DNA of 64,000 nt from Patescibacteria group bacterium. GTDB taxonomy: Bacteria; Patescibacteriota; Patescibacteriia; JAXHNJ01. This document shows, one piece after another, positions 1-64,000 of this stretch (its first letter is position 1; each line of letters begins with the position of its first letter). The DNA lies in assembly GCA_043812155.1 (NCBI GenBank), contig JBDRMK010000017.1, positions 146,509 to 210,508 of the forward strand, in the 5' to 3' direction. The position numbers and the translations under genes are program-made. The notes beneath the pieces are model-generated. The model had not been told where the DNA came from. It did not search any database and saw nothing but the letters and a program-made list of their open reading frames with translations.

Positions 1-676
1 CCCCGCCTCTTCCGACCCGGAGTTTTTAAAAGCGGTGATTGAAATCGTTAAAGAAGCCAAGCCTTCGGAAATAATATTGGGTGATTCCTGCACTTTGCTG
101 TTAAAAACGGAAAAAGTCATGTCCTGTTTGAATTTCTCCGCTTTAGAAAAAGATTACGGGGTAAAATCCTTAAATTTCGATCAAGGAAAATATATCAAAA
201 AGAAAATAAATGGAAAATATTTAAAGTCAATCAGTATTCCAGCCGTCTTGGAAGAGGTGGATAAGTTGATCCTTCTTCCCTGTCTGAAAGTCCACCGTTT
301 CGCCCGCTTTACCATGTCCTTGAAATTAGGGGTCGGAATAATGAAAAAGATCGAGCGAACATTCCTGCATATGAGCCATCTGGAAGAAAAGATCGCGGAA
401 TTAAACTTAGCTTATACTCCTGACTTAATCATAATGGACGGCCGAAAAGCGTTTATAACGCGCGGGCCGGAAGCCGGGGATTTAGTGGAACCGAATATTC
501 TAATGGCCGGGACCGACCGGATCGCCATGGATGTGGAAGGTTTGAAGATTTTAAAAAGTTATCCGGCGGAAAATAAACTGAATCTTAACCCTTGGGAATT
601 TCCCACGATCAAGCGGGCTGTGGAACTGAATTTAGGCGCGAAAAATGAAAAAGAATATCAAATAATTAATTTATAA
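1..676 (+). CDS. DUF362-family protein, 5'-truncated by window edge
   Basis: Reading frame is open from nt 2 in the same frame as ORF 35..676. C-terminal region (LIIMDGRKAFITRGPEAGDLV...IAMDVEGLKIL) resembles DUF362. Confidence 0.5.
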   Translation, partial: PASSDPEFLKAVIEIVKEAKPSEIILGDSCTLLLKTEKVMSCLNFSALEKDYGVKSLNFDQGKYIKKKINGKYLKSISIPAVLEEVDKLILLPCLKVHRFARFTMSLKLGVGIMKKIERTFLHMSHLEEKIAELNLAYTPDLIIMDGRKAFITRGPEAGDLVEPNILMAGTDRIAMDVEGLKILKSYPAENKLNLNPWEFPTIKRAVELNLGAKNEKEYQIINL

Positions 677-690
677 TTAATAATAAAACT

Positions 691-927
691 ATGATCGGCA
701 GAAATTATCTCAAAACCATGACGCAATTGGCCACTACCGCTTTCGGCCTGGTCGCCGCTCTGGCCTGGAACAACGCCATTATCACTCTTTTTAAAAAGAT
801 CTTCGGGGAAGCGAGCAGTATTGTCTCGCTTTTTGTCTACGCCATTTTAGTGACCCTTATAGTGGTCCTGATTACCGCCAAACTTGGGAAGCTGGCGGAA
901 AAAGCGGGTCTGAAAGACGAGGAATAA
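691..927 (+). CDS. small hydrophobic membrane protein (hypothetical)
   Basis: 78-aa ORF with two predicted TM helices, immediately downstream of the DUF362 gene. Confidence 0.4.
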   Translation: MIGRNYLKTMTQLATTAFGLVAALAWNNAIITLFKKIFGEASSIVSLFVYAILVTLIVVLITAKLGKLAEKAGLKDEE

Positions 928-1023
928 TTTTTATAATTTTTTCGCGCAAATAGATTTTTATTGTTAATAACAATAAATTGGTTTTTTGTTTTGATCGGCG
1001 GTATAATATTAAATGAATGCCAT

Positions 1024-3552
1024 ATGAACTATTCGTCTTATACCCTAAAAAACAAAGAGGAGATCGCCCGGGAATTTTCCACCTCCTTAGATAACGGCCT
1101 TTTTTCCTCGGAAAGCGAAATCCGGCTGAAAAAATTCGGGCCCAACGAATTAAAAGGCAAGGAGACCACCCCCTGGCTGATCTTGAAACGCCAGTTTTCC
1201 TCGCCTTTTATCTACCTGCTGATCGGCGCGGCCATTTTGGCTTTCGCCTTGAAAGAAATAATAGACGGCGGCATGATCATCGTCTTTGTCCTGATCAACG
1301 CCTTTTTGGGTTTTTACCAGGAATACCGGTCGGAACACGCCCTGAAAATGCTGAGCCGCTTTGTCAGTCCCCAGGCCCGCGTCCGAAGAAACGGAGCGGA
1401 AAAAATGATCCCGACCAAAGACCTGGTGCCGGGCGATTTAGTTATAGTTGAGCCAGGCGATATTCTGCCGGCCGATCTGAGATTCGTCAAGGAATATGAT
1501 CTGACAATTGACGAATCGGTCTTGACCGGCGAATCTATTTCCGTGAAGAAAATCGGCGAAAGCCTGAAAAAAGAGGCCAAAGAAATTTTTGAAAGCAAGA
1601 ACCTGGGTTTTTCCGGCACGACCGTGGTCTCGGGCAAAGGCGAAGGTATTATCCTTGCCACCGGTAAAAAAACAGAGATCGGCCGGATCGCGAAAATGAC
1701 GGCGGAAACCGAGCATACCGGCACTTTTGAAAAAAGCCTGGGAAAATTCAGCAAATTCATCTTGCGCCTCATTTCCCTGACCCTGATCTTTGTTTTTGCC
1801 GCTAATATCTTTATAAAAGGCTTCCAAAATAATATTATTGAACTAATAATTTTCACCATTGCTCTGGCTATCAGCGTCATCCCCGAAGCCCTGCCCGTGG
1901 TCGTCACTTTCTCCCTTTCCCGCGGCGCCTTGCGCCTCGCCAAAAACAAAGTCGTCGTAAAAAGATTGGCCGCCATTGAAGACCTGGGCAGCATTGAGGT
2001 TCTCTGCACCGATAAAACCGGCACCATTACCGAGAATGTCCTGACCGTCGCCGGCCAATTGGCTCTCGGAAAAGAACCCCTTATGAAATATGCCTGCCTG
2101 GCTTCGCCTTTTCTTAAAGAGAAAAAAATAGAAGCGAATAATTCCTTTGACCTGGCTTTATGCCGCCGTCTTTCAGACGAGGAAAAAAGGGAAATTTCCG
2201 CTTATAAAATCCAGTCGGAAATCCCCTTTGATCCGGAGCGCCGGCGCAACACAGTGGTCATAAAAAATGGCCGCGAGCCGCTGCTTATCAGCCGCGGCGC
2301 CACGGAAAATATTCTCGGTCTCTGCCCAAAAATTAATCCGGCCGAAAAGGAAAAAATCAGCCGCTGGCTGACCGAAGAAGGGGAAAAAGGCCGGCGGATC
2401 ATCGCCGTGGCTTATAAAAAAATAACGGGGAAAAAACCGGACATTGAAAAAGAAGAGAATAATTTACATCTGGTGGGCCTCATCTCTTTTACCGATCCTC
2501 TGAAAAAATCCTCAAAAGACGCGATCGAGCGGGCGGAAAAATTGGGGGTCAAGATAAAAATTTTGACCGGCGACTCAAAAGAAGTCTCTTTGGCCGTGGC
2601 CAAGGAAATCGGCCTGGCCGACGAGAAGCACGGGGTCATCACCGGCGAAGAATTTGAAAGTTTGTCTTTGGAAAAACAGGGGGAAGCGGCCCGGGAACAC
2701 GCGGTTTTTGCCCGGGTTTCGCCGGCCCAGAAATTCCTGATCATTGAAGTGCTTAAACAAAAATACGAAGTCGGTTTCTTAGGGGAAGGGATAAACGACG
2801 CCCCGGCCTTGAAGATCGCCAATGTCGGGCTGGCCGTGGACAAGGCTTCTGACATCGCACGCGAAACGGCCGACATTGTTCTCCTGAATAAAAGCCTTTC
2901 CGTGATTATTGACGGAATTGCCGAAGGCCGACAGGTCTTTGCTAATACCCTAAAATACATCAAAGCGACCCTGACCTCCAATTTCGGCAATTTTTTCGCC
3001 GTGGCCATCGCTTCCCTGCTCATTGACTACCTGCCGATGCTCCCTTTGCAGATCCTGCTTTTAAACCTCCTTTCGGATTTTCCCATGATCGCCATTGCCG
3101 CTGATAATGTAGACCTTGAAGAATTAAAAAGGCCAAAGCATTACCAGGTCAGGGATATCGCTTTGATGGCGATCACCTTAGGCGTGATCAGCACTATCTT
3201 TGATTTTATTTTCTTCGCCCTGTTTTACCGCATCTCCCCAGGCGTTCTGCAGACCAACTGGTTCATCGCCAGCGTTTTCACAGAACTGGTCCTGATCTTT
3301 TCCATCCGGACCAGAAAACCTTTCTGGCGGGCCAGAAAACCGGCCGCGATCCTGCTCTGGCTTTCGCTGGCCGCTATCGCCATAAATTTGATCATTCCTT
3401 TCACCGGTTTCGGCCGGGAGCTCTTCCAGTTCGTCAAACCCTCTCCGGGCCATTTGCTGACCATCGGCTTCGTCGTCCTGCTCTATTTCATCTGCACGGA
3501 ATCCGGCAAACTCCTCTATTACCGTTTTGTGAAAAATAACGAAGATAAATAG
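1024..3552 (+). CDS. P-type cation-transporting ATPase (E1-E2, P2/P3 type; Mg2+/Ca2+ class)
   Basis: DKTGTIT phosphorylation motif, TGDSKEV/GEGINDAPAL hinge motifs, about 10 TM helices. Start taken at the internal ATG at 1024 (MNYSSY...) rather than the ORF-track start. Confidence 0.9.
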   Translation: MNYSSYTLKNKEEIAREFSTSLDNGLFSSESEIRLKKFGPNELKGKETTPWLILKRQFSSPFIYLLIGAAILAFALKEIIDGGMIIVFVLINAFLGFYQEYRSEHALKMLSRFVSPQARVRRNGAEKMIPTKDLVPGDLVIVEPGDILPADLRFVKEYDLTIDESVLTGESISVKKIGESLKKEAKEIFESKNLGFSGTTVVSGKGEGIILATGKKTEIGRIAKMTAETEHTGTFEKSLGKFSKFILRLISLTLIFVFAANIFIKGFQNNIIELIIFTIALAISVIPEALPVVVTFSLSRGALRLAKNKVVVKRLAAIEDLGSIEVLCTDKTGTITENVLTVAGQLALGKEPLMKYACLASPFLKEKKIEANNSFDLALCRRLSDEEKREISAYKIQSEIPFDPERRRNTVVIKNGREPLLISRGATENILGLCPKINPAEKEKISRWLTEEGEKGRRIIAVAYKKITGKKPDIEKEENNLHLVGLISFTDPLKKSSKDAIERAEKLGVKIKILTGDSKEVSLAVAKEIGLADEKHGVITGEEFESLSLEKQGEAAREHAVFARVSPAQKFLIIEVLKQKYEVGFLGEGINDAPALKIANVGLAVDKASDIARETADIVLLNKSLSVIIDGIAEGRQVFANTLKYIKATLTSNFGNFFAVAIASLLIDYLPMLPLQILLLNLLSDFPMIAIAADNVDLEELKRPKHYQVRDIALMAITLGVISTIFDFIFFALFYRISPGVLQTNWFIASVFTELVLIFSIRTRKPFWRARKPAAILLWLSLAAIAINLIIPFTGFGRELFQFVKPSPGHLLTIGFVVLLYFICTESGKLLYYRFVKNNEDK

Positions 3553-3577
3553 TTTAATAAAAATTATATATAACAAA

Positions 3578-3610
3578 AACCCCTCTTTTTAAAGGAGGGA
3601 TCTTTGTTTT
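3578..3610. terminator. bidirectional hairpin terminator between convergent genes
   Basis: CCCTCTTT/AAAGGAGGG stem followed by a T-run. Sits between the ATPase stop and the minus-strand zinc-ribbon gene. Confidence 0.5.
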
Positions 3611-3656
3611 ATTTGGACTGTGATTTACGACGTATCTTTCAAAAAGATAAAATCTT

Positions 3657-3848
3657 TTAGAAATCTCGGCGTCTTCCACCACCGCCACCAGTACGGTTGT
3701 TCCGTCTCTGGCGATGGCAATCACGGCAGTAAACAGGGCGGGTGCCATCAGGTTCGAAGGGTAGTTCCGTGATTTGAGCGCCGCATCCAGCGCATGTCCA
3801 ATTGCCTTGGTACATTTTTCTCTGACCAAAGCCTTGGGAATCATCCAT
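3657..3848 (-). CDS. CxxC-x17-CxxC zinc-ribbon domain protein
   Basis: WTCAGCGAQITELPFEPDGTRPVYCRDCHRQRR matches the CxxC-x17-CxxC ribbon signature, followed by a Gly/Arg-rich tail. The stop leaves room for the 3578 hairpin; the overlapping alternative frame runs through that hairpin. Confidence 0.5.
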   Translation of the reverse strand: MDDSQGFGQRKMYQGNWTCAGCGAQITELPFEPDGTRPVYCRDCHRQRRNNRTGGGGGRRRDF

Positions 3849-3985
3849 TGTAATGACCTTTTGTATGCTGCTCGCCTTTATCCTTGCGGATTTAAACTAG
3901 CAGAATACCTTACTTATTAATGCTTGAAGTGTAGCATAACCAAAGATTATGTCAAGGCCTGTTCTACAAAGGCCATAATCAAGTT

Positions 3986-4026
3986 ATTTTATAAAAAATA
4001 GGGGCAAGACTCGAAAGTCTTGCCCC
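3986..4026 (-). terminator. rho-independent terminator of the LysM gene
   Basis: Perfect 11-bp stem GGGGCAAGACT/AGTCTTGCCCC with a U-tract on the minus strand, about 40 nt after the stop at 4068. Confidence 0.6.
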
Positions 4027-4067
4027 TGCGAAAGTTAAAATGTGCATCCAAACTAGGCGCTTGGATT

Positions 4068-5337
4068 CTAGCAGTCGCCGGGCTTCTCCTCGGCCGGTCC
4101 CTCGACGAGAATGCCGAACACGGTCTTCTTGTCTCCTGTCCGGAAAATGATCTGTACGTCGTCGACGCACAGATACACACCCGGAATGGGACGAACATCG
4201 ACGATCACGTCGTCCCCGCCGCCGAGCTTACGGAGAACTATTCGCCCTATATCCGTGATGGTCGCTCGGACGAACTTCGGAATGTCATCCGACTTCGCCG
4301 CGGGCTCGGTCACTGCCGATTCGGGCTTTGACGATTCCGGCGCGGGCGTCTCGGTGACGACCGGCCAGACCTGTCGGGGCGTCTCCGGCGTGAAGGACGG
4401 CGTGCCGTCCTGACGCGGCCGGATCTGTGTCTCCGGCAGAGGCGAGTAGCCCTCTCCCCGACGAACATCGTTACCGCAGAGCATCAGCGTGATGCGGAAC
4501 GTTCCGTCGGAAAGGAAGCATTGCCAGGCCGGTGTCCATTTGGGAAGATCCTTGAATGCCGGTTTGTCTTTGAACTCAACGCGCATCTTCCCGCGGACAT
4601 CCACGGGAACGATGCGTTCGATGGCCACGGCGGGAAGCTTCTCGCTCTCCCCAACGGTCATGCCACGACGTTCGTCCCGGTACTGCTCGGTGAAGTGCTT
4701 GACGGCCGACTCAATTGTCGGTAAACCCCCTTCCACTACCGCCGGACCGGAGTAGGGATTCTCACGTTCCCGTCGCTGTTCCGTCGCCTTGTGAACTTCG
4801 CGTTCGTTCTCGCGGCGTGAACGTTCCCTCTCGAGATCATCCTCAGCTCGCTTTTCTCCCCGCCGCACTATTGCCAGCATAATAATTAGGATAATCACGG
4901 CGGCAAGCAGGAAGACGATACCGAATATCCAACCCACTGGCAAGCCGGAAGATTTCTCTTTGCTCACCACAAAGGGTATCACGGGTACCGTCTTTACGGG
5001 CTGAGGGTCGCCGGTGCGGTCCACTTCCGCGATGATGCGGAATAACTTTACCAGCGAAGCGGGTACGTTGAGCTCATCGCCCGGTTTGATCACATCCGGA
5101 TCCGCTAACTGCGGATTGGCTGCGACCAGTTCGAGCCAGAGCTGCGGCGACCCAAAGGCCACCTGCCACTGACCCACGCGATCCTCGGTCGAAACGATGT
5201 AACCCGTAGGTGCTGTCGGCCCGCTGATAAAGCATCCCGAAAGGACGCTCGACCCACGGATCGGCCTGCACCGGGGCACCGCTGACCAGGAACAGCGTCG
5301 CCAGCAACAGCATGACACTGATGCACCGCTGTACCAT
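4068..5337 (-). CDS. signal-peptide + LysM + TM-anchored protein with an apparent +1 frameshift (or sequencing error) near 5235
   Basis: Signal peptide MVQRCISVMLLLATLFLVSGAPVQA in frame B (start 5337, RBS GAGGAGG). The LysM-like block (YIVSTEDRVGQWQVAFGSPQLWLELVAANPQLADPDVIKPGDELNVP), a TM helix and a charged region lie in frame A. Removing one G from a GGG run joins the frames. Local GC is about 58%, versus about 45% in neighbouring genes. Confidence 0.5.
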
Positions 5338-5593
5338 GTTGGTACCTCCTCGGTTAAAAACCTTTGGCCGCTGCGACACCATGCCGCAGCCGCCTGGAGG
5401 AAATTTTCCTTTTTCAAGGTACGTTCCTCCCCGGAAAGCTTATCTTATATAAGATCTCTAGGGAAGACTGAAAGCCAATGTTTCAGACCATCCAAATAAT
5501 GGAGTAGATACCTTGTCTTGTTAAAGTTACAAAGAACCTACCACCCTATCACAAATTTGAGAATTTGTCAATACCTGCTATAATCTATTCATT

Positions 5594-6574
5594 ATGAATA
5601 AAAAGATCGCCATTTTCGCCGCCATCGCCATTATGTTTGCCGCTTTCTTGTGGGCCTTTGACGGCGTGGTCCTGACCCCTTGGGTTTTGGACTTAGGGCT
5701 TTACGATGTCCCGGTCTTTGTTTTTATGCTGCACGCGGTGGGAGCGGTTTTTTTAGTTTATTTTCTTATTACCAGAAAACACGAGTTTAAAAATTTAAAC
5801 AAAAATGACTGGCTGGCTTTTTTGCTGGTCGGGATTTTCGGCGGAGCAATCGGAACCATGGCGATAATCGGCGCTATTTCCCGCGTCCATGCCAGCCATC
5901 TTAATATTTCCGTAGTTTTAATCCTGCAAAAACTCCAGCCGATCTTTGCTATCTTGCTCGCCTATGCCTGGCTGCGCGAAAGGCCGAAAAAAATCTTTTA
6001 TTTTTGGGCTTTGATGGCTTTAATCGGCAGCTATTTTCTGACTTTCGGTTTTACTAAAGCCAACTTGTCCGCCAATGGCATGTTAATCCCGGCTCTGCTG
6101 GCCCTGCTGGCCGCTTTTTCCTTCGGTTCGTCCACAGTTTTTTCCAAAAAAGCGGTGACGAAAATCAGCCATGGCTTGGGCACAGCTTTAAGATTCTATA
6201 TTACGACCGGCGTGATGCTGCTGATTATTTCCTTTGTTTCTATTCTTAACGCCGGCGGAGTTAATACCAGCTACGCCGGCTTTGCCGGTTTTTCTGTTAT
6301 AAACTGGCCGCTGATCGGCGCCTTTACCGTCATCGCCCTGACTACCGGCGCTACGGCCATTTTTATCTATTACTGGGGTTTGAAAAGAGTGCTCGCCTCC
6401 CGTTCCACTATCTATGAACTGATGTTTCCAATTTCTTCCATTATCCTGGAATATCTTATCCACAAAAAAATTCTGGACTTGGGCCAATGGTTCGGCGCCA
6501 TCATAATAACCGCGGCTATTATTTCCATTGTCCGGCTGAAAAGTAACGAGAATAAAATAGAAACAACGAATTAA
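5594..6574 (+). CDS. DMT/EamA-like 10-TM transporter
   Basis: 326-aa polytopic membrane protein with two-repeat DMT-like topology. Confidence 0.55.
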   Translation: MNKKIAIFAAIAIMFAAFLWAFDGVVLTPWVLDLGLYDVPVFVFMLHAVGAVFLVYFLITRKHEFKNLNKNDWLAFLLVGIFGGAIGTMAIIGAISRVHASHLNISVVLILQKLQPIFAILLAYAWLRERPKKIFYFWALMALIGSYFLTFGFTKANLSANGMLIPALLALLAAFSFGSSTVFSKKAVTKISHGLGTALRFYITTGVMLLIISFVSILNAGGVNTSYAGFAGFSVINWPLIGAFTVIALTTGATAIFIYYWGLKRVLASRSTIYELMFPISSIILEYLIHKKILDLGQWFGAIIITAAIISIVRLKSNENKIETTN

Positions 6575-6587
6575 TTCGGTATAAAAC

Positions 6588-6613
6588 AAAACGGGTCATG
6601 CCCGTTTTTTTAT
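6588..6613 (+). terminator. rho-independent terminator
   Basis: ACGGGTCATGCCCGT hairpin followed by T8. Confidence 0.6.
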
Positions 6614-6693
6614 TACTTGACAATAAATTAAATCGGAGTAAATTATAAATACCTTTGACAGTCCATTTGGCTTCTTTTTAAGGAGGGGAACCG

Positions 6694-7362
6694 ATGTACA
6701 AAACAAATTCCGGTCAGCTGCTGCGAGTAGTCGTCTTTTTTTCCGGCGGGGCTAGCTCACTAAAGTACCTGCTGGCGCGTGATCCAAATTTAGGCAAAAA
6801 GTATCAGATCGTCGGTGCCTTCACCAACAAAGAAAACACGGTGGGGGCAAAAATCACTTATCAATGGGGTATTCCTATAATCTGTCTGGGCTATCGCCAA
6901 TGGTGTCGCAAAGAAAACCGGAACCACAAGGATGAGGGGGCGAGAAAGGATTATTTCGCCGAAGTCTGCCGGCTGATCAAAAACTTTGAGACGGATATCA
7001 TCCTCCTTTCCGGCTTCATGATGATCATCACCGATCCGCTCCTCTCTGAGTATCGCAGTCGAATCCTGAACGTTCATCCCGCCAACACCACGATAAAAGG
7101 CGAAAACGGAAAGACCAAATATGCCGGCGACAACGCCGTGGAGGATGCCATCAAAGCCGGCGAGAAATCTACTTGCTCTACCGTGCACGTCATCACCGAG
7201 GAAGTGGATAATGGTCCCGTAGTCGCCCTTTCCGAAAGCTGGCCTGTCATCCCGGGAATTGACCCGGCCGCTCATCAGGGAGAGATGAAGTGGGTCTGCG
7301 ACGGACCGGCCTATGTCGCGGCTTTGGAGCGGATATCTTCCGGCGAATTTCCGCTGGACTGA
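6694..7362 (+). CDS. formyltransferase, PurN-like (GAR transformylase family)
   Basis: Motifs ILNVHPA and VHVITEEVDNGPVV match the PurN catalytic region. RBS AAGGAGG 7 nt upstream. Confidence 0.65.
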   Translation: MYKTNSGQLLRVVVFFSGGASSLKYLLARDPNLGKKYQIVGAFTNKENTVGAKITYQWGIPIICLGYRQWCRKENRNHKDEGARKDYFAEVCRLIKNFETDIILLSGFMMIITDPLLSEYRSRILNVHPANTTIKGENGKTKYAGDNAVEDAIKAGEKSTCSTVHVITEEVDNGPVVALSESWPVIPGIDPAAHQGEMKWVCDGPAYVAALERISSGEFPLD

Positions 7363-7391
7363 TCGATTACAGTTCATTAGAGACAATAAAA

Positions 7392-7427
7392 GCCGTTACT
7401 GCTACAACAGAGTGACGGCCTTTTTTA
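7392..7427. terminator. hairpin terminator (bidirectional)
   Basis: GCCGTTACTG...CAGAGTGACGGC stem followed by T6. Confidence 0.5.
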
Positions 7428-7436
7428 TGGTAAAAA

Positions 7437-7634
7437 TTATTTCTTCTTTTTCGTCTTTTCCTCTTTTAAACCCAGCGTTTCATCCTCATCTTGCTTTCCG
7501 CCAAAGGCGGATCCGCCTCGGGCGGACTTTTTGACGAAAAGCGTGGCCACGGCCGTGGCGATAGCGGTCAGAAAAGCCAGGATAAAGAACTTCTTGGCTT
7601 TGCCGCCTTTTTTTTCTTCATGTATTTCTTTCAT
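7437..7634 (-). CDS. small Lys-rich membrane protein (possibly leaderless)
   Basis: 65-aa ORF with one TM helix. TATAAT lies 7 nt upstream of the ATG on the minus strand. Confidence 0.3.
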   Translation of the reverse strand: MKEIHEEKKGGKAKKFFILAFLTAIATAVATLFVKKSARGGSAFGGKQDEDETLGLKEEKTKKKK

Positions 7635-7749
7635 ATTTTCATTATAGCCTAAAAATCAAATTGACAAAAGAGCGGAAAAAGACTATTTTTTAATTAGAAA
7701 TAATTGAAATCAAAGCGGCTCATTAACTACTAAATTCTAGGGGGTAATC

Positions 7750-8094
7750 GTGCTCAAAATCGCCATGGTCTGTGAAAAAAATCCAGAAGCCAGAAAGAGG
7801 CTGGCTCAACTCCTCGAAAAACATCACTACCTGATCCTTGAATGTCCTGATCACCAGACCGGCCTTTGCGGCCTGACCTTAGCCCCTGACCTTATCATCA
7901 TGCACCTTGAGCCGGAAGATCTCATTCCTTGCTCGCTCGTTGACCGCTTAAGGGAATTGCTCTGTGTTTTAGGAGAATCCCGGCGAATTTTTGCCAGTTT
8001 CCAGCCTGAAAGCTGCTGGCAAAAGATCCGCGCCCTGGCTCTACCCTGCGACGGGATGATTTGTCTTTCGGATATCATTGCCGAGGCCGCTTAA
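7750..8094 (+). CDS. receiver-like (CheY-fold) protein lacking canonical phospho-acceptor residues
   Basis: The alternating beta/alpha pattern resembles a REC domain, but the acidic pocket and Asp54 positions are substituted. Confidence 0.35.
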   Translation: MLKIAMVCEKNPEARKRLAQLLEKHHYLILECPDHQTGLCGLTLAPDLIIMHLEPEDLIPCSLVDRLRELLCVLGESRRIFASFQPESCWQKIRALALPCDGMICLSDIIAEAA

Positions 8095-8113
8095 GCCTCC
8101 CCTCCTTCCGTTC

Positions 8114-8153
8114 CTCCCCGCGCCAATTTGTCCGGCTCGGGGAGTTTTTTTTA
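8114..8153 (+). terminator. rho-independent terminator
   Basis: CTCCCCG...CGGGGAG stem followed by T8. Confidence 0.6.
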
Positions 8154-8176
8154 TTGTTAAAATATAACAGAACATC

Positions 8177-8340
8177 AGCGCGGGCCTGGCCTTCGGCCTC
8201 AAGCTCAGGCTCGAAGAGGGCCCGCGCTTCTCGAATAATTATGGGCCAATATAAATTGGAGAAGGGCGGGTCCCCAGACCCGCCCGTATAATTTAATTCT
8301 TCAACACGATTAGGGCGGATTCTGAATCCGCCCTTCTCGG
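8177..8340. repeat. cluster of three GC-rich hairpin (REP/MITE-like) elements
   Basis: Three elements at 8177-8233 (long form with GCTCAGGCTCGAAGAGGG core), 8259-8290 and 8311-8340 (GGGCGGATTCTGAATCCGCCC). Homologous to copies at 10851 and 58765-58929. Confidence 0.7.
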
Positions 8341-8443
8341 ATAATGCAAATAATACAAAAAAAATCCCCCGGCTGTACGGAAACCGGGGGTCTGAAATAA
8401 ATTTTCAATCGACACGACTTATGTCTTTAAAGAGCATCCGCCC

Positions 8444-8923
8444 TTAGACTATGATCGTGCCGCGAACGATCACCGCTTTGACCACAGAGGATTTCCCCCA
8501 AGGCAGATTTGCTTCTCCCGCGTCCGTGCTCGAACCGCTTCGCATTTCTTCGCGAATCAGGTTCCTGGCGTAGAGTGCCGGCGTGATGGAGGAATTGATA
8601 TTCTGAACGGCGACGTCATTTCCGATAATCACAGGGTTGCGCCCCCATATGGCTCCGACCACATTCACGACGGCGTGCTTCTCGGTATTCGTCGGCGAGA
8701 AGACGGAGGACGACGTCCTGATAGCGATGGTGTTTCCTTCGGCGATGGTGAGGTTGACCGGCATCTCGGCCGCGACGGCGATCTTACCTTCGCTGCCGTC
8801 ATTGACCGCGAGAATGCCGATCGTGGCGAAATTCGGCTCGGCGCATGACATTGCGTACGAGCACGAAGACATGAGCGCCATTGTAATGACAATGACGAAT
8901 AGGGGAAGTTTGAGTCGATTCAT
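8444..8923 (-). CDS. secreted lipoprotein (hypothetical)
   Basis: Signal peptide with lipobox LMSSC, RBS AAGGAGAG. Local GC is about 54%. Confidence 0.5.
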   Translation of the reverse strand: MNRLKLPLFVIVITMALMSSCSYAMSCAEPNFATIGILAVNDGSEGKIAVAAEMPVNLTIAEGNTIAIRTSSSVFSPTNTEKHAVVNVVGAIWGRNPVIIGNDVAVQNINSSITPALYARNLIREEMRSGSSTDAGEANLPWGKSSVVKAVIVRGTIIV

Positions 8924-9114
8924 AGAATGACTCTCCTTTCTCCTTTGCTAAAAGCCAAGAAGGCAAAACTCTTATGAGCTGCCGAGGCTAAAGATGTGAC
9001 CTATAACCACCAGAAAACCGGATTAACCTCCTTAAGGTATCAGTTTTCTGGACCTTTAATGAGCGAGAATTGCTAATATTATAGCAAAAATATATTTGAA
9101 TGGTCAAACAAGCA

Positions 9115-9200
9115 TGCATTTAAATCCCAAATCACAAATAACAAATCTCAAATAATATTCAAATTCCAATGACCAAAATTCTAAATTCAAAAACAGAACC
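9115..9200. repeat. AT-rich dispersed repeat (AAATTCCAATGMCCAAAAT family), copy 1
   Basis: About 85% identity to 45740-45790. Reverse-complement homology to 23670-23730. Confidence 0.6.
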
Positions 9201-9235
9201 AGTAAAAAATTAGCAATTACTCCAAGCTCTCAGTA

Positions 9236-9530
9236 TACGTGGGGGGTCTCCACCTTCGCTCTTCACTTTGTTCAGAGCTTCGGCGGACAGGCGGGGGCAA
9301 AATGCTTTGCTACTTTTGCCTGCCCGCCTCTGGCAGGGTTACAAAAGTAGAAACATATTGGCACAGACAAAAAATATAACGGGAGATAATCAAAAAAGAC
9401 TGTCTACCCTTCGAGACTCAGGCTTCGTCCTCGCACCTCAGGGTGACAGTTTTATTATTTTAGTTCTTGGAGCCTGCCCTGAGCGGCGTCGAAGGGCTGC
9501 CAGAAAGAACAAATATACAGAGTAATAATA
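9236..9530. other. structured GC-rich intergenic region (degenerate REP-like hairpins or ncRNA)
   Basis: Several strong hairpins (CAGGCGGGGGCAAAA...TTTTGCCTGCCCGCCT) and CGAAGGGC/CCTTCGAG motifs shared with the REP-like family. No conserved ncRNA motif recognised. Confidence 0.3.
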
Positions 9531-9601
9531 TAATAACTCACCCTTGCCAAGCCCCAAAAAATCCCCTAGAATAAGGAAGTTAATCAATAACAACTTACGA
9601 T

Positions 9602-10741
9602 ATGTTTAAAAAACTATTTTTAATAATCTCACTCATTTTTTTCCTCCTGCCTTTGACCGGCCAGGCCAAGGAAAAAGCGACTTTTTATTACGGCTATTCG
9701 TGCCCCCACTGCAAAAATGTGGAAGAATTCATAAAAGACAACAACGTGGAAAGCCGGCTGGACGTTAAAATTGATAAAAAAGAGATCTATCTCAACCGCG
9801 ACAATGCCAGCGCCTTCCAAGCCATCTGCAGTGATTTTAATATTCCCACCAACCAAAGAGGCGTGCCATTCTTGGTCTGGGGCGACCAATATTTTCTGGG
9901 CGACGCGCCGATCATCAGTTTTCTGGAAGATAAATTAAAGGAAACTGACGGCCTTCAAAATAATAATATCAACACTAGCCAAGAAAAAATCTACAACCTT
10001 CCCTTGATCGGCAAAGTGGATCTCGGGAAATTTTCCCTCCCGGTTCTTACTTTGGTCGTGGGAGCGGTTGACGGCTTCAACCCCTGCGCCATGTGGGTCC
10101 TGGTTTTTCTGATCGGCGCCCTTTTAGGTCTTTCAAACCGCAAGAACATGTGGCTTATCGGCCTGACTTTTATCGGCGCCTCCGCGGCTGTTTACTATCT
10201 ATTCCTGGCCGCCTGGCTTAATTTATTTTTGTTCATCGGATATATTAGAATCGTGCAAATCATCATTGGCGCTTTAGCTTTATTTGTCGGCGCTTATTAT
10301 TTAAGGGAATACTGGCAAAAAAGAGGGCAGACAGAGGCGGAGTGCAAAGTCGTCAAAGGCGAAAAAAGGACAAAAATTATCGGCCGTATCAACCAGATCG
10401 TGGAATCAAAAAAAATCTTCTACGCCCTGGTCGGCATCGTGGCTCTCGCTTTTGTCGTCAATCTTATAGAACTCGCCTGCTCCATTGGTTTACCGGCTAT
10501 CTATACCCAACTTTTAACCTTGAATGATCTGCCGAAATGGCAGTATTATCTTTACCTGTTTTTCTATATCATCATCTTCATGCTGGACGACATGATTATT
10601 TTTACGGCCGCCATGCTGGCCGCCAAAGCGACCGGATTAAGCGGCAAATACTCTAAATTCTCCGAGCTTGTCGGCGGCCTGCTAATTTTCCTGATCGGCG
10701 TCTTACTGATCTTAAGGCCGGAGTGGCTGATGTTCGGTTAA
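9602..10741 (+). CDS. thiol-disulfide oxidoreductase fusion: secreted thioredoxin-fold (CPHC) domain + DsbD/CcdA-like membrane domain
   Basis: Signal peptide, then YGYSCPHCKN redox motif. C-terminal polytopic domain has Cys in TM segments (GFNPCAMWVL, ACSIGLP). Confidence 0.55.
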   Translation: MFKKLFLIISLIFFLLPLTGQAKEKATFYYGYSCPHCKNVEEFIKDNNVESRLDVKIDKKEIYLNRDNASAFQAICSDFNIPTNQRGVPFLVWGDQYFLGDAPIISFLEDKLKETDGLQNNNINTSQEKIYNLPLIGKVDLGKFSLPVLTLVVGAVDGFNPCAMWVLVFLIGALLGLSNRKNMWLIGLTFIGASAAVYYLFLAAWLNLFLFIGYIRIVQIIIGALALFVGAYYLREYWQKRGQTEAECKVVKGEKRTKIIGRINQIVESKKIFYALVGIVALAFVVNLIELACSIGLPAIYTQLLTLNDLPKWQYYLYLFFYIIIFMLDDMIIFTAAMLAAKATGLSGKYSKFSELVGGLLIFLIGVLLILRPEWLMFG

Positions 10742-10774
10742 TATATTACATTATATTTGATTATTTTTGTGAGA

Positions 10775-10803
10775 AGAACAGACCCCCAGGTCTGTTCTTT
10801 GAA
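10775..10803 (+). terminator. rho-independent terminator
   Basis: AGAACAGACC/GGTCTGTTCT stem followed by a T-rich tract. Confidence 0.55.
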
Positions 10804-10850
10804 TATTAATTAACAGCTAAAACCTTGAAGTCTTAGCTTCTATTTAGGAA

Positions 10851-10878
10851 TAGAGCGGATTCTGAATCCGCTCTTCTC
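10851..10878. repeat. REP/MITE-like hairpin, short form
   Basis: AGAGCGGATTCTGAATCCGCTCT, same family as 8311-8340. Confidence 0.65.
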
Positions 10879-11129
10879 TGAAAAAAATGACAACTAACCT
10901 TGCCAACCCTAAAAATTTCTCTTAAAATATAAGTTACCAACGCCTCTATCTCTTGCGGAGTAGTAGGCAGGCCTAAATTCGCCACCCTGAAGCGTCCAAA
11001 TCGAGGGAAAAGAAAGGGTTTATCGGGTGATGCCATTATGAAAATGTTCTTCTTCGCGACGGAGGTCATCGCCACCTAGGACAAGACGAGTCCGTTAGAA
11101 GTGGTATGCGGAAATTCCGCAGACCTTCA

Positions 11130-11159
11130 GGGGGATCCTTCGGGATTCCCCCATTTTTT
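11130..11159 (+). terminator. strong hairpin terminator with UUCG loop
   Basis: GGGGGATCC-TTCG-GGATTCCCCC followed by T6 on the plus strand. Abuts the stop of the minus-strand GT39 gene. Confidence 0.5.
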
Positions 11160-12435
11160 ATTTAACAATAGAAAACCAACTCGGCAGCCAGGCTCTTAAA
11201 TTTAAGGTGTCTTGCGAGATTTCTTGTCCGGTCAAAACCGGCCAGAAAAAAATAAAGGAAAAAAACACTAGCAAAAGATATCCGGTGATAATGACTTTAT
11301 TCCTTTTATTTTTCTGCCAGTGATCATTCAGGAGATAAATAAATATCAGCCATAAAAAAGGCGCCGCCGGAAGAAAATGATAAAGGAAAAGAGAACGTTT
11401 GATAAAAATAAAAGGCAGAAAATGAGTAAGGAAAATCAATAGAAGAAGATTTATTTTTCTGTCCCTGAACAAATATTTTTTTATCGCGTAAAGGGCGCCG
11501 ACAAGACTCGGCCACCAAACTAATGGATTGCCTAGCTCAACTATCACTTTGATCTTATTCCCGGCTTTTTCAAAAAAATATGGGAAAGGCTGAATATCCA
11601 AAGGCCAGCTCCAAAAAGGAGAACCGTAAGTATGGACTTCCGTGATATTTTCGTGATAAGTGAGAATTTTATAATTTTCATACCAGGTGATGGCTTTGGT
11701 GGCGGTTAAACCGTAATGAATCTGCCAGACGAGAAAATATAAAGAAAAAGGAATGACAATGAAATAAAGAATGAAATAATACCCTGGTAGCCGAATATTC
11801 GGCAAAAAATTTATTATATTTTTTAACGCGGTATTCTGCCACCATTGAGTCTGATTAAGCCACAAAATTAAAATTGGCCCCAAACCGGCTAAGGCCAACC
11901 ACTTAGTGGAAATACTTAAGCCAAAAAATATCCCGGCCAATATTAGAAATAGATGCGCTTTTTTGAAAGTATTACTGCCCAGAAAACAAAAAAACAGGAG
12001 ATAAGCCAGTAAAATAAAGAAGGAGTAAATAACGTCCAGGCGCGCCATTCTAGACTGGACTAAAAACAAACCGTCAAAAAGAAAAAATAAGGAGAAAATC
12101 AGAGGGATAAAATAATTTTTAAAAATTTTCCTGGCCAGCAAATACGCGAGGGGAATCAATAAACTGCCGAATAAAGCGGTAAAAAAACGCCAGCCGAAAG
12201 GCGTGTCGCCAAAAATCTTCATTCCTGAAGCGATGAAGAACTTGCCTAAAGGCGGATGAACATCATGGTAAAAAGTATGGCTTAAATAATGGCGGCCGAA
12301 ATCCACAAAATAATGCTCGTCGGAAACGATTTTCGGAGGCGTGTCTAATTGGTAAAAACGGGTAAATAGCGCGACAAGCGTCAGCGCCAAGATCAATATT
12401 AGATCCCATTTATGATTTTTTAGGCTCATGAACAC
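11158..12435 (-). CDS. GT39 / PMT-family glycosyltransferase (phospholipid-carrier-dependent, ArnT/PMT-like)
   Basis: N-terminal DEHYF and HPPLGK motifs typical of protein O-mannosyltransferase-like enzymes, about 11 TM helices. Confidence 0.8.
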   Translation of the reverse strand: MFMSLKNHKWDLILILALTLVALFTRFYQLDTPPKIVSDEHYFVDFGRHYLSHTFYHDVHPPLGKFFIASGMKIFGDTPFGWRFFTALFGSLLIPLAYLLARKIFKNYFIPLIFSLFFLFDGLFLVQSRMARLDVIYSFFILLAYLLFFCFLGSNTFKKAHLFLILAGIFFGLSISTKWLALAGLGPILILWLNQTQWWQNTALKNIINFLPNIRLPGYYFILYFIVIPFSLYFLVWQIHYGLTATKAITWYENYKILTYHENITEVHTYGSPFWSWPLDIQPFPYFFEKAGNKIKVIVELGNPLVWWPSLVGALYAIKKYLFRDRKINLLLLIFLTHFLPFIFIKRSLFLYHFLPAAPFLWLIFIYLLNDHWQKNKRNKVIITGYLLLVFFSFIFFWPVLTGQEISQDTLNLRAWLPSWFSIVK

Positions 12436-12559
12436 ATTATATCTCTTTTACGCCAAGATAATAAACCCTTGCCAAAATTGAAAAAGTATGGTTAAATGAT
12501 AAACTTAACAGATAAGAAGACGGTTATACCCAAAACTTAGTATTTATTATTATGACGAA

Positions 12560-14245
12560 ATGAGCGAAGAAAAGAAAAATTTCAATCAATTTGCCGCGGA
12601 ATTCCAAGATAAATCCCGGCCGGCCCGGGCCTACGGCCGGAATTATAACGCCGAAAAACCCCTGCGGAATAATATAAAAGAGCTTATTGTCGCTTTGCGC
12701 AAGAACAGATATTCAGACTGGCAGGACCCCAAAATCCCGAAAATCCATGTTTCTTCCACGATTTCCCGCATGGCTTTTTTATACGAAAAAATCCGGGTGG
12801 CCATTGATTATAAAGACGAGCATCTCTTGCGGAAAAACGCCATTGAAAGGATCCTGAAACGCTGGCTTTTAGAAGGAAAGATCGAAACTTTTGATATCCG
12901 GACTTTGATCATGGAGCTGGTCCGGGGCGGCTATTTAAAAAACGACAGCGTGCCGGAAAATGTCGTTTTTGAAGTTAAGCAGATTTTGGAAAAATACTTG
13001 AATTTAATGAAACAAAGCTCGTTCCTGAAAAAAGGCGAAGAACGCTACGCCTTAAACGAATGGATCCTAAGCCTGCTTTCGGTGGAAATTGAAAATCATT
13101 TTTTTCCGGCTTATGAAGACCAGGCCTTGATCGAATACGCTTATTCTCTCCTGCACGATAAGGTGGCCGTTTCCGAGGAAGACACCGACGAAAAAACGAA
13201 GAACACCCAGCTGTATATCGCCATACAGCGGGCGGTCATGAAGTCAGACGACGCCTTGATCCGCTACGGTCTTTTTAAGCTGTATTATCCCGACTGGGAA
13301 ACCACTGATTATTCCCTCGTAACAGAGATAGCCGGCCATATCGATGCATTAAAAATAACCATTGAAAATCAAATAAATCATCCGATCGGCGGTCTTATTT
13401 ACCGGCAGGTGAAAAAATATATCATTCTTCTGCAAATCCTCAAAGACATCATCAAGGAAAATCCGAGCCGGGCCGAAGAAATATTAAGCAATCCGAATCT
13501 CTTGCAGGAAAAAATCGTCAAGGCCTGCGAGATACGGTATAAAAAAGCGCGGACAAAATTAAGCCGCAGTACTTTCCGCTCCGTTATTTATATTTTGCTA
13601 ACTAAGACCGTTCTCGCTTTTGTCTTGGAACTGCCTTATGATGTTTTGATCTACAATACGGTGCACCTGACCGCCTTGATCACCAATATCGTCTTTCACC
13701 CCTTGCTGCTTATTTTTATCGCCGCTAATATATATATTCCCGCCAAGAAAAACACGGAAAAAGTGGTCGAGGCCATCCGCGGCATGATCTATGCCGACGA
13801 AAAAGAATTCATCTTCGCCATTTTCAAAAAACCGATCAAAAGAAGAAAAGGCTGGAATTTCGTTTTCAATCTCCTTTATCTGTTTGTTTTCACTATTTCC
13901 TTCGGAGCGATCATTTATGTCCTGCGCCGGTTTGAATTCAACGCCGCCAGCATCTTCCTCTTTCTCCTTTTCCTGTGCGTGGTCAGTTTTTTCGGCATCA
14001 AGAACCGCGAAACCATGCGCGAACTGATAATCATCGACAAAAAAAGAGGCTTTATCGGCTCACTGCTTGATTTCTTCACTCTGCCGATCATCCGGATGGG
14101 CCGCTGGCTTTCGGTCAAAGCGCCGAAGATCAATGTTTTCACTTTTGTCCTTGATTTTATCGTAGAGGCGCCGTTTAAAATTTTCGTGGAAGTGCTGGAC
14201 GAATGGATGAACTTCATTAAAGAGAAAAAAGAGGAAATCTACTAA
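12560..14245 (+). CDS. hypothetical protein: soluble N-terminal domain + C-terminal multi-TM domain
   Basis: 561-aa ORF with no recognised motif. Divergent from the GT39 gene. Confidence 0.55.
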   Translation: MSEEKKNFNQFAAEFQDKSRPARAYGRNYNAEKPLRNNIKELIVALRKNRYSDWQDPKIPKIHVSSTISRMAFLYEKIRVAIDYKDEHLLRKNAIERILKRWLLEGKIETFDIRTLIMELVRGGYLKNDSVPENVVFEVKQILEKYLNLMKQSSFLKKGEERYALNEWILSLLSVEIENHFFPAYEDQALIEYAYSLLHDKVAVSEEDTDEKTKNTQLYIAIQRAVMKSDDALIRYGLFKLYYPDWETTDYSLVTEIAGHIDALKITIENQINHPIGGLIYRQVKKYIILLQILKDIIKENPSRAEEILSNPNLLQEKIVKACEIRYKKARTKLSRSTFRSVIYILLTKTVLAFVLELPYDVLIYNTVHLTALITNIVFHPLLLIFIAANIYIPAKKNTEKVVEAIRGMIYADEKEFIFAIFKKPIKRRKGWNFVFNLLYLFVFTISFGAIIYVLRRFEFNAASIFLFLLFLCVVSFFGIKNRETMRELIIIDKKRGFIGSLLDFFTLPIIRMGRWLSVKAPKINVFTFVLDFIVEAPFKIFVEVLDEWMNFIKEKKEEIY

Positions 14246-14394
14246 GTTATCGGTAATACACCGCAATTAAGGAAAAATCAGCGGTTTTTTGTTTACATAT
14301 TTTCCTGATGAGTTATAATAAAAAATAGGGTAATGCTAATATATGCGTCAAAAAACTCCTTTAAATAATTTTATTATTAAAAAGGAAAAAAATT

Positions 14395-15402
14395 ATGGGC
14401 AGAAAATTAATCAGTATTATCGCGACGGTTATTGTTTCCGTGCTGGTCGGCTCAGGAATAGTTTATGCGGCTTCGGTGCGTAACATTACCACGACTTTAG
14501 GCGGAGTGGCCGGCGACTATTTTAATCTGGACGGGATACTAACGGTCAGCACGCTGAAAGTCGGCAGCCAAGGAGTAGGCGGCGTCACTTTTTTCAACGG
14601 CTCGATCGTGAACAACACGACAACGGCAGGCTTAGACAATCCGGTTACTTTCGGCGACAACGTGAGAATTGACGGCCGTATTTACCGCGGAGCGACGGCC
14701 GGACCTGGCGACACAATGCCCTTTATTGTCAATGATGATATGGAAATCAAGGGCAATTTAACTCTCAGCACGGGAAAAACGCTCGACTTATCCGGCGTAA
14801 CTGTCAGCGGTTTAGATAATTTTGCCGATCTCGGCCAAGCGGAAACGATTACGGCCAACTGGGTCAATACTCAAAATCCCTGGTCTTCGGCTGAGATCGC
14901 TGATATTACTCGAAGAGTCGCTTTGCCCTTGGCCAGTTTCTATTCGGATGCAGACGGCACCCCTGCCGCCATCACCACGACCACCGTGCCGAATCTCGCC
15001 TATACCGCCAATCAAGGCTTGTCTCTGGTTTACTCGGCCACGGAAACCACGGATATCGGGACGCAATTTACCGTGCCATCCGATTACGTTTCGGGCGGCA
15101 TTTTCAAAGTGTTGGTTGATACCTCCGCTATCCTTGTCGCAGATTTAAATCTTGATTTTAAGGTAGCCATTTCCCAAACGACAGACACAACCGCCTGGGA
15201 TACGGACATGGATGATGAGGATCCGGTTGATATTACCGGCACGGCCGGCACGCCAAAAATCGTCACTCTTACTCCGACCGACCAAACTGACATATCCGCC
15301 GGCGACACGATTTTTTTAGACTTGTTTCCTGATACTTACGGAGCGGCCGAGCCGGATTTGGAAATCTACGCCGTGTGGTTTGAATATACCGCTGTGCAGT
15401 AA
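14395..15402 (+). CDS. Thr/Asn-rich secreted surface protein, paralog A
   Basis: N-terminal signal anchor, then a 130-aa domain shared with the next gene (GVTFFNGSIVNNTTTAGLDNPVTFGDNVRIDGRIYRG identical), divergent C-terminus. RBS present. Confidence 0.7.
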   Translation: MGRKLISIIATVIVSVLVGSGIVYAASVRNITTTLGGVAGDYFNLDGILTVSTLKVGSQGVGGVTFFNGSIVNNTTTAGLDNPVTFGDNVRIDGRIYRGATAGPGDTMPFIVNDDMEIKGNLTLSTGKTLDLSGVTVSGLDNFADLGQAETITANWVNTQNPWSSAEIADITRRVALPLASFYSDADGTPAAITTTTVPNLAYTANQGLSLVYSATETTDIGTQFTVPSDYVSGGIFKVLVDTSAILVADLNLDFKVAISQTTDTTAWDTDMDDEDPVDITGTAGTPKIVTLTPTDQTDISAGDTIFLDLFPDTYGAAEPDLEIYAVWFEYTAVQ

Positions 15403-15421
15403 AAAATTAGGTTTAAATAAG

Positions 15422-15460
15422 AACAATCTTTAGGTCTTCGGGCTTAAAGATTGTTTTTTT
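15422..15460 (+). terminator. rho-independent terminator between the paralogs
   Basis: 11-bp stem AACAATCTTTA/TAAAGATTGTT followed by T7. Confidence 0.7.
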
Positions 15461-15516
15461 ATCACGATTATTATACAATGTAATCAATATAAACTTATTA
15501 TTAAGGAGGAAATAAA

Positions 15517-16284
15517 ATGAAAAAAATTTTAAGTGTCATTATCACGATCTTTGTCTCAGTTCTTATCGCCTCGGGAGTAGTCTATGCCGCCACGCGCAAC
15601 ATTACGGCCACCTTAGGCGGCGCTTCCGGCGACACTTTCCAGCTTTCCGGCGTTATGACGGTTAATTCCTTAAAAGTCGGGGCCCAAGGCACGGGCGGAG
15701 TCACTTTTTTCAACGGCTCGATCGTGAACAACACGACAACGGCAGGCTTAGACAATCCGGTCACTTTCGGCGACAACGTGAGAATTGACGGCCGTATTTA
15801 CCGCGGAGCAATCGCGGGGACAAGCGATACTCTGCCGGTAATCATTAACGATAATCTGGAAGTGGCCGGCGCCATTTCTGCCAGCAGCTTAACTGTTAAC
15901 GGAGTTTCTGTCGGCACGAAAAAAACCTATGAAGGCACTATCGATCTTACGAGCAGCGGCGATGAAATCGTCAGTATAGATACAGGCAATACTTGTTCAC
16001 CGGACACCAATACCAAATATTACAAATATCATTATAAAAAAATAGCCATCCCGGAAATTTCGGTCAGCAACCTCCCTAACCTCCGCGCCTACTGCCACGC
16101 CCACGCCGACAGCGGAATGGCCACAATGCTTCCTAATAGCCGAGACGTTTGGGTCGGCTGCAGTTTATATTACGCCGAAGGTTATGGTTATTTACTCTAC
16201 AAATACGAAAGCGAAACCTGCGCCGGCAGCGTCTCCTCGACTTACTATTACCTCGACGGACAATATAAAATTATTATTTATTAA
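15517..16284 (+). CDS. Thr/Asn-rich secreted surface protein, paralog B
   Basis: Same N-terminal domain as 14395, different C-terminal half. RBS AAGGAGG. Confidence 0.7.
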   Translation: MKKILSVIITIFVSVLIASGVVYAATRNITATLGGASGDTFQLSGVMTVNSLKVGAQGTGGVTFFNGSIVNNTTTAGLDNPVTFGDNVRIDGRIYRGAIAGTSDTLPVIINDNLEVAGAISASSLTVNGVSVGTKKTYEGTIDLTSSGDEIVSIDTGNTCSPDTNTKYYKYHYKKIAIPEISVSNLPNLRAYCHAHADSGMATMLPNSRDVWVGCSLYYAEGYGYLLYKYESETCAGSVSSTYYYLDGQYKIIIY

Positions 16285-16314
16285 TAAAATATTCGTTTAG
16301 AAAAGGTCATTGCC

Positions 16315-16344
16315 TTGACAGCTGTTAAGAATTGCTGGTATAAT
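16315..16344 (+). promoter_or_regulatory. sigma70-like promoter for pilT (TTGACA-18-TATAAT)
   Basis: Consensus -35 and -10 hexamers read directly from the sequence. Confidence 0.5.
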
Positions 16345-16425
16345 ATATTTATGATTTTTAATTATTATAAATAATAATATTTGACGCTTGGTTTTTTTAA
16401 GCCAGGCGTTTTTAGGAGAAAAAAT

Positions 16426-17469
16426 ATGCTTAAAATTGACGATTTATTCAAAGAAGCGGTAAAAAGAGAGGCCTCCGACCTACATCTTATCGCCAATATG
16501 CCTCCGATATTAAGAATTGACGGGGAGCTGAAAAAACTTAATGAGTATCCGGTCCTAAGAACAAAAGACGTGGAGGATCTCTGCTACAGTATTATCTCCC
16601 CTAAACTCAAGGATACCCTGATCAATGACCGGGAATTGGATGTCTCTTACGAAATAAAAGATGTTTCCCGCTTCCGCGTTAACATGCTCTGGGAAAAAAA
16701 TTGTTTGAGTATGGTCGCCCGCGTCATTTCCACTAAAATCCCGACTATGGAAGAACTGAAGATGCCGAATATCGTTTATGAACTGATCCGGCTTAAACAG
16801 GGTTTGATCCTGGTCACCGGCCCCACCGGCTGCGGCAAATCCACTTCGCTGGCCGCCATGATCAACCTGATCAATAACGAAAGAACCTCCCATATCGTCA
16901 CCTTAGAAGACCCGATTGAATTTATTTTCTCGCCCATCAAGTGCATCATCCGGCAAAGGCAGCTCGGTTCGGACATGACGACTTTCGGCCAAGGCTTAAA
17001 GCATGTCTTGCGCCAGGACCCGAACGTGATCATGGTCGGCGAAATGCGCGACCTGGAAACCATCGCCTCCACTATCACTCTCGCCGAAACCGGACACTTG
17101 GTCCTGGCGACATTGCACACCTTAAACGCCGCCCAGACCATTGACCGTATCATTGACGTGTTCCCTCCTTACCAGCAATCCCAGGTGCGGCTGCAAATTT
17201 CTCTGTTCTTGAAAGGCATTATCTCCCAGACCCTTCTGCCGAAAGTGACCGGCGGCCGCATCGCCGCCCGCGAAGTCCTGATCAACACGCCGGCCATCTC
17301 CAATCTTATCCGCGAAAATAAGATCGCCCAGATAAAGACCGCCATCCAGACCAGCGCCGAGGAAGGAATGTTCACTATGGACCAGGATGTCAAAACCCTT
17401 TATGAGAAAAAATTGATCAGTGAGACCATCGCCTTAACGCACATGGTTAATCCGGAAATGCTAAAATAA
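16426..17469 (+). CDS. pilT: type IV pilus retraction ATPase PilT
   Basis: Walker A GPTGCGKST, Asp box, His box and the PilT-specific C-terminal region. Start at the internal ATG with RBS AGGAGA. Confidence 0.9.
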   Translation: MLKIDDLFKEAVKREASDLHLIANMPPILRIDGELKKLNEYPVLRTKDVEDLCYSIISPKLKDTLINDRELDVSYEIKDVSRFRVNMLWEKNCLSMVARVISTKIPTMEELKMPNIVYELIRLKQGLILVTGPTGCGKSTSLAAMINLINNERTSHIVTLEDPIEFIFSPIKCIIRQRQLGSDMTTFGQGLKHVLRQDPNVIMVGEMRDLETIASTITLAETGHLVLATLHTLNAAQTIDRIIDVFPPYQQSQVRLQISLFLKGIISQTLLPKVTGGRIAAREVLINTPAISNLIRENKIAQIKTAIQTSAEEGMFTMDQDVKTLYEKKLISETIALTHMVNPEMLK

Positions 17470-17475
17470 TTAATT

Positions 17476-18432
17476 ATGGTGGACGTTAAACTCATAAAAA
17501 ATATCCCTGTTTTTGCCGGCCTTTCCCCGGAAGAGCTTAATTCGCTTGCTTCCCTCTGTTTGCTTAAAAAAATGGCGGTCGGACAAAAACTTTTTAAGGC
17601 CGGCGAAGGCCGCAAGAATTTTTATGTTATCCTTTCCGGCAAATTAAAGATTTACCGCCTGCTTAAAGACGAACAAGAAGTTATTGCCTATATGGACAAA
17701 GATAATTTTGCCGTGGAAAGCGCCTTGGTCGACCCCGGATTAAAACACACTCATTTCGGCGAAGTCATGGAGAAAGGGGAGATCTTGGAAATGAAAGGCA
17801 GTGATTTTCTTAACTTGTCAAAGAATAACCTCCGCCTGGGAAATAAAATTTACGGCAATATCGTGAATAACCTGACGGAACGGCTGCACCACGCCAACAA
17901 CAAGCTCGTGACCGTATATTCCACCGGCAAGATCGCTTCTACTTACGCCAATATCTATAACTTATTGCCTCTGCTTTTGGAAACAATTCTTTCAGTCATT
18001 AAAGCAAAAAAAGCCTTTTTCGCCCTTTTTAAACCTTTTGAAAATAAAACCGTCATCCAGGAAGCGATCGGTTTCAGCAACAATCAAGCAATAAAAAATT
18101 TGAACTTGGGGCTGCGCGGCGAGCCTTTTTTGGGAAAAATTTTTGAAAACGGGGAAGATATCTTTGTTACCAGTGAGGAAGCGAAAAAAAACAAAGAATA
18201 TAAATTGCCCTATCTGGGCGAGAATGCTCTTGCCGTAAAGATCCAAACCGGACAAAAAATCCTTGGCGCGATTGTTCTGGTGGATAAAAAAGAGGAAGAC
18301 TTTAATTTCAACAATCAAATTCTTCTTAATATAATCTCCCGGCAGATCGCTACCGCTCTCCAGACCGCGGAAAAAACCGAAGACCAAAGCTCACATGAAG
18401 AGCTGAAAAGAGTATATATCAAGCCCTATTAA
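17476..18432 (+). CDS. cyclic-nucleotide-binding (Crp-like cNMP) + GAF domain protein
   Basis: N-terminal cNMP-binding beta-barrel pattern (FKAGEGRKNFYVILSGKLKIY), C-terminal GAF-like region. Starts 7 nt after the pilT stop. Confidence 0.6.
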   Translation: MVDVKLIKNIPVFAGLSPEELNSLASLCLLKKMAVGQKLFKAGEGRKNFYVILSGKLKIYRLLKDEQEVIAYMDKDNFAVESALVDPGLKHTHFGEVMEKGEILEMKGSDFLNLSKNNLRLGNKIYGNIVNNLTERLHHANNKLVTVYSTGKIASTYANIYNLLPLLLETILSVIKAKKAFFALFKPFENKTVIQEAIGFSNNQAIKNLNLGLRGEPFLGKIFENGEDIFVTSEEAKKNKEYKLPYLGENALAVKIQTGQKILGAIVLVDKKEEDFNFNNQILLNIISRQIATALQTAEKTEDQSSHEELKRVYIKPY

Positions 18433-18461
18433 ACTCAGATTAAATACTATACGCGAAGGTC

Positions 18462-18491
18462 GAAGACGGATTGATCCGTCTTGATTTTTTT
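18462..18491 (+). terminator. rho-independent terminator
   Basis: AAGACGGAT-TGA-TCCGTCTT stem followed by T8. Confidence 0.7.
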
Positions 18492-18521
18492 TATAATATT
18501 TGTTAGAATTTTAACACTTAA

Positions 18522-18593
18522 GCGCCTATAGCTTAATGGATAAAGCTCTGGTCTTCGGAACCAGCGATGAGGGTTCGATTCCCCCTGGGCGCA
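18522..18593 (+). tRNA. tRNA-Arg (anticodon TCG), no encoded CCA
   Basis: Manual cloverleaf: acceptor GCGCCTA/TGGGCGC, anticodon loop CTTCGGA, T-arm GGGTTCGATTCCC. Confidence 0.75.
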
Positions 18594-18619
18594 AATATAA
18601 ATAGTAAATACTAGTTTAG

Positions 18620-18697
18620 TTCGCCCTGAACCACTGAAGGGTTCAGGGCTGCCGTGAACTCTTTAGTAGTTCACGGCGAATCCCTCCGGGCGCACCA
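18620..18697 (+). other. tRNA-trailer element: two hairpins, then an imperfect copy of the tRNA-Arg T-arm/acceptor 3' strand ending in CCA
   Basis: Hairpins CCCTGAACC/GGTTCAGGG and CCGTGAACT/AGTTCACGG, then CGAATCCCTCCGGGCGCACCA. The tRNA 3' end is CGATTCCCCCTGGGCGCA. Confidence 0.5.
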
Positions 18698-18803
18698 TTG
18701 GCAAAAGTTATACGGGCGCATAGCTTCAGCCCGAGGCTGACCCGCCTTGGGCGGGCAGCTGGTCTCCCTGATCATAAAAATTAATATAATATAGATACAT
18801 TTC

Positions 18804-18877
18804 GGGCGCATAGCTCAGCTGGTTAGAGCACCTGCCTCTTAAGCAGGGTGTCGGGGGTTCGAATCCCTCTGCGCTCA
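18804..18877 (+). tRNA. tRNA-Lys (anticodon CTT), no encoded CCA
   Basis: Manual cloverleaf: acceptor GGGCGCA/TGCGCTC, anticodon loop CTCTTAA, T-arm GGGGGTTCGAATCCCTC. Confidence 0.8.
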
Positions 18878-18917
18878 CTTTTAAAAACAGAGCATAAGCA
18901 TTATTAAGAAAAAATTA

Positions 18918-18984
18918 GGGGGTTCGCTTGCCCGCCGTAGTCTCCCGAAGGGAGACGAAGGCGGAAATCCCTCTGCGCTCACCA
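18918..18984 (+). other. tRNA-trailer element: copy of the tRNA-Lys T-stem and acceptor 3' strand with a hairpin in the T-loop, ending in CCA
   Basis: GGGGGTTCG, then CCGCC-GTA-GTCTCCC-GAA-GGGAGAC-GAA-GGCGG, then AAATCCCTCTGCGCTCACCA. The last 16 nt before CCA are identical to the tRNA-Lys 3' end. Confidence 0.55.
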
Positions 18985-19085
18985 TTTTAATAATAAATTA
19001 ATATTTTCCCCGCCAAACTGGCATTTTTTTTAAAATTTTTTTTATAATATAATTATCTATTTTTAACAAAAAATAAAATAATATT

Positions 19086-21812
19086 ATGGCAAAAAAATGC
19101 GTTTATTTTTTCGGCGGCAAGAAAACTGACGGTAATGAAAGTATGAAAAATCTTCTGGGCGGCAAAGGCGCCAATCTGGCGGAAATGGGCGGGCACAAAG
19201 ACCTGAAATTGCCTGTTCCGCCCGGTTTCACCGTGACGACCGAGGTCTGCACTTATTTTTATAAAAACAAGGGGCGCTACCCTCAGGGATTAAAAAACGA
19301 AGTGGATAAATCTTTGGCTAAAGTGGAAAAATTAATGGGCAAGAAATTCGGCGACCCGGAAAATCCTTTGCTCGTCTCGGTCCGTTCCGGCGCCCGGAAA
19401 TCAATGCCCGGCATGATGGAAACGGTCTTAAATATCGGGTTAACCTTAAAAACCATTCCCGGCCTAATAAAACAAGCGGCAGGCGACCGCCGTTTTGTTT
19501 ATGACGCTTATCGCCGCTTGATCATGATGTACGCTGATGTGGTCATGGAAAAAGCCGCCGGCCGGGAAGTAAAAGAAGAGCAGGGCATCCGTCGGCAGCT
19601 TGAAAAAATCATGACAAAGATGAAAAAAGAGAAAGGTTATATTAATGACACTGATTTAACCGCCGAGGATCTGAAAAAATTAACTGAACTTTTTAAAAGA
19701 AGAATTAAAGAAGTCTTAGGCCGGGAATTTCCTGATGACCCGGAAAAACAGCTTTGGGGCGGTATCGCGGCGGTTTTTTCCTCTTGGAACGGTCAAAGAG
19801 CCGTTTCTTACCGACGCATTGAAAATATTCCTGACGAATGGGGCACGGCTGTCAATGTCCAAGCGATGGTCTTCGGCAATATGGGAGTGCATTCTGCCAC
19901 CGGCGTCGCTTTTTCCCGGCATCCAGGCAACGGCGAAAATATTTTCTACGGCGAATATCTTTTAAACGCTCAAGGCGAAGACGTCGTCGCCGGGCTAAGG
20001 ACGCCCGCTCCCATTAATCAGCCTTCCAAATCAGAGCACAATAAAGATCTGCTTACCTTAGAAAAAGCCATGCCAAAACTCTATAAAGAGCTGGCGGGAT
20101 ACCGCACTCGGCTGGAAAAACATTTTCGCGAAATGCAGGATATTGAATTCACGATTGAAAAAGGCCGGCTCTTCATGCTGCAGTGCCGCACCGGAAAAAG
20201 AAACGGCCCGGCCGCCGTCCGGATGGCCGTTGATATGTTCAAAGAAAAGTTAATAACCCCCGAAGAAGCGGTCAAAAGGGTCACCCCGGCTCAATTAGAA
20301 GAATTATTGCATCCGGTGATTGACCCAAAAACGGAAAAAGAAAATACGCCTCTCGCAGTCGGCTTGCCGGCCGGACCGGGGTCGGCGGCCGGCCAGATCG
20401 TCTTCAGCGCGTCGGCGGCGGTTTCCCAGAAAAAAGAAGGTAAGAAAATAATATTAGTGCGGGAAGAGACCAATCCGGAAGATGTGGACGGCATGCGCGC
20501 CGCCGAAGCCATCCTCACGGCCAGGGGCGGTATGACTTCGCACGCCGCTTTGGTCGCCCGCGGCTGGGGCAAATGCTGCATTGTCGGCTGTTCCAGCCTC
20601 CATATTGATTATCAAGCCAAAGAACTCCGGGTCGCGGGAAGAATATTAAAAGAAGGCGACTGGCTGACCTTAAATGGCACCAAAGGAAAAGTTTATGCGG
20701 GCGTCCTTCCCATGATGGATGCTTCAGAAGAAAATAAAATTCTTGATGAATTTTTAAGGATCTGCGGCCGAATAAAACAATTAGGTATCCGCACTAACGC
20801 GGAAACAGTTCAGGATATTAATAAAGCCAAGGGTTTCGGCGCGGAAGGAGTGGGCTTGTTCCGGACCGAACATATGTTCTATGGCCAGGGATCGGACGCG
20901 CCTCTATTTATCCTGCGCCAGATGATCGTGGCTGAAACCCAAGAAGAAAGAAAGAAAGCCGCTGATAAATTATTTCCTTATATAAAAAATGATATTAAAG
21001 CGGCGCTTGCCGCCATGTCAGGTTATCCGGTGGTTATCCGTTTGCTTGATCCGCCTTTGCACGAATTTATTCCCAGCGAACAGGTCAAATCAGACGCTCT
21101 GGCCCAAGAATTGAATATTTCAAAAGAAGAACTGGCCAAAAGGGCGAAAAAACTGCATGAATCAAATCCCATGATGGGCCACCGCGGTGTCCGTCTTGGA
21201 GTGACTTACCCGGAAATCAGCGGCATGCAGATAAAAGCGATTTTAGAAGCGACCGCTGAATTGACCAAAGAGGGCGAGAAACCTTATCCGGAAATAATGA
21301 TTCCCGTGGTTTCTGATCTTAACGAATTGGCTGACCAGCGTTTAATCGCAGAAAAGATATACAAAGACGTTCTAAAAAAATTCGGTTTGAAAAAAATTAG
21401 GCACGCTTTCGGCACGATGATTGAAATTCCCCGGGCCGCCATTTTGGCCAACGAATTGGCAAAATCAGCGGAATTTTTTTCTTTCGGCACCAACGATCTC
21501 ACCCAGATGACTTTTGGTTTTTCCCGCGATGATATCGGCGGTTTTCTTCCTATCTATCTAAAAAAAGGAATTTTTGCGGATGATCCTTTTCAAACGCTTG
21601 ACCAGAAAGGCGTCGGCGAACTGATAAAGATCGCCATCACTAGGGGCCGCCAGACCCGCAAAAATCTGGAAGTCGGCATCTGCGGCGAACACGGCGGTGA
21701 TCCGCGAACCGTCAGTTTTTGCCACAAGACAGGCATGGATTACGTCAGCTGCTCGCCTTTCCGCATTCCGATCGCCAAATTGGCCGCCGCCCAGGCGAAA
21801 TTGGAAAATTAA
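19086..21812 (+). CDS. ppdK: pyruvate, phosphate dikinase
   Basis: N-terminal ATP-grasp region, catalytic His motif GGMTSHAALVARGWGKCCIVGC, C-terminal PEP-utilising TIM barrel. Confidence 0.9.
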   Translation: MAKKCVYFFGGKKTDGNESMKNLLGGKGANLAEMGGHKDLKLPVPPGFTVTTEVCTYFYKNKGRYPQGLKNEVDKSLAKVEKLMGKKFGDPENPLLVSVRSGARKSMPGMMETVLNIGLTLKTIPGLIKQAAGDRRFVYDAYRRLIMMYADVVMEKAAGREVKEEQGIRRQLEKIMTKMKKEKGYINDTDLTAEDLKKLTELFKRRIKEVLGREFPDDPEKQLWGGIAAVFSSWNGQRAVSYRRIENIPDEWGTAVNVQAMVFGNMGVHSATGVAFSRHPGNGENIFYGEYLLNAQGEDVVAGLRTPAPINQPSKSEHNKDLLTLEKAMPKLYKELAGYRTRLEKHFREMQDIEFTIEKGRLFMLQCRTGKRNGPAAVRMAVDMFKEKLITPEEAVKRVTPAQLEELLHPVIDPKTEKENTPLAVGLPAGPGSAAGQIVFSASAAVSQKKEGKKIILVREETNPEDVDGMRAAEAILTARGGMTSHAALVARGWGKCCIVGCSSLHIDYQAKELRVAGRILKEGDWLTLNGTKGKVYAGVLPMMDASEENKILDEFLRICGRIKQLGIRTNAETVQDINKAKGFGAEGVGLFRTEHMFYGQGSDAPLFILRQMIVAETQEERKKAADKLFPYIKNDIKAALAAMSGYPVVIRLLDPPLHEFIPSEQVKSDALAQELNISKEELAKRAKKLHESNPMMGHRGVRLGVTYPEISGMQIKAILEATAELTKEGEKPYPEIMIPVVSDLNELADQRLIAEKIYKDVLKKFGLKKIRHAFGTMIEIPRAAILANELAKSAEFFSFGTNDLTQMTFGFSRDDIGGFLPIYLKKGIFADDPFQTLDQKGVGELIKIAITRGRQTRKNLEVGICGEHGGDPRTVSFCHKTGMDYVSCSPFRIPIAKLAAAQAKLEN

Positions 21813-21833
21813 AGAACTATATTAATATAATTC

Positions 21834-22421
21834 ATGAAAAATAATATAATCTCGGCGAAAAAATTACAGAAAGAAGAAATAATCCTTTTGCTTAAAAAAT
21901 ATAATATACCTTTTGAACAATGGGGTAAGGGGGAAAGTAAAATTATAGAATATTTGTTTCGGGAAATAGAAAGGGGTGAAACGGTATTAACTGAAGAAAA
22001 TGGCGAACTTTTAAGAAACGTTTGTGGCGTCGGAATAGATATTTATTTCAAAAATGAAAAAAATCGCTTTAAATTAATCGAAACCCGGCAGCAATTCTCA
22101 GACGGACGAACAAGAAAAAGACCTAAACTTGAAAATTCCGTGGCGGAAAAAATAAAAAATGGGGAAAAACCGTCTGAGACCGCGTTAAGAGCCCTAAAGG
22201 AAGAGCTAGGTTTAGAGGTAAAGCCTGAAGCGATAAAATTCGTCTGCACTGATAAAAATATTCGTGATCCTCAAAGTTTTCCCGGCCTAAAATCAAGATA
22301 TATTATCCATCATTTTACTATCAATATTACGCCGGATTTATTCCAACCTGAAGGTTATATTGAAAACCGCAAAGACTTAAAAAGTTATTGGCAGTGGATA
22401 AAACAAGCCGAAGAAAAATAA
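21834..22421 (+). CDS. hypothetical protein with a degenerate NUDIX-like box
   Basis: E-x7-RALKEELGL partially matches E-x7-REUxEExGU. The catalytic Glu is replaced, so function is uncertain. Confidence 0.4.
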   Translation: MKNNIISAKKLQKEEIILLLKKYNIPFEQWGKGESKIIEYLFREIERGETVLTEENGELLRNVCGVGIDIYFKNEKNRFKLIETRQQFSDGRTRKRPKLENSVAEKIKNGEKPSETALRALKEELGLEVKPEAIKFVCTDKNIRDPQSFPGLKSRYIIHHFTINITPDLFQPEGYIENRKDLKSYWQWIKQAEEK

Positions 22422-22439
22422 TTATTTTTTTCCAAACAC

Positions 22440-22472
22440 AAAATCCTCTTTTTAATAAGAGGATTTTGTTTT
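22440..22472. terminator. bidirectional hairpin terminator
   Basis: AAAATCCTCTT/AAGAGGATTTT stem with T-runs on both strands. Lies between convergent genes. Confidence 0.65.
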
Positions 22473-22488
22473 ATCTGAAATGAAAATT

Positions 22489-22767
22489 TTAGACCTTTAA
22501 GGAATCCTTCAGTTTCTTGCCCGCTTTGAATTTCGGCACGGTCACGGCCGGGATCTGGATCTTTTGCTCCGGGTGCTGGGGATTAACGCCCATTCTCGCT
22601 TCTCTTCTTTTGGCCGAAAAAGTGCCAAATCCGGTCAGGGTCACTTCGCCGCTGGCTTTTAACTGCTCCATGACGATGGCTTCAAAAGAATCCATCACGT
22701 CTTCGCATTGTTTTTTGTTTAAACCGACTTTTTCCGCGATCTTGTCGCAAAGTTCCGCTTTGTTCAT
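22489..22767 (-). CDS. hup: DNA-binding protein HU
   Basis: 92 aa with the HU/IHF-family signature (GFGTFSAKRREARMGVNPQ). Confidence 0.85.
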   Translation of the reverse strand: MNKAELCDKIAEKVGLNKKQCEDVMDSFEAIVMEQLKASGEVTLTGFGTFSAKRREARMGVNPQHPEQKIQIPAVTVPKFKAGKKLKDSLKV

Positions 22768-22823
22768 TTTTTTCTTCTCCTTATTAGATTTTTATTAATA
22801 TATAAATTTGTCGACCTTAAAAT

Positions 22824-23621
22824 TTATACGCTGACTGTTTCCCTTATTCTTTCAATTTTTTTTGATTTTTTCGTTTTGCAGTCAATTTCCAAATAGACGG
22901 CGTTGATCAGCACTTCGCCTTCTTCCGGAATTTCCATCCGGAAAGGTAGCTGGGTTAAAAAGGCTTTTATCACTTCTTCCTTCCGGTCGCCGATCACAGA
23001 GTCGGCCGCGCCAACCATACCCACGTCGGAAATATAAGCCGTTCCGGCCGGCAAGATCCGCTCGTCAGCCGTGGCCACGTGAGTATGAGTGCCTAAGACC
23101 GCCTGCGCCCGTCCGTCCAGATAATGGCCTAGGGCCATTTTTTCCGAAGTCGCTTCCGCGTGGAAATCAACAATGACCACCGCTTCTTCTTTTTTGTATT
23201 TTTGAAAAATCTCGTCGAACTTCCGGAAAGGGCAATCAAAGTCCTCGCCCATGAACACCCGACCCACTAAGTTTACCACAAGTACCTTTTTTAGGCCAAT
23301 TTCAAGCAATTTTTCCCCCCTACCGGCCACGCCTGGCGGATAATTCGCCGGCCGGATTACTTTAGGGTCGGGAGCTTCAAGCATCGCCCGGATATCTTCT
23401 TTTTTAAGAAAATGATTGCCCGTGGTAAAAAAATCCACGCCTGCGTCCATCATTTCATTGGCGGTTTTCTCCGTCAGGCCGATGCCGTGGGCCAAATTCT
23501 CGCCGTTTGCCAATACTAAATCCGGTTGGTATTTCTTTTTTAATTTCGGCATGATTTTTTTCAAACCTTCACGGCCGATCCGGCCGATTATGTCGCCGAA
23601 GAAGAGTACTTTGAGGGTCAC
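22824..23621 (-). CDS. ymdB: YmdB-family metallophosphoesterase (2',3'-cyclic-nucleotide phosphodiesterase)
   Basis: FGDIIGRIGR, GNHF and GHTHV metal-binding motifs of the TIGR00282 family. Confidence 0.8.
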   Translation of the reverse strand: MTLKVLFFGDIIGRIGREGLKKIMPKLKKKYQPDLVLANGENLAHGIGLTEKTANEMMDAGVDFFTTGNHFLKKEDIRAMLEAPDPKVIRPANYPPGVAGRGEKLLEIGLKKVLVVNLVGRVFMGEDFDCPFRKFDEIFQKYKKEEAVVIVDFHAEATSEKMALGHYLDGRAQAVLGTHTHVATADERILPAGTAYISDVGMVGAADSVIGDRKEEVIKAFLTQLPFRMEIPEEGEVLINAVYLEIDCKTKKSKKIERIRETVSV

Positions 23622-23664
23622 GCGTTTTTGGTTGATTAGTTAATTAAGAGAATTAAGTAATTGA

Positions 23665-23790
23665 GAAATTAAGAGTTTTTGAGCATTGGAATTTTGAAAT
23701 TGTTTGGGATTTGATGCTTGAAATTTGGAATTTATAACCATACCTATAACCTTACCAGCTGCCAAACCTTAATTCCAAAACCAAAACAAC
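23665..23790. repeat. AT-rich dispersed repeat (AAATTCCAATG family), copy in reverse orientation
   Basis: GAGCATTGGAATTTTGAAATTG... is the reverse complement of the 9115 and 45740 copies. Confidence 0.55.
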
Positions 23791-23793
23791 GAT

Positions 23794-25320
23794 CTAACGC
23801 GCGTACTCCGTCACTCTGGTCTCGCGGATGACATTTACTTTTATTTCACCGGGATAACGCAATTCTTCTTCAATTTTTTTGGCGATCGCCGCCGCCAGTT
23901 TCATCGCGGCCAGATCGTCGATCTGCTCCGGCATGACAAAAACCCGGATTTCCCGGCCGGCTTGCACGGCATAGGTTTTTTCCACGCCCGGAAATTGCTT
24001 GGCCACTGCTTCCAATTCTTCCAGTCTTTGGATGTAATTTTCATAAGTATCTTTTCTGGCCCCCGGTCGAGCGCCGGAAATAGCATCGGCTACTTTTACG
24101 ATAATGCCTTCCAAAGTTTTTGGCGCGTCCGAATGGTGAGATTTAGCCACATAAGCCACTTCTTCCGGCAGACCGAATTTTTTCATGATATCATAACCGA
24201 TCTCCGGATGGCCGCCCTGCACTTCATGGTCGATCGCCTTGCCGATATCGTGCAGAAGACCGCCCTTTTTGCAGACACTGACATTCGCCCCAAGCTCCTG
24301 GGCTAAAAGGGCGGAAAGTTCCGCCACTTCAATAGAATGCTGCAGAACATTCTGACCGTAAGAAGTCCGGTATTTTAAGCGGCCTAGGATCTGAATAAGT
24401 TTGGGGTCTAAACCGGCCACTCCTACTTTATACGCCGCTTCCTCGCCGGCTTTTTTAATATCCAAGGCTAATTCTTTTTTCGCTTTTTCGATCGTTTCTT
24501 CAATTCGGGCCGGATGAATGCGGCCGTCGGCGATCAATTTATCCAGGGTTCTTTTGGCCAAGTGCCTTCTGATCGGGTTAAAACCGGAGATGACGATCGC
24601 CTCCGGCGTGTCGTCCACTATAATTTCGACTCCGGTCAGCTGTTCGATCGTTTTGATATTGCGGCCTTCGCGTCCGATGATCCGGCCTTTCATTTCGTCC
24701 GAAGGCAAATTTACCACTGTGGTCGTTGTTTCCGTGGCGTGCGAGGAGGCGATCCGCTGGATGACGGAGGAAAGAATATTTTTTGATTCTTTTTCCAGCT
24801 CTTCCTGGCTTTCCGCCTGGAGCTTGCGGATGCGGGCCAAAAGCTCTTCTTTCATCCGGGTCTCCGTATTTTCCAAGAGAACTTTCTTTGCCTCTTCCAT
24901 GGTAAGCTGAGCGATCTTCTCCAATTTTTTTATCTGCTCCTCTTTAACGCCGGAAATCTCTTCTTTCATCTTTTCGATCCGCTGGACTTTATCAAGCAAA
25001 CCTTGTTGCCGTTCCTCAAAATCCAAAATTTTCTGGTCAAACAAACTTTCTCTTTTTTCCAGACGGCCCTGGATACGGTTTAACTCCCGTAGCCGTTCCT
25101 CTCCCTCTTTTTTGGCATCTTCAATAACCGAAAGCGCCTTATCTTTGGCCTGGATAAGGATCTCTTTTTGCTTTTCTTTGGCCTGGTCGATTAAACTTTT
25201 CGATTTTGCTTCAACCGAAGCTGACTCCCTGATCGCCCAAAACTTGCGGGCAAAGTAACCGGCTAAAATGCCGCCCGGCAAGCCTATGGCCAGGAGTATG
25301 ATCCAAATTGATGTGTTCAT
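23794..25320 (-). CDS. rny: ribonuclease Y
   Basis: N-terminal TM helix, coiled coil, KH domain and HD domain (LLHDIGKA). Confidence 0.9.
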   Translation of the reverse strand: MNTSIWIILLAIGLPGGILAGYFARKFWAIRESASVEAKSKSLIDQAKEKQKEILIQAKDKALSVIEDAKKEGEERLRELNRIQGRLEKRESLFDQKILDFEERQQGLLDKVQRIEKMKEEISGVKEEQIKKLEKIAQLTMEEAKKVLLENTETRMKEELLARIRKLQAESQEELEKESKNILSSVIQRIASSHATETTTTVVNLPSDEMKGRIIGREGRNIKTIEQLTGVEIIVDDTPEAIVISGFNPIRRHLAKRTLDKLIADGRIHPARIEETIEKAKKELALDIKKAGEEAAYKVGVAGLDPKLIQILGRLKYRTSYGQNVLQHSIEVAELSALLAQELGANVSVCKKGGLLHDIGKAIDHEVQGGHPEIGYDIMKKFGLPEEVAYVAKSHHSDAPKTLEGIIVKVADAISGARPGARKDTYENYIQRLEELEAVAKQFPGVEKTYAVQAGREIRVFVMPEQIDDLAAMKLAAAIAKKIEEELRYPGEIKVNVIRETRVTEYAR

Positions 25321-25499
25321 AAAATTGTTTTCCTAATCCATAAAACCGCAAGACAACCGCCAAACACGATATATTTGGCCTTTCTTTCTTGGCTTGTTTG
25401 ATTATTTTATGGATTATCATATTCATTATTAATTAGATACTTTAACCATATTAACACAAAAAAGAAAATCCGGCAAGGACTAGCTATATTCTTTCGTTT

Positions 25500-26075
25500 T
25501 TACGGCCGATTGGTGATGATTTTATCGATCAGGCCGTATTTTTTCGCTTCTTCCGCAGACATGAAAAAATCGCGGTCAGTGTCTTTTTCGATCTTAGCCA
25601 AAGACTGGCCGGTATGTTCGGAAAGGATCTTATTTATCTTATCGCGGATCTTTAAGATATGCTCGGCCCGAATCTTGACATCCACCGCCTGGCCGCCCGC
25701 CTCGCCCATCACCTGGTGCAATAAGATCTCGGAATTGGGCAGGGTAAACCTTTTTCCCCGTGTACCGGCGGAAAGCAAAACCGCCCCCATGGAAGCGGCC
25801 ATCCCGACGCAGATCGTGGCGACCTCTGGGGTAATATATTGCATCGTATCGTAAATCGCCATCCCGGCCGTGACCGAACCGCCCGGCGTGTTAATGTATA
25901 TTTTTATTTCTTTATTTTTATCTTCGCTGGCCAAGAATAACAGCTGGGCGATGATGGTATTGGCCAAAGCATCAGAGATCACGTCGCCTAAGAAAATTAT
26001 CCTTTCCTTTAAAAGGCGGGAATAAATATCATATGCACGCTCGCCCAATGAGGTTTTTTCCACCACCATAGGCAC
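25500..26075 (-). CDS. clpP: ATP-dependent Clp protease proteolytic subunit
   Basis: Ser-His-Asp catalytic context ([11 protein letters not shown]...) and overall ClpP pattern. Confidence 0.9.
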
Positions 26076-26162
26076 TCAAACCTGATTTTTTACTGCTGCC
26101 AGATATTTTATATTTAATGATTATCGCTTATTGATTATAAATTAAAAGAAAAATTTTATCAA

Positions 26163-27143
26163 TCATTCGATCCGCCAGCCATCGGCGGTTTTAACCAACT
26201 TGCCTTTAACGGAAAAACCGGCCGCTTTTTTATGGCCGCCGCCGCCGTATTCGGCGGCGATCTTGGCCACGTCCACTTCTTCGCGGGTGGTCCTTAAACT
26301 GCCTTTGACTGTTCCGCTCTTTTCTTCTTTATAAAGAAGGGTGTATTTGGCGTCCGAAAGAAAATTCAAGAAATTGCTTATCCCTTCCGTTGACTCCTCT
26401 TCCGCTCCGCATTCTTCCAGATCTTTTAGGGTGATGGCCGAAGTGACCACGCCGGTTTTTTCATTTTTTTCCAGCCGGGACAAGACCCGGCCCCAAAGCT
26501 TCAAAGAAACCACGTTTTTATTTTTCTGAGTATGATCGCAGATTTTTTTAATATTGGTCCCCTTATTCATCAGGTCGGCCGCCATGGAAAAAGAGGAGAC
26601 GGTCGTGCCGAGATTGGAAAAACAGCCCGTGTCGGTCAAAACGCCGGTGAGAAGATTAGTGGCTTTTTCCTTGTTCAGATGAATTTTTAAAAAATCAAAA
26701 AAATTATAGATGATCTCGGACGTGGACGAGACTTCCAGGCTGACTATATTCAGGTCAAAAAAATGGTCTTCATCCAAACTGGAAGTAAGATGATGATCGA
26801 TGTTGATGACCTTAGTTTTATTTTTATCGATCTGAAAAAGAAAATCCTTTAAACCGGTCCTTTTCACGTCGCCCGCGTCCAAAAATATGACCAGATCAAA
26901 ATCCGCCACCTTCTCCAATTGGTGGCTTATCTTTTCAATACCGGGCAGAAAAAAATAGGCGTCAATCACTTTTTCCCGGGCATAGCAAAGGTGTTTTTTC
27001 CCCAAATCTTCCAAATAATAGGACAAAGCGATCATGGCGCCTAAAGCGTCGCCATCAGGCCGTTCATGGGTGGACAGCAGGATATTATTCGCTTTTGAGA
27101 TCAGTTCCTGAAGTTTTAGAAAAGATGAATTAAATTCTTCCAT
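26163..27143 (-). CDS. nrnA: DHH-DHHA1 phosphoesterase (NrnA-like oligoribonuclease/pAp phosphatase)
   Basis: DHH motif region HERPDGDALGA and DHHA1 GGGH motif. Confidence 0.8.
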   Translation of the reverse strand: MEEFNSSFLKLQELISKANNILLSTHERPDGDALGAMIALSYYLEDLGKKHLCYAREKVIDAYFFLPGIEKISHQLEKVADFDLVIFLDAGDVKRTGLKDFLFQIDKNKTKVINIDHHLTSSLDEDHFFDLNIVSLEVSSTSEIIYNFFDFLKIHLNKEKATNLLTGVLTDTGCFSNLGTTVSSFSMAADLMNKGTNIKKICDHTQKNKNVVSLKLWGRVLSRLEKNEKTGVVTSAITLKDLEECGAEEESTEGISNFLNFLSDAKYTLLYKEEKSGTVKGSLRTTREEVDVAKIAAEYGGGGHKKAAGFSVKGKLVKTADGWRIE

Positions 27144-27176
27144 AAAAATAGTTAAAACAGGCTTTAACCGCCTATT

Positions 27177-27521
27177 TTATGACTCTTCCGAGATTTTGTC
27201 AATAAGCGCTTCCACCCGCGCCGCCTCTTCTTCGGTGCTGTCCACGGTAAATATGATCTTCGGCACGATCCGCCGGAACATCCGCCGGTTCAGGCATTGC
27301 TGAAGATGATAGACGTTCTTGGCCAATATCTTCAGAACGGTGCCGGTCTGAGAAACGGGTAAAACCGAAATATAAACCTTGGCGTGGGCGATATCAGCCG
27401 AGGTTTTCACTTTTATGACCGTTACTAAACAGCCGAGCGGAAACTCCACTTCTTTCAAGAGAAGCTCCGCCACTTCCTTTAAAATCAGCTGGTTAACCTG
27501 ATTTAAGCGTTTTTCCGACAT
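27177..27521 (-). CDS. rbfA: ribosome-binding factor A
   Basis: Size, position immediately downstream of infB, and RbfA-like KH fold sequence. Confidence 0.75.
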   Translation of the reverse strand: MSEKRLNQVNQLILKEVAELLLKEVEFPLGCLVTVIKVKTSADIAHAKVYISVLPVSQTGTVLKILAKNVYHLQQCLNRRMFRRIVPKIIFTVDSTEEEAARVEALIDKISEES

Positions 27522-29374
27522 TATTTTATTTGAATCTTTTTGAAGATTTTTTGCTCTTCATAGGCTTCTATAACGTCATTGACCGCGATAACAGGCTCGC
27601 CTTCAAATTTAACGCCTGCTTCCTGGCCCTTGCCGACTTCCGGCACCGCTTTTTTATCTTGCTGAGTCTGGGAGATAGTGCCGCGGCCAATCTCCACCTT
27701 ATCTCTTAAGACTTTTACTTTTGCTTTAGGCCGGAATTTTCCTTCCGTCACTTTGCCGCCGACGATCATCGATTTTTTCTCGGTCCTAAAAATTGCCAGC
27801 ACTTTCATCCGTCCGGTCTTTTCCTCGAAAATATCCGGGCTGAGCATCCCCTCTAATTTGCTTTTTATCTCATCAAATAATTCGTAGATGATCTTATAGC
27901 TTTTAAAAACTACCTTTTTTTCCCGGGCCAGATCTTCCGCCGAAGAGGTCAAAGAAACGTTAAATCCCCGCAGGAGAGCGTCGGTGGCTTCCGCTTTTGA
28001 GATATCGCTGTCCATGATATTGCCCAGACCGCTGTAGACGATCTCAAGCTTAACTTCCGGGTGCTGAAACTTTTTCAGGCTCTCGGAAATCGCTTCCAAC
28101 GAGCCCAAATTATCCGCCTTTAATATTATTTTCAGCTCTTTAACCTTCCTTTCCCCCTTTCCTTCCTTCATTCTTTCCTCTTTTTCTTTTTTGGTCTCTA
28201 TCCGGCTTTCCGTCGGCTTAATAAGATGCTTGTCCAGGCGATACTGCTTGGCTTGCTTTTTATACTGGCTTAAATCCTTGACCACCGTTAAGATATCGCC
28301 GACGACCGGCGAACCTTTAAGGCCGTAAATCTTTACGGGTGTTGAAGGCGAGGCTTCCCTGACCGCTTCACCCAAGAAATTTTTCATCGCTTTTATTTTT
28401 CCGTAGACGTCCCCGATGGCGACTAATTCGCTGATTTTCAAGGTACCGGTATGGATAATGACCGTGGCCGTGGCTCCCTCCTGCGGATCAATATGCGATT
28501 CCACCACGGAAGCGATAACGCTTCCGTTTGGATTGGCCAGAATTTTTTGTTTTTCCATTTCATAGACCAATAAAATCATTTCTAAAAGCTCATCAATCCC
28601 TTTTTTCTCTTTGGCGGAAACTTTGGCCACAATGGTTTTGCCTCCCCATTCTTCCGACAACAGATCCAGATCCGCCAATTCTCTCATTACCCGGTCAATG
28701 TCGCTTTCCGGCTTGTCAATTTTATTGATGGCGACGATCAAGGGCAAACCGGCGGTTTTTATGATATTCAAGGCTTCTTTGGTCTGGGGTTTAATGCCGT
28801 CATCAGCCGCCACCACTAAAATGGCGATGTCCGCCACCTTGGCCCCGCGCGAACGCATGGCGGTAAACGCCTCATGCCCAGGAGTATCAATAAAAGTGAT
28901 ATATTGGTTCTTATGCTTGACTTGATAAGCGCCGATGCGCTGGGTGATGCCGCCGTATTCTGAATCTACCACTTTGGTCTGGCGGATGGCGTCCAAGAGC
29001 AAGGTTTTGCCGTGGTCAACATGGCCCAAGACCACCACGATCGGCGGCCGGGATTTCAAATTTTTCTTCTCTTCATGGCCGATAATTTCTTTATAATCCT
29101 GGCCCTCCGCCACTTCCTTCTCTTCTTTAAGCGTCGCCTCAAAACCCAGGTCATCAGCGATAATGGCGGCCGTGTCAAAATCCACGTTCTCATTCTGGCT
29201 GGCCAGCACTCCGTTTTTCATCAAACTGGCGATCACTTCCGTCACCGGCAAAACCAAAAGGCCGGCCAGATCCTTGACGGAAATTCTCGGCGGCACTTTT
29301 ATTACTTTTTTCTCCGGCGCTATTTCCGCGACCGGCGGAGTATTGTCAGACTTTATTTGATTTTCTTCAGCCAT
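27521..29374 (-). CDS. infB: translation initiation factor IF-2
   Basis: G-domain motifs GHVDHGKT, DTPGH and NKID, plus C-terminal beta-barrel domains. Confidence 0.9.
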   Translation of the reverse strand: MAEENQIKSDNTPPVAEIAPEKKVIKVPPRISVKDLAGLLVLPVTEVIASLMKNGVLASQNENVDFDTAAIIADDLGFEATLKEEKEVAEGQDYKEIIGHEEKKNLKSRPPIVVVLGHVDHGKTLLLDAIRQTKVVDSEYGGITQRIGAYQVKHKNQYITFIDTPGHEAFTAMRSRGAKVADIAILVVAADDGIKPQTKEALNIIKTAGLPLIVAINKIDKPESDIDRVMRELADLDLLSEEWGGKTIVAKVSAKEKKGIDELLEMILLVYEMEKQKILANPNGSVIASVVESHIDPQEGATATVIIHTGTLKISELVAIGDVYGKIKAMKNFLGEAVREASPSTPVKIYGLKGSPVVGDILTVVKDLSQYKKQAKQYRLDKHLIKPTESRIETKKEKEERMKEGKGERKVKELKIILKADNLGSLEAISESLKKFQHPEVKLEIVYSGLGNIMDSDISKAEATDALLRGFNVSLTSSAEDLAREKKVVFKSYKIIYELFDEIKSKLEGMLSPDIFEEKTGRMKVLAIFRTEKKSMIVGGKVTEGKFRPKAKVKVLRDKVEIGRGTISQTQQDKKAVPEVGKGQEAGVKFEGEPVIAVNDVIEAYEEQKIFKKIQIK

Positions 29375-29460
29375 AAAATATATTAATTTAGATACTTTAT
29401 TCTATTAAAAATTAGCCAAAAAGTCAAATAATCCCGTTAAAGATTATACTTTAAGAGGGA

Positions 29461-29492
29461 TAAAAAAAGTCCGCTCGACGGTGAGCGGACTT
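29461..29492 (-). terminator. rho-independent terminator after the REC gene
   Basis: AGTCCGCTC/GAGCGGACT stem with a U-tract on the minus strand. Confidence 0.55.
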
Positions 29493-29499
29493 ACTAGCA

Positions 29500-29880
29500 T
29501 CAACGAACGGAAACCGTCATCTCTTCAATTTTTCCCAGAAGGGACGACGGATTGAAGGGTATGGCCAGATAAAACCAGTACGGATGCTTCGGCCCCCTTC
29601 TTATCTCCTCCGGATTGGATTTTTCCTCCTCCTTCATAAGAAAGATGATGGGGATTTTCGAAGAAATCCTCTGTCCGTGCTTCTTCTGCAGGAATTCCGA
29701 CAGGCCGGCTTGCGGATAAGAGCAGATGATGAGGTCGGGCATTTTTTCCCCGGCCAAAAGCTTTGTCCAGGCGATGCCCGGGTCCGCTGATTCAACCAAT
29801 TCATAATGGTTGCTCATCAAAACGGCCTTCAGAATATGCTGTCTCTCGGAATCCTCTTCAATAACCAGTATCTTCAACAT
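29500..29880 (-). CDS. single-domain response-regulator receiver protein (CheY-like)
   Basis: MLKILVIEEDSE...DLIICSY fits the REC fold. Start at the internal Met. Confidence 0.55.
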   Translation of the reverse strand: MLKILVIEEDSERQHILKAVLMSNHYELVESADPGIAWTKLLAGEKMPDLIICSYPQAGLSEFLQKKHGQRISSKIPIIFLMKEEEKSNPEEIRRGPKHPYWFYLAIPFNPSSLLGKIEEMTVSVR

Positions 29881-30177
29881 GGCGCTCACTCCCATTTGCA
29901 CGCGGGAGTTTTATGAAATGAACAAAATAAAAGCCTCACGCTTTGTGAGACTTTTTTACTTCAACATAACCAAACATCACCCCTTTTGTGCCGGTTTCGC
30001 TCTATAACGCCCCCGATAACGGGATTTCCTCTCCAATCCACTTAGCGACCGCATAGGACTAAAGAGTTTCTTTGGCGTCTCACAAAGGTTTACTAACCTA
30101 CTGTTGTGAATTAACAAAGCCTATATTTTAGGCTGGAGCTATCTTAGCTTATTTTCGCTTTTCTGTCAAGAGGCTTA

Positions 30178-30706
30178 TTAGATATTAAGCGATTAAGCGA
30201 TCAAGATATTGAGATTTTTTTGAGAGATTATAAATAAGACTGTTAATGCCTTTTATCAGGCCATTGTAACTCTCGTCAAGAATTTTAAAATTTCTTTCAG
30301 TCATGTAATGCTGACTTAAAGCAATCCTTAAATGGCTTTGAATTTCGTAAATTTCTCCCCGGCTGATATAGAGAATGCGGAATTTATCCTTATAATGGAA
30401 CCGGCCCTGGCTTTCCGCGATATTAGCCGCCACGGAAACGGCGGCTCGTCTCATCTGCGTGGTTAAACCAAAAATCTCGTCTTTGGGAAAAACGCGGGTT
30501 ACCTTGTAAATTTGTTCCGCCAAGCTTTGAGCTTTTTGCCAAATCTTTAAATCAAAAAAAGCGCGAGCCATATTTATTCCTTTCGCGCCACCATTTGTCT
30601 ATTTATATTTTAACTGAAGTCTTTAATAAGTCAAGTCCATTTATTCGCTCAGCATCTTAATCGCTTAATCGCTCACTCGCTCAATATCTCAATCACTTAA
30701 TATCTA
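30178..30706. mobile_element. TIR-flanked cassette carrying the four-helix-bundle gene
   Basis: Outer 12-mers TTAGATATTAAG (30178-30189) and CTTAATATCTAG (30695-30706) are inverted. Inner shared blocks CGATTAAGCGAT and ATCGCTTAATCG and a CAATATCT motif complete the imperfect TIRs. The outer ends supply the stop codons of both flanking ORFs. Confidence 0.5.
30185..30571 (-). CDS. four-helix-bundle protein (TIGR02436; '23S rRNA intervening-sequence protein' family)
   Basis: 128 aa with the characteristic pattern (IWQKAxxLA...AAxSVAANIAES...ISRGEIYEIQSHL). Confidence 0.8.
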   Translation of the reverse strand: MARAFFDLKIWQKAQSLAEQIYKVTRVFPKDEIFGLTTQMRRAAVSVAANIAESQGRFHYKDKFRILYISRGEIYEIQSHLRIALSQHYMTERNFKILDESYNGLIKGINSLIYNLSKKSQYLDRLIA

Positions 30707-31327
30707 GACATCTTTTTCCATAATCACCACTTCCGCCTGCACCGCTTGTTTCAAATTTATCGCGTCTTCGGCTGACCCGGCCGCTTCCCCGTAATGCATC
30801 GGAATAACTGTTTTCGGCGCAATGGCTTGGACGGCTTCGGCCGCTTCCTGCCAGTTCATGGTATAAGTGCCGCCGACCGGCAACATGGCGATACTGATAT
30901 TTTTCAGTTCTTTCATTTCAGGGATAAAATCCGTGTCCCCGGCGTGATATATCCGCTGGCCGTCAATTTCCAAAATAAAGCCCAGGCCGCCGCTTTCTTT
31001 CGGATGAAATTCTTTATTAATATTATAGGCCGGCACGACTTCAATTTTTAGGCCTTCAACCGTCAATGTGTCGCCGGGCTTAAGCGTCCTCACCTTTCCG
31101 CCGATCTTCGGAGCCACTTCAGCCTGACAAAAGATCAGGGTCTTTTCGCCCCGGATCTTGGCGATGCTTTCCGGCGAAAAATGGTCAAAATGGCTGTGAG
31201 TGATAAAAATAAAATCGGCCATCGGCGCCGTGCCTGGAATTTTATAGGGATCAAGATAAATTGTTTTTCCTTGCTTGGTGATTATTTTGAAACCCGATTG
31301 GCCCAGCCATTTTATATTTTCCCGCAT
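30704..31327 (-). CDS. MBL-fold metallo-hydrolase
   Basis: HSHFDH metal-binding motif and MBL beta-sandwich pattern. Confidence 0.75.
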   Translation of the reverse strand: MRENIKWLGQSGFKIITKQGKTIYLDPYKIPGTAPMADFIFITHSHFDHFSPESIAKIRGEKTLIFCQAEVAPKIGGKVRTLKPGDTLTVEGLKIEVVPAYNINKEFHPKESGGLGFILEIDGQRIYHAGDTDFIPEMKELKNISIAMLPVGGTYTMNWQEAAEAVQAIAPKTVIPMHYGEAAGSAEDAINLKQAVQAEVVIMEKDV

Positions 31328-31340
31328 ATATTGTTGGCGG

Positions 31341-32093
31341 TTAAATCTTTCTTTCTTTGCCGACGATAATGTTCAGCCGTTTCGGGACAATTTCCACGCT
31401 CGCCGGGGTTTTGACCACGGTCTGACCGTCAAGCAAAAGCGGGACGCATTCGGTATCGCATTTTATTTTCGCTTTTTTTATGGTAAAAACGCTGTCTTTT
31501 TTATAGCTTTTTTTAAAGATATTCCAACCCGAATTTTGATTAACGACCACCGCTTCCAATAGTCCGTCGCCGGGGTTAAAAAAGGCGCCTTCTTCCAGCC
31601 GCCCTAAATTGCAGATCCGCAAAAGAGAAGACGGGGTAACGGTCTTAAAATTATAATGATCGTCACATTCAATCACCACGTTATTTTTCGTCACCTCCAA
31701 AGAAAAAAGGAAGTATTTTTCATTGGCTTTCCCTAAATCAAATTTCTTGATCATTCTTTTGGATAGAACGTCGCAAGCCGCCACCCCGTTGGGAATGCCT
31801 AAAAGCCGGGCAATCGACTGTTTTTGCCCCAAAGGAATATAGCCCAAGATTATCTTGCGGAAAGGGGCCACGTAGCTTATTACCTTGCCTAAGGTCATGT
31901 CATCACCCATTACTACGAGCGTTTCCGCTCCTTTTTTTATGCCGTCTTCCACGATCTCCTTAAGATTCTTCAAAATAGTCAGTTTATCCACCCGGCCGTT
32001 TATTCCTAACGCTAAAATTCTCGCTTCAATCTGCGAAATTTCATTTTCGTATCTTTTATCCGATAAAAAAGAATCGTAAATGTAGTGGTACAT
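31341..32093 (-). CDS. DAGK_cat-family lipid kinase (YegS/DgkA-like)
   Basis: VVMGDDMTLGKV resembles the GGDGT nucleotide-binding loop of diacylglycerol-kinase catalytic domains. Confidence 0.5.
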   Translation of the reverse strand: MYHYIYDSFLSDKRYENEISQIEARILALGINGRVDKLTILKNLKEIVEDGIKKGAETLVVMGDDMTLGKVISYVAPFRKIILGYIPLGQKQSIARLLGIPNGVAACDVLSKRMIKKFDLGKANEKYFLFSLEVTKNNVVIECDDHYNFKTVTPSSLLRICNLGRLEEGAFFNPGDGLLEAVVVNQNSGWNIFKKSYKKDSVFTIKKAKIKCDTECVPLLLDGQTVVKTPASVEIVPKRLNIIVGKERKI

Positions 32094-32113
32094 GATCTAA
32101 AAAATTATCCGGG

Positions 32114-32533
32114 TTATTTTTTGTTTTTCTTCTTGTCGTCACTGACGAATAATTCATGATTCACTTCAATCACCGCCCCTTCCTTTTTCCCCATCTGGCA
32201 TTTGCCGTTTAGCATTCCGCCCTCTTCAACCGATAAGATATTGGTTTCCACGTTGCCGAAAATTTTGGCGGTGGATTTCAGCTGCAATTTCTCCGAAACC
32301 TTCACATTACCTCTAATTTCCCCTGCTTGAAAAATGCTGGCCGCTTCCACGTCCGCCTTGATCCGGGCTCCCTGTCCGATTCTCACATTTTTTGAAGTTT
32401 TCAGGGTCCCCGTCAGTTGACCCTCGATCACGACGTCGCCGTCACTGGAAAAATTCCCTTCCACTTTCACGGAAGGGCCGATCACGGTTTCGGCTTCTTT
32501 TTGATTTTCTTGGTCAGATCTAAACATGGCCAT
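32114..32533 (-). CDS. bactofilin (polymer-forming cytoskeletal protein)
   Basis: Beta-helical repeats (VIEGQLTGTL...VRIGQGARIKADVEA...EIRGNVKV) typical of DUF583. Confidence 0.75.
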   Translation of the reverse strand: MAMFRSDQENQKEAETVIGPSVKVEGNFSSDGDVVIEGQLTGTLKTSKNVRIGQGARIKADVEAASIFQAGEIRGNVKVSEKLQLKSTAKIFGNVETNILSVEEGGMLNGKCQMGKKEGAVIEVNHELFVSDDKKKNKK

Positions 32534-32694
32534 AAGATTAAATTTAATGATTATAAATACTCACTTATTGTAGAAGAATATGATGAAATTGTCAAAGGAA
32601 CGTCTTGACATTTTTTATTCTTAAAGTTAAGATATGAACACAAAATTAGTACAGCCAAAGGTATTTACCCTCATCAGAAACGGAGGCAAAAGTG

Positions 32695-33258
32695 ATGAGA
32701 AAAATACTCTTGCTCGCGATTCTCGCCCTTTTCATTCTTCCCCTTATGGTCTCCGCGCAGAGCCCCTGCCTGGAAACCTGGGTCAGCCGGCATCCCGGAG
32801 AAACTCCGCTCATGCAGTGGTCGCCCGCTCCGGCCTGGACCAATCAAGCTCCTCTGGAAATCGGCGCCACTACTTGCCAAGAAGGCGTCAGCCTCTTTGA
32901 CCAGGTTTGGCGCGGACCGGATTCGGCTTCTTGGATCATCAATGTCTATGTTTATCGCGCGGCTTTGAACAGCGGATCGTTTTACATCTATGTGACGGCT
33001 GATTCCAGCGCCGCCGGCGTTCTCGCCCTGGATCTGTCAAACGCTTTCGGATTTTCCGACCGCTGCAAATGGTCAAGCGGCCACTCCCTCAACCTGAAGA
33101 ACGTACCGGAATTTCAGTTCGATCCGGAACATCCTTACTATCTACGGGTAGTGATCGCCTCAAACAGCCACGCGGTCTGCGCCTTGCGCTTCTGCGCCGA
33201 CGAAACGATCGGCGTCGAGCCCACCAGCTGGGGAATAATCAAGGGGATTTACCGGTAA
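32695..33258 (+). CDS. secreted Cys-containing hypothetical protein
   Basis: Signal peptide MMRKILLLAILALFILPLMVSA, RBS GGAGG. Local GC is about 56%. Confidence 0.5.
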   Translation: MRKILLLAILALFILPLMVSAQSPCLETWVSRHPGETPLMQWSPAPAWTNQAPLEIGATTCQEGVSLFDQVWRGPDSASWIINVYVYRAALNSGSFYIYVTADSSAAGVLALDLSNAFGFSDRCKWSSGHSLNLKNVPEFQFDPEHPYYLRVVIASNSHAVCALRFCADETIGVEPTSWGIIKGIYR

Positions 33259-33281
33259 GCCGGAAATCTCGCGGATATTAA

Positions 33282-33327
33282 AGCGGGTCGACCATGTTAA
33301 ATGGTCAGCCCGCTTCTTTTTATTTTT
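33282..33327 (+). terminator. rho-independent terminator
   Basis: AGCGGGTCGACC...GGTCAGCCCGCT stem followed by a T-rich tract. Confidence 0.6.
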
Positions 33328-33349
33328 GGCAAGTTCTGCCCGAATATCT

Positions 33350-36300
33350 TTAAGGAATGGATAATTGCCAGCCGATTTGGATGACGCCGGGATTTGAGGA
33401 TAAAGTCGGATAAACGAATTTATTCGCCTCAATAATCTTAGTATAATCGCGTCCGTTCCCGTAGAATCTTTCCGCGAGCTTCCACAAGGAATCGCCGGCC
33501 GCCACCGTGTATTTTACTTTACCGATAAATTGAAATACTGTTTCAGAAAATACATCAGCCGCCGAAGTTTTGGTAAAATTTAAGGCATTGGAAATCCTAG
33601 AGGATTTGCCGTTCAAATCAAAGGCGCGGACGGTAATTTCGTAACTTCCCTGGCCCAAACCGGAAACCGGCAGAGAATAAGCGAAAGAAGGCGTTTCATT
33701 AAGAGCGTTATTTACTACGGCGAATTCGTCCACGTATTGGCCGTCAACATAAACCTTGATCAAAGAATCATTGCGCGCCACGCCGCGGATGATCACTTCG
33801 GGATTGGTTCCGTCCTTGAAAATCGGCTCAAAAAGCGTGGGCGTGATATAAGGCAAAGCCACGGTAAAATAAATTTTTGGCGATCGATCCGAATAAACTC
33901 CGTCCGCATTGCGGGCGATCGTATATACGCTATGCACCCCGTTGGATAAATTCCTTCTTATTTTATAGAAAAATGAGCCGGTATCGGAAGGATGATCAGT
34001 GGAAAGAACCGTTTTTTCCAGATCATTATCAATAAAAATAAAAATAGTGTTATTAGAACGGGCCAGGCCGGTGATCGTCGGGCTTGAGGTGTCGATCGTA
34101 CTGTCGGCCTCTGGAAAAACAATGGTCGGCGAAGCCAAATAGGCCGACTCAGCCGCCAAAATAAATGTTTTGTCCGTTTCAAAAGCCGCCGTGTTGCCCG
34201 TGCTGAAAACTTTATAATGATAAGTCGTGCTGGCGGTCAATCCAGTAATCGTTATTTCATGAAGAGTGGTCAGGGTCGCACTGCTTGCCTCGCTTCCGTA
34301 ATCCGTGGTCAAGCCGTAAAGAACCCGGGAATCCGCCGCGTGATTGGTCGTCCAGGAGATTTTTACTGAAGTCGAAGAAAGCTGAGTCGCCGCCACGTTG
34401 CTGATGACCGTCCGGTCGCTGGTCACGATCGCTTCGGTTGTTGAATATTCGCTTTCAACGCCGTCCCCGTTTTTCGCTTTTACTTGAAAACTATAGGTAG
34501 TTTCCGGAGACAAACCGGTAATCGTTATGCCGCTGCTTCCCCAGACTGCTTGCGTCTGCCAGACCGCGGCCGGACCCAAAGAACCATCGGCTTGAACGTA
34601 ATTTCCCGTGCCAGCTTCATAAATCGCAAAAGATGTCGCCGCCGGATTATCATTATTATTGATCGATAGAGTCACGGTCGTCGCCGTAGAAACCAGGGTC
34701 GGTGTCCCCGGCACGTTGGCCAAAGTGTAGACCGAAGCAGAGGTCCCGTAGGAACTGGTGTTGCCCTGACTGTCGGTAAACCTGACATCGTAAGTATATT
34801 GAGTGTTGGGATTTAAAGAAGAATCGGTCTTTGTGCTTGTGCTGTTTGAGACGGCGGTTAAAGCGGTTGTGCCGTCCCTTCTTACCTGCCAGGTAGAAAG
34901 ACCGGACCCGTTTTCCGTCACGCTTGAAGGTTTGTTTAAGACAATGGAACTTGAAGTAAGGGTGCCGAAAGTGGGAGCGCCGACGCTTGAGGGAGCTTTA
35001 TTATCCACTCCAAAAGCCGAGGAAGTAGCCCAGGCGCTGGCGTTATCCGTACCGTCATTAGGCCTCACTTGCAAGTAAACGCTTGAATCCTCGGTATCGG
35101 CTAAATCCGTGGCGCTATCCCAAGCAAAAACATGGTCTTCACCCGGACTGGCTGAAGCAGTTAAGCCGGTTAAACCATCTCCTCCGGCAGTCATGGTCGC
35201 GTCTGTCCAGGAAGAACCGTCAACGGAATATTCAAGGCCTGAAGAAGCACCCTGAGAAATATTTGAAGTATCGCTGTCATAATCAACCAGATTGTAATTG
35301 ACCGAAATATCTCCTGACTGCCAGGTGGAAAAATCATCGTCAAAAGTGGCCTCAGGGTAATTATTCAAAGTCAGGGAAAGATTATCCAAAGAGACTTCTT
35401 GAGTGCCGTCGGAATGGAAAAAGGCCCGAATCAGAAGTTGGCCAGAGCCGGCCGGAAAAGTCGAGACATTCGTATCGATGTCAGAAGCTGTATTGGCTTG
35501 GCTGTAAGTGCCGTCGGAAGCGATCCAACCACCGCTGTAATATGACCAGGTGGAACCGTCATTATTGCTTAAAATGTATTTGATCTCGCCTCCATTTTTG
35601 GTGGCCGTTTCGGAAAAAGCGGATAACGTATCAAATGTGACGGCCGTACTATTAGTGATGACGGGGTCGTCGGCAGGATAAATCGTTTCCTCACTACCGG
35701 CGCTAGCTGTCTCTCCTAAACTTTTCCAAGCTTTATAATCATCCCATTCTGCTTCAGCATCGTCCCAAGTGTGAACTGTGGGATAAGCCCTATTAGCACA
35801 ATTAGATAGACTTTCGGTTGCTTGCTGAATAGCCTGAGTGCCATCAAGATAGCCCGTAATTTGTAACCAGCCAGGATCATCGCCACAGGTTGGTCGCCAA
35901 GTAGATTGTACATCTAATAATTGTGTATAACGAGTATCAACATTTTGACTAACAGTAATTGTTTCTCCAGTCCATGGTCCTTCGCCCATACCTGAATATA
36001 AAGTTACAATATTGGTGCTAGGTTGAGAACCCCACCACCAAACACCAATATCATTATCACCTTCATTTACATTATCATATATTCCGACGCTCATTAAATC
36101 AGTAGTGGCACTAGTACGCTTGCCCATTACTTCTAAATAGTAGTCATGGGCAGAGATATCCATAGTAGCGGTTTGATCAGCAATTAAACAATTAATGTTT
36201 GTTGGCCCAACGCCGGTTTTTTTTAATTTTCCATCAGCGACTGAAATTCTACTGGCACAATCGGCTCCAATCACTGTCCAGCTTGGATCAGAAGAAAAAT

Positions 36301-36880
36301 CTTCGTAATATTCGTAAACATTAGAATAATTTTCTGGCGGACTGGTAGCACTATCGTTATCATAATACAAATAATAACCACTATCTGATTCGGTAGCGGA
36401 AATAGCTGCCTGGGCTTTAAAACGCACCGTATTTAAACTCGGAGTAACGGCTAAATCTTGCGCCAGATAATCCCGGTCAATCTCGGTATTGGCTGACCCG
36501 TTCCAATAGACGATTCTTAAGTCATACTGATTCGCCTGCATTTTTAAGGCCGCCACCAAAGAAGCGATATCGGCATTAAGCGTCAGGGTGTCATCCGTCG
36601 TAATGGCCGTCGAACCGGCCGTTACCGTGATTTTTTTCCGATAGGCGTAGTCCGTATCCCACCAGGCCGGAGAACGCCCCAAGACCGCCTGGCCGCCGGT
36701 CACCTGAATTTTTGTGTCGTCATAAGTATAATTGCCGGCCGTGGTAAAGGGGATATTCTGAGTGGCGGCCAAAACTTTAGACGGTAAAGGGATATAATTG
36801 AAATTCAGAACAAAAACAAGAGCAAAGATTAATAATGCCTGTAAAACTTTTTGCCATTTTTTTGTTTTCTTGGTCGCCAT
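33350..36880 (-). CDS. giant cell-surface protein: signal peptide, FN3/Ig-like domains, conserved Big-like C-terminal module, C-terminal LysM
   Basis: 1176 aa. FN3-like segment (SVKISWTTNHAADSRVLYGLTTDYG...TYHYKVFSTGN). The last 50 aa are LysM-like (VAAGDSLWKLAERFYGNGRDYTKIIEANKFVYP...GWQLSIP). Confidence 0.75.
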   Translation of the reverse strand: MATKKTKKWQKVLQALLIFALVFVLNFNYIPLPSKVLAATQNIPFTTAGNYTYDDTKIQVTGGQAVLGRSPAWWDTDYAYRKKITVTAGSTAITTDDTLTLNADIASLVAALKMQANQYDLRIVYWNGSANTEIDRDYLAQDLAVTPSLNTVRFKAQAAISATESDSGYYLYYDNDSATSPPENYSNVYEYYEDFSSDPSWTVIGADCASRISVADGKLKKTGVGPTNINCLIADQTATMDISAHDYYLEVMGKRTSATTDLMSVGIYDNVNEGDNDIGVWWWGSQPSTNIVTLYSGMGEGPWTGETITVSQNVDTRYTQLLDVQSTWRPTCGDDPGWLQITGYLDGTQAIQQATESLSNCANRAYPTVHTWDDAEAEWDDYKAWKSLGETASAGSEETIYPADDPVITNSTAVTFDTLSAFSETATKNGGEIKYILSNNDGSTWSYYSGGWIASDGTYSQANTASDIDTNVSTFPAGSGQLLIRAFFHSDGTQEVSLDNLSLTLNNYPEATFDDDFSTWQSGDISVNYNLVDYDSDTSNISQGASSGLEYSVDGSSWTDATMTAGGDGLTGLTASASPGEDHVFAWDSATDLADTEDSSVYLQVRPNDGTDNASAWATSSAFGVDNKAPSSVGAPTFGTLTSSSIVLNKPSSVTENGSGLSTWQVRRDGTTALTAVSNSTSTKTDSSLNPNTQYTYDVRFTDSQGNTSSYGTSASVYTLANVPGTPTLVSTATTVTLSINNNDNPAATSFAIYEAGTGNYVQADGSLGPAAVWQTQAVWGSSGITITGLSPETTYSFQVKAKNGDGVESEYSTTEAIVTSDRTVISNVAATQLSSTSVKISWTTNHAADSRVLYGLTTDYGSEASSATLTTLHEITITGLTASTTYHYKVFSTGNTAAFETDKTFILAAESAYLASPTIVFPEADSTIDTSSPTITGLARSNNTIFIFIDNDLEKTVLSTDHPSDTGSFFYKIRRNLSNGVHSVYTIARNADGVYSDRSPKIYFTVALPYITPTLFEPIFKDGTNPEVIIRGVARNDSLIKVYVDGQYVDEFAVVNNALNETPSFAYSLPVSGLGQGSYEITVRAFDLNGKSSRISNALNFTKTSAADVFSETVFQFIGKVKYTVAAGDSLWKLAERFYGNGRDYTKIIEANKFVYPTLSSNPGVIQIGWQLSIP

Positions 36881-36897
36881 TATTTTTGTATCTCTGA

Positions 36898-39126
36898 TTA
36901 GAATATTTTGACGTAATAACCTGTTTTGTAAAATTGAAAAGAATTAGAAATAAGAGAAGCCTTGCCGGAAAAATCAAAAGCTTGAGCCCGTACCTGATGC
37001 TGACCGGTACTTAAATTATTTAAGGGAATTTTATAGGAAAAATAGACCGTGTCGAGATTTTTATCGATTACCGGAAACTGAATGTAGGTCTTGCCGTCTA
37101 AATATATTTTTATCAATGAATTATTGTGGCAGACCCCCCTAATAATTAAACCGGGGCTTCCCCGATAATCAGCGACTGGCGGAAAAAGTGTCGGGCCGAT
37201 ATACGGTAATTCCACGGTAAAATATATTTTCGGCGAACGTTCGGAAAAAACTCCGTCGGCATTGCGGGCGATCGTGTAAACACTGTGCTGACCGGGCGAT
37301 AAATTCCGCCTTAATTTATAGAAAAAGGAGCCGGTGCCGGAAGAATGATTAGTGGAAAGAACCGCGTTTTCCAAATCGCTGTCAATAAAAATAAAAATTG
37401 TGTTATTGGAGCGGGCCAAGCCGATGATCGTCGGTTTTGTCACGTTCATAGTTATTTCATTTTGCGGATAAAGAACCGTTGGCGAGGCTAAATAGGGCAA
37501 ATCTTCTATTTCTTCTATTGTTTCTGCTGGCAGGGAACAAGAGCGGGATATCGCGGGTCTGTCAGCCGTTGTTCCGCAATTATTAGCATCCGTGCAAACG
37601 CGGGTCTCAAGACTACTGGCACAAGTTGACCAATCGGCACAGGACCAACTTTCAACACAGGGGCAAACACCTCCTTCGTCAATACTACCATCACAATCAT
37701 TATCTATACTGTCGCATATCTCGGTGGCTCCGGGATGAACAGCGCTGTTCGAATCATCACAATCAACTCCGGTATGGGCGCAGGTGCCTAAACTTGAAGC
37801 GCCATAGCCGTCGCTGTCCGCATCCGTGCAAGCGGAACACCAGTAGCTTTCGTCCGCTTCGCCGGAACAATTATTATCCAGGCCGTCGGCGCAGACTTCC
37901 GCCGCCCCAGGATTGATACTTGAGCTTTCAACGCGGCAGGATAAATCGCTTAATTTTGAAAGGGTAAAAGTGCCGTCTTCCTGCCAATTTACTCTTTTCA
38001 CCCGTAAAGCCCGCAAGTGGTCCGTGGCGTCCCCGGAATATTCATTGGAAATACTTTCTGTCATGAACCAAGTATCATCGTATGGCTTTACTACCTCAAT
38101 AGCGTTAACCCCAGCGTCAGGGATAGACCCTTGATAAACCCAATTAGCGCTGCCGCTGTCATCGGCCGTCAAATTTTCCGAGGTAGCGTATTGCACCATG
38201 GCCGGCGGCTCGGTATCCGACCAGTCGGTAAAAGTCAGATAATAATTACCATTATATTCCATGGCAAACGGATTTTCCGCCTGACCGCCCTTAGTGGCAT
38301 TAATATATCCTGCGCCGGTCCAATCAACTAAATTATCCGAATATGCCACATCAACAACGGCTTGGCCTCCCGGTTTGTATTTCGCGGTAGCGAACATCAC
38401 CCAACGGCTGTTTGTTTCATCTCTGATAACCATCGGGTCCCGGCATTGCTCATCAAAACTTGTGCCATCACCCCAGGTCGTCCAAGCGTTATCGCATTCG
38501 TAGATGCAGCCGTCTTGGACTACGCCGGAACATTTGCCGGTGGTCGGGTAAAGAGTCCAAGTATTGAGATCCGTGGAAGTGGCCAGGCCGATGCGTTCCG
38601 TCCAGGGATTGGTTCCCGACTGAACGCCGGTAAAAAACATATAATACGTGCTGCCGCTTTTGACAATATGCGGCGCCCAGATCGATGCGTAATAAGTGCC
38701 GGCCTGTCGGGCCAAAGCCGTACCGACATAAGCAAGGTTCTTAAAATCAGTCGTGGTAAAATGAGCGATATCGCTATATATCGAAGATCTGTTCCACATG
38801 TGGAAAAATAGGTGCCAGACGCCGCTGTCATCCTGGATCCAGGCATGATCCGCGATATCGTTTGTGCCGTCCGGATCGCCGTACGAGGCCAGAAAAGCCG
38901 GCGCCGCCGTCTCATCGCAACTTTCATTATTCTTATAGGCGGAATAAAGAGTGTCCATACAGTCATTTCCGCCTGATCCTTCGCTGGCGTAGCCGTCGCT
39001 ATCCAGATCTGTTGAACCGTAAACTCTCGCCCACCAAAAAAATCCCGTGGCCAAAATCAGACACAGAGAAATAATAAGAAATTGTTTATGTTTTATTTTT
39101 GTTTTTAACAAACTTTTTATCCTCAA
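36898..39126 (-). CDS. surface protein: five-bladed beta-propeller glycoside-hydrolase-like domain (GH43/GH32-like) + Cys/Asp-rich metal-binding repeats + conserved Big-like C-terminal module
   Basis: WHLFFHMW, SIWAPHIV...YYMFFTG and DPMVIRDE motifs. DCDDSNSAVHPGATEICDSIDNDCDG repeats. C-terminal module about 75% identical to the neighbours. No LysM. Confidence 0.65.
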   Translation of the reverse strand: MRIKSLLKTKIKHKQFLIISLCLILATGFFWWARVYGSTDLDSDGYASEGSGGNDCMDTLYSAYKNNESCDETAAPAFLASYGDPDGTNDIADHAWIQDDSGVWHLFFHMWNRSSIYSDIAHFTTTDFKNLAYVGTALARQAGTYYASIWAPHIVKSGSTYYMFFTGVQSGTNPWTERIGLATSTDLNTWTLYPTTGKCSGVVQDGCIYECDNAWTTWGDGTSFDEQCRDPMVIRDETNSRWVMFATAKYKPGGQAVVDVAYSDNLVDWTGAGYINATKGGQAENPFAMEYNGNYYLTFTDWSDTEPPAMVQYATSENLTADDSGSANWVYQGSIPDAGVNAIEVVKPYDDTWFMTESISNEYSGDATDHLRALRVKRVNWQEDGTFTLSKLSDLSCRVESSSINPGAAEVCADGLDNNCSGEADESYWCSACTDADSDGYGASSLGTCAHTGVDCDDSNSAVHPGATEICDSIDNDCDGSIDEGGVCPCVESWSCADWSTCASSLETRVCTDANNCGTTADRPAISRSCSLPAETIEEIEDLPYLASPTVLYPQNEITMNVTKPTIIGLARSNNTIFIFIDSDLENAVLSTNHSSGTGSFFYKLRRNLSPGQHSVYTIARNADGVFSERSPKIYFTVELPYIGPTLFPPVADYRGSPGLIIRGVCHNNSLIKIYLDGKTYIQFPVIDKNLDTVYFSYKIPLNNLSTGQHQVRAQAFDFSGKASLISNSFQFYKTGYYVKIF

Positions 39127-39128
39127 AC

Positions 39129-42100
39129 TTAAGGAATAATCAATTGCCAGCCGATTTGAATAACGCCAGGATTAGTGGACAAAGTCGGATAAACGGATTT
39201 ATTCGCTTCAATAATCTTGGTGTAATCGCTTCCCTTGCCGTAGAATCTTTCGGCAATCTTCCATAATGAATCGCCGGCGACCGCTTGGTATCTGACGCCC
39301 GAAGCAAACTGATAAACAGTCGGCAAAGACTCGACCGCTGATTTTTCCTGGATGAAATCCACGGCGTTGGAAATTCTTGAGGCCTCGCCCGATGAACTGA
39401 AAGCCTGGGTCGTAACGCTGTGGCTGCCTTCCTGCAAATCGGAAAGCGGCAAAGTGTAGGCAAAAGAAGCGGTATTGTTACTGACGCTGTTGGTGACATT
39501 AAACTCGCCGACATATTCACCGTCCACGTAAACCTTGATCAAAGAATCATTGTAAGCGACACCGCGAATGATGACTGTCGGGTTATCACCATCAGTGAAA
39601 ATGGGTTTTAAAAGCGTCGGGGTGATGTAAGGTAAGTCCACGGTGAAGGTGATTTTCGGCGAACGCTCGGAATAAACGCCGGCCGTGTTTCTGGCAATGG
39701 TATAAACGGTATGAGTCCCCTTGTTTAAATTACTCTTTAACTTATAAGCGAAAGAGCCAGTGCCGGAAGTATGGTTAGTGCTTAAAACCGTTCCGATCAT
39801 ATCGCTGTCAATAAAAATAAAGATGGTATTATTTGAGCGAGCCAAGCCGGTGATCGTCGGTAAAACCGTATCAACCGTTGAATTATCCGTAGGATAAATC
39901 AAAGTCGGTGAAGCCAGATAAACTTCCTCCTCCGATTCTTCAGCTGCTTCCTCGTTGGTTGCGAAAGTCGCGTCCGCGTCAAAAGTGGTGGTGTTGCCCG
40001 TGCTTAAAACTTCATAATGATAAGTGCTGCCGGCGGTCAATCCAGTGATAGTGATGGAGTGGCTGACGGTTAAATTACTGTCGTATATTTCACTACCGTA
40101 AGCGGTGGTCAAACCGTATCTGACTTTGGAATCGGCGGCGTGATTGGTTGTCCAGGTCACCTTGACCGAAGTCGTGCTTAGGGCTTCTGACTGGACGTTG
40201 GTAATAACTGTGGGCTCTAAAGTTGAAGTGGCAAAACTCTGGCTGGAATAAACGGATTCGTTGTTTGCCCGGTCTTTGGCCACTGGCTTGACATAATAAG
40301 TCTGGCCGGCGGAAAGGCCGGTTAAAGTCGCGGAATGCGTCGTGGTTAAATTGGAATCTTCGGTCGTGGTATTGCCCAGACTGTCAGTCAGGCCCCAGGC
40401 AACCTGCGTTTTTGTCGCTTCATCTGTTTGCCAAGTCACCACGGCGGTAAAAGTGGTGGTATCAATATCAAAATTAGAAACCGTGGCCGGAATCGTATCC
40501 TTTAAAACATAGAAACCGTCATTCAAAACTTCCCTGTAATTGCCGGCTGTGTCATAAACCCGGAAAGAAACATAATTTGTCCCTTGCTGTAAACCGCTAA
40601 AATTCACGGCCCAGGGCGTGGTATAAGAAGTTGCGTCATCCGTATAAATATTGGTCCAGCTAAGAATATCGCTTCCGCCCTGACTGGTGCCGATGGCATA
40701 CTGGGCGTAATCCAAAGGCGCGCCGCCGTTGGAAAGGAAAGATACCGGATAAGTCGTGCCGGCTGTATTGCGCCAGGTATCATCTCCGGTCTGATTATTT
40801 ACGACTTCCGGTGAAGTCACGTCTACTTTATAGGGCCCTAGATCCAAAGTCGCGCCGGCATCAGCGGCAACATCATCGCCGTTATAGGCCTTAACATGCA
40901 AATACCAACTCCCCTCGCTGGTCGCGGTTAATTCTTTGGTGTCTGAAGACCATTGGGTTTCTGTGTCGTTAAAGACGTATGTTTCATTTTGGTTCCAGAC
41001 ATAACGATAGTATTGGACTCCGCCGGCCCCAAAGCCGGCTTCATTGGTGAATGTAAAATTTAAATCATTTGTCCAAGCACTTTCTGTCCCATCTGAAGTA
41101 ACATCAGCGGCAGCCGCTAAAGTATATTTAGCTTCGCCGGCAATGGCGCCGTTTTCTTCACTATCGCCATTTCTGGTTTTGGCGTCAAAAGTATATTCGG
41201 TGTTGGCGACTAATCCGCTTTTCTCCCAGGTATTGGTCTGCAGCCAGCCGGAGTTGGTGGCCGTGGCGCTTTCAGTAAAATATATCCCAGAAGTACCGGA
41301 AGCTAGATTGGAAATTAACCCTTTACTAGAAACAGTAATAGCATTTTTGCCTACTGAATCAAATGATAAACCAGTTGGAGATTCAATGGAAGTATAAACA
41401 CTCCGATTATCAGTATTATCCGTGTTACAGGAATTTTGCGCCTGAAGATACCGGGTATATTGTGTGTTAGCGGATAAAGAATTTTCCTGCCAAGAAACAG
41501 TGTTAGCCGCCAAATCGCCGGATTTATTATTATTACCCGTATCCATTACCCGATAGTTAGCTTCATCAGAAATATCTTCCCAACTCCAGGTGATTGAACT
41601 TTCAGTCTGGCTAGAATGTCCAAGATAACTTCCTTCAGGTGACACTGGCATACTAACTAAAGGATTAACCGTAATAGTTTTTGTTAAAGAATCATAATAA
41701 TCTTCCGAAGGAAAAGGGACAACAACTCTGAATTTGATGGTTTGAGTACCGGCTGAGTTCCCATACACCGTCTTACTCCAAGTTGCTGTTTCAGGACTAG
41801 ATGAGCCATAATACGTGCCTGATGAAACCTTAATAGGCGTTGAAGTTGTCATCGCACTGCCGTTTACTAAACCAAGATACTCGGTTGAAGTAGTACAAGT
41901 CGTTCCCGGTGCACTGTCTCTAAAATATCCGGAAAAAGTAAATGAGGCACCTTTGCAAATCGTCTGATCTGAAGCCGGTGCCGTGACAGTAACGGTATAT
42001 GGTTCCGTACAAGTAATTGCCGCTTGCACAGTCGATATTTTAAAGTTAAATATAAAAAATGATGTAGCCAAGCCAATGAAAGTCAAAAACACCGTGAAAA

Positions 42101-42362
42101 AGCTCAAGGCGTATTTTTTGTAGGTTAAATACCGGGAATAAGAAACAATAAATTCGCCTTTTTCATCCCGGCCGGCTAAACTGGAAAAACTGTCATAAGG
42201 GAGATTTTTCAGGAAATGGGGCAAATAAGCCAGACTGAATAGGATTTCCTGAAAAATGACTGGCAAACACTTAAGACAGCGCTTTATCCCTTTTGGTGTT
42301 TCATTAAAGCACTTTAACCGCTTTTTATGGGCATTGTAAGTTTTTATTAGCAAATTATCCAT
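39129..42362 (-). CDS. giant cell-surface protein: N-terminal TM anchor, multiple FN3/Ig-like domains, conserved Big-like module, C-terminal LysM
   Basis: 1077 aa. FN3 segment and the C-terminal 250 aa are paralogous to 33350..36880. The LysM tails are about 85% identical at nucleotide level. Confidence 0.75.
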   Translation of the reverse strand: MDNLLIKTYNAHKKRLKCFNETPKGIKRCLKCLPVIFQEILFSLAYLPHFLKNLPYDSFSSLAGRDEKGEFIVSYSRYLTYKKYALSFFTVFLTFIGLATSFFIFNFKISTVQAAITCTEPYTVTVTAPASDQTICKGASFTFSGYFRDSAPGTTCTTSTEYLGLVNGSAMTTSTPIKVSSGTYYGSSSPETATWSKTVYGNSAGTQTIKFRVVVPFPSEDYYDSLTKTITVNPLVSMPVSPEGSYLGHSSQTESSITWSWEDISDEANYRVMDTGNNNKSGDLAANTVSWQENSLSANTQYTRYLQAQNSCNTDNTDNRSVYTSIESPTGLSFDSVGKNAITVSSKGLISNLASGTSGIYFTESATATNSGWLQTNTWEKSGLVANTEYTFDAKTRNGDSEENGAIAGEAKYTLAAAADVTSDGTESAWTNDLNFTFTNEAGFGAGGVQYYRYVWNQNETYVFNDTETQWSSDTKELTATSEGSWYLHVKAYNGDDVAADAGATLDLGPYKVDVTSPEVVNNQTGDDTWRNTAGTTYPVSFLSNGGAPLDYAQYAIGTSQGGSDILSWTNIYTDDATSYTTPWAVNFSGLQQGTNYVSFRVYDTAGNYREVLNDGFYVLKDTIPATVSNFDIDTTTFTAVVTWQTDEATKTQVAWGLTDSLGNTTTEDSNLTTTHSATLTGLSAGQTYYVKPVAKDRANNESVYSSQSFATSTLEPTVITNVQSEALSTTSVKVTWTTNHAADSKVRYGLTTAYGSEIYDSNLTVSHSITITGLTAGSTYHYEVLSTGNTTTFDADATFATNEEAAEESEEEVYLASPTLIYPTDNSTVDTVLPTITGLARSNNTIFIFIDSDMIGTVLSTNHTSGTGSFAYKLKSNLNKGTHTVYTIARNTAGVYSERSPKITFTVDLPYITPTLLKPIFTDGDNPTVIIRGVAYNDSLIKVYVDGEYVGEFNVTNSVSNNTASFAYTLPLSDLQEGSHSVTTQAFSSSGEASRISNAVDFIQEKSAVESLPTVYQFASGVRYQAVAGDSLWKIAERFYGKGSDYTKIIEANKSVYPTLSTNPGVIQIGWQLIIP

Positions 42363-42507
42363 CCTTAATAATTACCACTAAATATAGCTAGCTAAAATTG
42401 GGCAATTAATACGCCCTTATATATATTATACGCTAAAATTAGCCATTTGTCAAGAGCAAATAAGCTAAAACTTGATATTTATTCATATTTAATTTATCCT
42501 TTTAAAT

Positions 42508-42762
42508 ATGAGCAAGGATAAAAAAAGAAAATTTCAAGCTATTATTAACCAAAATCAGTTTGTTAACCTTCAGAATTCTAAAAATACTGAATCTTCAAAA
42601 ATAAAAGAAACAACAGATAGATTTTTAAGAAGTGATCTGCTAAAGGTATTCGGTCTCGCTATTAGTATTATTGCCATTTATATTGTTCTATTTTTTTATG
42701 ATTCAAACACAGGAAAAATTACTGTTTTTGCGGAAAAAATTTCTAATGTACTTATAAAATAA
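42508..42762 (+). CDS. small membrane protein (hypothetical)
   Basis: 84-aa ORF with one TM helix in a 28% GC segment. Weak support. Confidence 0.3.
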   Translation: MSKDKKRKFQAIINQNQFVNLQNSKNTESSKIKETTDRFLRSDLLKVFGLAISIIAIYIVLFFYDSNTGKITVFAEKISNVLIK

Positions 42763-42890
42763 TTTTGCGACACATTATTTTGTCTAATAATAGCGAAATA
42801 TAGTAATTTATATCATCTATTTTCGGAAATATTGTTAATTTTACATGGATTTTTAATGAAAATTCATCTAATATTAGCCTCAAAATGACC

Positions 42891-42912
42891 AAATGTTCCA
42901 CGTGGAACATTT
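42891..42912. promoter_or_regulatory. perfect 22-bp palindrome AAATGTTCCACGTGGAACATTT upstream of tRNA-Arg
   Basis: Read directly from the sequence. Lies 14 nt upstream of the tRNA start. Candidate operator or protein-binding site. Confidence 0.4.
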
Positions 42913-42925
42913 TTAAAACCTAATA

Positions 42926-42997
42926 CGCCCCCATAGTTCAACGGATAGAACAATCCCGTCCTAAGGGATGGATCTGGGTTCAATTCCTGGTGGGGGC
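42926..42997 (+). tRNA. tRNA-Arg (anticodon CCT), no encoded CCA
   Basis: Acceptor GCCCCCA/TGGGGGC, anticodon loop GTCCTAA, T-loop TTCAATT. Confidence 0.75.
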
Positions 42998-43039
42998 ATA
43001 ATAATCATCGATTCTCGTAGTGAACACCGCTATTCGCGA

Positions 43040-43150
43040 ATGGCGGGGTGAACGAAGATCCCGCAACCCAAAGTGGTGCGGGACTGGTGGGGGCATATCC
43101 CCTGCCCTAAATTATTATTAATCAGCAGGGGATTAAACAAATAATACGGG
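43040..43150 (+). other. tRNA-trailer element with a copy of the tRNA-Arg(CCT) acceptor 3' strand (ACTGGTGGGGGCAT), then a 9-bp hairpin
   Basis: Hairpins CCGC...GCGG and CCCGCA...TGCGGG, then CTGGTGGGGGCA (43084-43095) matching the tRNA 3' end, then ATCCCCTGC...GCAGGGGAT. Confidence 0.45.
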
Positions 43151-43152
43151 GA

Positions 43153-43200
43153 TATAGTACAGTGGCAGTACGCGGCATTCGCACCCGCCTCCCGGAGTAC
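43153..43200 (+). other. partial tRNA-like 5' fragment (acceptor + D-arm + anticodon-arm-like) with no T-arm
   Basis: GGGGATATAGTACAGTGGCAGTAC-GCGGCATTCGCACCCGC shares GCATTCGCA with the adjacent tRNA-Ala anticodon arm. Confidence 0.35.
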
Positions 43201-43273
43201 GGGCCGTTAGCTCAGTTGGTAGAGCGTCGCATTCGCATTGCGAAGGTCGGGAGTTCGAATCTCCCACGGTCCA
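43201..43273 (+). tRNA. tRNA-Ala (anticodon CGC), no encoded CCA
   Basis: G3:U70 identity pair, anticodon loop TTCGCAT, T-arm GGGAGTTCGAATCTCCC. Confidence 0.8.
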
Positions 43274-43365
43274 TTGCCCGTACGGCGGTCAGGTTGCCGA
43301 GACTCAGGGAAGACTCCCGGTATCTCCACCAAATATTAGCAGTTAGGCTCATTGTGTGAAAATTT

Positions 43366-43443
43366 GGGGTTTCCCGCCACAAAAAACAAGAAAAGGGGCA
43401 GGACCCCGCCAGCTGGCGGTGGCGAGTCCCCTCGGGTCCACCA
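43366..43443 (+). repeat. 78-nt structured repeat ending in ...GGGTCCACCA (tRNA-Ala acceptor 3' strand + CCA), copy 1
   Basis: About 90% identical to 44125-44202. Outer stem GGGGTTTCCCGCCAC/GTGGCGAGTCCCC, inner hairpins GGGGCAGGACCCC and palindrome CGCCAGCTGGCG. Confidence 0.6.
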
Positions 43444-43468
43444 AGTATATATTTTACATTAATAGATC

Positions 43469-43741
43469 ATGAAATTTGACGCATTTCTACTTGTATATTA
43501 TTTTGCCGGTGTTATTCAAGATTTTTTGCTAACACTAAATTGGCGCTATGTCGCAAAAGAAAAGGCGTTGTTAGCTTCTGTATTTTTATTTTCTACGATG
43601 TTCGTAACAATGGTTGTTTTATATAATATCTTTACTCGGTTAGATAACGAAAGAAGTATATTAGCTATAATAGTCTATTCACTAGGTGTTTGCACCGGCA
43701 CATTTTTAGGAGTAAAAATGAAAATTGGCCATAAATTGTAA
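43469..43741 (+). CDS. small 3-TM membrane protein (hypothetical)
   Basis: 90-aa ORF in an AT-rich segment between tRNA-associated repeats. Confidence 0.35.
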   Translation: MKFDAFLLVYYFAGVIQDFLLTLNWRYVAKEKALLASVFLFSTMFVTMVVLYNIFTRLDNERSILAIIVYSLGVCTGTFLGVKMKIGHKL

Positions 43742-43785
43742 ATTTGTATTAATTACTCTATAATGTGCTTACATTATCAATAATT

Positions 43786-44032
43786 CTGGGCCTCTAGCTC
43801 ATTTGGTATCCCTGGCCCTATGGTCCGGCCCCTGGCAGAGCCGGGATCCCGGTTAAAAAACCAGGGAGACCCCGGCGCAAAGCGCCAGGGGGAGCGCTGT
43901 AAATTAAACAATTTATTAATATAATTTTGGGCCTCTAGCTCATTTTCCGCCAAAGGCGGATCCGCGCTCCGTCGCCCAAGCTATGGAGCGTCGGCGACCT
44001 CTGGCGGAGGATAGAGCGCCCCGCACTTTTTT
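43786..44032 (+). other. two truncated tRNA 5' fragments (GGGCCTCTAGCTCATTT...) within a GC-rich structured spacer
   Basis: At 43789 and 43930 the first about 20 nt resemble a tRNA acceptor/D-arm. The full tRNA-Ala at 44033 begins GGGCCTGTGGCGC. Confidence 0.4.
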
Positions 44033-44105
44033 GGGCCTGTGGCGCAACTGGTAGCGCGCCTCCATGGCATGGAGGAGGTTGTGGGTTCGAGACCCATCAG
44101 GTCCA
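44033..44105 (+). tRNA. tRNA-Ala (anticodon GGC), no encoded CCA
   Basis: G3:U70, anticodon loop ATGGCAT, T-arm GTGGGTTCGAGACCCAT. Confidence 0.8.
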
Positions 44106-44124
44106 GAAAAGTGCGGGGAGATGA

Positions 44125-44202
44125 GGGGTTTCCCGCCACAAAAAATTAAAAAAGAGGCGGGACCCCGCCAACTGGCGGTGGCGATCCCCCTGAGGTCCAC
44201 CA
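44125..44202 (+). repeat. 78-nt structured repeat ending in ...GAGGTCCACCA, copy 2
   Basis: See copy 1. Lies immediately downstream of tRNA-Ala(GGC). Confidence 0.6.
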
Positions 44203-44204
44203 AT

Positions 44205-44240
44205 AAAAAAACAGCTTTTTCCGTTAATAGCTGTTTTTTT
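44205..44240. terminator. bidirectional hairpin terminator
   Basis: AACAGCT/AGCTGTT stem flanked by A7 and T7. Confidence 0.6.
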
Positions 44241-44242
44241 GT

Positions 44243-44857
44243 TTATTTATGCGCGTACAAAGTAGGATGCATTATATAACCGATTTCCGTCAAAAAACCA
44301 ATTTGACAAAGCATCGGTTTCAATATTTCCCCGGTTTTTTGGCCCATACGCTCATGATAACAGGCGATAGCAAAATTTTTAGTAATTTCCAGCATTTTTC
44401 GCATACCTTCAAAAGCTTCCAATTCAGAGCCTTCGATATCCATTTTTACAAAATCTATTGTAATTAACCCAATTTTAGTAATTTCATTATCAAGGGTAGT
44501 TGTTTGAATTTTTATCCCTGCTGACTGATTATTTACAATCGATTTTGAATTATTTGGAAAAAAATTTGTTTGGCCTATTTTATTTAAAATTGCTTTATTT
44601 ATAAGAATAATATTACTAAAGTTTGAATTTTGTACATTTTTTTGCAAAATATTAAAATTTTGCGGATCCGGTTCAAAGGCAATCACTTTTCCTTTTTTAC
44701 CCACTTTTTTTGCCGCCATAAGAGTAAAGCCGCCTAAGTATGCCCCAGCGTCAATAATAATATCCCCTTCCTTTATCTTATATTTTCTTAGAAAACCATA
44801 ACTTGTAACCGCGGTGCCGAAATAATCCAGGCTTTTTTTAATAAAGACACTAATCAT
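44243..44857 (-). CDS. FkbM-family SAM-dependent methyltransferase
   Basis: IIDAGAYLGGFTL SAM motif and FkbM-domain pattern. About 33% GC, lower than surrounding genes. Confidence 0.7.
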   Translation of the reverse strand: MISVFIKKSLDYFGTAVTSYGFLRKYKIKEGDIIIDAGAYLGGFTLMAAKKVGKKGKVIAFEPDPQNFNILQKNVQNSNFSNIILINKAILNKIGQTNFFPNNSKSIVNNQSAGIKIQTTTLDNEITKIGLITIDFVKMDIEGSELEAFEGMRKMLEITKNFAIACYHERMGQKTGEILKPMLCQIGFLTEIGYIMHPTLYAHK

Positions 44858-44995
44858 AATTATAAGTATACTCCTTGTTTGAACTTATAAAAATGGTTTA
44901 GTAACACCCCCCCCTCGAAAAAGATATCTTTGCTAAAAACTCTTGACTTCATGTTCTAATCTGCTCCCCCCTCGCGTTTTTTATTATTTGAATAT

Positions 44996-45024
44996 TTGAC
45001 TTAACAGTAATATACGCATATAAT
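44996..45024 (+). promoter_or_regulatory. consensus sigma70 promoter TTGACT-17-TATAAT for the csoR-trxA operon
   Basis: Exact hexamers with 17-nt spacing, about 70 nt upstream of the CsoR start. Confidence 0.6.
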
Positions 45025-45092
45025 ATAGATACTCCCCCCCAGTATACCCCCCCTACACTAATTAAGCTAAATACAGCCAAAAAATAAAAAAT

Positions 45093-45347
45093 ATGAAACA
45101 ATCGCCTGTTAAATCACGCCTCCACCGTTTAGTTGGACAAATTCAAGGCGTGGAAAAGATGATGGAAAGCAACCGCGACTGCCAGGAAATTATCCAGCAG
45201 CTCATGGCGGCCCGGGCTTCTTTGGAAAAAATCTGCTTGGCTATTCTTCACGACGAAACTTCCAGCTGTTTTATCGGCCAAAAAAACTCCAAGGAAAAAT
45301 TAAAAGATCTGGAATATATCACCCATAATTTATTTAAAATTAAATAA
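45093..45347 (+). CDS. CsoR/RcnR/FrmR-family metal-sensing transcriptional repressor
   Basis: 84 aa with LVGQIQGVEKMMESNRDCQEIIQQLMAARASLEKI matching the DUF156 helix pattern, including the Cys in helix 2. Confidence 0.7.
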   Translation: MKQSPVKSRLHRLVGQIQGVEKMMESNRDCQEIIQQLMAARASLEKICLAILHDETSSCFIGQKNSKEKLKDLEYITHNLFKIK

Positions 45348-45358
45348 AGGAAAATTTT

Positions 45359-45682
45359 ATGTCCGAAATCACTTTAACCGACCAAAACTTTGAAGCCGAA
45401 GTATTAAAAGAAGAAAATATGCCCATTTTGGTTGATTTTTGGGCCACCTGGTGCGGACCTTGCCAGATGCAGGGCCCGATTATCGAAAAACTGGCGGAAG
45501 AAATGACAGGCAAAGCAAAAGTGGGAAAAATTGATGTGGATCAAAGTCCGAATATGGCGGAAAAATTCGGGGTGAAAAGTATACCCACTCTGATGATTTT
45601 CAAAAAAGGGGAAATAGTTTGGCAATCAACGGGCTTACAGACCCAAGATAAGCTCATGGTGGAATTGAATAAACATATTTAG
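45359..45682 (+). CDS. trxA: thioredoxin
   Basis: WATWCGPCQM active site, 107 aa. Confidence 0.9.
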   Translation: MSEITLTDQNFEAEVLKEENMPILVDFWATWCGPCQMQGPIIEKLAEEMTGKAKVGKIDVDQSPNMAEKFGVKSIPTLMIFKKGEIVWQSTGLQTQDKLMVELNKHI

Positions 45683-45714
45683 CACATTAGACTTATAATT
45701 AAAAACACTGGATA

Positions 45715-45860
45715 AATTACAAATTTCAATACCCAAATTACAAATAAATTCCAATGCCCAAAATCTCAAAATCCAAAACGACGCAACGGTTTCGGTCATT
45801 AGGTAATTGGAATTTCGATTTTATTTGAATTTTGTTTTTTGTAATTTGGAATTTTTAATT
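45715..45860. repeat. AT-rich palindromic repeat (AAATTCCAATG family), copy with internal inverted duplication
   Basis: Left arm ...AAATTCCAATGCCCAAAAT..., right arm ...AATTGGAATTTCGATTTT.... Homologous to 9115-9200 and 23665-23790. Confidence 0.6.
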
Positions 45861-45901
45861 GAATAAATAGGATTAGCTTAACAAAAAAAACTAACATAAC
45901 T

Positions 45902-46846
45902 ATGAAATATGACGTCATAATCGTTGGCGCCGGGGCGGCCGGTCTATCCGCCGCCCTTTATACCAGCCGCCGAAATTTAAAAACCTTAGTTATATCAGAA
46001 GATATCGGCGGCCAAGGAGCAATGGCGGGCACGATCGAAAATTATCCCGGGCTGGAAGAGACGACCGGGCCGAAACTGATGACGGAATTTTACAGCCAGG
46101 CCCAAAAATTCGGGGCGGAAATAAAGACCGAAGAGGTTTTAAGCATTCAAAAAAAAGAGGATAAATTCCTGGTCAAAACCAATACCAAAGAATCAACCGC
46201 TTCAGCCGTAATTCTTGCTTTCGGACTTTCTCACCGTCATCTGAACGTGCTGGGCGAGGAAAAATTCATCGGCAAAGGCGTGGCCTACTGCGCCACTTGC
46301 GACGCTCCGCTTTACAAAGGGAAAACCGCGGCCGTGGTCGGCGGAGGAAATTCGGCCCTGGACGCCGCCTTGCTTTTGGCCAAAAATTCGCCGAAAGTAT
46401 ATTTAATTTATCGGGGCGATAAATTATCAGGCGAAGATATATTGATCAAGCAAATACTAAGCCAGCCGAATATTGAAGTGTTGTTCAAAACTCAAATAAC
46501 GGAAATCAAAGGCGAAGCGAGCGTCAATAAAATCGTGATTTCCCAGAATAATCAGGAAAAAGAACTGGAAACCGCCGGCGTTTTCGTGGAAATCGGCTAT
46601 GAAGTAAAGTCTGATTTTATAAAAGGCCTGGTCAGTCAAGATGAAAAAAAACAAATAATCATTGACTTGGATGGAAAAACTTCCGAGGAAGGAATTTTCG
46701 CCGCTGGCGATGTCACCAACATCTCTTTTAAACAGGTGATTATTTCCGCGGGCGAAGGAGCGAAAGCGGCTCTTTCCTGCCATAAATACCTGCAGTCCCA
46801 AGGATTGACCAAGGGAGTCTTTATTGATTGGGGTAAGAAAAAATAA
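45902..46846 (+). CDS. trxB: thioredoxin-disulfide reductase
   Basis: FAD motif GAGAAG, redox-active CATC, NADPH motif GGGNSA. Confidence 0.9.
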   Translation: MKYDVIIVGAGAAGLSAALYTSRRNLKTLVISEDIGGQGAMAGTIENYPGLEETTGPKLMTEFYSQAQKFGAEIKTEEVLSIQKKEDKFLVKTNTKESTASAVILAFGLSHRHLNVLGEEKFIGKGVAYCATCDAPLYKGKTAAVVGGGNSALDAALLLAKNSPKVYLIYRGDKLSGEDILIKQILSQPNIEVLFKTQITEIKGEASVNKIVISQNNQEKELETAGVFVEIGYEVKSDFIKGLVSQDEKKQIIIDLDGKTSEEGIFAAGDVTNISFKQVIISAGEGAKAALSCHKYLQSQGLTKGVFIDWGKKK

Positions 46847-46856
46847 ATAAATAAAT

Positions 46857-48053
46857 ATGCGAATTTCAAAAAGAGCCTTGCAAACCCAAGCTTCGCCGAT
46901 CCGGAAGCTTCAGCCGCTGGCTCTAGCCGCGGAAAAAAAGGGGATTGAAGTGATAAAACTGAATATCGGCCAGCCGGATCTGAATATCCCGGATTCAATT
47001 TTTGAAGAAATCAAAAAATACCGGCAAAAGAAAATTCCTTACGCCCCTTCCCAGGGCTTTGCTAACGTTATCCAGGCCTGGCAAAAATATTTCCGGGATT
47101 TTAAACTTAATTTTGAGGAAAATGAAATTATCGTCACGACCGGGGCTTCCGAAGCGATAATTTTCGCCCTGGCCGCCATCACCGACCCCCGAGATGAGAT
47201 CCTGGTCTTTGAGCCTTTTTACACCAATTACAACGGCTTCGCCGCCATTAACTCAATCAAGCTCGTGCCGGTTCCTACTAAAATTGAAACGGGTTTTCAT
47301 CTGCCTTCCGCCAAAATAATCGAGAAAAAAATCACCAAAAAAACCCGCGGAATAATTATCTGCAATCCGAACAACCCCACCGGCGCCGTCTATACGCGTC
47401 AAGAGCTTAAAAATATCGTTCGGCTGGTAAAAAAATACGACTTATTTGTCATTAACGACGAGGTTTACCGGGAATTCGTTTTCGGCAAGAATAAATTTTA
47501 CAGCCTATTTAATTTTAAGGAAATTGAAGAAAAAATCATTCTGGTAGACAGTGTTTCCAAAAGATTCAATCTCTGCGGCGCCCGGATCGGCTGCCTGGCC
47601 GCCAAAAACTCCCAGGTGATGGAAAACGTCCTGAAATTCGCCCAGGCCAGGCTTTCTTCCCCCACTCTGGAGCAATCCATCCTTATTCCTCTGCTGAAAA
47701 ATTCAAAAAAATACACCGACGGCTTGATAAGGGAATATCAAAAACGAAGGAAAACCGTGGAAAGCGAATTGAAAAAAATTCCGGGCATTGTTTATCATTT
47801 TCCGGAAGGGGCTTTTTACATTATCATCAAACTTCCCATCAAAGATTCGGAGCATTTCTGCCGCTGGCTCCTGGAAAAATTTTCGCATAAAAAAACCACG
47901 GTCATGCTGGCCCCGGCCTCGGGTTTTTACGCCACGCCCGGATTGGGGAAAAATGAGGTGCGCCTGGCCTTTGTTTATCGGCAGGAAATTCTGAAAAAAG
48001 GCCTAGAAATCCTGAGAATAGCTCTCGAAAAATATAATAAGCTTAATAAATAG
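46857..48053 (+). CDS. pyridoxal-phosphate-dependent aminotransferase, class I/II
   Basis: SVSKRFNLCGARIG PLP-lysine region and overall AAT-like fold. Confidence 0.8.
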   Translation: MRISKRALQTQASPIRKLQPLALAAEKKGIEVIKLNIGQPDLNIPDSIFEEIKKYRQKKIPYAPSQGFANVIQAWQKYFRDFKLNFEENEIIVTTGASEAIIFALAAITDPRDEILVFEPFYTNYNGFAAINSIKLVPVPTKIETGFHLPSAKIIEKKITKKTRGIIICNPNNPTGAVYTRQELKNIVRLVKKYDLFVINDEVYREFVFGKNKFYSLFNFKEIEEKIILVDSVSKRFNLCGARIGCLAAKNSQVMENVLKFAQARLSSPTLEQSILIPLLKNSKKYTDGLIREYQKRRKTVESELKKIPGIVYHFPEGAFYIIIKLPIKDSEHFCRWLLEKFSHKKTTVMLAPASGFYATPGLGKNEVRLAFVYRQEILKKGLEILRIALEKYNKLNK

Positions 48054-48059
48054 AACTTC

Positions 48060-49328
48060 ATGGAAAAAAACCATCTTTTCGCCGAAAGTTTATGGCAATT
48101 AAAGAAAGCGGCTGATTTAAGCCACCAAGCCGCGATTTTTAACCTTCTCAAGAAACCGCAGAAAATCATCAAACAAAACTTGGTTGTTAAATTAGATAAC
48201 GGCCAGTCAAAAAATTTTTTGGGCATACGTGTCCAAAATAATAACGCTCTTGGCCCGTATAAAGGCGGCTTGCGTTTTCATCCGAATATCAGCCTTGATG
48301 AAATGAAAAGCCTTTCTTTGTTTATGACCTTGAAAAGCGCCGTTATCGGGATTCCTTTCGGCGGCGGCAAAGGCGGGATCAAGGTTGACCCGAAACAACT
48401 GTCATTAAAAGAGTTGGAAAGGCTGACGCGCCGCTTGGCTCGGGCCTTAGCCCCTTATATCGGGCCGCGAAAAGATATTCCGGCGCCGGATGTCAATACC
48501 AACGCCGTGATTATGGCCTGGTTTGCGGATGAATACGGAAAAATCATAAATAATAAAAAGAAAGCCTTGGCTGTGGTTACCGGAAAACCTATCGGAAAAG
48601 GAGGCAGTGAAGGTCGGGAAGAAGCAACCGCTTACGGCGGTTTCTACGTTCTTAAAGAATTGTTGAAAAAAATAGGGCGAAAAAACCGTCATCTGAAAGT
48701 GATTGTTCAGGGCTTCGGCAATGTGGGCGCTCACCTGGCTTTTCTGCTTTTTGCCGACGGCTTCAAAATAATCGGCCTCTCGGATTCAAAAAACGAGATA
48801 ATGGATGAAAAAGGCTTTGACCCCAACCATATCATGAAAATCAAAAAAGCCAAGGGCCTGATCGACGGTTTTTACTGCCGCGGTTCGGTCTGCGATCATC
48901 AGGAAAAAAAGCACCATCATTTCTCAAATAACGAGATATTAACCCGACCTTGCGACATTTTAATCCCGGCCGCTTTGGAAAACGCCATCACAGAAAAAAA
49001 CGCCAAAAAAATAAAAGCAAAAATAGTCCTGGAAATGGCCAACGGCGCTATTACTCCCAAAGCCTTGGGAATCCTGCATAATAGAAAGATCATTGTCGTG
49101 CCGGATATTCTGGCCAACGCCGGCGGGGTGACCGTTTCCTATTTTGAATGGAAGCAGAACTTAGCCGATAAATACTGGACAAAAGCCAAAGTCTTGGATG
49201 AACTAGGAATCCTTATGCGCCGGGCCTTTGCCCAAGTCTGGCAAACCGCCAATAAATATAAAACTGACCTGAAAACGGCCGCCTATATCCTGGCTTTGGA
49301 AAAAATAAATAAAGCTTTGAAGAAATAA
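48060..49328 (+). CDS. gdhA: Glu/Leu/Phe/Val-family dehydrogenase (glutamate dehydrogenase-like)
   Basis: KGGLRFHP, GGGKGG and the Rossmann motif GFGNVG. Confidence 0.85.
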   Translation: MEKNHLFAESLWQLKKAADLSHQAAIFNLLKKPQKIIKQNLVVKLDNGQSKNFLGIRVQNNNALGPYKGGLRFHPNISLDEMKSLSLFMTLKSAVIGIPFGGGKGGIKVDPKQLSLKELERLTRRLARALAPYIGPRKDIPAPDVNTNAVIMAWFADEYGKIINNKKKALAVVTGKPIGKGGSEGREEATAYGGFYVLKELLKKIGRKNRHLKVIVQGFGNVGAHLAFLLFADGFKIIGLSDSKNEIMDEKGFDPNHIMKIKKAKGLIDGFYCRGSVCDHQEKKHHHFSNNEILTRPCDILIPAALENAITEKNAKKIKAKIVLEMANGAITPKALGILHNRKIIVVPDILANAGGVTVSYFEWKQNLADKYWTKAKVLDELGILMRRAFAQVWQTANKYKTDLKTAAYILALEKINKALKK

Positions 49329-49342
49329 CCATCTAATAAACA

Positions 49343-49372
49343 AAAGGAATAGACGGATAATCTATTCTTTTT
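49343..49372 (+). terminator. rho-independent terminator
   Basis: GGAATAGAC/ATCTATTC stem followed by T5. Confidence 0.5.
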
Positions 49373-49532
49373 GTTTACTCTATATAGTTAATAATCGGGG
49401 GTGAACTATAGGGATTGACAAATTTTAAAATCTGTGCTATTCTTTTACGTTGCCACTGAAATAATAATTGGCAAACTCGGCTACGAGAGAATCGTAGCAA
49501 TAGTTCTTCACAACAAGCGAAAGGAGTTTTAG

Positions 49533-50087
49533 ATGAGCGGAAAGATGATTTCGATTGCCGGTTTGGACAAGGCGGCGGTTTTGGCCGCCCTTTACAATTC
49601 CTCCAAACCGCAGGGTATGGGATTCATGCATTACGATCCCACGCCCATGACACCCGAAGACGCTCTCTGTATCATCTATTTTCGGGGTGACGACAAGACG
49701 ATGATGTTCTCCGGAGATACGCCTTTTGTGGAACCGCCTGGACCCGACAACCTGAATTTCGACTATCTCAATGGCCGGGTCATGAAAGTTGACCTTTCCG
49801 GCGATGAATTCGATCCCTGGGGTTATGACCGCGACAACGGCGATGGCGAGGCTGAGCGCGTGATCAACGAGCTGCGGCAGGGCCAGGTCAATTCGGCCAA
49901 CAGCCAGGCCAGCCATCACATCAACACGCTGGAAGCGGCCGAAAAGGCGAAGGAAGGGATGGAGACGGATGAAAGCCGTTTCGAAACCGGGGGTGATATA
50001 GACACCCTCCATCTCGGCCTGAAGGATAGGGCCGACGTACTCGGTCCGGCTGTGGACGACGCCGTACGCAAGCTTCGGAAAAAGTAA
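49533..50087 (+). CDS. acidic hypothetical protein (GC-rich island)
   Basis: RBS AAAGGAG 6 nt upstream. About 55% GC, higher than flanking genes. No recognised motif. Confidence 0.45.
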   Translation: MSGKMISIAGLDKAAVLAALYNSSKPQGMGFMHYDPTPMTPEDALCIIYFRGDDKTMMFSGDTPFVEPPGPDNLNFDYLNGRVMKVDLSGDEFDPWGYDRDNGDGEAERVINELRQGQVNSANSQASHHINTLEAAEKAKEGMETDESRFETGGDIDTLHLGLKDRADVLGPAVDDAVRKLRKK

Positions 50088-50172
50088 ACATCTACAACTC
50101 TACCGTTCTGGGACGCATAATAACCAAAAGCGTCCCATTTTTTTTATTTTAAAAAACACTTATAATGAGTTC

Positions 50173-50778
50173 ATGAAATTCCCCACTTTGGAAGAAGAAA
50201 AAAAACTTTGGCGGGCAGGCTATAAGTACGTCGCCGGACTGGACGAAGCCGGCCGGGGGGCTTTAGCCGGCCCGATTTTTGCCGCCGCGGTTATATTTAA
50301 TAAAGGAGTGAAAATAAGCGGCGTCAATGATTCAAAAAAACTGACCCCGGAAAAACGGGAAGAACTCTATAAAATTATCACAAAAAATGCGCTTTTTTGG
50401 TCAATCGCTTCTTTAAGCCACCAAAAAATCGATAAAATTGGGATCGGCCGGGCCAATTTAGAAGTGATGGAAAAAGCGATAAAATATTTAAAACATAAAC
50501 CCGATTTCTTGCTGATTGACGCCCATAAATTAGAAACGAAAATTCCTTCATTTTCCATAATTAAGGGTGATGAAAAAGTCTTTTCCATTGCCGCCGCCTC
50601 CATTTTGGCGAAAGTCTCGCGGGACCGCTTCATGATTAGGCAAGGCAATAAATACTCAGCCTTTCAATTTGAAATTAACAAAGGTTACGGCACCGGCCGG
50701 CATCTGGCCGCCATCCGAAAACACGGACCCTGTTTGATCCACCGCCGGTCATTCAAGCCTTTAAAAAAAATCATATAG
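50173..50778 (+). CDS. rnhB: ribonuclease HII
   Basis: GLDEAGRGALAGP active-site motif. Confidence 0.9.
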   Translation: MKFPTLEEEKKLWRAGYKYVAGLDEAGRGALAGPIFAAAVIFNKGVKISGVNDSKKLTPEKREELYKIITKNALFWSIASLSHQKIDKIGIGRANLEVMEKAIKYLKHKPDFLLIDAHKLETKIPSFSIIKGDEKVFSIAAASILAKVSRDRFMIRQGNKYSAFQFEINKGYGTGRHLAAIRKHGPCLIHRRSFKPLKKII

Positions 50779-50807
50779 ATGATATAGTTGAAGGGTAAGA
50801 TAATCTT

Positions 50808-51371
50808 ATGATCAAGCTTCCTTCAGGGAAAACCTATCTGGATCCGGCTTATCTGCTGGAAAAACTGGAGATCGGGCCGAACATGCGGGTCGGGTCTTTT
50901 GGCTGCGGCGGGGAGGGATTTCTTACTTTGCAGGCCGCGGAACTGGTCAAACCCCATGGCCGGGTCTTTGCCGTGGACATTTTAAAACCGAACCTTTCCG
51001 CGATCTGGTCTAAGGCAAAACTCTCCGGTCTGGATCATATCATCCGCTGTGTCTGGTCGGATCTGGAAATTCACGGGGCGGCGAAAAAAATCAAAGATGA
51101 ATCCCTGGACCGCGGAATCTTAGCGAACGTATTGCACCAGTCAAAAAAACAAAAAAATATTCTCAGGGAATGCGGCCGGACCTTGAAAGAAGAAGGGAGG
51201 CTTTTAATCGTAGAGTGGAAAACCGCCGGCCTGGTCTTTGGCCCGCAGGAAAAATTTTTGGTTGAAAAAGACCGAGCTATCCAGCTGGCAGCTGCCTGCG
51301 GCCTGGCCCTGATGGACGAATTTAAAGCGGGGGCTTATCATTACGGCTTGGTTTTTACTAAAATTTCTTAA
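50808..51371 (+). CDS. class I SAM-dependent methyltransferase
   Basis: VGSFGCGGEGF motif I and Rossmann-like pattern. Confidence 0.6.
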   Translation: MIKLPSGKTYLDPAYLLEKLEIGPNMRVGSFGCGGEGFLTLQAAELVKPHGRVFAVDILKPNLSAIWSKAKLSGLDHIIRCVWSDLEIHGAAKKIKDESLDRGILANVLHQSKKQKNILRECGRTLKEEGRLLIVEWKTAGLVFGPQEKFLVEKDRAIQLAAACGLALMDEFKAGAYHYGLVFTKIS

Positions 51372-51419
51372 TTTTTTAGGATAATAACGGTGGCTTAAAA
51401 GAATTACCGTTTTTTTATT

Positions 51420-51779
51420 ATGAAAAATTACCGCCAAAAACTAGGGGCTACCGGAGAGAGAATCGCGGCCGAATACTTAAAAGAAAAAGGCTATCTTATT
51501 AAAGACAGAAATTTTCGGGTGCGTGAGGGAGAGATCGACCTGATCGCTGAAAAAAATTATGAATATATTTTTATCGAGGTTAAAACCCGGACTTCGCCGA
51601 AATTCGGTCCTCCCGAAGAATCGGTCAATCTTAAAAAACAGGAAAAATACGCCGCCGTCATTGAAAAATACCTGGAAAAAAACCGGCTAAAAAATGCGCT
51701 CTGGCATTGCGAGATTATTTCCCTAATGATTGATAAAAAACAAAACACCATCTGCCTGCGTCATTTTAAAAAAATATAA
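51420..51779 (+). CDS. yraN: YraN-family (UPF0102) endonuclease
   Basis: GEIDLIA...FIEVKTR motif typical of the family. Confidence 0.7.
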   Translation: MKNYRQKLGATGERIAAEYLKEKGYLIKDRNFRVREGEIDLIAEKNYEYIFIEVKTRTSPKFGPPEESVNLKKQEKYAAVIEKYLEKNRLKNALWHCEIISLMIDKKQNTICLRHFKKI

Positions 51780-51823
51780 AACTCCCTGACAAACATACCT
51801 TGATTTCGGCCGCCGGACATAAC

Positions 51824-51852
51824 TTGCCTTCTTTTCTGGCTTGTTCTATAAT
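51824..51852 (+). promoter_or_regulatory. sigma70-like promoter TTGCCT-17-TATAAT upstream of nusA
   Basis: Hexamers and spacing read from the sequence. Confidence 0.45.
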
Positions 51853-51861
51853 GTTGACATA

Positions 51862-51890
51862 AGACTAGTTTCAAACTAGTCAATTTTTTT
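51862..51890 (+). promoter_or_regulatory. terminator-like hairpin in the nusA 5' leader (candidate attenuator)
   Basis: GACTAGTTT-C-AAACTAGTC stem followed by T7. Lies between the promoter and the nusA ATG. Confidence 0.4.
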
Positions 51891-51921
51891 AAGTAAACCT
51901 AATTCCATAACCTTTAAAAAA

Positions 51922-53313
51922 ATGGGTCAAAATGAGATAAACCAAGCGATTAAGCAGATTTGCGAGGAAAAGAACATTTCCTTTGAATCGGTAATTGAGA
52001 CCATCGCCGCCGCCCTGGCCGTGGCTTATCGCAAGGATTTCGGGGAAAAAAACCAGAATATTAAAGTTGAATTTAATCCGGAAAACTCCAGTTCCCGGGT
52101 TTTTGACGTAAAAACAGTGGTCGCCGATGAAATTGCGGAAAAAACCCTAAAATTGAAAGAAAAGAAAGAAAAAGGCGAAGAAGTAAAACCCGAAGAGGAG
52201 GATTTTGAAAAATTTGATCCTAAAAAACACCTGACTCTGACGGAAAGCCTGAAATTAAAAAAAGGCGTCAAACTGGCAGACGAGATAAAAACAGAGCTTT
52301 TTCCGCCGGCCGCCTACGGCCGCATGGCCGCCCAAACCGCCAAACAAGTGATTATCCAGCGCCTGCGGGAAGCGGAAAGAGAAAATCTCTTTAAGGATTT
52401 CAAGGGCCGAGAAGGAGAGATCATTACCGGCATTATTCAAAGGCAGGAAAGAAGATTTTATCTGGTAGACCTGGGGCAAACGACCGGCATTATGCCGCCG
52501 AACGAGCAGATCATGAGCGAAAGATACCTGCCCGGTTCAAGAATAAAAGTTTACGTCGTCTCGGTCAACCAAACGACCAAGGGGCCGGAAATCATCGTTT
52601 CGCGCGCCCATCCGGACATGGTGAAAAGGCTATTTACTTTGGAAGTTCCGGAAATAAGCGCCGGCACTGTGGAAATAAAAGCGGTCTCAAGGGAAGCCGG
52701 CTCCCGCACCAAAATTGCCGTTAAATCCAACCAAAAGAATATCGATCCGGTCGGCTCCTGCGTCGGCCAGCGCGGCTCGCGGGTCCAAACCATAATTTCT
52801 GAAATCGGCGGAGAAAAAATTGACATTATCCAATATTCTGATGATCCGGTAGAATTTATAACTAATGCCCTTTCCCCGGCGAAAATATTAAGCATCAAGC
52901 TCAATGAAAAAGAAAAGACCGCCACCGCCGAAGTGAAAGAAGACCAGCTTTCCTTGGCCATCGGCAAAGCGGGACAGAATGTCCGGCTGGCCGCCAAATT
53001 AACCGGCTGGCGCATAGACATTATTTCCGGCGAAAAAAATGAGGAAAAAGAAAAAGCGAAAAACGAAGAAAAGGAAGAATCGGAAAAAATTAAGGACGGA
53101 GAAAAACCAGCTGAGGCGAAAAAGGAGGATAAGACCTCGGAAACGGGAAAAAATGAGAAAATAATCACAGAAGATAAGTCCAAGGAGGAAGAAAAGGAAG
53201 TAAAAAGGGAAAAAACAGTCTCTAAAAAAGAAAGAAAAAAAGATAATAAAAATAAAGCGGAAGAAAAAAAGGAAGAACCCGAGGGAAAAGAAAAACCCGA
53301 AGAGACAAAATAA
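51922..53313 (+). CDS. nusA: transcription termination/antitermination factor NusA with a Lys/Glu-rich C-terminal tail
   Basis: N-terminal domain, S1 domain (GEIITGIIQRQERRFYLVDLG) and two KH domains. Confidence 0.9.
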   Translation: MGQNEINQAIKQICEEKNISFESVIETIAAALAVAYRKDFGEKNQNIKVEFNPENSSSRVFDVKTVVADEIAEKTLKLKEKKEKGEEVKPEEEDFEKFDPKKHLTLTESLKLKKGVKLADEIKTELFPPAAYGRMAAQTAKQVIIQRLREAERENLFKDFKGREGEIITGIIQRQERRFYLVDLGQTTGIMPPNEQIMSERYLPGSRIKVYVVSVNQTTKGPEIIVSRAHPDMVKRLFTLEVPEISAGTVEIKAVSREAGSRTKIAVKSNQKNIDPVGSCVGQRGSRVQTIISEIGGEKIDIIQYSDDPVEFITNALSPAKILSIKLNEKEKTATAEVKEDQLSLAIGKAGQNVRLAAKLTGWRIDIISGEKNEEKEKAKNEEKEESEKIKDGEKPAEAKKEDKTSETGKNEKIITEDKSKEEEKEVKREKTVSKKERKKDNKNKAEEKKEEPEGKEKPEETK

Positions 53314-53372
53314 TGAAAAAGAAGAAAAAAATAACTTATTGACTAGTTAATTAACTAACTAAAAACAAAATT

Positions 53373-55346
53373 ATGAATGTGGGCATTTATTCCCTTATCC
53401 TAGGCTTAGTCGGCTTTATCACGGCGATTCTCATCTATTTTTCCTTGAAAAAAAATCCAGTGGGCACGGATCTGATGAAAGAAATCGCAGATAAAATACA
53501 TCACGGAGCCATGGTTTTTTTAAAAAAAGAATACGCCATAATTTCCATTTTTGTCTTGGTTGTTTTCGCCTTGCTCGCCTGGAAAATAAACATCTGGACC
53601 GGTGTCGCCTATATCTCAGGAGGTTTATTCTCGATGTTAGCCGGTTTTTTCGGCATGTCCGGCGCGACTCTGGCTAATGTGCGGACGGCTAACGCCGCTC
53701 ATACGTCAGGGCAAGCCAAGGCTTTGAATATTTCTTTTTTAGGCGGCTCTGTTATGGGTTTATCCGTGGCTTCCTTGGGTCTGATCGGCCTGGGCATTTT
53801 TTATTATTTTTTCCGCGAAGTTGATCCCGCCGTTCTTTCCGGTTTCGCCATGGGCGCTTCTTCTATCGCGCTCTTCGCCCGGGTCGGCGGCGGTATTTAC
53901 ACAAAATCGGCGGATGTCGGCGCGGATCTGGTCGGCAAAGTGGAGGCGGGCATTCCGGAAGACGATCCGAGAAACCCGGCTGTCATCGCGGATAATGTCG
54001 GAGATAATGTCGGCGACGTGGCCGGCATGGGCGCTGATCTTTTTGAATCATACGTCGGATCGGTCATCGCCGCCTTGGCCATCGCCGCGACCGGAACAGC
54101 CTACGCCGCTCATAAAATCGCCTACATGTCCCTGCCTTTATGGATCATCACGGCCGGCTTGATCGCCTCAATTTTAGGCGTTTTTTCCGTAAAAATATTC
54201 TCAAAATTAAATCCGCAAGCGGTCCTGCGTTACGTCACTTACGTCGCGGCCGGTTTGCTTTTAATCGCCACTTATTTTATTGTCAAAAAACTTGAGCTGC
54301 CTTTAGGAGTTTTTTGGACCGTGGTGCTCGGAACTTTTGTCGGCATTCTTATCGGTTTGCTGACGGAATATTATACTTCCTCTAAGCCCGTCATTAAAAT
54401 CGCTAAATCCGCTCAAACCGGCGCCGCCACCAATATTATTACCGGGCTGGCGGTGGCCATGGAAAGCACGGCTCTGCCTGTTTTGATCATCGCGATCGCT
54501 ATTCTCTTTTCCTATAAACTGGCCGGGCTTTACGGCATTGCCATCTCCGCCGTCGGCATGCTGTCTACCATCGGCGTCACTATGTCCGTGGACGCCTACG
54601 GTCCGATTGCCGACAACGCCGGCGGAATTTCAGAAATGTCGGGCTTAGGCAAGGAAACCCGGGAAATCACCGATCGCCTTGATTCGCTCGGCAACACCAC
54701 GGCCGCCATCGGCAAGGGATTTGCCATCGGCTCAGCCGCCTTGACCGCCCTGGCTTTGTTCGCCGCTTATACCACGGCCGTAAAATTGAACAGCATTGAT
54801 CTGACCAAGGCCGAAGTAGTGACCGGTCTTTTGATCGGCGGCATCCTGCCTTTTTTAATTGCTTCTTTTACCATGACGGCTGTCGGCCGCACCGCTATGA
54901 AAATGGTCAATGAGGTCAGAAGGCAATTCAAAGAGATCGCCGGACTGATGGAAGGCAAGGCCAAATCTGATTCCAATAAATGCATCGCGATCGCCGTCCA
55001 TGGATCGATCAGAGAAATGATCATCCCCGGGCTATTGGCTATTATCGCGCCTATTATAGTCGGCCTGATTTTAGGCAAAGAAGCCTTGGGCGGACTATTG
55101 GCCGGCGCCACTTTGGTCGGAGTTTTCCTGGCCCTGATGATGTCTAACGGCGGCGGCGCCTGGGATAACGCCAAAAAATACATTGAAAAGGGTAATTTAG
55201 GCGGCAAGGGTTCTGATACCCACAAAGCGGCCGTGGTCGGTGATACCGTCGGCGATCCGTTTAAAGACACGGCCGGACCGTCGATGAATATTCTGATCAA
55301 ACTGATGGCCGTGGTTTCTTTAGTCCTCGCCCCCCTCTTCCTGTAA
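53373..55346 (+). CDS. hppA: membrane-bound proton/sodium-translocating pyrophosphatase
   Basis: [28 protein letters not shown] and 16-TM topology. An Ala in the GNTTAA motif suggests the K+-dependent subclass. Confidence 0.9.
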
Positions 55347-55385
55347 AAAATTTATTCTCTAAAAAACTAAAGGAAAAAAGAGAAT

Positions 55386-56009
55386 TTGGCCTACACTTTC
55401 TTTAAATTCAATATCATCCCTCTATTCCGCCTCAAAATCAAACGGATAGAAGGTTTAGAGAATATCCCCCGGCAGGGTAACTACATTCTAGCCGCCAATC
55501 ATAACGCTTGGATTGATTCACCTTATATTTGGGCAGTTTTGACAAAAGTGATCAACGAAAAAATATACGCGGTGGCGGCCACGAAAAAGTTCAGATGGAT
55601 GGGCGCCATTCCTATCGATCCTAAGAACAAAGCGAAAACTGTTGATCTATTCGTCGATTTGCTGAAAAAAGGGAAGATTGTCGCCATTTTTCCGGAAGGA
55701 AATTCCAATCCAAACAAAATTCTGCGCGAACCGAAAACCGGGGTGGCCCGGCTCGCTTTGCGTTCAAAGCTTCCCGTCATTCCCATAGGCATAAAAGGTA
55801 CAAAAGGAAGAACTTTTATTCCCGGCCTTTTGCGCTTTTTTTTCACCCCCGCCAGGCCAACGATTACAGTCGGCCGGCCGATGACTTTTCCTGAATTCTA
55901 CGGTCAAACGGAAAATGAATACCTTCTACATAAAGTTTCACGCTTAATCATGCAAGAAATCTCCAAACTTTGCGGGAAAAAAATGCCCCCGGAGGATATA
56001 AGTCTATGA
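55386..56009 (+). CDS. plsC: 1-acyl-sn-glycerol-3-phosphate acyltransferase-like (LPLAT/PlsC family), paralog 1
   Basis: HxxxxD (NHNAWID) and FPEGN motifs. Confidence 0.7.
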   Translation: MAYTFFKFNIIPLFRLKIKRIEGLENIPRQGNYILAANHNAWIDSPYIWAVLTKVINEKIYAVAATKKFRWMGAIPIDPKNKAKTVDLFVDLLKKGKIVAIFPEGNSNPNKILREPKTGVARLALRSKLPVIPIGIKGTKGRTFIPGLLRFFFTPARPTITVGRPMTFPEFYGQTENEYLLHKVSRLIMQEISKLCGKKMPPEDISL

Positions 56010-56641
56010 ACTATCCCTGGTTTATAAAACTCGCTATTTGGTTTTTAAAAAGAAACTTAGAAAAAGTGGCAGGCCTGGAAAATCTTCCTGCAAACAGCAA
56101 TTTTATCTTAGCGGCGAACCACGGCAGTTATCTGGACGCAGTTTTTCTTTGGGTCGGCCTGGTGCCGGTGACGAAAAAAATAATCTATTCCCTGGCCAAA
56201 GAGCAGTTAAAAAGCAAATTTGGCTCTTTCGGCTCAAAATATCTCGGCATGATCTATATCGACACGAAGGATAAGGCCAAATGCCTGGAAGTGGCCGCCG
56301 AATACTTGAAAAGAAATGAAATTATCTGCGTTCTACCGGAAGGCCGCCGGAATTACGATCCGATCAATCTATTGCCGGGCAAAACCGGCGCCGCCCGACT
56401 GGCCTTAAAAGCGAAAGTGCCGGTCATCCCGGTCGGCATAATAAGCCCGAAAGGGCAAGGTGTCTTTCAGGCGATAAAAAACGCTTTTTGGCCGAAAAAC
56501 AAAGCGAAAATAATCATTGGTCGGCCTCTCAATTTTGAAAAATATTTTTACCAGGAGATGACTAAAGAATCATTGGAAAAAATAACCCGCGAAACCATGC
56601 TGAAAATCGGCGAACTCTGCGGGAAAAAATATACTTATTAA
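56006..56641 (+). CDS. LPLAT/PlsC-family acyltransferase, paralog 2
   Basis: NHGSYLD and LPEGRR motifs. ATGA start/stop overlap with paralog 1. Confidence 0.7.
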   Translation: MNYPWFIKLAIWFLKRNLEKVAGLENLPANSNFILAANHGSYLDAVFLWVGLVPVTKKIIYSLAKEQLKSKFGSFGSKYLGMIYIDTKDKAKCLEVAAEYLKRNEIICVLPEGRRNYDPINLLPGKTGAARLALKAKVPVIPVGIISPKGQGVFQAIKNAFWPKNKAKIIIGRPLNFEKYFYQEMTKESLEKITRETMLKIGELCGKKYTY

Positions 56642-56644
56642 ATT

Positions 56645-57256
56645 ATGCGCTATTCTACCACCAAAATAATTCTCAAGCCTCTTTTTCGCCCTAAATTCAA
56701 GGAGATCAACGGCCTTTCCAACCTGCCCCAAAACGGCTCGTTTATATTGGCCGCCAACCATATTGATTATTTGGACGGCTATTTCATTTCCTTTGGCCTA
56801 GAGATCAGGAAAAAACTGGATATATATTTCCTTTCAAAAACCAAAAATTACTGGTGGGCCGGCTCCACCTTGCCGATTGACCCTCAAGACCGGGAAAAAA
56901 GCCTCCGCCAGGCGGTCAATTATCTGCAGCAAGGGAAAATCATCTGCAATTTCATTGAAGGAAAGAGAAATCCGGAAAAATACCTGCTTGAAGGCAGGAC
57001 CGGCACGGCCAGAATGGCTTTAAAGGCCCGGGTTCCCGTTATTCCGGTCGGCATTACTTGCCCGATCAACCGGACTTTTCCTGGAGCCTTAGCCAGTTTG
57101 CTTACCCATAACCATCAGGCTATAATAAACATCGGTCAGCCGATCAGCTTTGAAAAATATTACGGCCAAGATATAACAAAACCGCTGCTTATTGAATTAA
57201 CCCGGGAAGTGATGAAAAAAATCTCGCCTCTTTGCGGCAAAGCCTATTCATTTTAA
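56645..57256 (+). CDS. LPLAT/PlsC-family acyltransferase, paralog 3
   Basis: NHIDYLD and FIEGKRN motifs. Confidence 0.7.
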   Translation: MRYSTTKIILKPLFRPKFKEINGLSNLPQNGSFILAANHIDYLDGYFISFGLEIRKKLDIYFLSKTKNYWWAGSTLPIDPQDREKSLRQAVNYLQQGKIICNFIEGKRNPEKYLLEGRTGTARMALKARVPVIPVGITCPINRTFPGALASLLTHNHQAIINIGQPISFEKYYGQDITKPLLIELTREVMKKISPLCGKAYSF

Positions 57257-57278
57257 ATAATTAACCATAATAAACCAT

Positions 57279-58742
57279 ATGAAACTTTACGAATCATGGG
57301 AAAAAATTTCCCGGTTGTCAAAAGAAGAAATAAAAAAAATGCAGGACAAAAAAGTGGCCTATTTTGTCCAGCATCAGCTGCCTTTTTCGCCCTATTACCG
57401 TGAGCTTTTCGCCAAAAACAACCTTAAATTTTCGGACATCAAATCAACTGATGACCTGCAAAAAATCCCCTTGTCCTCAAAAGAAGATCTGGCTCCGACC
57501 AAAGAAGACCCGGGCAAGCCCCGCACTTTTATGCTGCAGCCGGACGAGCATCTGATAAAAAAATACGCGGGCAAAGGAGAACTTCTGAAGATCCTTATGA
57601 AAAAAGTAAAAGGCCAGGACGTAAAAAGAGAGCTGGAATGGCAGTATAAGCCGATCCACCTTCATTTTACCACCGGCCGTTCCGCCGCTCCCACGCCTTT
57701 CGGTTATTCCGCCCGGGACCTGGAAATATTGAAAGAAACCGGAGAAAGAATGCTCTCCGTCATTAAAGTCTCCCGAGATGAAGTCGCCATTAACGCTTTT
57801 CCTTTTTCGCCACATTTGGCTTTTTGGCTGGCTTACTACGCTTTAACCAAGCTCGGCATGACCACTTTGCACACCGGCGGCGGCAAAGTGATGGGCACCC
57901 AGAAAATCATTGATGCCATTGAAAAAATGAAAGCCTCTCTGATCGTCTATATCCCCGGCTACGGCTACCATATGTTAAGGCAGGCGGCCGAGCAAAAAAG
58001 AAATTTATCCAATGTTAAATACATCATTACCGGCGGGGAAAGGATCGGCCAGGGCTTGCGCGATAAGACCCGGGAGATCCTGGAGCAGATGGGCGCCAAA
58101 ATGCCGCAGATCTACGCCACCTACGCCATGACGGAAAGCAAGACCGCCTGGATCCAATGCGCCGAATCCACCGGCTATCACACTTACCCGGATCTGGAAT
58201 TTTTTGAAGTGGTAGATAAAGAAGGCAACCGGGTCAAAGAAGGCGAATCGGGTGAGATTGCCATTACCCTGCTTGGCTGGCGCGGTTCAATCGTCTGCCG
58301 CTATAGAACAGGAGATATGGTTAAGGGGATAAATTACGATCCCTGCCCGCATTGCGGCCTGACCGTTCCCCAGATCTTCCCCGACATTCAGCGCTCCTCG
58401 GACATGAAAGAATTTCATTTAACCAAAGTGAAGGGCGAATTAATCAATCTGAATAATATTTATCCTCTGCTTTCCGGACTTAAAGAAATTGAGGAATGGC
58501 AGGTGGAGATCCGGAAAAAAGACAACGACCCGTTTGAAGTGGATGAGATGGTTTTGTATGTCGCCCCGAAAAAAGAGATTGACTGGCCGGTTTTTGAGAA
58601 AAAACTCAAATCAAAATTTGCTTACGAGGTGGGCGTAACCCCGCAGGTTTCAAAAGAACCGGTCTCAAAAATCCTTCACCGCGTCGGCATGGACACTGAG
58701 CTCAAAGAAAAAAGGATCGTAGACATACGGCCGAAAGATTAA
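57279..58742 (+). CDS. adenylate-forming enzyme, phenylacetate-CoA ligase / coenzyme F390 synthetase family (PaaK-like)
   Basis: N-terminal region typical of PaaK-like ligases (...SPYYRELF...LQKIPLSSKEDL), AMP-binding core (TGGEKIGQ, YATYAMTE). Confidence 0.65.
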   Translation: MKLYESWEKISRLSKEEIKKMQDKKVAYFVQHQLPFSPYYRELFAKNNLKFSDIKSTDDLQKIPLSSKEDLAPTKEDPGKPRTFMLQPDEHLIKKYAGKGELLKILMKKVKGQDVKRELEWQYKPIHLHFTTGRSAAPTPFGYSARDLEILKETGERMLSVIKVSRDEVAINAFPFSPHLAFWLAYYALTKLGMTTLHTGGGKVMGTQKIIDAIEKMKASLIVYIPGYGYHMLRQAAEQKRNLSNVKYIITGGERIGQGLRDKTREILEQMGAKMPQIYATYAMTESKTAWIQCAESTGYHTYPDLEFFEVVDKEGNRVKEGESGEIAITLLGWRGSIVCRYRTGDMVKGINYDPCPHCGLTVPQIFPDIQRSSDMKEFHLTKVKGELINLNNIYPLLSGLKEIEEWQVEIRKKDNDPFEVDEMVLYVAPKKEIDWPVFEKKLKSKFAYEVGVTPQVSKEPVSKILHRVGMDTELKEKRIVDIRPKD

Positions 58743-58764
58743 ATTATTTAATTATTTCTCATAT

Positions 58765-58929
58765 AGAGCGGGTCCCTCTTCGAGCCTGAGCCTCAGAGCC
58801 GAAGGCCAGACCCGCTCTTGTTTTTCAACAAAAAACGTGCCTGGCTTCAAACAAAGATTTAATTTAATTACGAGAAGGGCGGATTCTCCTAGAGCCTGAG
58901 CAGAGTCGAAGGCAGAATCCGCCCTATTC
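58765..58929. repeat. two long-form REP/MITE-like hairpin elements
   Basis: 58765-58816 and 58868-58929, with TIRs AGAGCGGGTC/GACCCGCTCT and AGGGCGGATTC/GAATCCGCCCT around a GAGCCTGAGC...GTCGAAGG core. 58765-58816 is inverse-homologous to 8177-8233. Confidence 0.7.
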
Positions 58930-58998
58930 AAATAAAAAAAACAGGGAAGCGCGTGAAACGCTCCCCTTTTTGATTAGCGCACGGTGTACCCGCGCTTA

Positions 58999-59238
58999 TT
59001 ATAATGAACCGCCTTCGATCTTCAAACCGCCCTCGCGCTTGATAATCATAACCGAAGTGCCATCCGCGGCGCACATGACAACCGAATTATCTTCCAGGCC
59101 TTTCTTAAACTTAAGGCCGCTTCCAAAAAGGGCGACAACCAGCTTCTGCCGCCGCTTCTCATCATCCCGGCTTTCATCCGGCTCTTCCAGGTCAAGTATT
59201 TCCAGAATATCCTTAAGGCCGATAAATTTACCTGTCAT
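58999..59238 (-). CDS. small hypothetical protein (79 aa), GC-rich cassette gene 2
   Basis: Strong RBS AGGAGG 5 nt upstream of the ATG. About 52% GC. Confidence 0.45.
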   Translation of the reverse strand: MTGKFIGLKDILEILDLEEPDESRDDEKRRQKLVVALFGSGLKFKKGLEDNSVVMCAADGTSVMIIKREGGLKIEGGSL

Positions 59239-59267
59239 GATGAACCTCCTTATCTTTTCTACTGGAC

Positions 59268-59453
59268 TTATTCTTCGGAACATTCCTCCTGAAGAGCTAT
59301 CAAAGCATCCCTGCGCAGAGCTTGCCACAAATCATCTTCGGTCAGACCGTGTTCCTTCAACCCCCTTCTGAGCTCTGCGATAGACATCCTCTTGTCCTTT
59401 TTTCTTTTGGCTCTGTAACTTGACCTGCCAAATTTCCCGTCTTTCTTTTTCAT
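59268..59453 (-). CDS. small basic helical protein (61 aa), GC-rich cassette gene 1
   Basis: RBS AGGAGG. Lys/Arg-rich N-terminus, then an amphipathic helix. The overlapping 73-aa alternative frame is not supported. Confidence 0.4.
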   Translation of the reverse strand: MKKKDGKFGRSSYRAKRKKDKRMSIAELRRGLKEHGLTEDDLWQALRRDALIALQEECSEE

Positions 59454-59742
59454 AAATCAAACCTCCTCTTGGTTTGAGTAAATTTTTCGCAAAACGGCTG
59501 GTATGAACAATGTTATAATAGCCTATCTTACCAAACTCCCAGAGGGTTGTCAAAATGGGAAATGTAAGCTAAAATAAGACCATTATTTGATTCGAAGGGC
59601 ATAAGACGCGAAGATAATAAACCTGCAGAATATTATTGAGAAAAAATGCGGATTACTTTACTCTTTGTGTCCTCGTGTCTAAATGTCAAATGTCTACTGT
59701 CTAATACCAAAAGCCAAAATAATAAATAATATAAAAACATCC

Positions 59743-61023
59743 ATGAAAGTCGAAGTAAAAAAATTACCTAAATCACAAGCCGAAATGACGATCGAAGTCT
59801 CGGTTTTTGAGCTGCAGCCATTTTTGACCAACACGGCCGGCCAAATGTCCAAAGAAATGAATTTTCCCGGATTCAGGCCGGGCAAAGCCCCTTATGACAT
59901 GGTCAAAGAAAAAGTGGGGGAAGCGGCCATTTACCAGGAAGCGGCGGAGGATGTCATCCGGAAAACTTATCCTAAGGCGGTCATTGAACAAAATCTTCCG
60001 GCCGTGGGCCAGCCGAATATCACCCTGGAAAAACTGGCGCCAGGCAACCCGATGGTCTATAAAGCACAAGTCAGTTTGTTGCCGAATATCGAGCTGGGCG
60101 ATTATAAAAAACCAAAAGCCAAAAGAAAAGCGATAAAAGTGGAGCAAAAAGAAATTGACAAAGCCATCAAGGATCTCCAAAAAATGTACGGCAAAGAGAT
60201 CCGGGTGGAAAGAAACGCGGCCAAAGGCGATAAAGTGGAAATTGATTTTGACGTCTTTTTGGACAACGTTCCTCTGGAAGGCGGGGCTTCAAAAAATCAC
60301 CCTTTGGTGATCGGCGAAGGCAATTTTATCCCGGGCTTTGAAGAGAATCTGGTCGGGATGGCCAAAGAACAAGTCAAAGAATTCAAAATAAGATTCCCCA
60401 AGGACTATCATAAAAATGACCTGGCCAACCGCCTGGCGGAATTCAAGGTGAAAATGCTGGCGGTCTACAAAATCGAACTGCCTGGGCTTAACGATGAATG
60501 GGCGAAAATGGCGGGAAAATTCGAGAATTTCGCCGAGCTGCAGAAACATTTTTCGCAAGATTTAGAAAAAAAGAAAGAGGGCCAGGCGGATCAAATATTT
60601 GAAATGGAAATTCTGGACGATATTATCAGCAAATCAAAATTTGAGGAAATCCCCGAACTGTTAATGGATTCCGAACTGGATAAGATGATCAAGGAATTGG
60701 AGCACGATATTATGAGCCAGGGGATGAAATTTGAGGATTATTTAAAAGCGGTGAAAAAAACCCCGGAAGACTTGAAAAAAGAATTTACTCCGACGGCGGA
60801 AAAAAGGATAAAGACCGCTCTTATCATCCGCCATATCGCCAAAGAGGAAAAGATCCAAGTTACGCCTCAGGAAATCGAGGCCGAGATCAAAAAGACCAAA
60901 GAAACCTACAAAAGCCAGCCGGAGATAGCAAAACAGCTTGATTCTCCCGAATACAAAATGTATCTTTCCAATGTCCTGGCTTCAAAAAAAGTGATGGAAT
61001 TTCTTAAAAATCTGGTTGCATAA
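59743..61023 (+). CDS. tig: trigger factor
   Basis: N-terminal ribosome-binding motif GFRPGKAP, central PPIase-like domain and C-terminal arm. Start at the internal ATG. Confidence 0.85.
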   Translation: MKVEVKKLPKSQAEMTIEVSVFELQPFLTNTAGQMSKEMNFPGFRPGKAPYDMVKEKVGEAAIYQEAAEDVIRKTYPKAVIEQNLPAVGQPNITLEKLAPGNPMVYKAQVSLLPNIELGDYKKPKAKRKAIKVEQKEIDKAIKDLQKMYGKEIRVERNAAKGDKVEIDFDVFLDNVPLEGGASKNHPLVIGEGNFIPGFEENLVGMAKEQVKEFKIRFPKDYHKNDLANRLAEFKVKMLAVYKIELPGLNDEWAKMAGKFENFAELQKHFSQDLEKKKEGQADQIFEMEILDDIISKSKFEEIPELLMDSELDKMIKELEHDIMSQGMKFEDYLKAVKKTPEDLKKEFTPTAEKRIKTALIIRHIAKEEKIQVTPQEIEAEIKKTKETYKSQPEIAKQLDSPEYKMYLSNVLASKKVMEFLKNLVA

Positions 61024-61026
61024 AAT

Positions 61027-61653
61027 ATGGCGAAAAAATGGCAGAAATCCTTATTTGTTTTTTTGAGCTTAATTTTTGTCTTGGTTTTAGCCGTTGAAAT
61101 CACGCCGCTGAATGACTTATTGACTCTGCCCCTCATCCAGAAAGACCCTTTGGAAAAAAGAGGGGTCATTATTATTTTAGGCGGCGGCATAAAAAAAGAC
61201 GGCCGCCTGGCCAAGCAAACCGCGGAAAGGACCCAGGAAGGCCTGGCGCTTTCCCAGGAAGGTTACGCCGGCGAAATTTTACTGGCCGGCGGCCAGGCGA
61301 AAAACAGAAGTTGGCCGGAAAGCGATAAAATGAAAGAATATGCCCTTTCCTTAGGCAATAGTGGAGAAAATATCATCAAAGAATCCGCCTCTAAAAACAC
61401 CTATGAAAACGCGGTCAATTCCCTGGCCATCATGTCCGACCACGGCTTCAAAGACGCGCTCGTCGTCACTTCCCCTTACCACACCAGAAGGGCCTGTTTA
61501 ATTTTCAAAAAATTGGGTACAGAAATCACCTGCCAGCCGGTCAGAAATGAATTTATCAGCCCGCTTAATTTTTGGGAAAAATTACATTATTTTAAAGGCC
61601 TGATCCGGGAATACGGCGCGATTGTTTATTTCAAAATTAAAGGGTATATTTAA
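61027..61653 (+). CDS. YdcF/ElyC/SanA-family (DUF218) protein
   Basis: N-terminal TM helix, then IIILGGG...EILLAGG pattern. Confidence 0.65.
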   Translation: MAKKWQKSLFVFLSLIFVLVLAVEITPLNDLLTLPLIQKDPLEKRGVIIILGGGIKKDGRLAKQTAERTQEGLALSQEGYAGEILLAGGQAKNRSWPESDKMKEYALSLGNSGENIIKESASKNTYENAVNSLAIMSDHGFKDALVVTSPYHTRRACLIFKKLGTEITCQPVRNEFISPLNFWEKLHYFKGLIREYGAIVYFKIKGYI

Positions 61654-61656
61654 GAT

Positions 61657-62235
61657 ATGAAACTCGCCAAGTCACAGCTTAAAAAAATTGAAAGGTCAGT
61701 GCAAAAAATTTACCAAAAAAATAATGATCCCTATCATCATTTTAACCACGCTTTTAGAACGGCAAAATTAGCCGCCTATATTGCCAAAAAGGAGAAAGCC
61801 AACCAAACAGTCTGTTATGTCGCTGGACTAGTTCACGACATCTCCCCGAAAACCCGAGGGGAAACTCATGGCCTGGCCTCAAGCCGAATGGCCGAAAAAC
61901 TCCTGAGGAAACAGGTTCTCGACCGATATTTTATCCGCCAGGTCTGCCAAGCGATTAAATACCACGATACTGCCGCCCGACGAAAAATCAAAACTTCCGA
62001 AGGCAAAATTGTATTTGACGCTGACAAACTCCAATGCCTGGGGCCGGTCGGCGCGATCCGTGAATACGGCGACTACCTTAAACTCAGCTATGGCCATACT
62101 AAAGTCATAAAAATAACCCTGGATTATTTAAAAAATAATAATCCGCCGCTGTTCACAAAGACAGGCCGCTCATTAAAAATACCCTTAAAAAAATTCAATT
62201 TAGAATTTGTTAGACTCTATAATGAATATAAATAA
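61657..62235 (+). CDS. HD-domain phosphohydrolase
   Basis: H...HD motif (HHFNHAF...GLVHDI). Confidence 0.6.
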   Translation: MKLAKSQLKKIERSVQKIYQKNNDPYHHFNHAFRTAKLAAYIAKKEKANQTVCYVAGLVHDISPKTRGETHGLASSRMAEKLLRKQVLDRYFIRQVCQAIKYHDTAARRKIKTSEGKIVFDADKLQCLGPVGAIREYGDYLKLSYGHTKVIKITLDYLKNNNPPLFTKTGRSLKIPLKKFNLEFVRLYNEYK

Positions 62236-63007
62236 AATAAAACTTACTATTTTAGGCTCCGGCTCATACCAGCCGGAATTGAACCGACATTCCGCCAGCC
62301 ATTTGATTCAAATTCGTAATCAAAATCTTGTTTTTGATTTTGGCCGCGGAACTTTAGACCAATTAATGAAACTTGGTATTAACTATTATAATATTGATGC
62401 TATTTTTATTTCCCACACTCACCCGGATCATTTTTCCGAATTGGCTTCTTTCTTGCATATTGCTCTGGCTGAACCCGGGATTGGCGAAAGAAGAAAAAAA
62501 GACATTACTATATACGGCCCAAAAGGATTTAGAGGAAAAATGGCATTATTTTATCGGTCCTTAAATATTGAAAAATTCCGGCCGAAATATAAAATAAATA
62601 TTGAGGAAATCCCTTCGGGAAAAATTATCAAAGGAAAAAATTGGCAAATTCAGGGATTTAATACCACTCATTCAAGCAGTCTAAATTGTCTCTGTTATCG
62701 TCTAAAACACAAAAATACCATCTTTGCCTATTCCGGCGACAGCTCAATATCTTTAGGTCTAAAAAAGGCCATAAATAATGTCGATTTAGCCTTAATAGAA
62801 GCCAGCTGGCCGGAAGAAACAGCACCTAAAACGCATTTAACCGCCGAGCAGGCGGGAAAAATCTGCCAAGAGTCAGGCGTGAAAAAAATGGTTTTAACGC
62901 ATGCCTCGCCCATGTATTTCAAAAAATATAATCTTAAAAAATTAGCCCGTAAATATTTTAAAGGCCTGATTATATTAGCGCGAGATTTAATGAAAATTAA
63001 TATTTAA
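62222..63007 (+). CDS. MBL-fold metallo-hydrolase (RNase Z/BN-like)
   Basis: ISHTHPDHF motif. Start at the internal Met overlapping the previous gene end. Confidence 0.65.
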   Translation: MNINKIKLTILGSGSYQPELNRHSASHLIQIRNQNLVFDFGRGTLDQLMKLGINYYNIDAIFISHTHPDHFSELASFLHIALAEPGIGERRKKDITIYGPKGFRGKMALFYRSLNIEKFRPKYKINIEEIPSGKIIKGKNWQIQGFNTTHSSSLNCLCYRLKHKNTIFAYSGDSSISLGLKKAINNVDLALIEASWPEETAPKTHLTAEQAGKICQESGVKKMVLTHASPMYFKKYNLKKLARKYFKGLIILARDLMKINI

Positions 63008-63011
63008 CTTT

Positions 63012-63452
63012 ATGAAAATTCGCCTCGCCAAAAAGAAGGATTTTAACGAAATCATGCGTCTTTATGAGCAGCTCTGGAGCCCCGGGAAAATCATTCCGAA
63101 AAACATGAAAAAACTCAAAAAAGCCTGGCACAACCTTATTAAAGCGAAGTACGCTTACGATTTGGTTATTGAAGAAAAGAAAAGGTTAATCGGACATATC
63201 ACGGTAAGAATAATTCCTGAATTTTGGCTCTACGGAAAAACAGGCTTTATTGACGATGTCGTTATTGACAAGCCATACCGGGGAAAAGGCTTGGCGAAAA
63301 AACTGATGAAGGAAACGGAAAAAATGGCGAAAAAGAATAAGATTAAAATCATGGGCCTCTACTCCGAAGATTACCGGCCGGAAGCCATCAAGCTTTACGA
63401 AGGGCTCGGCTACAAAAAATACGACAAAATTTTTATGAGAAAGGAATTTTAA
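63012..63452 (+). CDS. GNAT-family N-acetyltransferase
   Basis: Acetyl-CoA-binding motif region (VVIDKPYRGKGLAKKLM). Confidence 0.7.
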   Translation: MKIRLAKKKDFNEIMRLYEQLWSPGKIIPKNMKKLKKAWHNLIKAKYAYDLVIEEKKRLIGHITVRIIPEFWLYGKTGFIDDVVIDKPYRGKGLAKKLMKETEKMAKKNKIKIMGLYSEDYRPEAIKLYEGLGYKKYDKIFMRKEF

Positions 63453-63454
63453 CC

Positions 63455-63949
63455 ATGAAAACCGCCGTTTTATCCGATTTGCACGACAATTACGCCGGCT
63501 GGCAATTGATTAATAAGATATTGAAAAAAGAAGGGGTTCAAACTATCTTTTTTTGCGGCGATTTGGCCGCACCTTCCATGCTTAAGAAAATGATCGGGGA
63601 ATTTGAAGGCCATATCCATATTGTCTTCGGCAATGTGGCTGACCGGGAAACGGAAAAAAAATTCGCCGATGAATCAGAAAAAGTGACTCATTATAGTGAT
63701 CTGGCGGAATTTGAATTGGAGGGAAAAAAAATCTGCCTTACCCATTTCCCAGAAAAGGCTAGGGAATTAGCCGCCGCCGGCAGCTTTGATTTAATCTGCT
63801 TTGGCCATAACCATATGAAAACCTTTGAAAAAATCGGAAATACATACCTGCTTAACCCGGGCACGGCCGGAGGGATGTTCCAATACCCTTCGTTCGCCAT
63901 ATTTGATCTTCCTAAAATGACTAATGAATTCAAGGAAATAACTTTATGA
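63455..63949 (+). CDS. YfcE-like metallophosphoesterase
   Basis: DLHDN, GDL, GNxD and GHNH metal-binding motifs. Confidence 0.7.
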   Translation: MKTAVLSDLHDNYAGWQLINKILKKEGVQTIFFCGDLAAPSMLKKMIGEFEGHIHIVFGNVADRETEKKFADESEKVTHYSDLAEFELEGKKICLTHFPEKARELAAAGSFDLICFGHNHMKTFEKIGNTYLLNPGTAGGMFQYPSFAIFDLPKMTNEFKEITL

Positions 63950-64000
63950 TAAAAACCGCCGTCCTGGCCGCTAAAAAGGCGGGGGAATTTACGTTAAAAA
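63948..64000 (+). CDS. 3'-truncated ORF (possibly inositol-monophosphatase-family start)
   Basis: MIKTAVLAAKKAGEF... resembles IMPase N-termini. Only 17 codons fall in the window. Confidence 0.25.

Follow-up and report, generated by a model that had tools for sequence, protein, structure and literature searches.

How does a single gene far richer in GC than its surroundings, with a break in its reading frame, come to lie in a Patescibacteria contig, and what does it encode? In the 64,000-nt stretch of DNA analysed here (the window), a sequence-only reading had picked out a GC island with one gene, set between a zinc-ribbon gene and a DMT transporter gene. We recover both neighbours by their domain matches (table 1), and the LysM gene on the minus strand is the sole gene of the island. 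Its GC content (4068-5337) is 0.602, compared with 0.447 in the remainder of the window; in 300-nt windows the values run from 0.59 to 0.65 between 4050 and 5400 and fall to ~0.41-0.50 in the flanks on both sides. The comparison with other genomic regions which that reading had proposed, made within the 64-kb window, leaves the island's composition unmatched, as none of 1229 equal-length windows reaches the GC of the gene (best elsewhere, 0.535). On the evidence set out below, we think it probable that the island is a self-contained LysM unit found only in Patescibacteria, encoding a translationally gated, bitopic wall anchor or sensor, with a standing high GC content and a recent insertion or consensus error in its frame.

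Table 1. Features of the LysM gene, its leader and its neighbours, in window coordinates
Feature	Position	Strand	Description
Zinc-ribbon neighbour	3657-3848	-	Treble-clef zinc finger PF23477, E=4e-14
Intrinsic terminator	4000-4027	-	12 perfect pairs (7 G-C), loop UUCG, then U-run ATTTTTTATA
CDS part 2 (frame A)	4068-5201	-	377 codons + TAG
C-terminal six-stranded beta domain, approximate	4107-4277	-	Sub-part of frame A
Cytoplasmic alpha+beta domain (predicted), approximate	4362-4766	-	Followed by Pro/Glu linker
Charged helix, approximate	ends ~4770	-	Sub-part of frame A
TM helix, approximate	4866-4934	-	Sub-part of frame A
Rest of LysM, approximate	5058-5201	-	Sub-part of frame A
Frameshift site	5202-5205	-	TAC GGG T TAC; surplus base is T5202 or one G of 5203-5205
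CDS part 1 (frame B)	5203-5337	-	Codons 1-45: signal peptide MVQRCISVMLLLATLFLVSGAPVQA, then DPWVERPFGMLYQRADSTYG up to LysM start
Hairpin P4	5330-5346	-	GGUACC AAC AUG GUACA; holds start codon and codon 2
Shine-Dalgarno (SD) GGAGG	5345-5349	-	Unchanged across 11 leaders; ATG 7-9 nt downstream
Hairpin P2	5366-5394	-	GGCGGCUGCG...CGCAGCGGCC, enclosed by P3
Anti-SD CCUCC, 5' arm of P3	5396-5400	-	Pairs with true SD in MFE folds
TTG start of 449-codon frame-A ORF	5408-5417	-	8 nt past pseudo-SD; open into gene body
Hairpin P1	5425-5467	-	5' arm UCUUCCC; 3' arm GGGGAGGA, SD-like (pseudo-SD); single-sequence folds
Putative sigma-70-type promoter	5543-5571	-	TTGACA 5571-5566, 17 nt, TG-extended TAGGGT 5548-5543; read from sequence
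Transporter neighbour	5594-6574	+	EamA/DMT, E=4e-30

The island would constitute a transcription unit of its own, with promoter, structured leader of ~200 nt, 422-codon gene and intrinsic terminator. The putative promoter escaped a consensus scan because its -10 hexamer fits at only three of six positions; a promoter-like TTGACA-N17 element is similarly placed in L021, L022, L007, L003, L014, L002, and L010. At the other end, the terminator already noticed from the sequence is confirmed as a perfect 12-bp stem, which starts ~40 nt past the stop codon. The long frame that opens with TTG within the leader is probably due to chance, since the matching uORFs in L021 and L001, read by eye, stop inside or just past hairpin P2.

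The order of elements in the protein (signal peptide, LysM module, transmembrane [TM] helix, charged helix, and conserved C-terminal region) is the one first read from the DNA, and it is upheld by homologue alignment, hydropathy, and an AlphaFold model (pLDDT 86). In the homologue alignment, signal peptide, LysM, TM, and core follow one another uninterrupted; hydropathy gives two hydrophobic segments, with 10 lysine and arginine residues after the TM helix versus 4 before it. Against PF01476 the window protein scores 13.2-13.3 bits (E ~0.08) over profile positions 22-43 only, short of the gathering threshold of 20.9; 14 of 20 family members match below that threshold, and P0076 (21.5 bits) and P0123 (24.0 bits), both distant relatives, exceed it. 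All 20 members are matched by the NCBIfam SafA LysM model, under its cutoff. A profile of the family itself finds solved LysM chains (SafA, 1.3e-12; 6ve2_O, 6.7e-12; Kbp, 1.4e-9; Ecp6, 2.9e-7; TsaP, 1.8e-5) and pulls in, through profile positions ~43-95, hundreds of multi-LysM proteins, some with 9-10 Pfam LysM repeats. The AF2 model displays the beta-alpha-alpha-beta layout (strand at 2, helices at 11-14 and 19-28, strand at 43, in the numbering of the 377-aa frame-A product; pLDDT 75-92). At the level of sequence profiles, the identity of the module as LysM is clear.

The intact protein would be bitopic in the envelope. Its cleavable signal peptide would export the single LysM module, which by homology would bind peptidoglycan, and the one TM helix would run on into the charged helix, which is long. 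Two domains, an alpha+beta one that is new and a small beta one, would make up the C-terminal two thirds, for which a cytoplasmic location is predicted; the model of this part is confident (pLDDT 89.8), and neither predicted domain has a recognisable relative. The family also has an invariant Cys-x-Asn (LMLCGNDV). We infer that the protein is attached to the cell wall or senses it, and links this to a cytoplasmic partner; its probable role is that of a transmembrane scaffold or sensor, wall-anchored and translationally controlled.

The case for translational control comes from a structured 5' leader of ~140 nt, common to eleven family members. Hairpin P1, whose inner stem differs among genomes, has 16 pairs, with 86-92% of cells paired and both-side changes in 6-9 pairs. 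P2 is found in all 11 leaders in differing sequences, with both-side changes in five of its nine pairs. P3, in which the anti-SD meets the SD, forms in four of eight MFE folds (window, L001, L003, and L014) and is paired in 85.5% of cells over the 11 sequences; as the SD is invariant, it has no both-side changes. P4, present in eight of eight single-sequence folds, is paired in 97.7% of cells, and in four loci its GUACC/GGUAC has been swapped for GUAGC/GCUAC, so that codon 2 changes from Val to Leu along with its upstream partner. Taken over the leader, both-side changes affect 13-16 of 34 pairs, and 85-87% of cells are paired versus 40-52% with the partners slid. Shuffles reach the observed values in 0-2 of 500 cases with the MAFFT alignment (0 on three of five measures) and in 0 of 500 with the model-fitted alignment, and fold z-scores lie between -3.0 and -7.4. 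The leader is a conserved structured RNA supported by covariation, in a sample of 11 sequences of which some come from related genomes.

This leader has not been described before. At E<=1, Rfam holds no relevant match for the leader region of the window or of four other loci, and a literature search returned no paper on the LysM family or the leader and no comparable element for the phylum. Searched with the leader model, neither the window nor ~300 kb of related loci yields a second copy, as a regulon would have; the remaining matches are reverse-strand echoes of P1 and a weak one at the leader of L023. A leader peptide was also considered and set aside: the sequence upstream of P1 contains no conserved small ORF, and the uORFs past the pseudo-SD vary in length and presence. 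We infer that synthesis of the protein is gated after transcription: the anti-SD would pair with the SD, the AUG would be folded into P4, and the SD-like decoy held in P1 would serve as an alternative partner.

Why, then, is the gene so rich in GC? Across 18 loci from hosts of 0.29-0.57 GC, the LysM gene is the GC peak of its own locus in every case (mean excess, +0.158), which marks the high GC as a family trait. Its GC follows that of the flanks (r=0.80) and stays above it even in hosts of 0.55-0.57 GC; the LysM genes have a GC3 of 0.62-0.72, versus 0.22-0.31 in low-GC hosts. Amino-acid choice accounts for about half of the excess and codon choice for the other half, which is atypical and adds 0.063 GC beyond what amino acids explain. 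The intergenic DNA adjoining the gene is AT-rich (0.21-0.31) and host-like, pointing to long residence. Pooled polarised synonymous changes (20 S>W vs. 14 W>S) are compatible with compositional equilibrium, and free decay at 4.7:1 is rejected (p=0.001); in the LysM gene by itself the counts (9 S>W vs. 3 W>S) are also compatible with decay. In the coding region, mean fold z-scores of five LysM genes range from -1.1 to -2.1, compared with -1.3 to +0.6 in controls. The family thus carries its high GC as a lasting feature, which bears no mark of recent import.

The family itself is, by the homologues retrieved, rare and restricted to Patescibacteria. We found 19 close homologues of 369-456 aa, namely 18 distinct ones (397-456 aa) and P0001, the public record of the window gene; all named ones belong to Patescibacteria, as do the named distant relatives with the same plan. 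At L021, a related contig, the LysM homologue occupies the same locus, divergent from EamA and with PurN beyond. Identity with the window is 84% for EamA and 86% for PurN, versus 59% for the LysM gene, and a shared locus with copies so far apart implies that the gene predates the split of the two lineages. Synteny is kept in both close genome pairs available, window/L021 and L010/L002, so vertical descent with fast evolution would best describe the gene in the window lineage. Among lineages at large, the family occurs in differing genomic contexts without shared synteny. In L002, L003, L010, and L014 the LysM gene forms a GC-rich two-gene module with a secreted partner of 232-244 aa, which has no counterpart in the window and whose coding-region fold z-score is -2.9 (same controls). 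Where the left flanks of this module were compared (L002, L010, and L003), two kinds were seen: L002 and L010 have the gene for ribosomal protein L10 there, and L003 has an unrelated ORF of 186 aa.

These observations bear on two explanations that invoke transfer. The sequence-only reading had suggested a foreign source, such as a host or neighbour of high GC. Under this scenario the island would be recent, and its composition would not yet have drifted towards that of its new genome. The abrupt compositional step, the atypical codon choice, and the differing contexts across lineages would all suit such an import, as would a Rep/serine-recombinase cluster that precedes the distant relative in L020 by ~2 kb. 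Nonetheless, the suggestion does not hold up well, and we regard a recent import as unlikely: the gene is older than the split from L021, no relative of it was found outside Patescibacteria, the adjacent non-coding DNA is host-like in its AT content, and the pooled synonymous changes speak against free decay. Among the 18 loci, no host was found with a genome GC equal to that of the gene, and no donor lineage with a matching native composition turned up. Marks of mobility are absent as well: there are no bounding direct or inverted repeats or insertion scars at the borders of the island, no mobility gene or integrase beside the gene, and no adjacent tRNA, the nearest being 18.5 kb away. A phage source was likewise rejected, with no relative in viral contigs, only a weak LysM-borne PHROG match, and nothing from PADLOC or among BFVD structures.

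Somewhat less improbable, yet still doubtful, is a cassette that moves within the phylum, comprising promoter, leader, gene, terminator, and sometimes the divergent GC-rich partner; it would spread by natural transformation and recombination, with GC-biased gene conversion keeping GC3 high. In unrelated contexts the unit does keep a conserved promoter-like motif, a leader, and a terminator of its own, and the two-gene module has at least two different left flanks. Moreover, between L010 and L002 the LysM protein is more divergent than its flanks (identity 0.83 vs. 0.86-0.96), whereas its synonymous divergence is low (0.15 vs. a median of ~0.29), as would fit recent exchange. Against this, synteny is intact in both close genome pairs, and the proposed effect of biased gene conversion on bacterial GC3 is general background from the literature. 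Given the non-syntenic locations and the cluster at L020, transfer may occasionally take place within the phylum; for the window lineage we retain vertical descent of a unit with standing high GC.

The break in the frame raises a separate question. It had been noticed from the sequence as a join at a GGG run near 5235, and it is real and due to one extra base; the position proves different, ~30 nt away at 5202-5205. Joining at 5235 would give ...RPFG-CFISGPTAPTG..., unlike any homologue, whereas frame B closely matches homologues such as P0004 (MVQRWITAMLLLVTLVVASGVQVSAEPWVERPHGQLIQRSDGTYG) through ...QRADSTYG (GGG, 5205-5203) and frame A takes over at YIVST (TAC, 5201-5199). Homologues run continuously here, as ...QR(A/S)DG(S/T)(Y/F)G-Y(I/V)V(S)... 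Their codons read TAY GGG TAC GTC or TTC GGT TAT GTC; the site with the extra base is TACGGGTTAC, and versions without it are TACGGGTAC or TACGGTTAC. The break occurs in none of 18 full-length homologous proteins aligned, and nine homologous genes have a single open frame through the region at DNA level, four of them with GGG TAC or GGT TAT in frame. The surplus base would leave the signal peptide in a different frame from the remainder of the protein.

Three causes had been put forward for this break, and two of them stand. The third, a slippery site, would amount to a programmed +1 frameshift as in prfB, the full-length protein being produced by a ribosome that skips one base at GGG-U. The required shift is indeed +1 at a short G/U run, and the gene body is otherwise intact, its 377 frame-A codons keeping every invariant family residue with no second lesion. 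We nevertheless consider recoding very improbable. With prfB the site shares the need to skip one extra base, but it has no conservation in homologues, no in-frame stop or hungry codon (the next 0-frame codon is UUA, neither a stop nor demonstrably rare, and frame B continues for 43 codons to its stop), and no SD-like stimulator within 15 nt upstream (...GACAGCACC); slippery or hungry codon and stimulator were judged by eye against the prfB paradigm as generally known. Since the break is found in no aligned homologue and a frameshift-promoting context is lacking, the extra base is either a very recent, lineage-specific inactivating mutation or an assembly or consensus error. Exact look-ups of the gene product and of the neighbouring EamA protein, made to find other assemblies of the same population in which the extra base could be checked, found neither on record. 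In the public annotation the gene appears as P0001 (the NCBI call), an intact protein of 369 aa from an internal GTG; the gene is really frameshifted or mis-assembled and loses the signal peptide.

A further view, which we offer tentatively from sequence evidence, extends the favoured reading: a Patescibacteria-specific wall-sensing receptor or scaffold whose whole mRNA is under RNA-level selection, through a leader switch and a GC-rich, structured coding region. The switch would be built from four complementary segments, CCCC, the GGGGAGG decoy, the CCUCC anti-SD, and the GGAGG SD, and might respond to temperature, to a protein, or to cutting of the long P1 duplex by RNase III; high GC and more structure than expected would be maintained in the coding region even in genomes of 29-35% GC. 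If true, this would be a rare protein-coding gene kept off the base equilibrium of its genome by selection and not by recent transfer. Whatever its cause, a family that exceeds the GC of every host genome breaks the rule that a GC island is foreign DNA, and calls for caution in island-based inference of horizontal transfer from metagenome-assembled genomes. Patescibacteria are mostly uncultured, often epibiotic and dependent on cell-wall contact, and their envelope proteins are poorly understood. The family ties a predicted peptidoglycan-binding module to new cytoplasmic domains, and its leader is a concrete candidate for a regulatory RNA in the phylum. The literature offers general statements on LysM proteins in CPR: they are said to be common there, with a possible role in host attachment (PMC7739484), or to accompany VirB1-like hydrolases (PMC12102498).

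Set beside transferred genomic islands, the locus shares a sharp compositional step confined to a discrete unit; it differs in being GC-richer instead of AT-richer, in its single-gene size, in having neither mobility genes nor flanking repeats, in lying at the syntenic locus of a relative, and in showing the same offset in every genome examined. Leaders that sequester the SD include the ROSE and fourU thermometers, translational riboswitch platforms, and the RNase III-activated leader of Escherichia coli adhE. In a comparison drawn from general knowledge, the LysM leader, whose structure is conserved with covariation, would likewise place an anti-SD:SD pairing and an AUG hairpin before a single gene; unlike them, it belongs to no Rfam family, has an additional long P1 with an SD-like decoy as its 3' arm, presents no evident ligand pocket or leader peptide, and so far occurs in one Patescibacteria gene family. 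At the protein level, the PF01476 proteins SafA, TsaP, and YneA, which link envelope and peptidoglycan, also have one LysM module exported to the wall. The window protein departs from SafA and TsaP in its N-terminal LysM behind a cleavable signal peptide, its TM helix, and ~265 predicted cytoplasmic residues without known relative; YneA differs as a small TM+LysM protein. The logic predicted here, extracellular glycan binding by LysM, a single TM segment, and a cytoplasmic output, is found in the LysM receptor-like kinases of plants (CERK1, NFR1/5).

The LysM gene of this locus is a broken or mis-assembled, otherwise ordinary, copy of an uncommon gene family. A homologue search with the conceptually repaired protein recovered 19 proteins: P0001, which is NCBI's call of the window's own gene (100% identical, begun at an internal GTG and just 369 aa long), and 18 distinct homologues of 397-456 aa, all continuous across the signal peptide and LysM in the alignment. 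At the break the homologue consensus reads ...P.G.L.QR.DGS.G-YIVS..DR.GQWQVAFG...; frame B, the 5' part of the coding sequence with the signal peptide, reads ...DPWVERPFGMLYQRADSTYG (counterpart in the homologue P0004, EPWVERPHGQLIQRSDGTYG), and frame A, which runs from LysM onward, resumes with YIVSTEDRVGQWQ. The window DNA is TAC GGG T TAC ATC (GGG 5205-5203 and TAC 5201-5199, frame coordinates, minus strand) versus TAY GGG TAC GTC or TTC GGT TAT GTC in homologous genes, so that there is exactly one surplus base, either T5202 or one G of GGG 5205-5203. The sequence-only reading was therefore right about one extra base but misplaced it: the alignment puts the break about 30 nt downstream, in gene direction, of the GGG that it chose. 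It had also considered a slippery site. Yet programmed +1 frameshifting seems unlikely, because the shift is present in none of the homologues, the next 0-frame codon is TTA with a stop 43 codons on, and nothing SD-like (SD, Shine-Dalgarno) lies directly upstream of the break site. Since every invariant residue is retained in the remaining 377 codons, the lesion must either have arisen very recently or be an artefact, and the earlier choice between pseudogene and sequencing error stands. Other long window genes are intact, up to 1176 codons, and the assembly is thus not generally indel-prone; exact-protein look-ups returned no record from sister assemblies of the same population. A 449-codon frame-A ORF, starting at TTG 5417 (TTG element 5408-5417, minus strand), 8 nt past the pseudo-SD of the leader helix P1, reads out of frame through the leader and the signal-peptide region and meets no stop on its way into the gene body; its product would be without signal peptide. 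Given that the corresponding uORFs of two related loci, L021 and L001, end (by eye) within or just after the leader hairpin P2, the long open frame is probably due to chance in GC-rich DNA. Initiation at this TTG would be the sole route to a long product from the frameshifted copy; NCBI's annotation begins at the internal GTG.

The repaired product, of 422 aa, has two hydrophobic segments by hydropathy (residues 1-26 and ~135-157); K+R number four in the 30 residues preceding the TM helix and 10 past it. The predicted topology is thus a signal peptide, an external LysM, a single TM helix and an internal remainder. The Pfam LysM model scores below threshold on the window protein (13.3 bits); the family profile matches solved LysM chains (SafA, 1.3e-12) and retrieves hundreds of multi-LysM proteins via positions ~43-95, as verified on P0032 and P0034. 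Confident AlphaFold models of the 377-aa frame-A product (pLDDT 86.4) and of the cytoplasmic 232 aa (89.8) display the beta-alpha-alpha-beta fold of LysM, a 58-residue helix made of TM and charged linker, and then a conserved loop, NPYSGPxVxxGGLPT, beyond which a helix packs against a long curved antiparallel sheet bearing the invariant Cys-x-Asn of LMLCGNDV; the chain ends in a six-stranded beta domain, reached through a disordered Pro/Glu linker. The family encodes bitopic proteins, anchored by LysM, whose predicted cytoplasmic domains are new. The family is rare, uncharacterised and confined to Patescibacteria: all named proteins among the 19 matches belong to "Patescibacteria group bacterium" or Candidatus Kerfeldbacteria, and an exhaustive profile search of 1.84 billion representatives found ~25 full-length clusters, plus distant proteins of the same plan (LysM, TM, linker, GPPxVxGG...C[GM]N), the named ones being Patescibacteria again (Nomurabacteria, Paceibacterota).

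The island described earlier was confirmed. GC is 0.59-0.65 over ~4050-5400 versus 0.41-0.47 before and 0.41-0.44 after (300-nt windows), and the LysM gene (1270 nt) reaches 0.602 versus 0.447 in the remaining sequence of the window; of 1229 other windows of equal length none is as GC-rich, the maximum elsewhere being 0.535. The flanking genes were also as previously read, and the perfect-stem terminator was confirmed (table). The foreign origin proposed from this composition was not supported. In 18 loci with family members fetched for comparison, the LysM gene is the GC maximum in every one, exceeding its flanks by 0.076 to 0.243 (mean +0.158) and following flank GC (r=0.80, slope 0.57). The closest homologue, P0002 in L021, occupies the same locus, divergent from EamA with PurN beyond; identity to the window is 84% for EamA and 86% for PurN but only 59% for the LysM protein, and the syntenic pair L010/L002 likewise has 83% in the LysM gene versus 86-96% in the flanks. 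Thus, the gene evolves fast and was in place here before the lineages of the window genome and L021 split, and its GC excess is a property of the family. The data do not support a recent import from a high-GC donor; bounding repeats, an adjacent tRNA and mobility genes are absent from the window, and no viral relative was found. As a candidate for conventional foreign DNA, the AT-rich stretch at 42000-45000 (0.31 GC at 42-43 kb) looks more convincing than the GC-rich island; it holds tRNA-Arg(CCT), tRNA-Ala(CGC), tRNA-Ala(GGC), an FkbM-type methyltransferase gene and small ORFs with 0.25-0.32 GC. After the LysM gene, the GC-richest window ORFs are two small genes with N-terminal signal or lipoprotein-like sequences and no Pfam match (GC 0.56; GC3 0.71 and 0.66). 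In the higher-GC Patescibacteria of L004, L019, L023 and L024 the family gene sits inside long same-strand runs of small ORFs without Pfam match, with DsbA-NrdR-RNR downstream in both L019 and L024, and L020 has a Rep protein and a serine recombinase ~2 kb upstream; such settings could represent a conserved cluster or a mobile region.

Several observations bear on how the GC excess is kept. In hosts of 0.33-0.39 GC the gene has a GC3 of 0.62-0.72 versus 0.22-0.31 in neighbouring ORFs, and the adjoining non-coding DNA matches the host in being AT-rich (0.21-0.31 in L002, L003 and L010). Back-translating each protein with host codon usage split the excess into an amino-acid part (+0.04 to +0.10; window gene +0.076) and a codon-choice part (+0.04 to +0.16; window gene +0.063). 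L002, L003, L010 and L014 also carry, divergent from the LysM gene and ~330-370 nt upstream of it, a GC-rich partner gene without Pfam match (GC4 0.60-0.68 versus ~0.25 in flanks), which has no counterpart in the window; in L013 and L024 a different secreted beta-rich ORF (282-283 aa) lies upstream on the same strand. Synonymous changes polarised in the L010/L002 pair, with L003 and L014 as outgroups, number 20 GC>AT versus 14 AT>GC for LysM and partner genes together, which fits equilibrium and rejects the 4.7:1 expected under free decay (p=0.001); the LysM gene on its own shows 9 versus 3, which would be compatible with decay as well. Sliding-window fold z-scores average -1.1 to -2.1 in five family genes versus -1.3 to +0.6 in seven neighbouring genes, the partner gene having the most negative mRNA value (-2.9), a hint of selection on mRNA structure. 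As a rival, exchange inside the phylum combined with biased gene conversion may keep the excess.

Features of the LysM locus, its leader and related loci
Feature	Coordinates	Strand	Remarks
Treble-clef zinc finger gene	3657-3848	-	flank of LysM gene
Intrinsic terminator	4027-4000	-	12-bp perfect stem, then U-run; 3' of LysM gene
Frame A ORF	4068-5417	-	overlaps frame B
Frame B ORF	5074-5382	-	ATG 5337 behind GGAGG; encodes typical signal peptide
EamA/DMT transporter gene	5594-6574	+	flank of LysM gene
Small GC-rich gene	8444-8923	-	
Small GC-rich gene	32695-33258	+	
FkbM-type methyltransferase gene	44243-44857	-	inside AT-rich stretch
Leader, window	5323-5571	-	conserved structured 5' leader
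P1	5467-5425	-	
Anti-SD	5400-5396	-	
P2	5394-5366	-	
SD	5349-5345	-	
P4	5346-5330	-	
Leader, other loci	L021 3659-3807; L022 480-597; L007 9872-10015; L001 9867-10015; L010 9864-9991		
Leader, other loci	L002 9880-10009; L003 9873-10015; L014 9887-10018; L013 9888-10015; L004 4938-5072		
Partner gene	L010 8910-9644; L002 8949-9683; L003 8933-9631; L014 ~9026-9703	-	232-244 aa; secreted, beta-rich

In the intergenic DNA upstream of the gene, conservation between the window and L021 exceeds that of synonymous sites, and some segments recur in L022. Leader elements are common, in the same order, to eleven distinct loci whose proteins are ~40-60% identical. A promoter-like TTGACA-N17 motif was read in eight of the 11 leaders and is not clear in L001, L013 and L004. 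The window's own motif (minus strand, -35 at 5571-5566, region 5543-5600) overlaps back to back, within 25 nt of the EamA start codon, with TTGAGA-16-TATAAT at 5557-5584 on the plus strand, the promoter-like motif of the divergent EamA gene. In helix P1 a variable inner hairpin separates the 5' arm YUCCCC from the 3' arm, GGGGAGGAG, an SD-like decoy; an anti-SD, CCUCC(C), precedes P2, a 9-bp hairpin whose sequence differs in each lineage, and a spacer leads to GGAGG. Around the AUG, P4 pairs GUACC/GGUAC or GUAGC/GCUAC, codon 2 (Val or Leu) changing together with its upstream partner. Leaders fold with z of -3.0 to -7.4 against their own shuffles. In a MAFFT alignment 84.9% of cells pair versus 41-52% with partners slid, and 13 of 34 pairs changed on both sides, values reached by 0-2 of 500 shuffles (0 on three of five measures); an alignment fitted to the covariance model, which leans towards structure, gives 87.4% paired and 16 such pairs (0/500 shuffles). 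RNAalifold unaided recovers P1 and part of P2. The covariance model found no further copies in the window or ~300 kb of related loci and one weak independent match, at the L023 leader; nor did Rfam contain a match. So far the structured leader is specific to this LysM gene family. Invariance of the SD leaves P3, the anti-SD:SD helix, without a pair changed on both sides, and only four of eight MFE folds contain it. We suggest that the two arms of P1 (segments a and b) would pair with each other while the anti-SD (c) pairs with the SD (d) in P3, an arrangement that along with P4 would hide the SD and AUG, and that the alternative b:c pairing would free the SD. The switch could be worked by temperature, by a protein, or by RNase III cutting the P1 duplex of 16-23 bp.

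Follow-up and report, generated by a model that had tools for sequence, protein, structure and literature searches.

Several systems are known in which the motors of type IV pili are placed under the control of a signal. These include the binding of c-di-GMP by the N-terminal domain of MshE and PilB, the FimX-PilZ-PilB system, and CpiA, an inhibitor of PilB (PMC11656802; PMC8213720), and the known post-translational inputs that have been reviewed act on the extension motor PilB (PMC11656802). Vfr-cAMP controls the expression of type IV pilus genes in Pseudomonas (PMC11656802). In cultivated Saccharibacteria, type IV pili drive host attachment and twitching (PMC11623550). These pili belong to a small set of surface machines that are conserved in Patescibacteria, whose cells are ultrasmall and regulator-poor, and the question addressed in this study was how pilus dynamics are controlled in them.

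We undertook a computational analysis of a 64-kb stretch of patescibacterial DNA (the window), in which the gene for the retraction motor PilT stands beside a gene for a protein with a CRP-fold domain and a GAF domain (the sensor). A sequence-only reading of this DNA had suggested second-messenger control of pilus retraction, and had joined the two genes with two secreted paralogs and a PMT-type glycosyltransferase in a possible module. The limited literature searched yielded nothing on PilT with a cNMP/GAF protein in Patescibacteria, and nothing on PMT in these bacteria. Our best explanation, which we consider to stand at about an even chance, is that the region consists of four independent units, among which pilT and the gene for a cytoplasmic ligand sensor that would tune PilT are the only conserved functional pair. 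If that is true, pilus dynamics would have a new point of control in a sensor partner dedicated to PilT; if the two genes stand together only through inheritance of gene order, the locus is unremarkable.

Table 1. Features of the region around pilT, with positions in the window
Feature	Position	Strand	Description
PMT/GT39-type GT-C glycosyltransferase	11158-12435	-	425 aa
orf561	12560-14245	+	561 aa membrane protein between PMT and paralogs
Promoter-like site before paralog 1	14292-14319	+	TTTACA-16-TATAAT, 11/12, consensus match only
Paralog 1	14395-15402	+	335 aa; signal peptide or N-terminal anchor (...VYA/AS)
Terminator-like AT-rich hairpin and T-run after paralog 1	15422-15461	+	Read from sequence
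Paralog 2	15517-16284	+	255 aa; N-domain as paralog 1, Tyr/Cys-containing C-terminal domain
Sigma-70-type promoter of pilT-sensor operon (predicted)	16315-16344	+	TTGACA-18-TATAAT, TG extension
pilT	16426-17469	+	PilT/PilU-family hexameric retraction ATPase, 347 aa from ATG
Sensor protein	17476-18432	+	318 aa; CRP-fold (cNMP_binding) and GAF
Intrinsic terminator after sensor gene (predicted)	18463-18492	+	8-bp stem then T-run

PilT and its operon

The identification of pilT was confirmed by an NCBIfam search, in which its product scored 433.9 bits against TIGR01420 pilT_fam (curated cut-off 319.1). It also matched Pfam T2SSE (E 4.2e-44), and its scores against the PilB, GspE and ComGA models were far under each cut-off. 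The defining marks of the PilT family, namely the Walker A motif, the Walker B/Asp box, the His box and the AIRNLIRE motif, were all read in the translation as GPTGCGKST, DPNVIMVGEMRD, TGHLVLATLHT and AISNLIRE, respectively. The open reading frame spans 16381-17469, and translation probably begins at the ATG at 16426, which has AGGAGA just before it; alignments to orthologs begin at residue 1 of the protein made from this ATG, which fits that start.

The sensor gene directly follows pilT, as had been observed, although the gap between the stop codon of pilT (TAA, 17467-17469) and the sensor ATG at 17476 is 6 nt and not 7 nt. The promoter upstream of pilT matches the consensus at 12/12 positions and is the top-scoring site of the region. 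Together with the terminator after the sensor gene, it delimits what is, on these sequence signals, a predicted bicistronic operon of pilT and the sensor gene. A tRNA-Arg lies downstream of that terminator, at 18522. Within the 64-kb window there are no genes for a pilin or, in agreement with the sequence-only reading, for PilB, PilC or PilM, and no gene for a nucleotide cyclase was found within it.

The sensor protein

The sensor is composed of a CRP/FNR-fold domain (residues ~1-135), a GAF domain (~160-300) and a C-terminal tail, KRVYIKPY, and it has an invariant linker, RLHHANNK...TGKIAS. A Pfam check upheld its earlier description as a protein with a cNMP-binding domain and, at the level of the family, a GAF domain. 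PF00027 (cNMP_binding) scored 41.7 bits against a cut-off of 27.5 and matched 23/23 family members. Three GAF models were used (PF13185, PF01590 and PF13492), and GAF_2 scored slightly below its cut-off in the window protein (26.6 versus 28.6 bits) but matched 21/23 members of the family (best E 1e-12), with GAF matching 16/23. The secondary-structure pattern of the AF2 model (pLDDT 80.5) likewise fits a GAF domain, and the most conserved segment of the protein, residues 138-155, has a pLDDT below 50 in that model. The family comprises 52 clusters, beyond which there is a sharp fall to ordinary Crp, and all clusters with a source name are labelled Patescibacteria or 'bacterium'.

The canonical phosphate-binding cassette of cNMP-binding proteins is G-E...R-[ST]-A, in which the Arg binds the cyclic phosphate. 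The sensor does not have this cassette, as the corresponding residues are F-A-V80-E81-S-A-L...K-H91-T-H93. When these were matched to what we take to be the sequence of CRP, V80 corresponded to G71, E81 to E72, H91 to R82 and R136 to R123, which means that the Gly is replaced by Val and the Arg by an invariant His, with the Glu kept. The invariant residues of the family include H91, H93, R136, H138 and H139. Given the invariant His in place of the cassette Arg, the ligand of the sensor may not be cAMP or cGMP, and, judged from its residues, the sensor probably does not bind either in the canonical mode.

Conservation of the pairing

Seventeen loci of the sensor family were examined, including the window (the relatives are labelled L001 etc.). 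Immediately upstream of the sensor gene in ten of them (the window, L001, L002, L004, L010, L012, L014, L100, L101 and L102) is pilT, at gaps of 3-13 nt. The pair is kept despite different flanking genes in L002, L004, L012 and L100-L102, with sensor identity as low as 44% among such loci. The pilT-linked sensors form a single clade of the family and are alone in having a C-terminal tail of the form R-x-Y-I-x-P-hydrophobic, which occurs with pilT linkage in 10/10 loci and in 0/7 unlinked loci. Selection of three more homologs by the tail only (L100, L101 and L102) led to pilT upstream in 3/3. In addition, prepilin-type (N_methyl) genes are located just upstream of the pair in L004 and L100, which ties the PilT of the pair to pilus genes. 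As the pairing is kept in ten loci of one clade with differing flanks, a regulatory link to PilT is plausible. That part of the proposed second-messenger control of retraction therefore stands, whereas its cNMP part is weakened by the replacement of the cassette Arg and Gly, by there being no cyclase in the window and by the seven family members that have no pilT nearby.

Those seven loci, which belong to the other clade and have no pilT within 10 kb, also favour the possibility that the sensor is a general ligand-sensing or buffering protein with non-pilus targets, whose adjacency to pilT was inherited through operon hitch-hiking. Six of the seven unlinked sensors come after ribE-ribH-UDG (riboflavin and UDG genes). 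Furthermore, the pilT linkage is confined to one clade and has a single evolutionary origin, and thus both the tail and the adjacency could have been inherited without a functional link. The wider surrounding region is syntenic as well in L001, L010 and L014, and the 6-nt gap is not unusual, since gaps of ≤15 nt occur in 10 of the 32 same-strand neighbour pairs of the window, including functionally unrelated TrxB-like, aminotransferase and GDH genes. Hitch-hiking is nevertheless at odds with the survival of the pair through full neighbour turnover and with the manner in which the tail tracks pilT linkage, and we view it as possible but well short of an even chance.

The reading that we prefer is that the sensor acts as a ligand-gated, post-translational regulator of PilT. 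A small ligand would occupy the CRP-fold pocket of the sensor, its GAF pocket or both, and the sensor would then act on the PilT hexamer through protein-protein contact, possibly via the clade-specific tail. A metabolic or second-messenger cue would thereby tune pilus retraction, be it for twitching, host contact or DNA uptake. That the sensor binds PilT directly, what the tail does and which ligand is recognised are parts of this scheme that we infer. A further proposal, of which we are somewhat more doubtful than of hitch-hiking, is that the tail-bearing CRP-fold/GAF proteins might represent a new class of output-less regulators that dock on the PilT hexamer and switch retraction in CPR episymbionts, sensing a non-cNMP ligand, a metal or haem via a His-rich pocket (H91, H93, H138 and H139). 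If so, they would provide one of a very small number of cases in which a small molecule acts directly on the retraction motor and not on the extension motor.

The glycosyltransferase, orf561 and the secreted paralogs

Enzymes of family GT39 O-mannosylate Ser/Thr of secreted proteins from polyprenyl-phosphate-mannose. N-x-S/T sequons concern N-glycosylation, and are therefore irrelevant to a PMT. The assignment of the glycosyltransferase to PMT/GT39 was correct, as it has PMT (PF02366, 112.7 bits, 2.7e-32) and PMT_4TMC (77.8 bits, 1e-21) domains above cut-off, a match to PMT_2 (4.4e-10), a DE motif (SDEHYF, residues 38-43) in the first extracytoplasmic loop and ~10 hydrophobic segments. It falls short of the NCBIfam Pmt equivalog NF058602 (77.5 bits versus 800), to which residues 58-144 only were aligned. 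The gene from which it diverges is orf561, which the sequence-only reading had left out, and not the paralogs as had been described.

The product of orf561 has a soluble N-terminal portion of ~330 aa followed by four TM helices at ~341-480, and it belongs to a family of 929 representative clusters that has no Pfam, NCBIfam, PADLOC or PHROG match and no sequence relative in the PDB. In L001, L010, L012 and L014, orf561 lies directly upstream of pilT. A metagenome scan provided 80 more distant orf561 loci; in none of these is pilT adjacent or PMT beside orf561, and four have paralog-family genes. We rejected the idea that orf561 encodes a partner or platform dedicated to PilT because it adjoins pilT in close relatives only. 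Synteny extends to the PMT gene in L001 and L014; the gene is missing from L010 and L012, and it is not found beside any other paralog locus. Gene order indicates that shared ancestry accounts for the proximity of PMT and orf561, which lie outside the conserved pair.

The two tandem genes were rightly described as Thr-rich secreted paralogs with a common N-domain and divergent C-termini. Their products are 66% identical over the first ~135 aa (residues 2-132, E 3e-59) and unrelated at their C-termini, with Thr contents of 14.3% in paralog 1 and 10.2% in paralog 2, compared to ~3-8% in most other window proteins. They are not enriched in N-x-S/T sequons, contrary to what had been stated, as the counts of five and four fit those expected by composition (3.1 ± 1.6 and 3.0 ± 1.5, respectively). 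Both carry a Sec-type n-h-c signal ending in A-A, and there is no class III signal peptide (G/[FM]xxxE, N_methyl) in the six frames of the window, for which reasons they were rejected as type IV (pre)pilins. Bactofilin (PF04519), the name that NCBI gives to paralog 2, was also rejected: paralog 2 scored 22.7 bits versus 27.9 and paralog 1 had no match, and both have an N-terminal signal peptide or anchor, unlike bactofilin, which is a cytoplasmic polymer. The hairpin after paralog 1 was missed by the terminator scanner because its stem has fewer than three G-C pairs.

The conserved N-domain is Thr/Gly-rich, whereas the C-terminal domain of paralog 1 is a beta-sandwich that was modelled by AF2 with a pLDDT of ~90 for residues 170-335 (79 overall) and matched in Foldseek to CBM15, CBM16, CBM35, MAM and gingipain adhesin domains (E 2e-6 to 1e-3). 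On this model, paralog 1 is probably a glycan-binding adhesin with a CBM-like jelly-roll end. Its family has >256 homologous clusters and ~60 full-length orthologs, and its named sources are Patescibacteria, Kerfeldbacteria and unclassified 'bacterium', with the exception of one partial Thioploca sp. protein. The paralogs appear to represent a multi-copy, CPR-only surface-protein family with a conserved N-terminal stalk and swappable C-terminal domains.

It was also proposed that the PMT O-glycosylates the paralogs, forming a surface-glycoprotein or pilus unit with pilT and the sensor. This is consistent with their Thr content and signal peptides, with a PMT-type enzyme being located 2 kb away, and with paralog orthologs occurring near orf561-pilT-sensor in L012, in which there is a full-length ortholog of paralog 2 (51% identity), and near pilin and PilM genes in L018. 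However, such a unit is improbable and was rejected, since orf561 intervenes, the paralogs are absent from the pilT-sensor site in three close relatives (L001, L010 and L014), PMT is missing from L010 and L012, and orthologs of paralog 1 in L016, L017 and L019 have neither type IV pilus nor PMT neighbours. The distant orf561 loci count against it in the same manner, as PMT is at none of them, even at the four with paralog-family genes. Promoter and terminator signals are also separate per gene, each paralog having its own promoter-like site and/or terminator, and neither the absence of a prepilin motif nor the sequon counts support the module. Further Thr-rich secreted proteins are encoded at 33350-42362 of the window, and they are as good candidates for PMT substrates as the paralogs.

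Comparison with known systems

The sensor has in common with CRP, Vfr and SyCRP1 an N-terminal beta-barrel and C-helix, equivalents of E72 and R123, and a conserved TG[KR]IA hinge, and its best-ranked Foldseek matches were DNR, CRP, GlxR and FNR. Those likenesses would suit a CRP-like transcription factor for pilus genes, in the manner of Vfr or SyCRP1, but we think this very improbable, as no HTH_Crp_2 or other DNA-binding or enzymatic output domain was detected with Pfam, and the C-terminal half has a GAF domain in place of the winged-HTH. The sensor also differs from these proteins in having His for R82 and Val for G71. With no winged-HTH and a non-canonical cassette, its make-up is not that of a transcription factor or of an established cNMP binder. 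A Pycsar- or CBASS-like anti-phage element, whose cNMP-binding effector would answer a cyclase signal, is scarcely credible. The PADLOC matches to cNMP-binding TIR effectors are weak (16.6-18 bits, E 3e-4 to 7e-4) and confined to the cNMP domain, neither a cyclase nor an effector domain of the TIR, TM or nuclease type is present, and the genes lie on the chromosome, are inherited vertically and have housekeeping genes around them.

DNR and CooA bind haem and FNR binds Fe-S, and all are DNA-binding regulators. DNR is the best structural match of the sensor, whose pocket is non-canonical too and has four invariant His, a likeness drawn from residue identities and general knowledge; the sensor differs in that DNR, CooA and FNR bind DNA and its own binding of haem or metal would be hypothetical. 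The window PMT resembles actinobacterial Pmt (GT39) in its domains, loop-1 DE motif and polytopic GT-C topology, but it is shorter, scores far lower against the Pmt equivalog and has no conserved linkage to the paralogs. Paralog 1 is secreted and its C-terminal ~170 aa form a confident jelly-roll, as in CBM15/16/35 and the gingipain cleaved adhesins, although these are fold-level matches with 9-18% identity and TM scores of ~0.5-0.6, and glycan binding is predicted. Unlike that domain, the paralog N-domain has no known relative, its bactofilin match being below cut-off.

The closest parallel to the pilT-sensor pair is with MshE, FimX and CpiA, as in each case a sensor or small partner is proposed to act post-translationally on a hexameric ATPase of the PilB/PilT superfamily. 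The reviewed cases target PilB via c-di-GMP, PilZ, EAL, MshEN or small inhibitory peptides, whereas the pair described here would have the retraction motor PilT as its target and a CRP-fold and GAF protein as its candidate sensor.

Gene content and transcription signals

The window is part of a metagenome-assembled genome of the Patescibacteria (CPR). The region 11158-18432 was found to hold six genes and not the five proposed in the sequence-only reading, which had omitted orf561, a gene for a 561-aa membrane protein. That description was largely right, and the domains it named were recovered by Pfam and NCBIfam searches. The product of pilT, the retraction ATPase of the type IV pilus (T4P), matched TIGR01420 (pilT_fam) in NCBIfam with 433.9 bits (cut-off 319.1), and the CRP-fold protein encoded directly downstream (hereafter the sensor) matched Pfam cNMP_binding with 41.7 bits (cut-off 27.5). 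The GAF_2 score of the window protein, 26.6 bits, is slightly below its cut-off of 28.6, but GAF_2 was matched by 21 of 23 members of the sensor family.

Features of the region around pilT and the sensor gene
Feature	Position	Strand	Details
PMT-type glycosyltransferase	11158-12435	-	PMT 112.7 bits; PMT_4TMC 77.8 bits
orf561	12560-14245	+	561-aa ORF
Promoter-like site, paralog 1	14292-14319	+	11 of 12 positions
Paralog 1	14395-15402	+	
Paralog 2	15517-16284	+	
Sigma-70 promoter, pilT-sensor	16315-16344	+	TTGACA-18-TATAAT with TG; 12 of 12 consensus positions
pilT	ORF from 16381, end 17469	+	Likely ATG 16426 behind AGGAGA
Sensor	17476-18432	+	cNMP_binding + GAF, 318 aa
Terminator after sensor gene	18463-18482	+	Hairpin and T-run

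Only 6 nt separate pilT from the sensor gene, which taken alone is weak evidence of a link because gaps of ≤15 nt occur in 10 of the window's 32 pairs of adjacent same-strand genes. The perfect-consensus promoter and the terminator enclose exactly these two genes and nothing else, and an AT-rich hairpin followed by a T-run lies directly 3' of paralog 1. Such signals, which are consensus matches and not proof of transcription units, argue for separate units comprising the PMT gene, orf561, paralog 1, paralog 2 and the pilT-sensor pair. After the terminator the window has a tRNA-Arg gene, where some relatives have a small ORF without a Pfam match (L012 9011-9370, 119 aa, with a 2-nt gap to the sensor gene; L100 5994-6275, 93 aa).

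Elsewhere in the window, positions 4001-6000 are locally GC-rich (0.545 versus about 0.45) and hold a 449-aa ORF without a Pfam match (4068-5417, -), and three consecutive paralogous acyltransferase (PF01553) genes follow an H+-pyrophosphatase gene (55386-57256, +).

Conservation of the pilT-sensor pair

Comparison of 11 genome loci, with six further look-ups, by tblastn and Pfam revealed pilT immediately upstream of the sensor gene, at a distance of 3-13 nt, both in the window and in L001, L002, L004, L010, L012/L013, L014/L015, L100, L101 and L102. The pairing in L001, L010 and L014 is less informative because their wider neighbourhoods are also syntenic with the window (thioredoxin-like membrane protein, orf561, PPDK or YmdB/RNase Y). 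In L002, L004, L012 and L100-L102 the pair alone is kept and the flanks have changed, to include ClpB, CorA, pilin-like N_methyl genes, integrase and SAICAR synthase. The survival of the pair through this turnover, at 44-73% sensor identity to the window protein, favours a functional link between PilT and the sensor.

No pilT was detected by tblastn and Pfam within 10 kb of seven other members of the sensor family, six of which come after ribE-ribH-UDG. In a neighbour-joining tree the pilT-linked sensors all fall in one clade, and an extreme C-terminal tail, [KR]-x-Y-I-x-P-hydrophobic, is conserved solely in that clade. When three further homologs (P0017, P0042 and P0024) were picked by this tail alone, a 349-aa T2SSE gene was found directly upstream in all three. 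Overall, pilT lies beside the sensor gene in 10/10 tail-bearing loci versus 0/7 tail-less loci. As tail and adjacency map to a single clade, the pairing represents one evolutionary event, not ten. The earlier proposal that pilT is coupled to the sensor is supported by a promoter- and terminator-bracketed pair in the window and by the pairing kept in 10 loci of one clade.

In one sub-clade (L004 4410-6825, L100 522-3874, L102 441-2312), N_methyl (prepilin-like) genes and the gene for a conserved 611-623-aa protein without a Pfam match come before the pair; for that protein tblastn detected no similarity to orf561 at E ≤ 1e-3. The thioredoxin-like gene that belongs to the synteny shared with L001, L010 and L014 is at 9602-10741 (+) in the window; its 379-aa product joins a glutaredoxin/thioredoxin-like CxxC domain at the N-terminus to a polytopic membrane domain, and the L014 ortholog gave faint Glrx-like and SfLAP matches.

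The sensor family and its ligand pocket

A search among 5.8 billion proteins returned 52 sensor clusters at E 1e-71 or better, those with a source name all being labelled Patescibacteria or "bacterium", and the next match was an ordinary Crp at E 3.5e-4. This sharp edge indicates a small, lineage-specific family of fixed architecture. In Foldseek the protein resembled most closely the sensor domains found in DNR, CRP, GlxR and FNR, and neither a DNA-binding nor a catalytic domain was found.

In canonical cNMP sites the cassette Arg binds the cyclic phosphate. Profile alignments to PKG and E. coli CRP (mature numbering) equate sensor V80, E81, H91, residue 92, R136, A140 and N141 with CRP G71, E72, R82, S83, R123, T127 and S128, respectively. 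The phosphate-binding Arg is thus an invariant His in the sensors and the cassette Gly is Val; other pocket positions are invariant. In these alignments the pocket is strongly constrained yet non-canonical, and 3',5'-cAMP or cGMP may not be the ligand. Invariant His at residues 91, 93, 138 and 139 (window 17746-17892), which belong to the ligand cassette and the C-helix within the CRP fold, suggest a metal, haem or unusual nucleotide as ligand. The "cyclic-nucleotide" label is doubtful.

The AlphaFold2 model of the sensor (mean pLDDT 80.5) has two well-formed domains. The family alignment has a near-invariant linker, R136-L-H-H-A-N-N-K...T-G-[KR]-I-A, and the most conserved segment, residues 138-155, has the lowest confidence in the model (pLDDT <50), which would fit an interface missed by a monomer model.

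The 64-kb window has no cyclase gene. A run of genes at 22824-27143 (-), which lies a few kb beyond the 3' end of the sensor gene, encodes YmdB (2',3'-cyclic-nucleotide phosphodiesterase family), RNase Y, ClpP and a DHH/DHHA1 phosphoesterase, and could be relevant to 2',3'-cNMP or nanoRNA metabolism.

The paralogs, orf561 and the PMT

It had also been proposed that the tandem secreted paralogs, the PMT and the pilus genes might form a surface-glycoprotein or pilus-associated module, for which we found no supporting evidence. L001, L010 and L014 lack paralog genes between orf561 and pilT, and the PMT gene is beside orf561 in L001 and L014 and not in L010 or L012. Among 80 more distant orf561 loci, none has an adjoining pilT or PMT gene, and four have adjoining paralog-family genes. 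Both paralogs have orthologs upstream of orf561-pilT-sensor in L012; L018 has a paralog-1 ortholog after its orf561 ortholog, and the opposite strand there carries pilin and PilM genes; and in L016, L017 and L019 paralog-1 orthologs lie among unrelated neighbours. These arrangements suggest a loose, recurrent association of orf561 with the paralog family. What has been conserved is the operon of pilT and the sensor gene and not a module of six genes.

The orf561 product is a widespread uncharacterised membrane protein, whose very large family (929 representative clusters at 50% identity, ~530 aa) combines a soluble N-terminal domain with four TM helices in the C-terminal part; among its invariant residues are Y75, E76, R79, ... 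D532, E536 and P538, and no relative was found in Pfam, NCBIfam or the PDB.

Paralogs 1 and 2 share 66% identity across their first ~135 residues (E 3e-59) and no similarity beyond, a pattern of common N-domain and different C-termini seen in many members of their family. That family has >256 clusters, with named sources in Patescibacteria, Kerfeldbacteria and unclassified "bacterium" (the sole exception being a partial protein labelled Thioploca sp.), and two additional copies on the same contig outside the window. The reported Thr richness was confirmed (14.3% and 10.2% in paralogs 1 and 2, respectively). N-x-S/T sequons show no enrichment beyond what composition predicts; sequons in any case belong to N-glycosylation, not GT39 O-mannosylation.

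Paralog 1, with about 60 full-length orthologs, begins with a Sec-type signal peptide or anchor, in which Ala-Ala is invariant where cleavage is predicted; a search of the whole 64-kb window gave no prepilin motif. Its AlphaFold2 model (pLDDT 79) has an N-domain without regular structure as a monomer and a confident beta-sandwich at residues ~170-335, for which Foldseek returned CBM15, CBM16, CBM35, MAM and gingipain adhesin domains (E 2e-6 to 1e-3, TM about 0.5-0.6). A candidate glycan-binding surface adhesin is a reasonable reading of this model.

Three consecutive giant Thr/Ser-rich proteins are encoded at 33350-42362 (-) (1176, 742 and 1077 aa; T 8-14%), with domains including fn3, PurpleAcidPhosphatase_N, LysM, GH43 and MopE-like metal-binding motifs. 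These proteins probably lie at the cell surface and are no less plausible PMT substrates than the paralogs. In another CPR genome (L017 8001-11413), the genes after a paralog-1 ortholog encode an unknown protein of 330 aa and a Wzy_C (O-antigen-ligase-like) protein, which may point to another type of glycan link for the family.

Comparison with known pilus control

The sequence-only interpretation was partly right: its pilT-sensor operon is conserved, while its module is not and its cyclic-nucleotide label is in doubt. The sensor might regulate the retraction motor directly, gated by a ligand in a non-canonical His-rich pocket, although we consider this unlikely. For Patescibacteria, full-text searches gave no paper that brings a cNMP and GAF domain pair together with PilT. 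Members of this group widely conserve T4P genes, pilT among them, and in Saccharibacteria T4P power twitching and attachment to the host (PMC11623550); the words "cyclic" and "cAMP" do not occur in the text of that paper. The post-translational T4P controls that have been reviewed act mainly on the extension motor PilB, via MshEN/c-di-GMP, PilZ-FimX and CpiA, and cAMP has its effect through Vfr, at transcription (PMC11656802, PMC8213720). Judged from genomes only, this locus would be a variation on known control of pilus motors, in which a ligand sensor is linked to such a motor.

Follow-up and report, generated by a model that had tools for sequence, protein, structure and literature searches.

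How did two neighbouring genes that differ over most of their length come to share a stretch of about 110 nt almost letter for letter, and does that stretch serve to vary the proteins that they encode? The question arises in a window of 64,000 nucleotides (the whole stretch of Patescibacteria DNA that was analysed), which carries a tandem pair of paralogs on the same strand, here called gene A and gene B (Table 1). The product of gene A matches ABIH38_03480, from a Patescibacteria MAG contig of 212,565 bp, exactly. A first-pass annotation of the window had read the shared block as the outcome of gene conversion or recombination between the copies, and also as a substrate for deletion or inversion switching of the C-termini, with possible antigenic or phase variation. 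These two readings make different demands on the evidence and are considered in turn.

Table 1. Features of the locus, with positions counted from the first nucleotide of the window.
Feature	Position	Strand	Description
PMT-family glycosyltransferase	11158-12435	-	neighbour
561-aa membrane protein	12560-14245		no family match; neighbour, upstream of gene A
Promoter-like site upstream of gene A	14292..14319	+	TTTACA-16-TATAAT, 11/12; consensus match only
Gene A	14395..15402	+	335 aa; NCBI ABIH38_03480 'hypothetical protein', Patescibacteria MAG
Putative conversion tract, gene A copy	14584..14693	+	codons 64-100, encoding VTFFNGSIVNNTTTAGLDNPVTFGDNVRIDGRIYRG; 109/110 vs 15700-15809
Intrinsic-terminator hairpin and U-run between A and B	15419..15465	+	18-bp stem, 4-nt loop; -20.6 kcal/mol, z = -4.7 vs shuffles
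Weak promoter-like site upstream of gene B	15472..15501	+	TATACA-18-TATTAT, 9/12
AGGAGG Shine-Dalgarno of gene B	~15504-15509	+	read from sequence
Gene B	15517..16284	+	255 aa; NCBI 'polymer-forming cytoskeletal protein'
Putative conversion tract, gene B copy	15700..15809	+	109/110 vs 14584-14693; used for the codon test
PilT-like ATPase	to 17469		neighbour

Two paralogs and the tract that they share

The A and B proteins have a common layout, consisting of an N-terminal hydrophobic helix, a conserved N-module and a beta-sandwich head that differs between the two. Both N-termini have a charged start followed by a hydrophobic helix of ~20 residues that ends in VYA-A, and residues 2-27 were helical in the AF2 models; judged from its sequence, this helix would be a signal peptide or a membrane anchor. 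The N-module (~90-115 aa; about residues 28-118 in gene A) is the sole homology between the paralogs, and in the AF2 monomer models it is without regular secondary structure and predicted with moderate confidence (mean pLDDT of 54-80 over 10-residue blocks). Its core, GGVTFFNG(S/T)I.N.TT....NPVTFGDNVRIDG..YRG, is the best-conserved part of the whole family, and it is with this core that the shared tract coincides.

The near-identical block with a single silent T/C difference that had been described for this pair was confirmed. Over 110 nt the two copies agree at 109 positions, the one internal mismatch (14646 T against 15762 C) giving GTT and GTC, both Val, and the longest mismatch-free run is 62 nt. 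The earlier coordinates, 14587-14690 and 15706-15810, lay on the tract and were a few bases off the exact limits given in Table 1. The register between the copies is a constant offset of 1116 nt, or 372 codons, and the mismatches that close the tract, at 14583 and 14694, are both at synonymous third positions. Within the window this 62-mer was found at exactly two places, and no match was obtained in 100 shuffles.

On either side of the tract the genes are clearly diverged, as the first-pass annotation had stated: in the same register the left flank (14478-14583) is 65% identical between A and B and the right flank (14695-14760) 56%, and the N-module as a whole outside the tract has 64% nucleotide identity. 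It had also been right to call the C-terminal halves unrelated. Their identity of ~35-45% is background, the sequences are unalignable past about codon 135, and the two heads fall in different clusters when the heads of the family are compared.

Synonymous sites and gene conversion

The tract lies in an invariant protein core, so identity of the amino acids is by itself unremarkable and it is the synonymous sites that decide. Counting synonymous divergence across the genes, a check proposed with the first-pass annotation, separated the tract sharply from its surroundings. Among the 36 aligned codons of the tract 35 were identical, one was synonymous and none was nonsynonymous, whereas elsewhere in the N-module the respective counts were 18, 29 and 32. 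Where the flanks encode the same amino acid, the codon was the same in 18 of 47 cases (38%), and with this flank rate as the null (0.38 identical codons per identical amino acid) the binomial probability of at least 35 identical codons in 36 is P = 5.8e-14. Amino acid constraint does not explain the identity of the tract.

The same conclusion follows from the family as a whole. Comparison over the same HMM columns of 98 family genes, from 79 loci in species-representative genomes, gave 2,550 usable pairs, in which the median nucleotide identity of the block columns was 67% between genomes and 72% within genomes, and the fraction of identical codons given identical amino acids had medians of 0.36-0.44. 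The A/B pair, with 99% identity in the block and 64% in the flank, is an extreme outlier among these pairs; the single pair above it, at 100%/100%, is a duplicate in which the same sequence was filed in two bins. These comparisons bear directly on one alternative, which is that the identity reflects selection at the nucleotide level, through an RNA structure, a binding site or extreme codon constraint. The tract does fall on the protein segment that the family conserves best, but in all other pairs the synonymous sites of the block columns have diverged to an ordinary extent, and the gene A ortholog is only 75% identical to gene A there. Moreover, the RNA fold of the tract was no better than that of shuffles (z = +0.8), and an Rfam scan of 14000-16600 returned no credible match; up to E = 1 it gave one far sub-threshold match, at 14285-14338, which is upstream of gene A and outside both tract copies. 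On the family-wide codons, the RNA fold and the Rfam scan, a functional nucleotide element was rejected as an explanation and we regard it as extremely improbable.

A second line of evidence comes from orthologs. The closest ortholog of gene A, at locus L001, is 84% identical in amino acids and 79% in nucleotides. Outside the tract the two are about 79-83% identical (83% for the N-module outside the tract) and inside it 75%, whereas A and B are 99% identical inside it. The tract thus places A with its paralog B and the flanks place it with its ortholog, a case of phylogenetic incongruence. The tract copies differ at one site in 110 nt whereas the divergence from L001 is ~21%, so the exchange would have taken place long after the split from the L001 lineage. 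The direction of transfer leans towards B to A, but not significantly so. Codon identity between the A orthologs was 45% in the block and 56% in the rest of the gene (Fisher p = 0.27), and the L001 contig, which carries the one close B ortholog, breaks off exactly where the gene B block begins. A closer B ortholog was not found, and an exact-pattern scan of JGI metagenome contigs, with a 32-mer of the tract and a 26-mer of the gene B left flank, gave no match.

The tract in the source genome is known from one assembly (clusters P0001 and P0068 have one member each), and another possibility is an artefact introduced when the MAG was assembled or polished, for example by mis-mapped reads that homogenised the copies. 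There is no replicate of this single MAG assembly, and the contigs of relatives tend to break in these paralogs, that of L001 at the block start in gene B and that of L003 inside the second paralog. However, typical reads and final k-mers are longer than a repeat of 110 nt, so that assemblers resolve such a repeat rather than homogenise it, and the tract itself ends cleanly and in frame and has kept one internal difference. Comparable tracts are also present in independent assemblies, including a complete chromosome. An artefact is therefore, in our view, very unlikely.

Other genomes also have such tracts, located elsewhere in the N-module. Exact shared tracts of at least 40 nt were found in 5 of 91 within-genome pairs (two of these five, situated at contig ends, could be products of overlaps in the assembly graph), compared with 3 of 4,662 between-genome pairs. 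Two cases are solid: a tandem pair in the complete Kerfeldbacteria chromosome CP181398 (locus L022) is 85-100% identical over ~450 nt of the N-module, with identity falling abruptly to ~35% at the head boundary, and the L060/L027 pair is 93-100% identical over the first ~120 nt. Long-term concerted evolution of the whole N-module was considered and rejected, as the within-genome excess is weak: four genomes have genes of both types, A and B, and in these the N-module identity between the two types within a genome exceeded the mean cross-genome value by only 2-12 points. Conversions in this family look episodic, short and local, and do not add up to sustained concerted evolution.

We conclude that recent ectopic gene conversion between the tandem paralogs very probably produced the tract, and the claim of the first-pass annotation that the copies have recombined stands on the synonymous excess, on columns that vary elsewhere in the family, on the diverged flanks and on the incongruence between the A-B and L001 groupings. 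In this event, a non-reciprocal homologous exchange would have copied ~110 nt of the N-module from one paralog onto the other. A break in one copy may have been repaired from the other copy, which lies on the same strand at a distance of 1.1 kb and would have served as template, presumably through a RecA-type mechanism, and such repair would leave a short contiguous tract of identity. The invariant core of the N-module would offer the longest runs of nucleotide identity between the paralogs. Identity before the event was probably ~75%, and recombination at this level should be infrequent.

Among known processes, the nearest is ordinary ectopic gene conversion of one bacterial paralog by another. 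The tuf genes of Salmonella, tufA and tufB, are a documented case with contiguous tracts (PMC5485169), and rRNA operons, along with other genes in concerted evolution, have also been described as subject to gene conversion (PMC8022953, PMC6053082). The A/B pair shares with these the contiguous identity tract between paralogs of the same genome, bounded by diverged flanks, and the process in those systems is non-reciprocal and homology dependent (PMC5485169, PMC8022953, PMC6053082). It differs from them in that the tuf and rRNA copies are near-identical over their full length, whereas A and B are ~64% identical outside the tract and share the N-terminal third only; their tract is short (110 nt) and homogenisation across the module is weak.

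Direct repeats and the variation of heads

As the event changed essentially no amino acid, it is better seen as a by-product of paralogy than as a mechanism for variation. The stronger proposal is that the locus is a programmed variation system, in which the repeat acts as a deletion or inversion switch point or supports cassette-type antigenic variation of the heads. Inversion is excluded, because the tract copies are direct repeats, both on the + strand. There are thus no inverted repeats to bound an invertible segment, and no adjacent site-specific recombinase either: the 14 other ORFs scanned between 961 and 25320 of the window contained no recombinase, invertase or reverse-transcriptase domain. 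The neighbourhood otherwise comprises the genes listed in Table 1 together with a cNMP-binding/GAF protein, two tRNAs and pyruvate phosphate dikinase (PPDK); the PMT-family glycosyltransferase is the second gene upstream of gene A.

Deletion is a different matter. An exact run of 62 nt within 110 nt at 99% identity is long enough for RecA-dependent recombination, the minimal homology needs of which are satisfied by a repeat of this length. The offset of 1116 nt is divisible by three (372 codons), so that a RecA-type deletion between the repeats would be in frame, and the predicted A::B hybrid, ~257 aa long, would join the promoter and first 63 codons of gene A to the head of gene B. The suggestion that the repeat is a substrate for deletion therefore holds as a physical possibility, but not as a form of switching, since the deletion would be irreversible and amount to a one-way loss of the A head. 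A locus that could be read in this light is L084/L085, where the gene that comes straight after the ortholog of the 561-aa membrane protein gene is P0121, which is of B type (64% identical to B), gene A being absent, and where the N-module of P0121 looks mosaic. This could be an A::B deletion product or the ancestral single-gene state. We set the hybrid reading aside, as the 'A-like' GPGD motif of this gene is not specific to A heads: the head types show a mixture of GPGD and GT.D variants, the tally for the GPGD motif being 33 vs 16 in A-type and 7 vs 10 in B-type heads.

Cassette-type variation is well known from Neisseria pilE/pilS, Borrelia vlsE and Treponema tprK, in which one expressed gene is accompanied by promoterless silent cassettes and a variable region is replaced. 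The likeness to the present pair is that conversion takes place between related surface-protein sequences, anchored by the homology of a conserved segment; in addition, the heads resemble ligand-binding surface domains in the structural models, and N-module variants and head types are mixed across the family. However, both genes look complete, each with an ATG, a Shine-Dalgarno sequence, a signal- or anchor-like helix and a promoter-like site, and the terminator between them implies that they are separate transcription units. Neither silent, truncated copies nor replacement of a variable region was found at the locus. The exchanged segment is the invariant core and not the variable head, so the event homogenises rather than diversifies. 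A template and variable repeat of the kind found in DGRs was rejected as well: the lone T/C difference is not adenine-specific, the block is invariant and the ORFs scanned between 961 and 25320 include no reverse-transcriptase domain. With complete genes, an invariant converted segment and no recombinase in that region, the antigenic or phase variation raised by the first-pass annotation was not supported by the analysis, and we think a programmed system of either kind highly unlikely here.

A modular family of putatively secreted proteins

The tract is a textbook conversion footprint that changes no amino acid and so matters little alone. The finding is real but ordinary, and its main residual interest is the modular protein family to which A and B belong. 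The family consists of secreted or membrane-anchored proteins of Patescibacteria, mostly from Kerfeldbacteria-like genomes, in which one conserved N-terminal module is joined to one of about three unrelated beta-sandwich heads. Clustering of the regions downstream of the N-module in 246 family members gave 112 P0100-like, 86 A-like and 34 B-like heads and a few minor types. The gene A head (residues ~170-335) is a type-A beta-sandwich and that of gene B (residues ~135-255) a type-B, Cys-containing one. A further tandem pair, P0100 and P0105, with the locus tags ABIH38_03400 and ABIH38_03405, lies on the same contig outside the window, one of its heads being of the third type and the other of the B type; the two proteins are nearly identical over their first 45 aa, and the P0100 protein shares AGTSDTLPVIINDNLEVAG with the gene B protein.

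The gene A head has a beta-sandwich jelly-roll fold that is CBM-like (CBM6/35/36, galactose-binding-like), with sequence identity to its structural matches of only 6-13%. It had no Pfam, NCBIfam or PDB sequence match and was not placed in any of the CBM sequence families. The models thus suggest a lectin- or CBM-like head for type A, and the heads may act at the surface in ligand binding. The name given to gene B by NCBI comes from a weak profile similarity of residues 82-148 to Bactofilin (PF04519), which at 22.7 bits is below the Pfam gathering cut-off of 27.9; gene A has no match to this profile. Unlike Bactofilin, the proteins start with a signal- or anchor-like helix and carry a CBM-like head, and with these an extracytoplasmic protein fits better than a cytoskeletal one. 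Family homologs are without a precomputed Pfam domain, NCBIfam and PDB sequence searches with these proteins returned nothing usable, and our literature search found no description of this family or of gene conversion in Patescibacteria.

The architecture recalls modular phage receptor-binding proteins, in which a conserved N-terminal attachment part carries an exchangeable C-terminal head. Points of likeness are the conserved N-module with unrelated beta-sandwich heads of three main types, the abrupt drop in identity at the module boundary of the L022 pair, and some weak fold matches to phage fibre and baseplate proteins. However, A and B are chromosomal, have an N-terminal signal or anchor helix and lie in a non-phage gene context, so this is a resemblance and not membership. 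The mosaicism of the family does suggest that heads have been swapped. One explanation for the wider pattern is that the N-module is a family-wide recombination handle through which ligand-binding heads are exchanged between paralogs and possibly between genomes, and that the tract, the breakpoints of the L022 and L060/L027 pairs and the mixed combinations of N-variant and head are its footprints. We consider this speculative and on present data rather unlikely; if true, head shuffling would tune the attachment specificity of an episymbiotic bacterium in the manner of phage tail-fibre tips.

The tract nevertheless draws attention to an uncharacterised family of modular secreted proteins, present in multiple copies in Kerfeldbacteria-like Patescibacteria; the family's members are annotated at NCBI as 'hypothetical' or, misleadingly, as 'polymer-forming cytoskeletal'. 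The tract indicates that these reduced genomes support homologous recombination between paralogs that have diverged, and the sharing of near-identical tracts explains the breaks that assemblies of relatives show within these genes. If the heads mediate attachment to a host or a substrate, new combinations could plausibly arise by recombination in the module that the proteins share.

Tandem paralog pairs outside the window and in related genomes

A tandem pair of the family is also present in L022 2941-4870, on the complete Candidatus Kerfeldbacteria chromosome CP181398. Its two members share ~450 nt of the conserved N-terminal module at 85-100% identity, 69 consecutive nt at the 5' end being exactly matched, and identity falls abruptly to ~35% where the unrelated C-terminal heads begin. 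Judged from its sequence, this pair is an instance, in an independent genome, of either a larger homogenised segment or head replacement. The contig that carries the window encodes a second tandem pair beyond the window limits, P0100 and P0105 (ABIH38_03400 and ABIH38_03405). At the protein level these differ at one position in their first 45 residues, and P0100 has an exact 19-residue stretch in common with gene B.

Gene order is reversed in L083, being B-A rather than the A-B of the window, and the B-like gene adjoining the A ortholog (4092-4912) is broken into ORFs of 172 and 101 aa, probably because it carries a frameshift or has become a pseudogene. In two other relatives the second paralog is interrupted by the end of the contig (L001 4900-5094 and L003 11173-11570); in L001 the break falls precisely on the opening bases of the conserved block of its own gene B. 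Contig termination within the second paralog suggests that the shared module of the family breaks short-read assemblies.

Naming of gene B and the downstream region

The NCBI product name for gene B (15517-16284) is 'polymer-forming cytoskeletal protein'. This is probably a misannotation, as the bactofilin-like signal behind it scores below the Pfam cut-off and the N-terminal signal/anchor helix is at odds with the name. A perfect sigma-70 consensus stands 5' of the PilT-like ATPase gene that follows, and this gene probably starts at 16427, with the ATG that comes after AGGAG, rather than with the TTG listed at 16381 by the ORF finder. Farther along, ~70 nt downstream of tRNA-Lys(CTT), lies a 34-nt copy of the tRNA 3' end (18949-18982 versus 18845-18878; 76% identical), which could be the remnant of an old integration site.

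Features flanking the paralog pair in the window
Feature	Position	Strand	Remark
PMT-family protein mannosyltransferase-like gene	11158-12435	-	syntenic with gene A in L001
561-aa membrane protein gene	12560-14245	+	no family match; syntenic with gene A in L001
Sigma-70 promoter-like site	16315-16344		TTGACA-18-TATAAT with TG extension; perfect consensus match
PilT-like T2SSE ATPase gene	16427-17469		directly downstream of gene B
cNMP-binding/GAF protein gene	17476-18432		next after PilT-like ATPase gene

Upstream neighbours and possible glycosylation

The PMT-like and 561-aa membrane protein genes keep their synteny with gene A at L001 447-3529, and in L084 (3-965) the membrane protein gene is immediately 5' of the B ortholog. 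The conserved block of the A and B paralogs encodes Thr-rich, sequon-like motifs (NGS, NNTTT). Given these motifs, the paralogs may be substrates for glycosylation.
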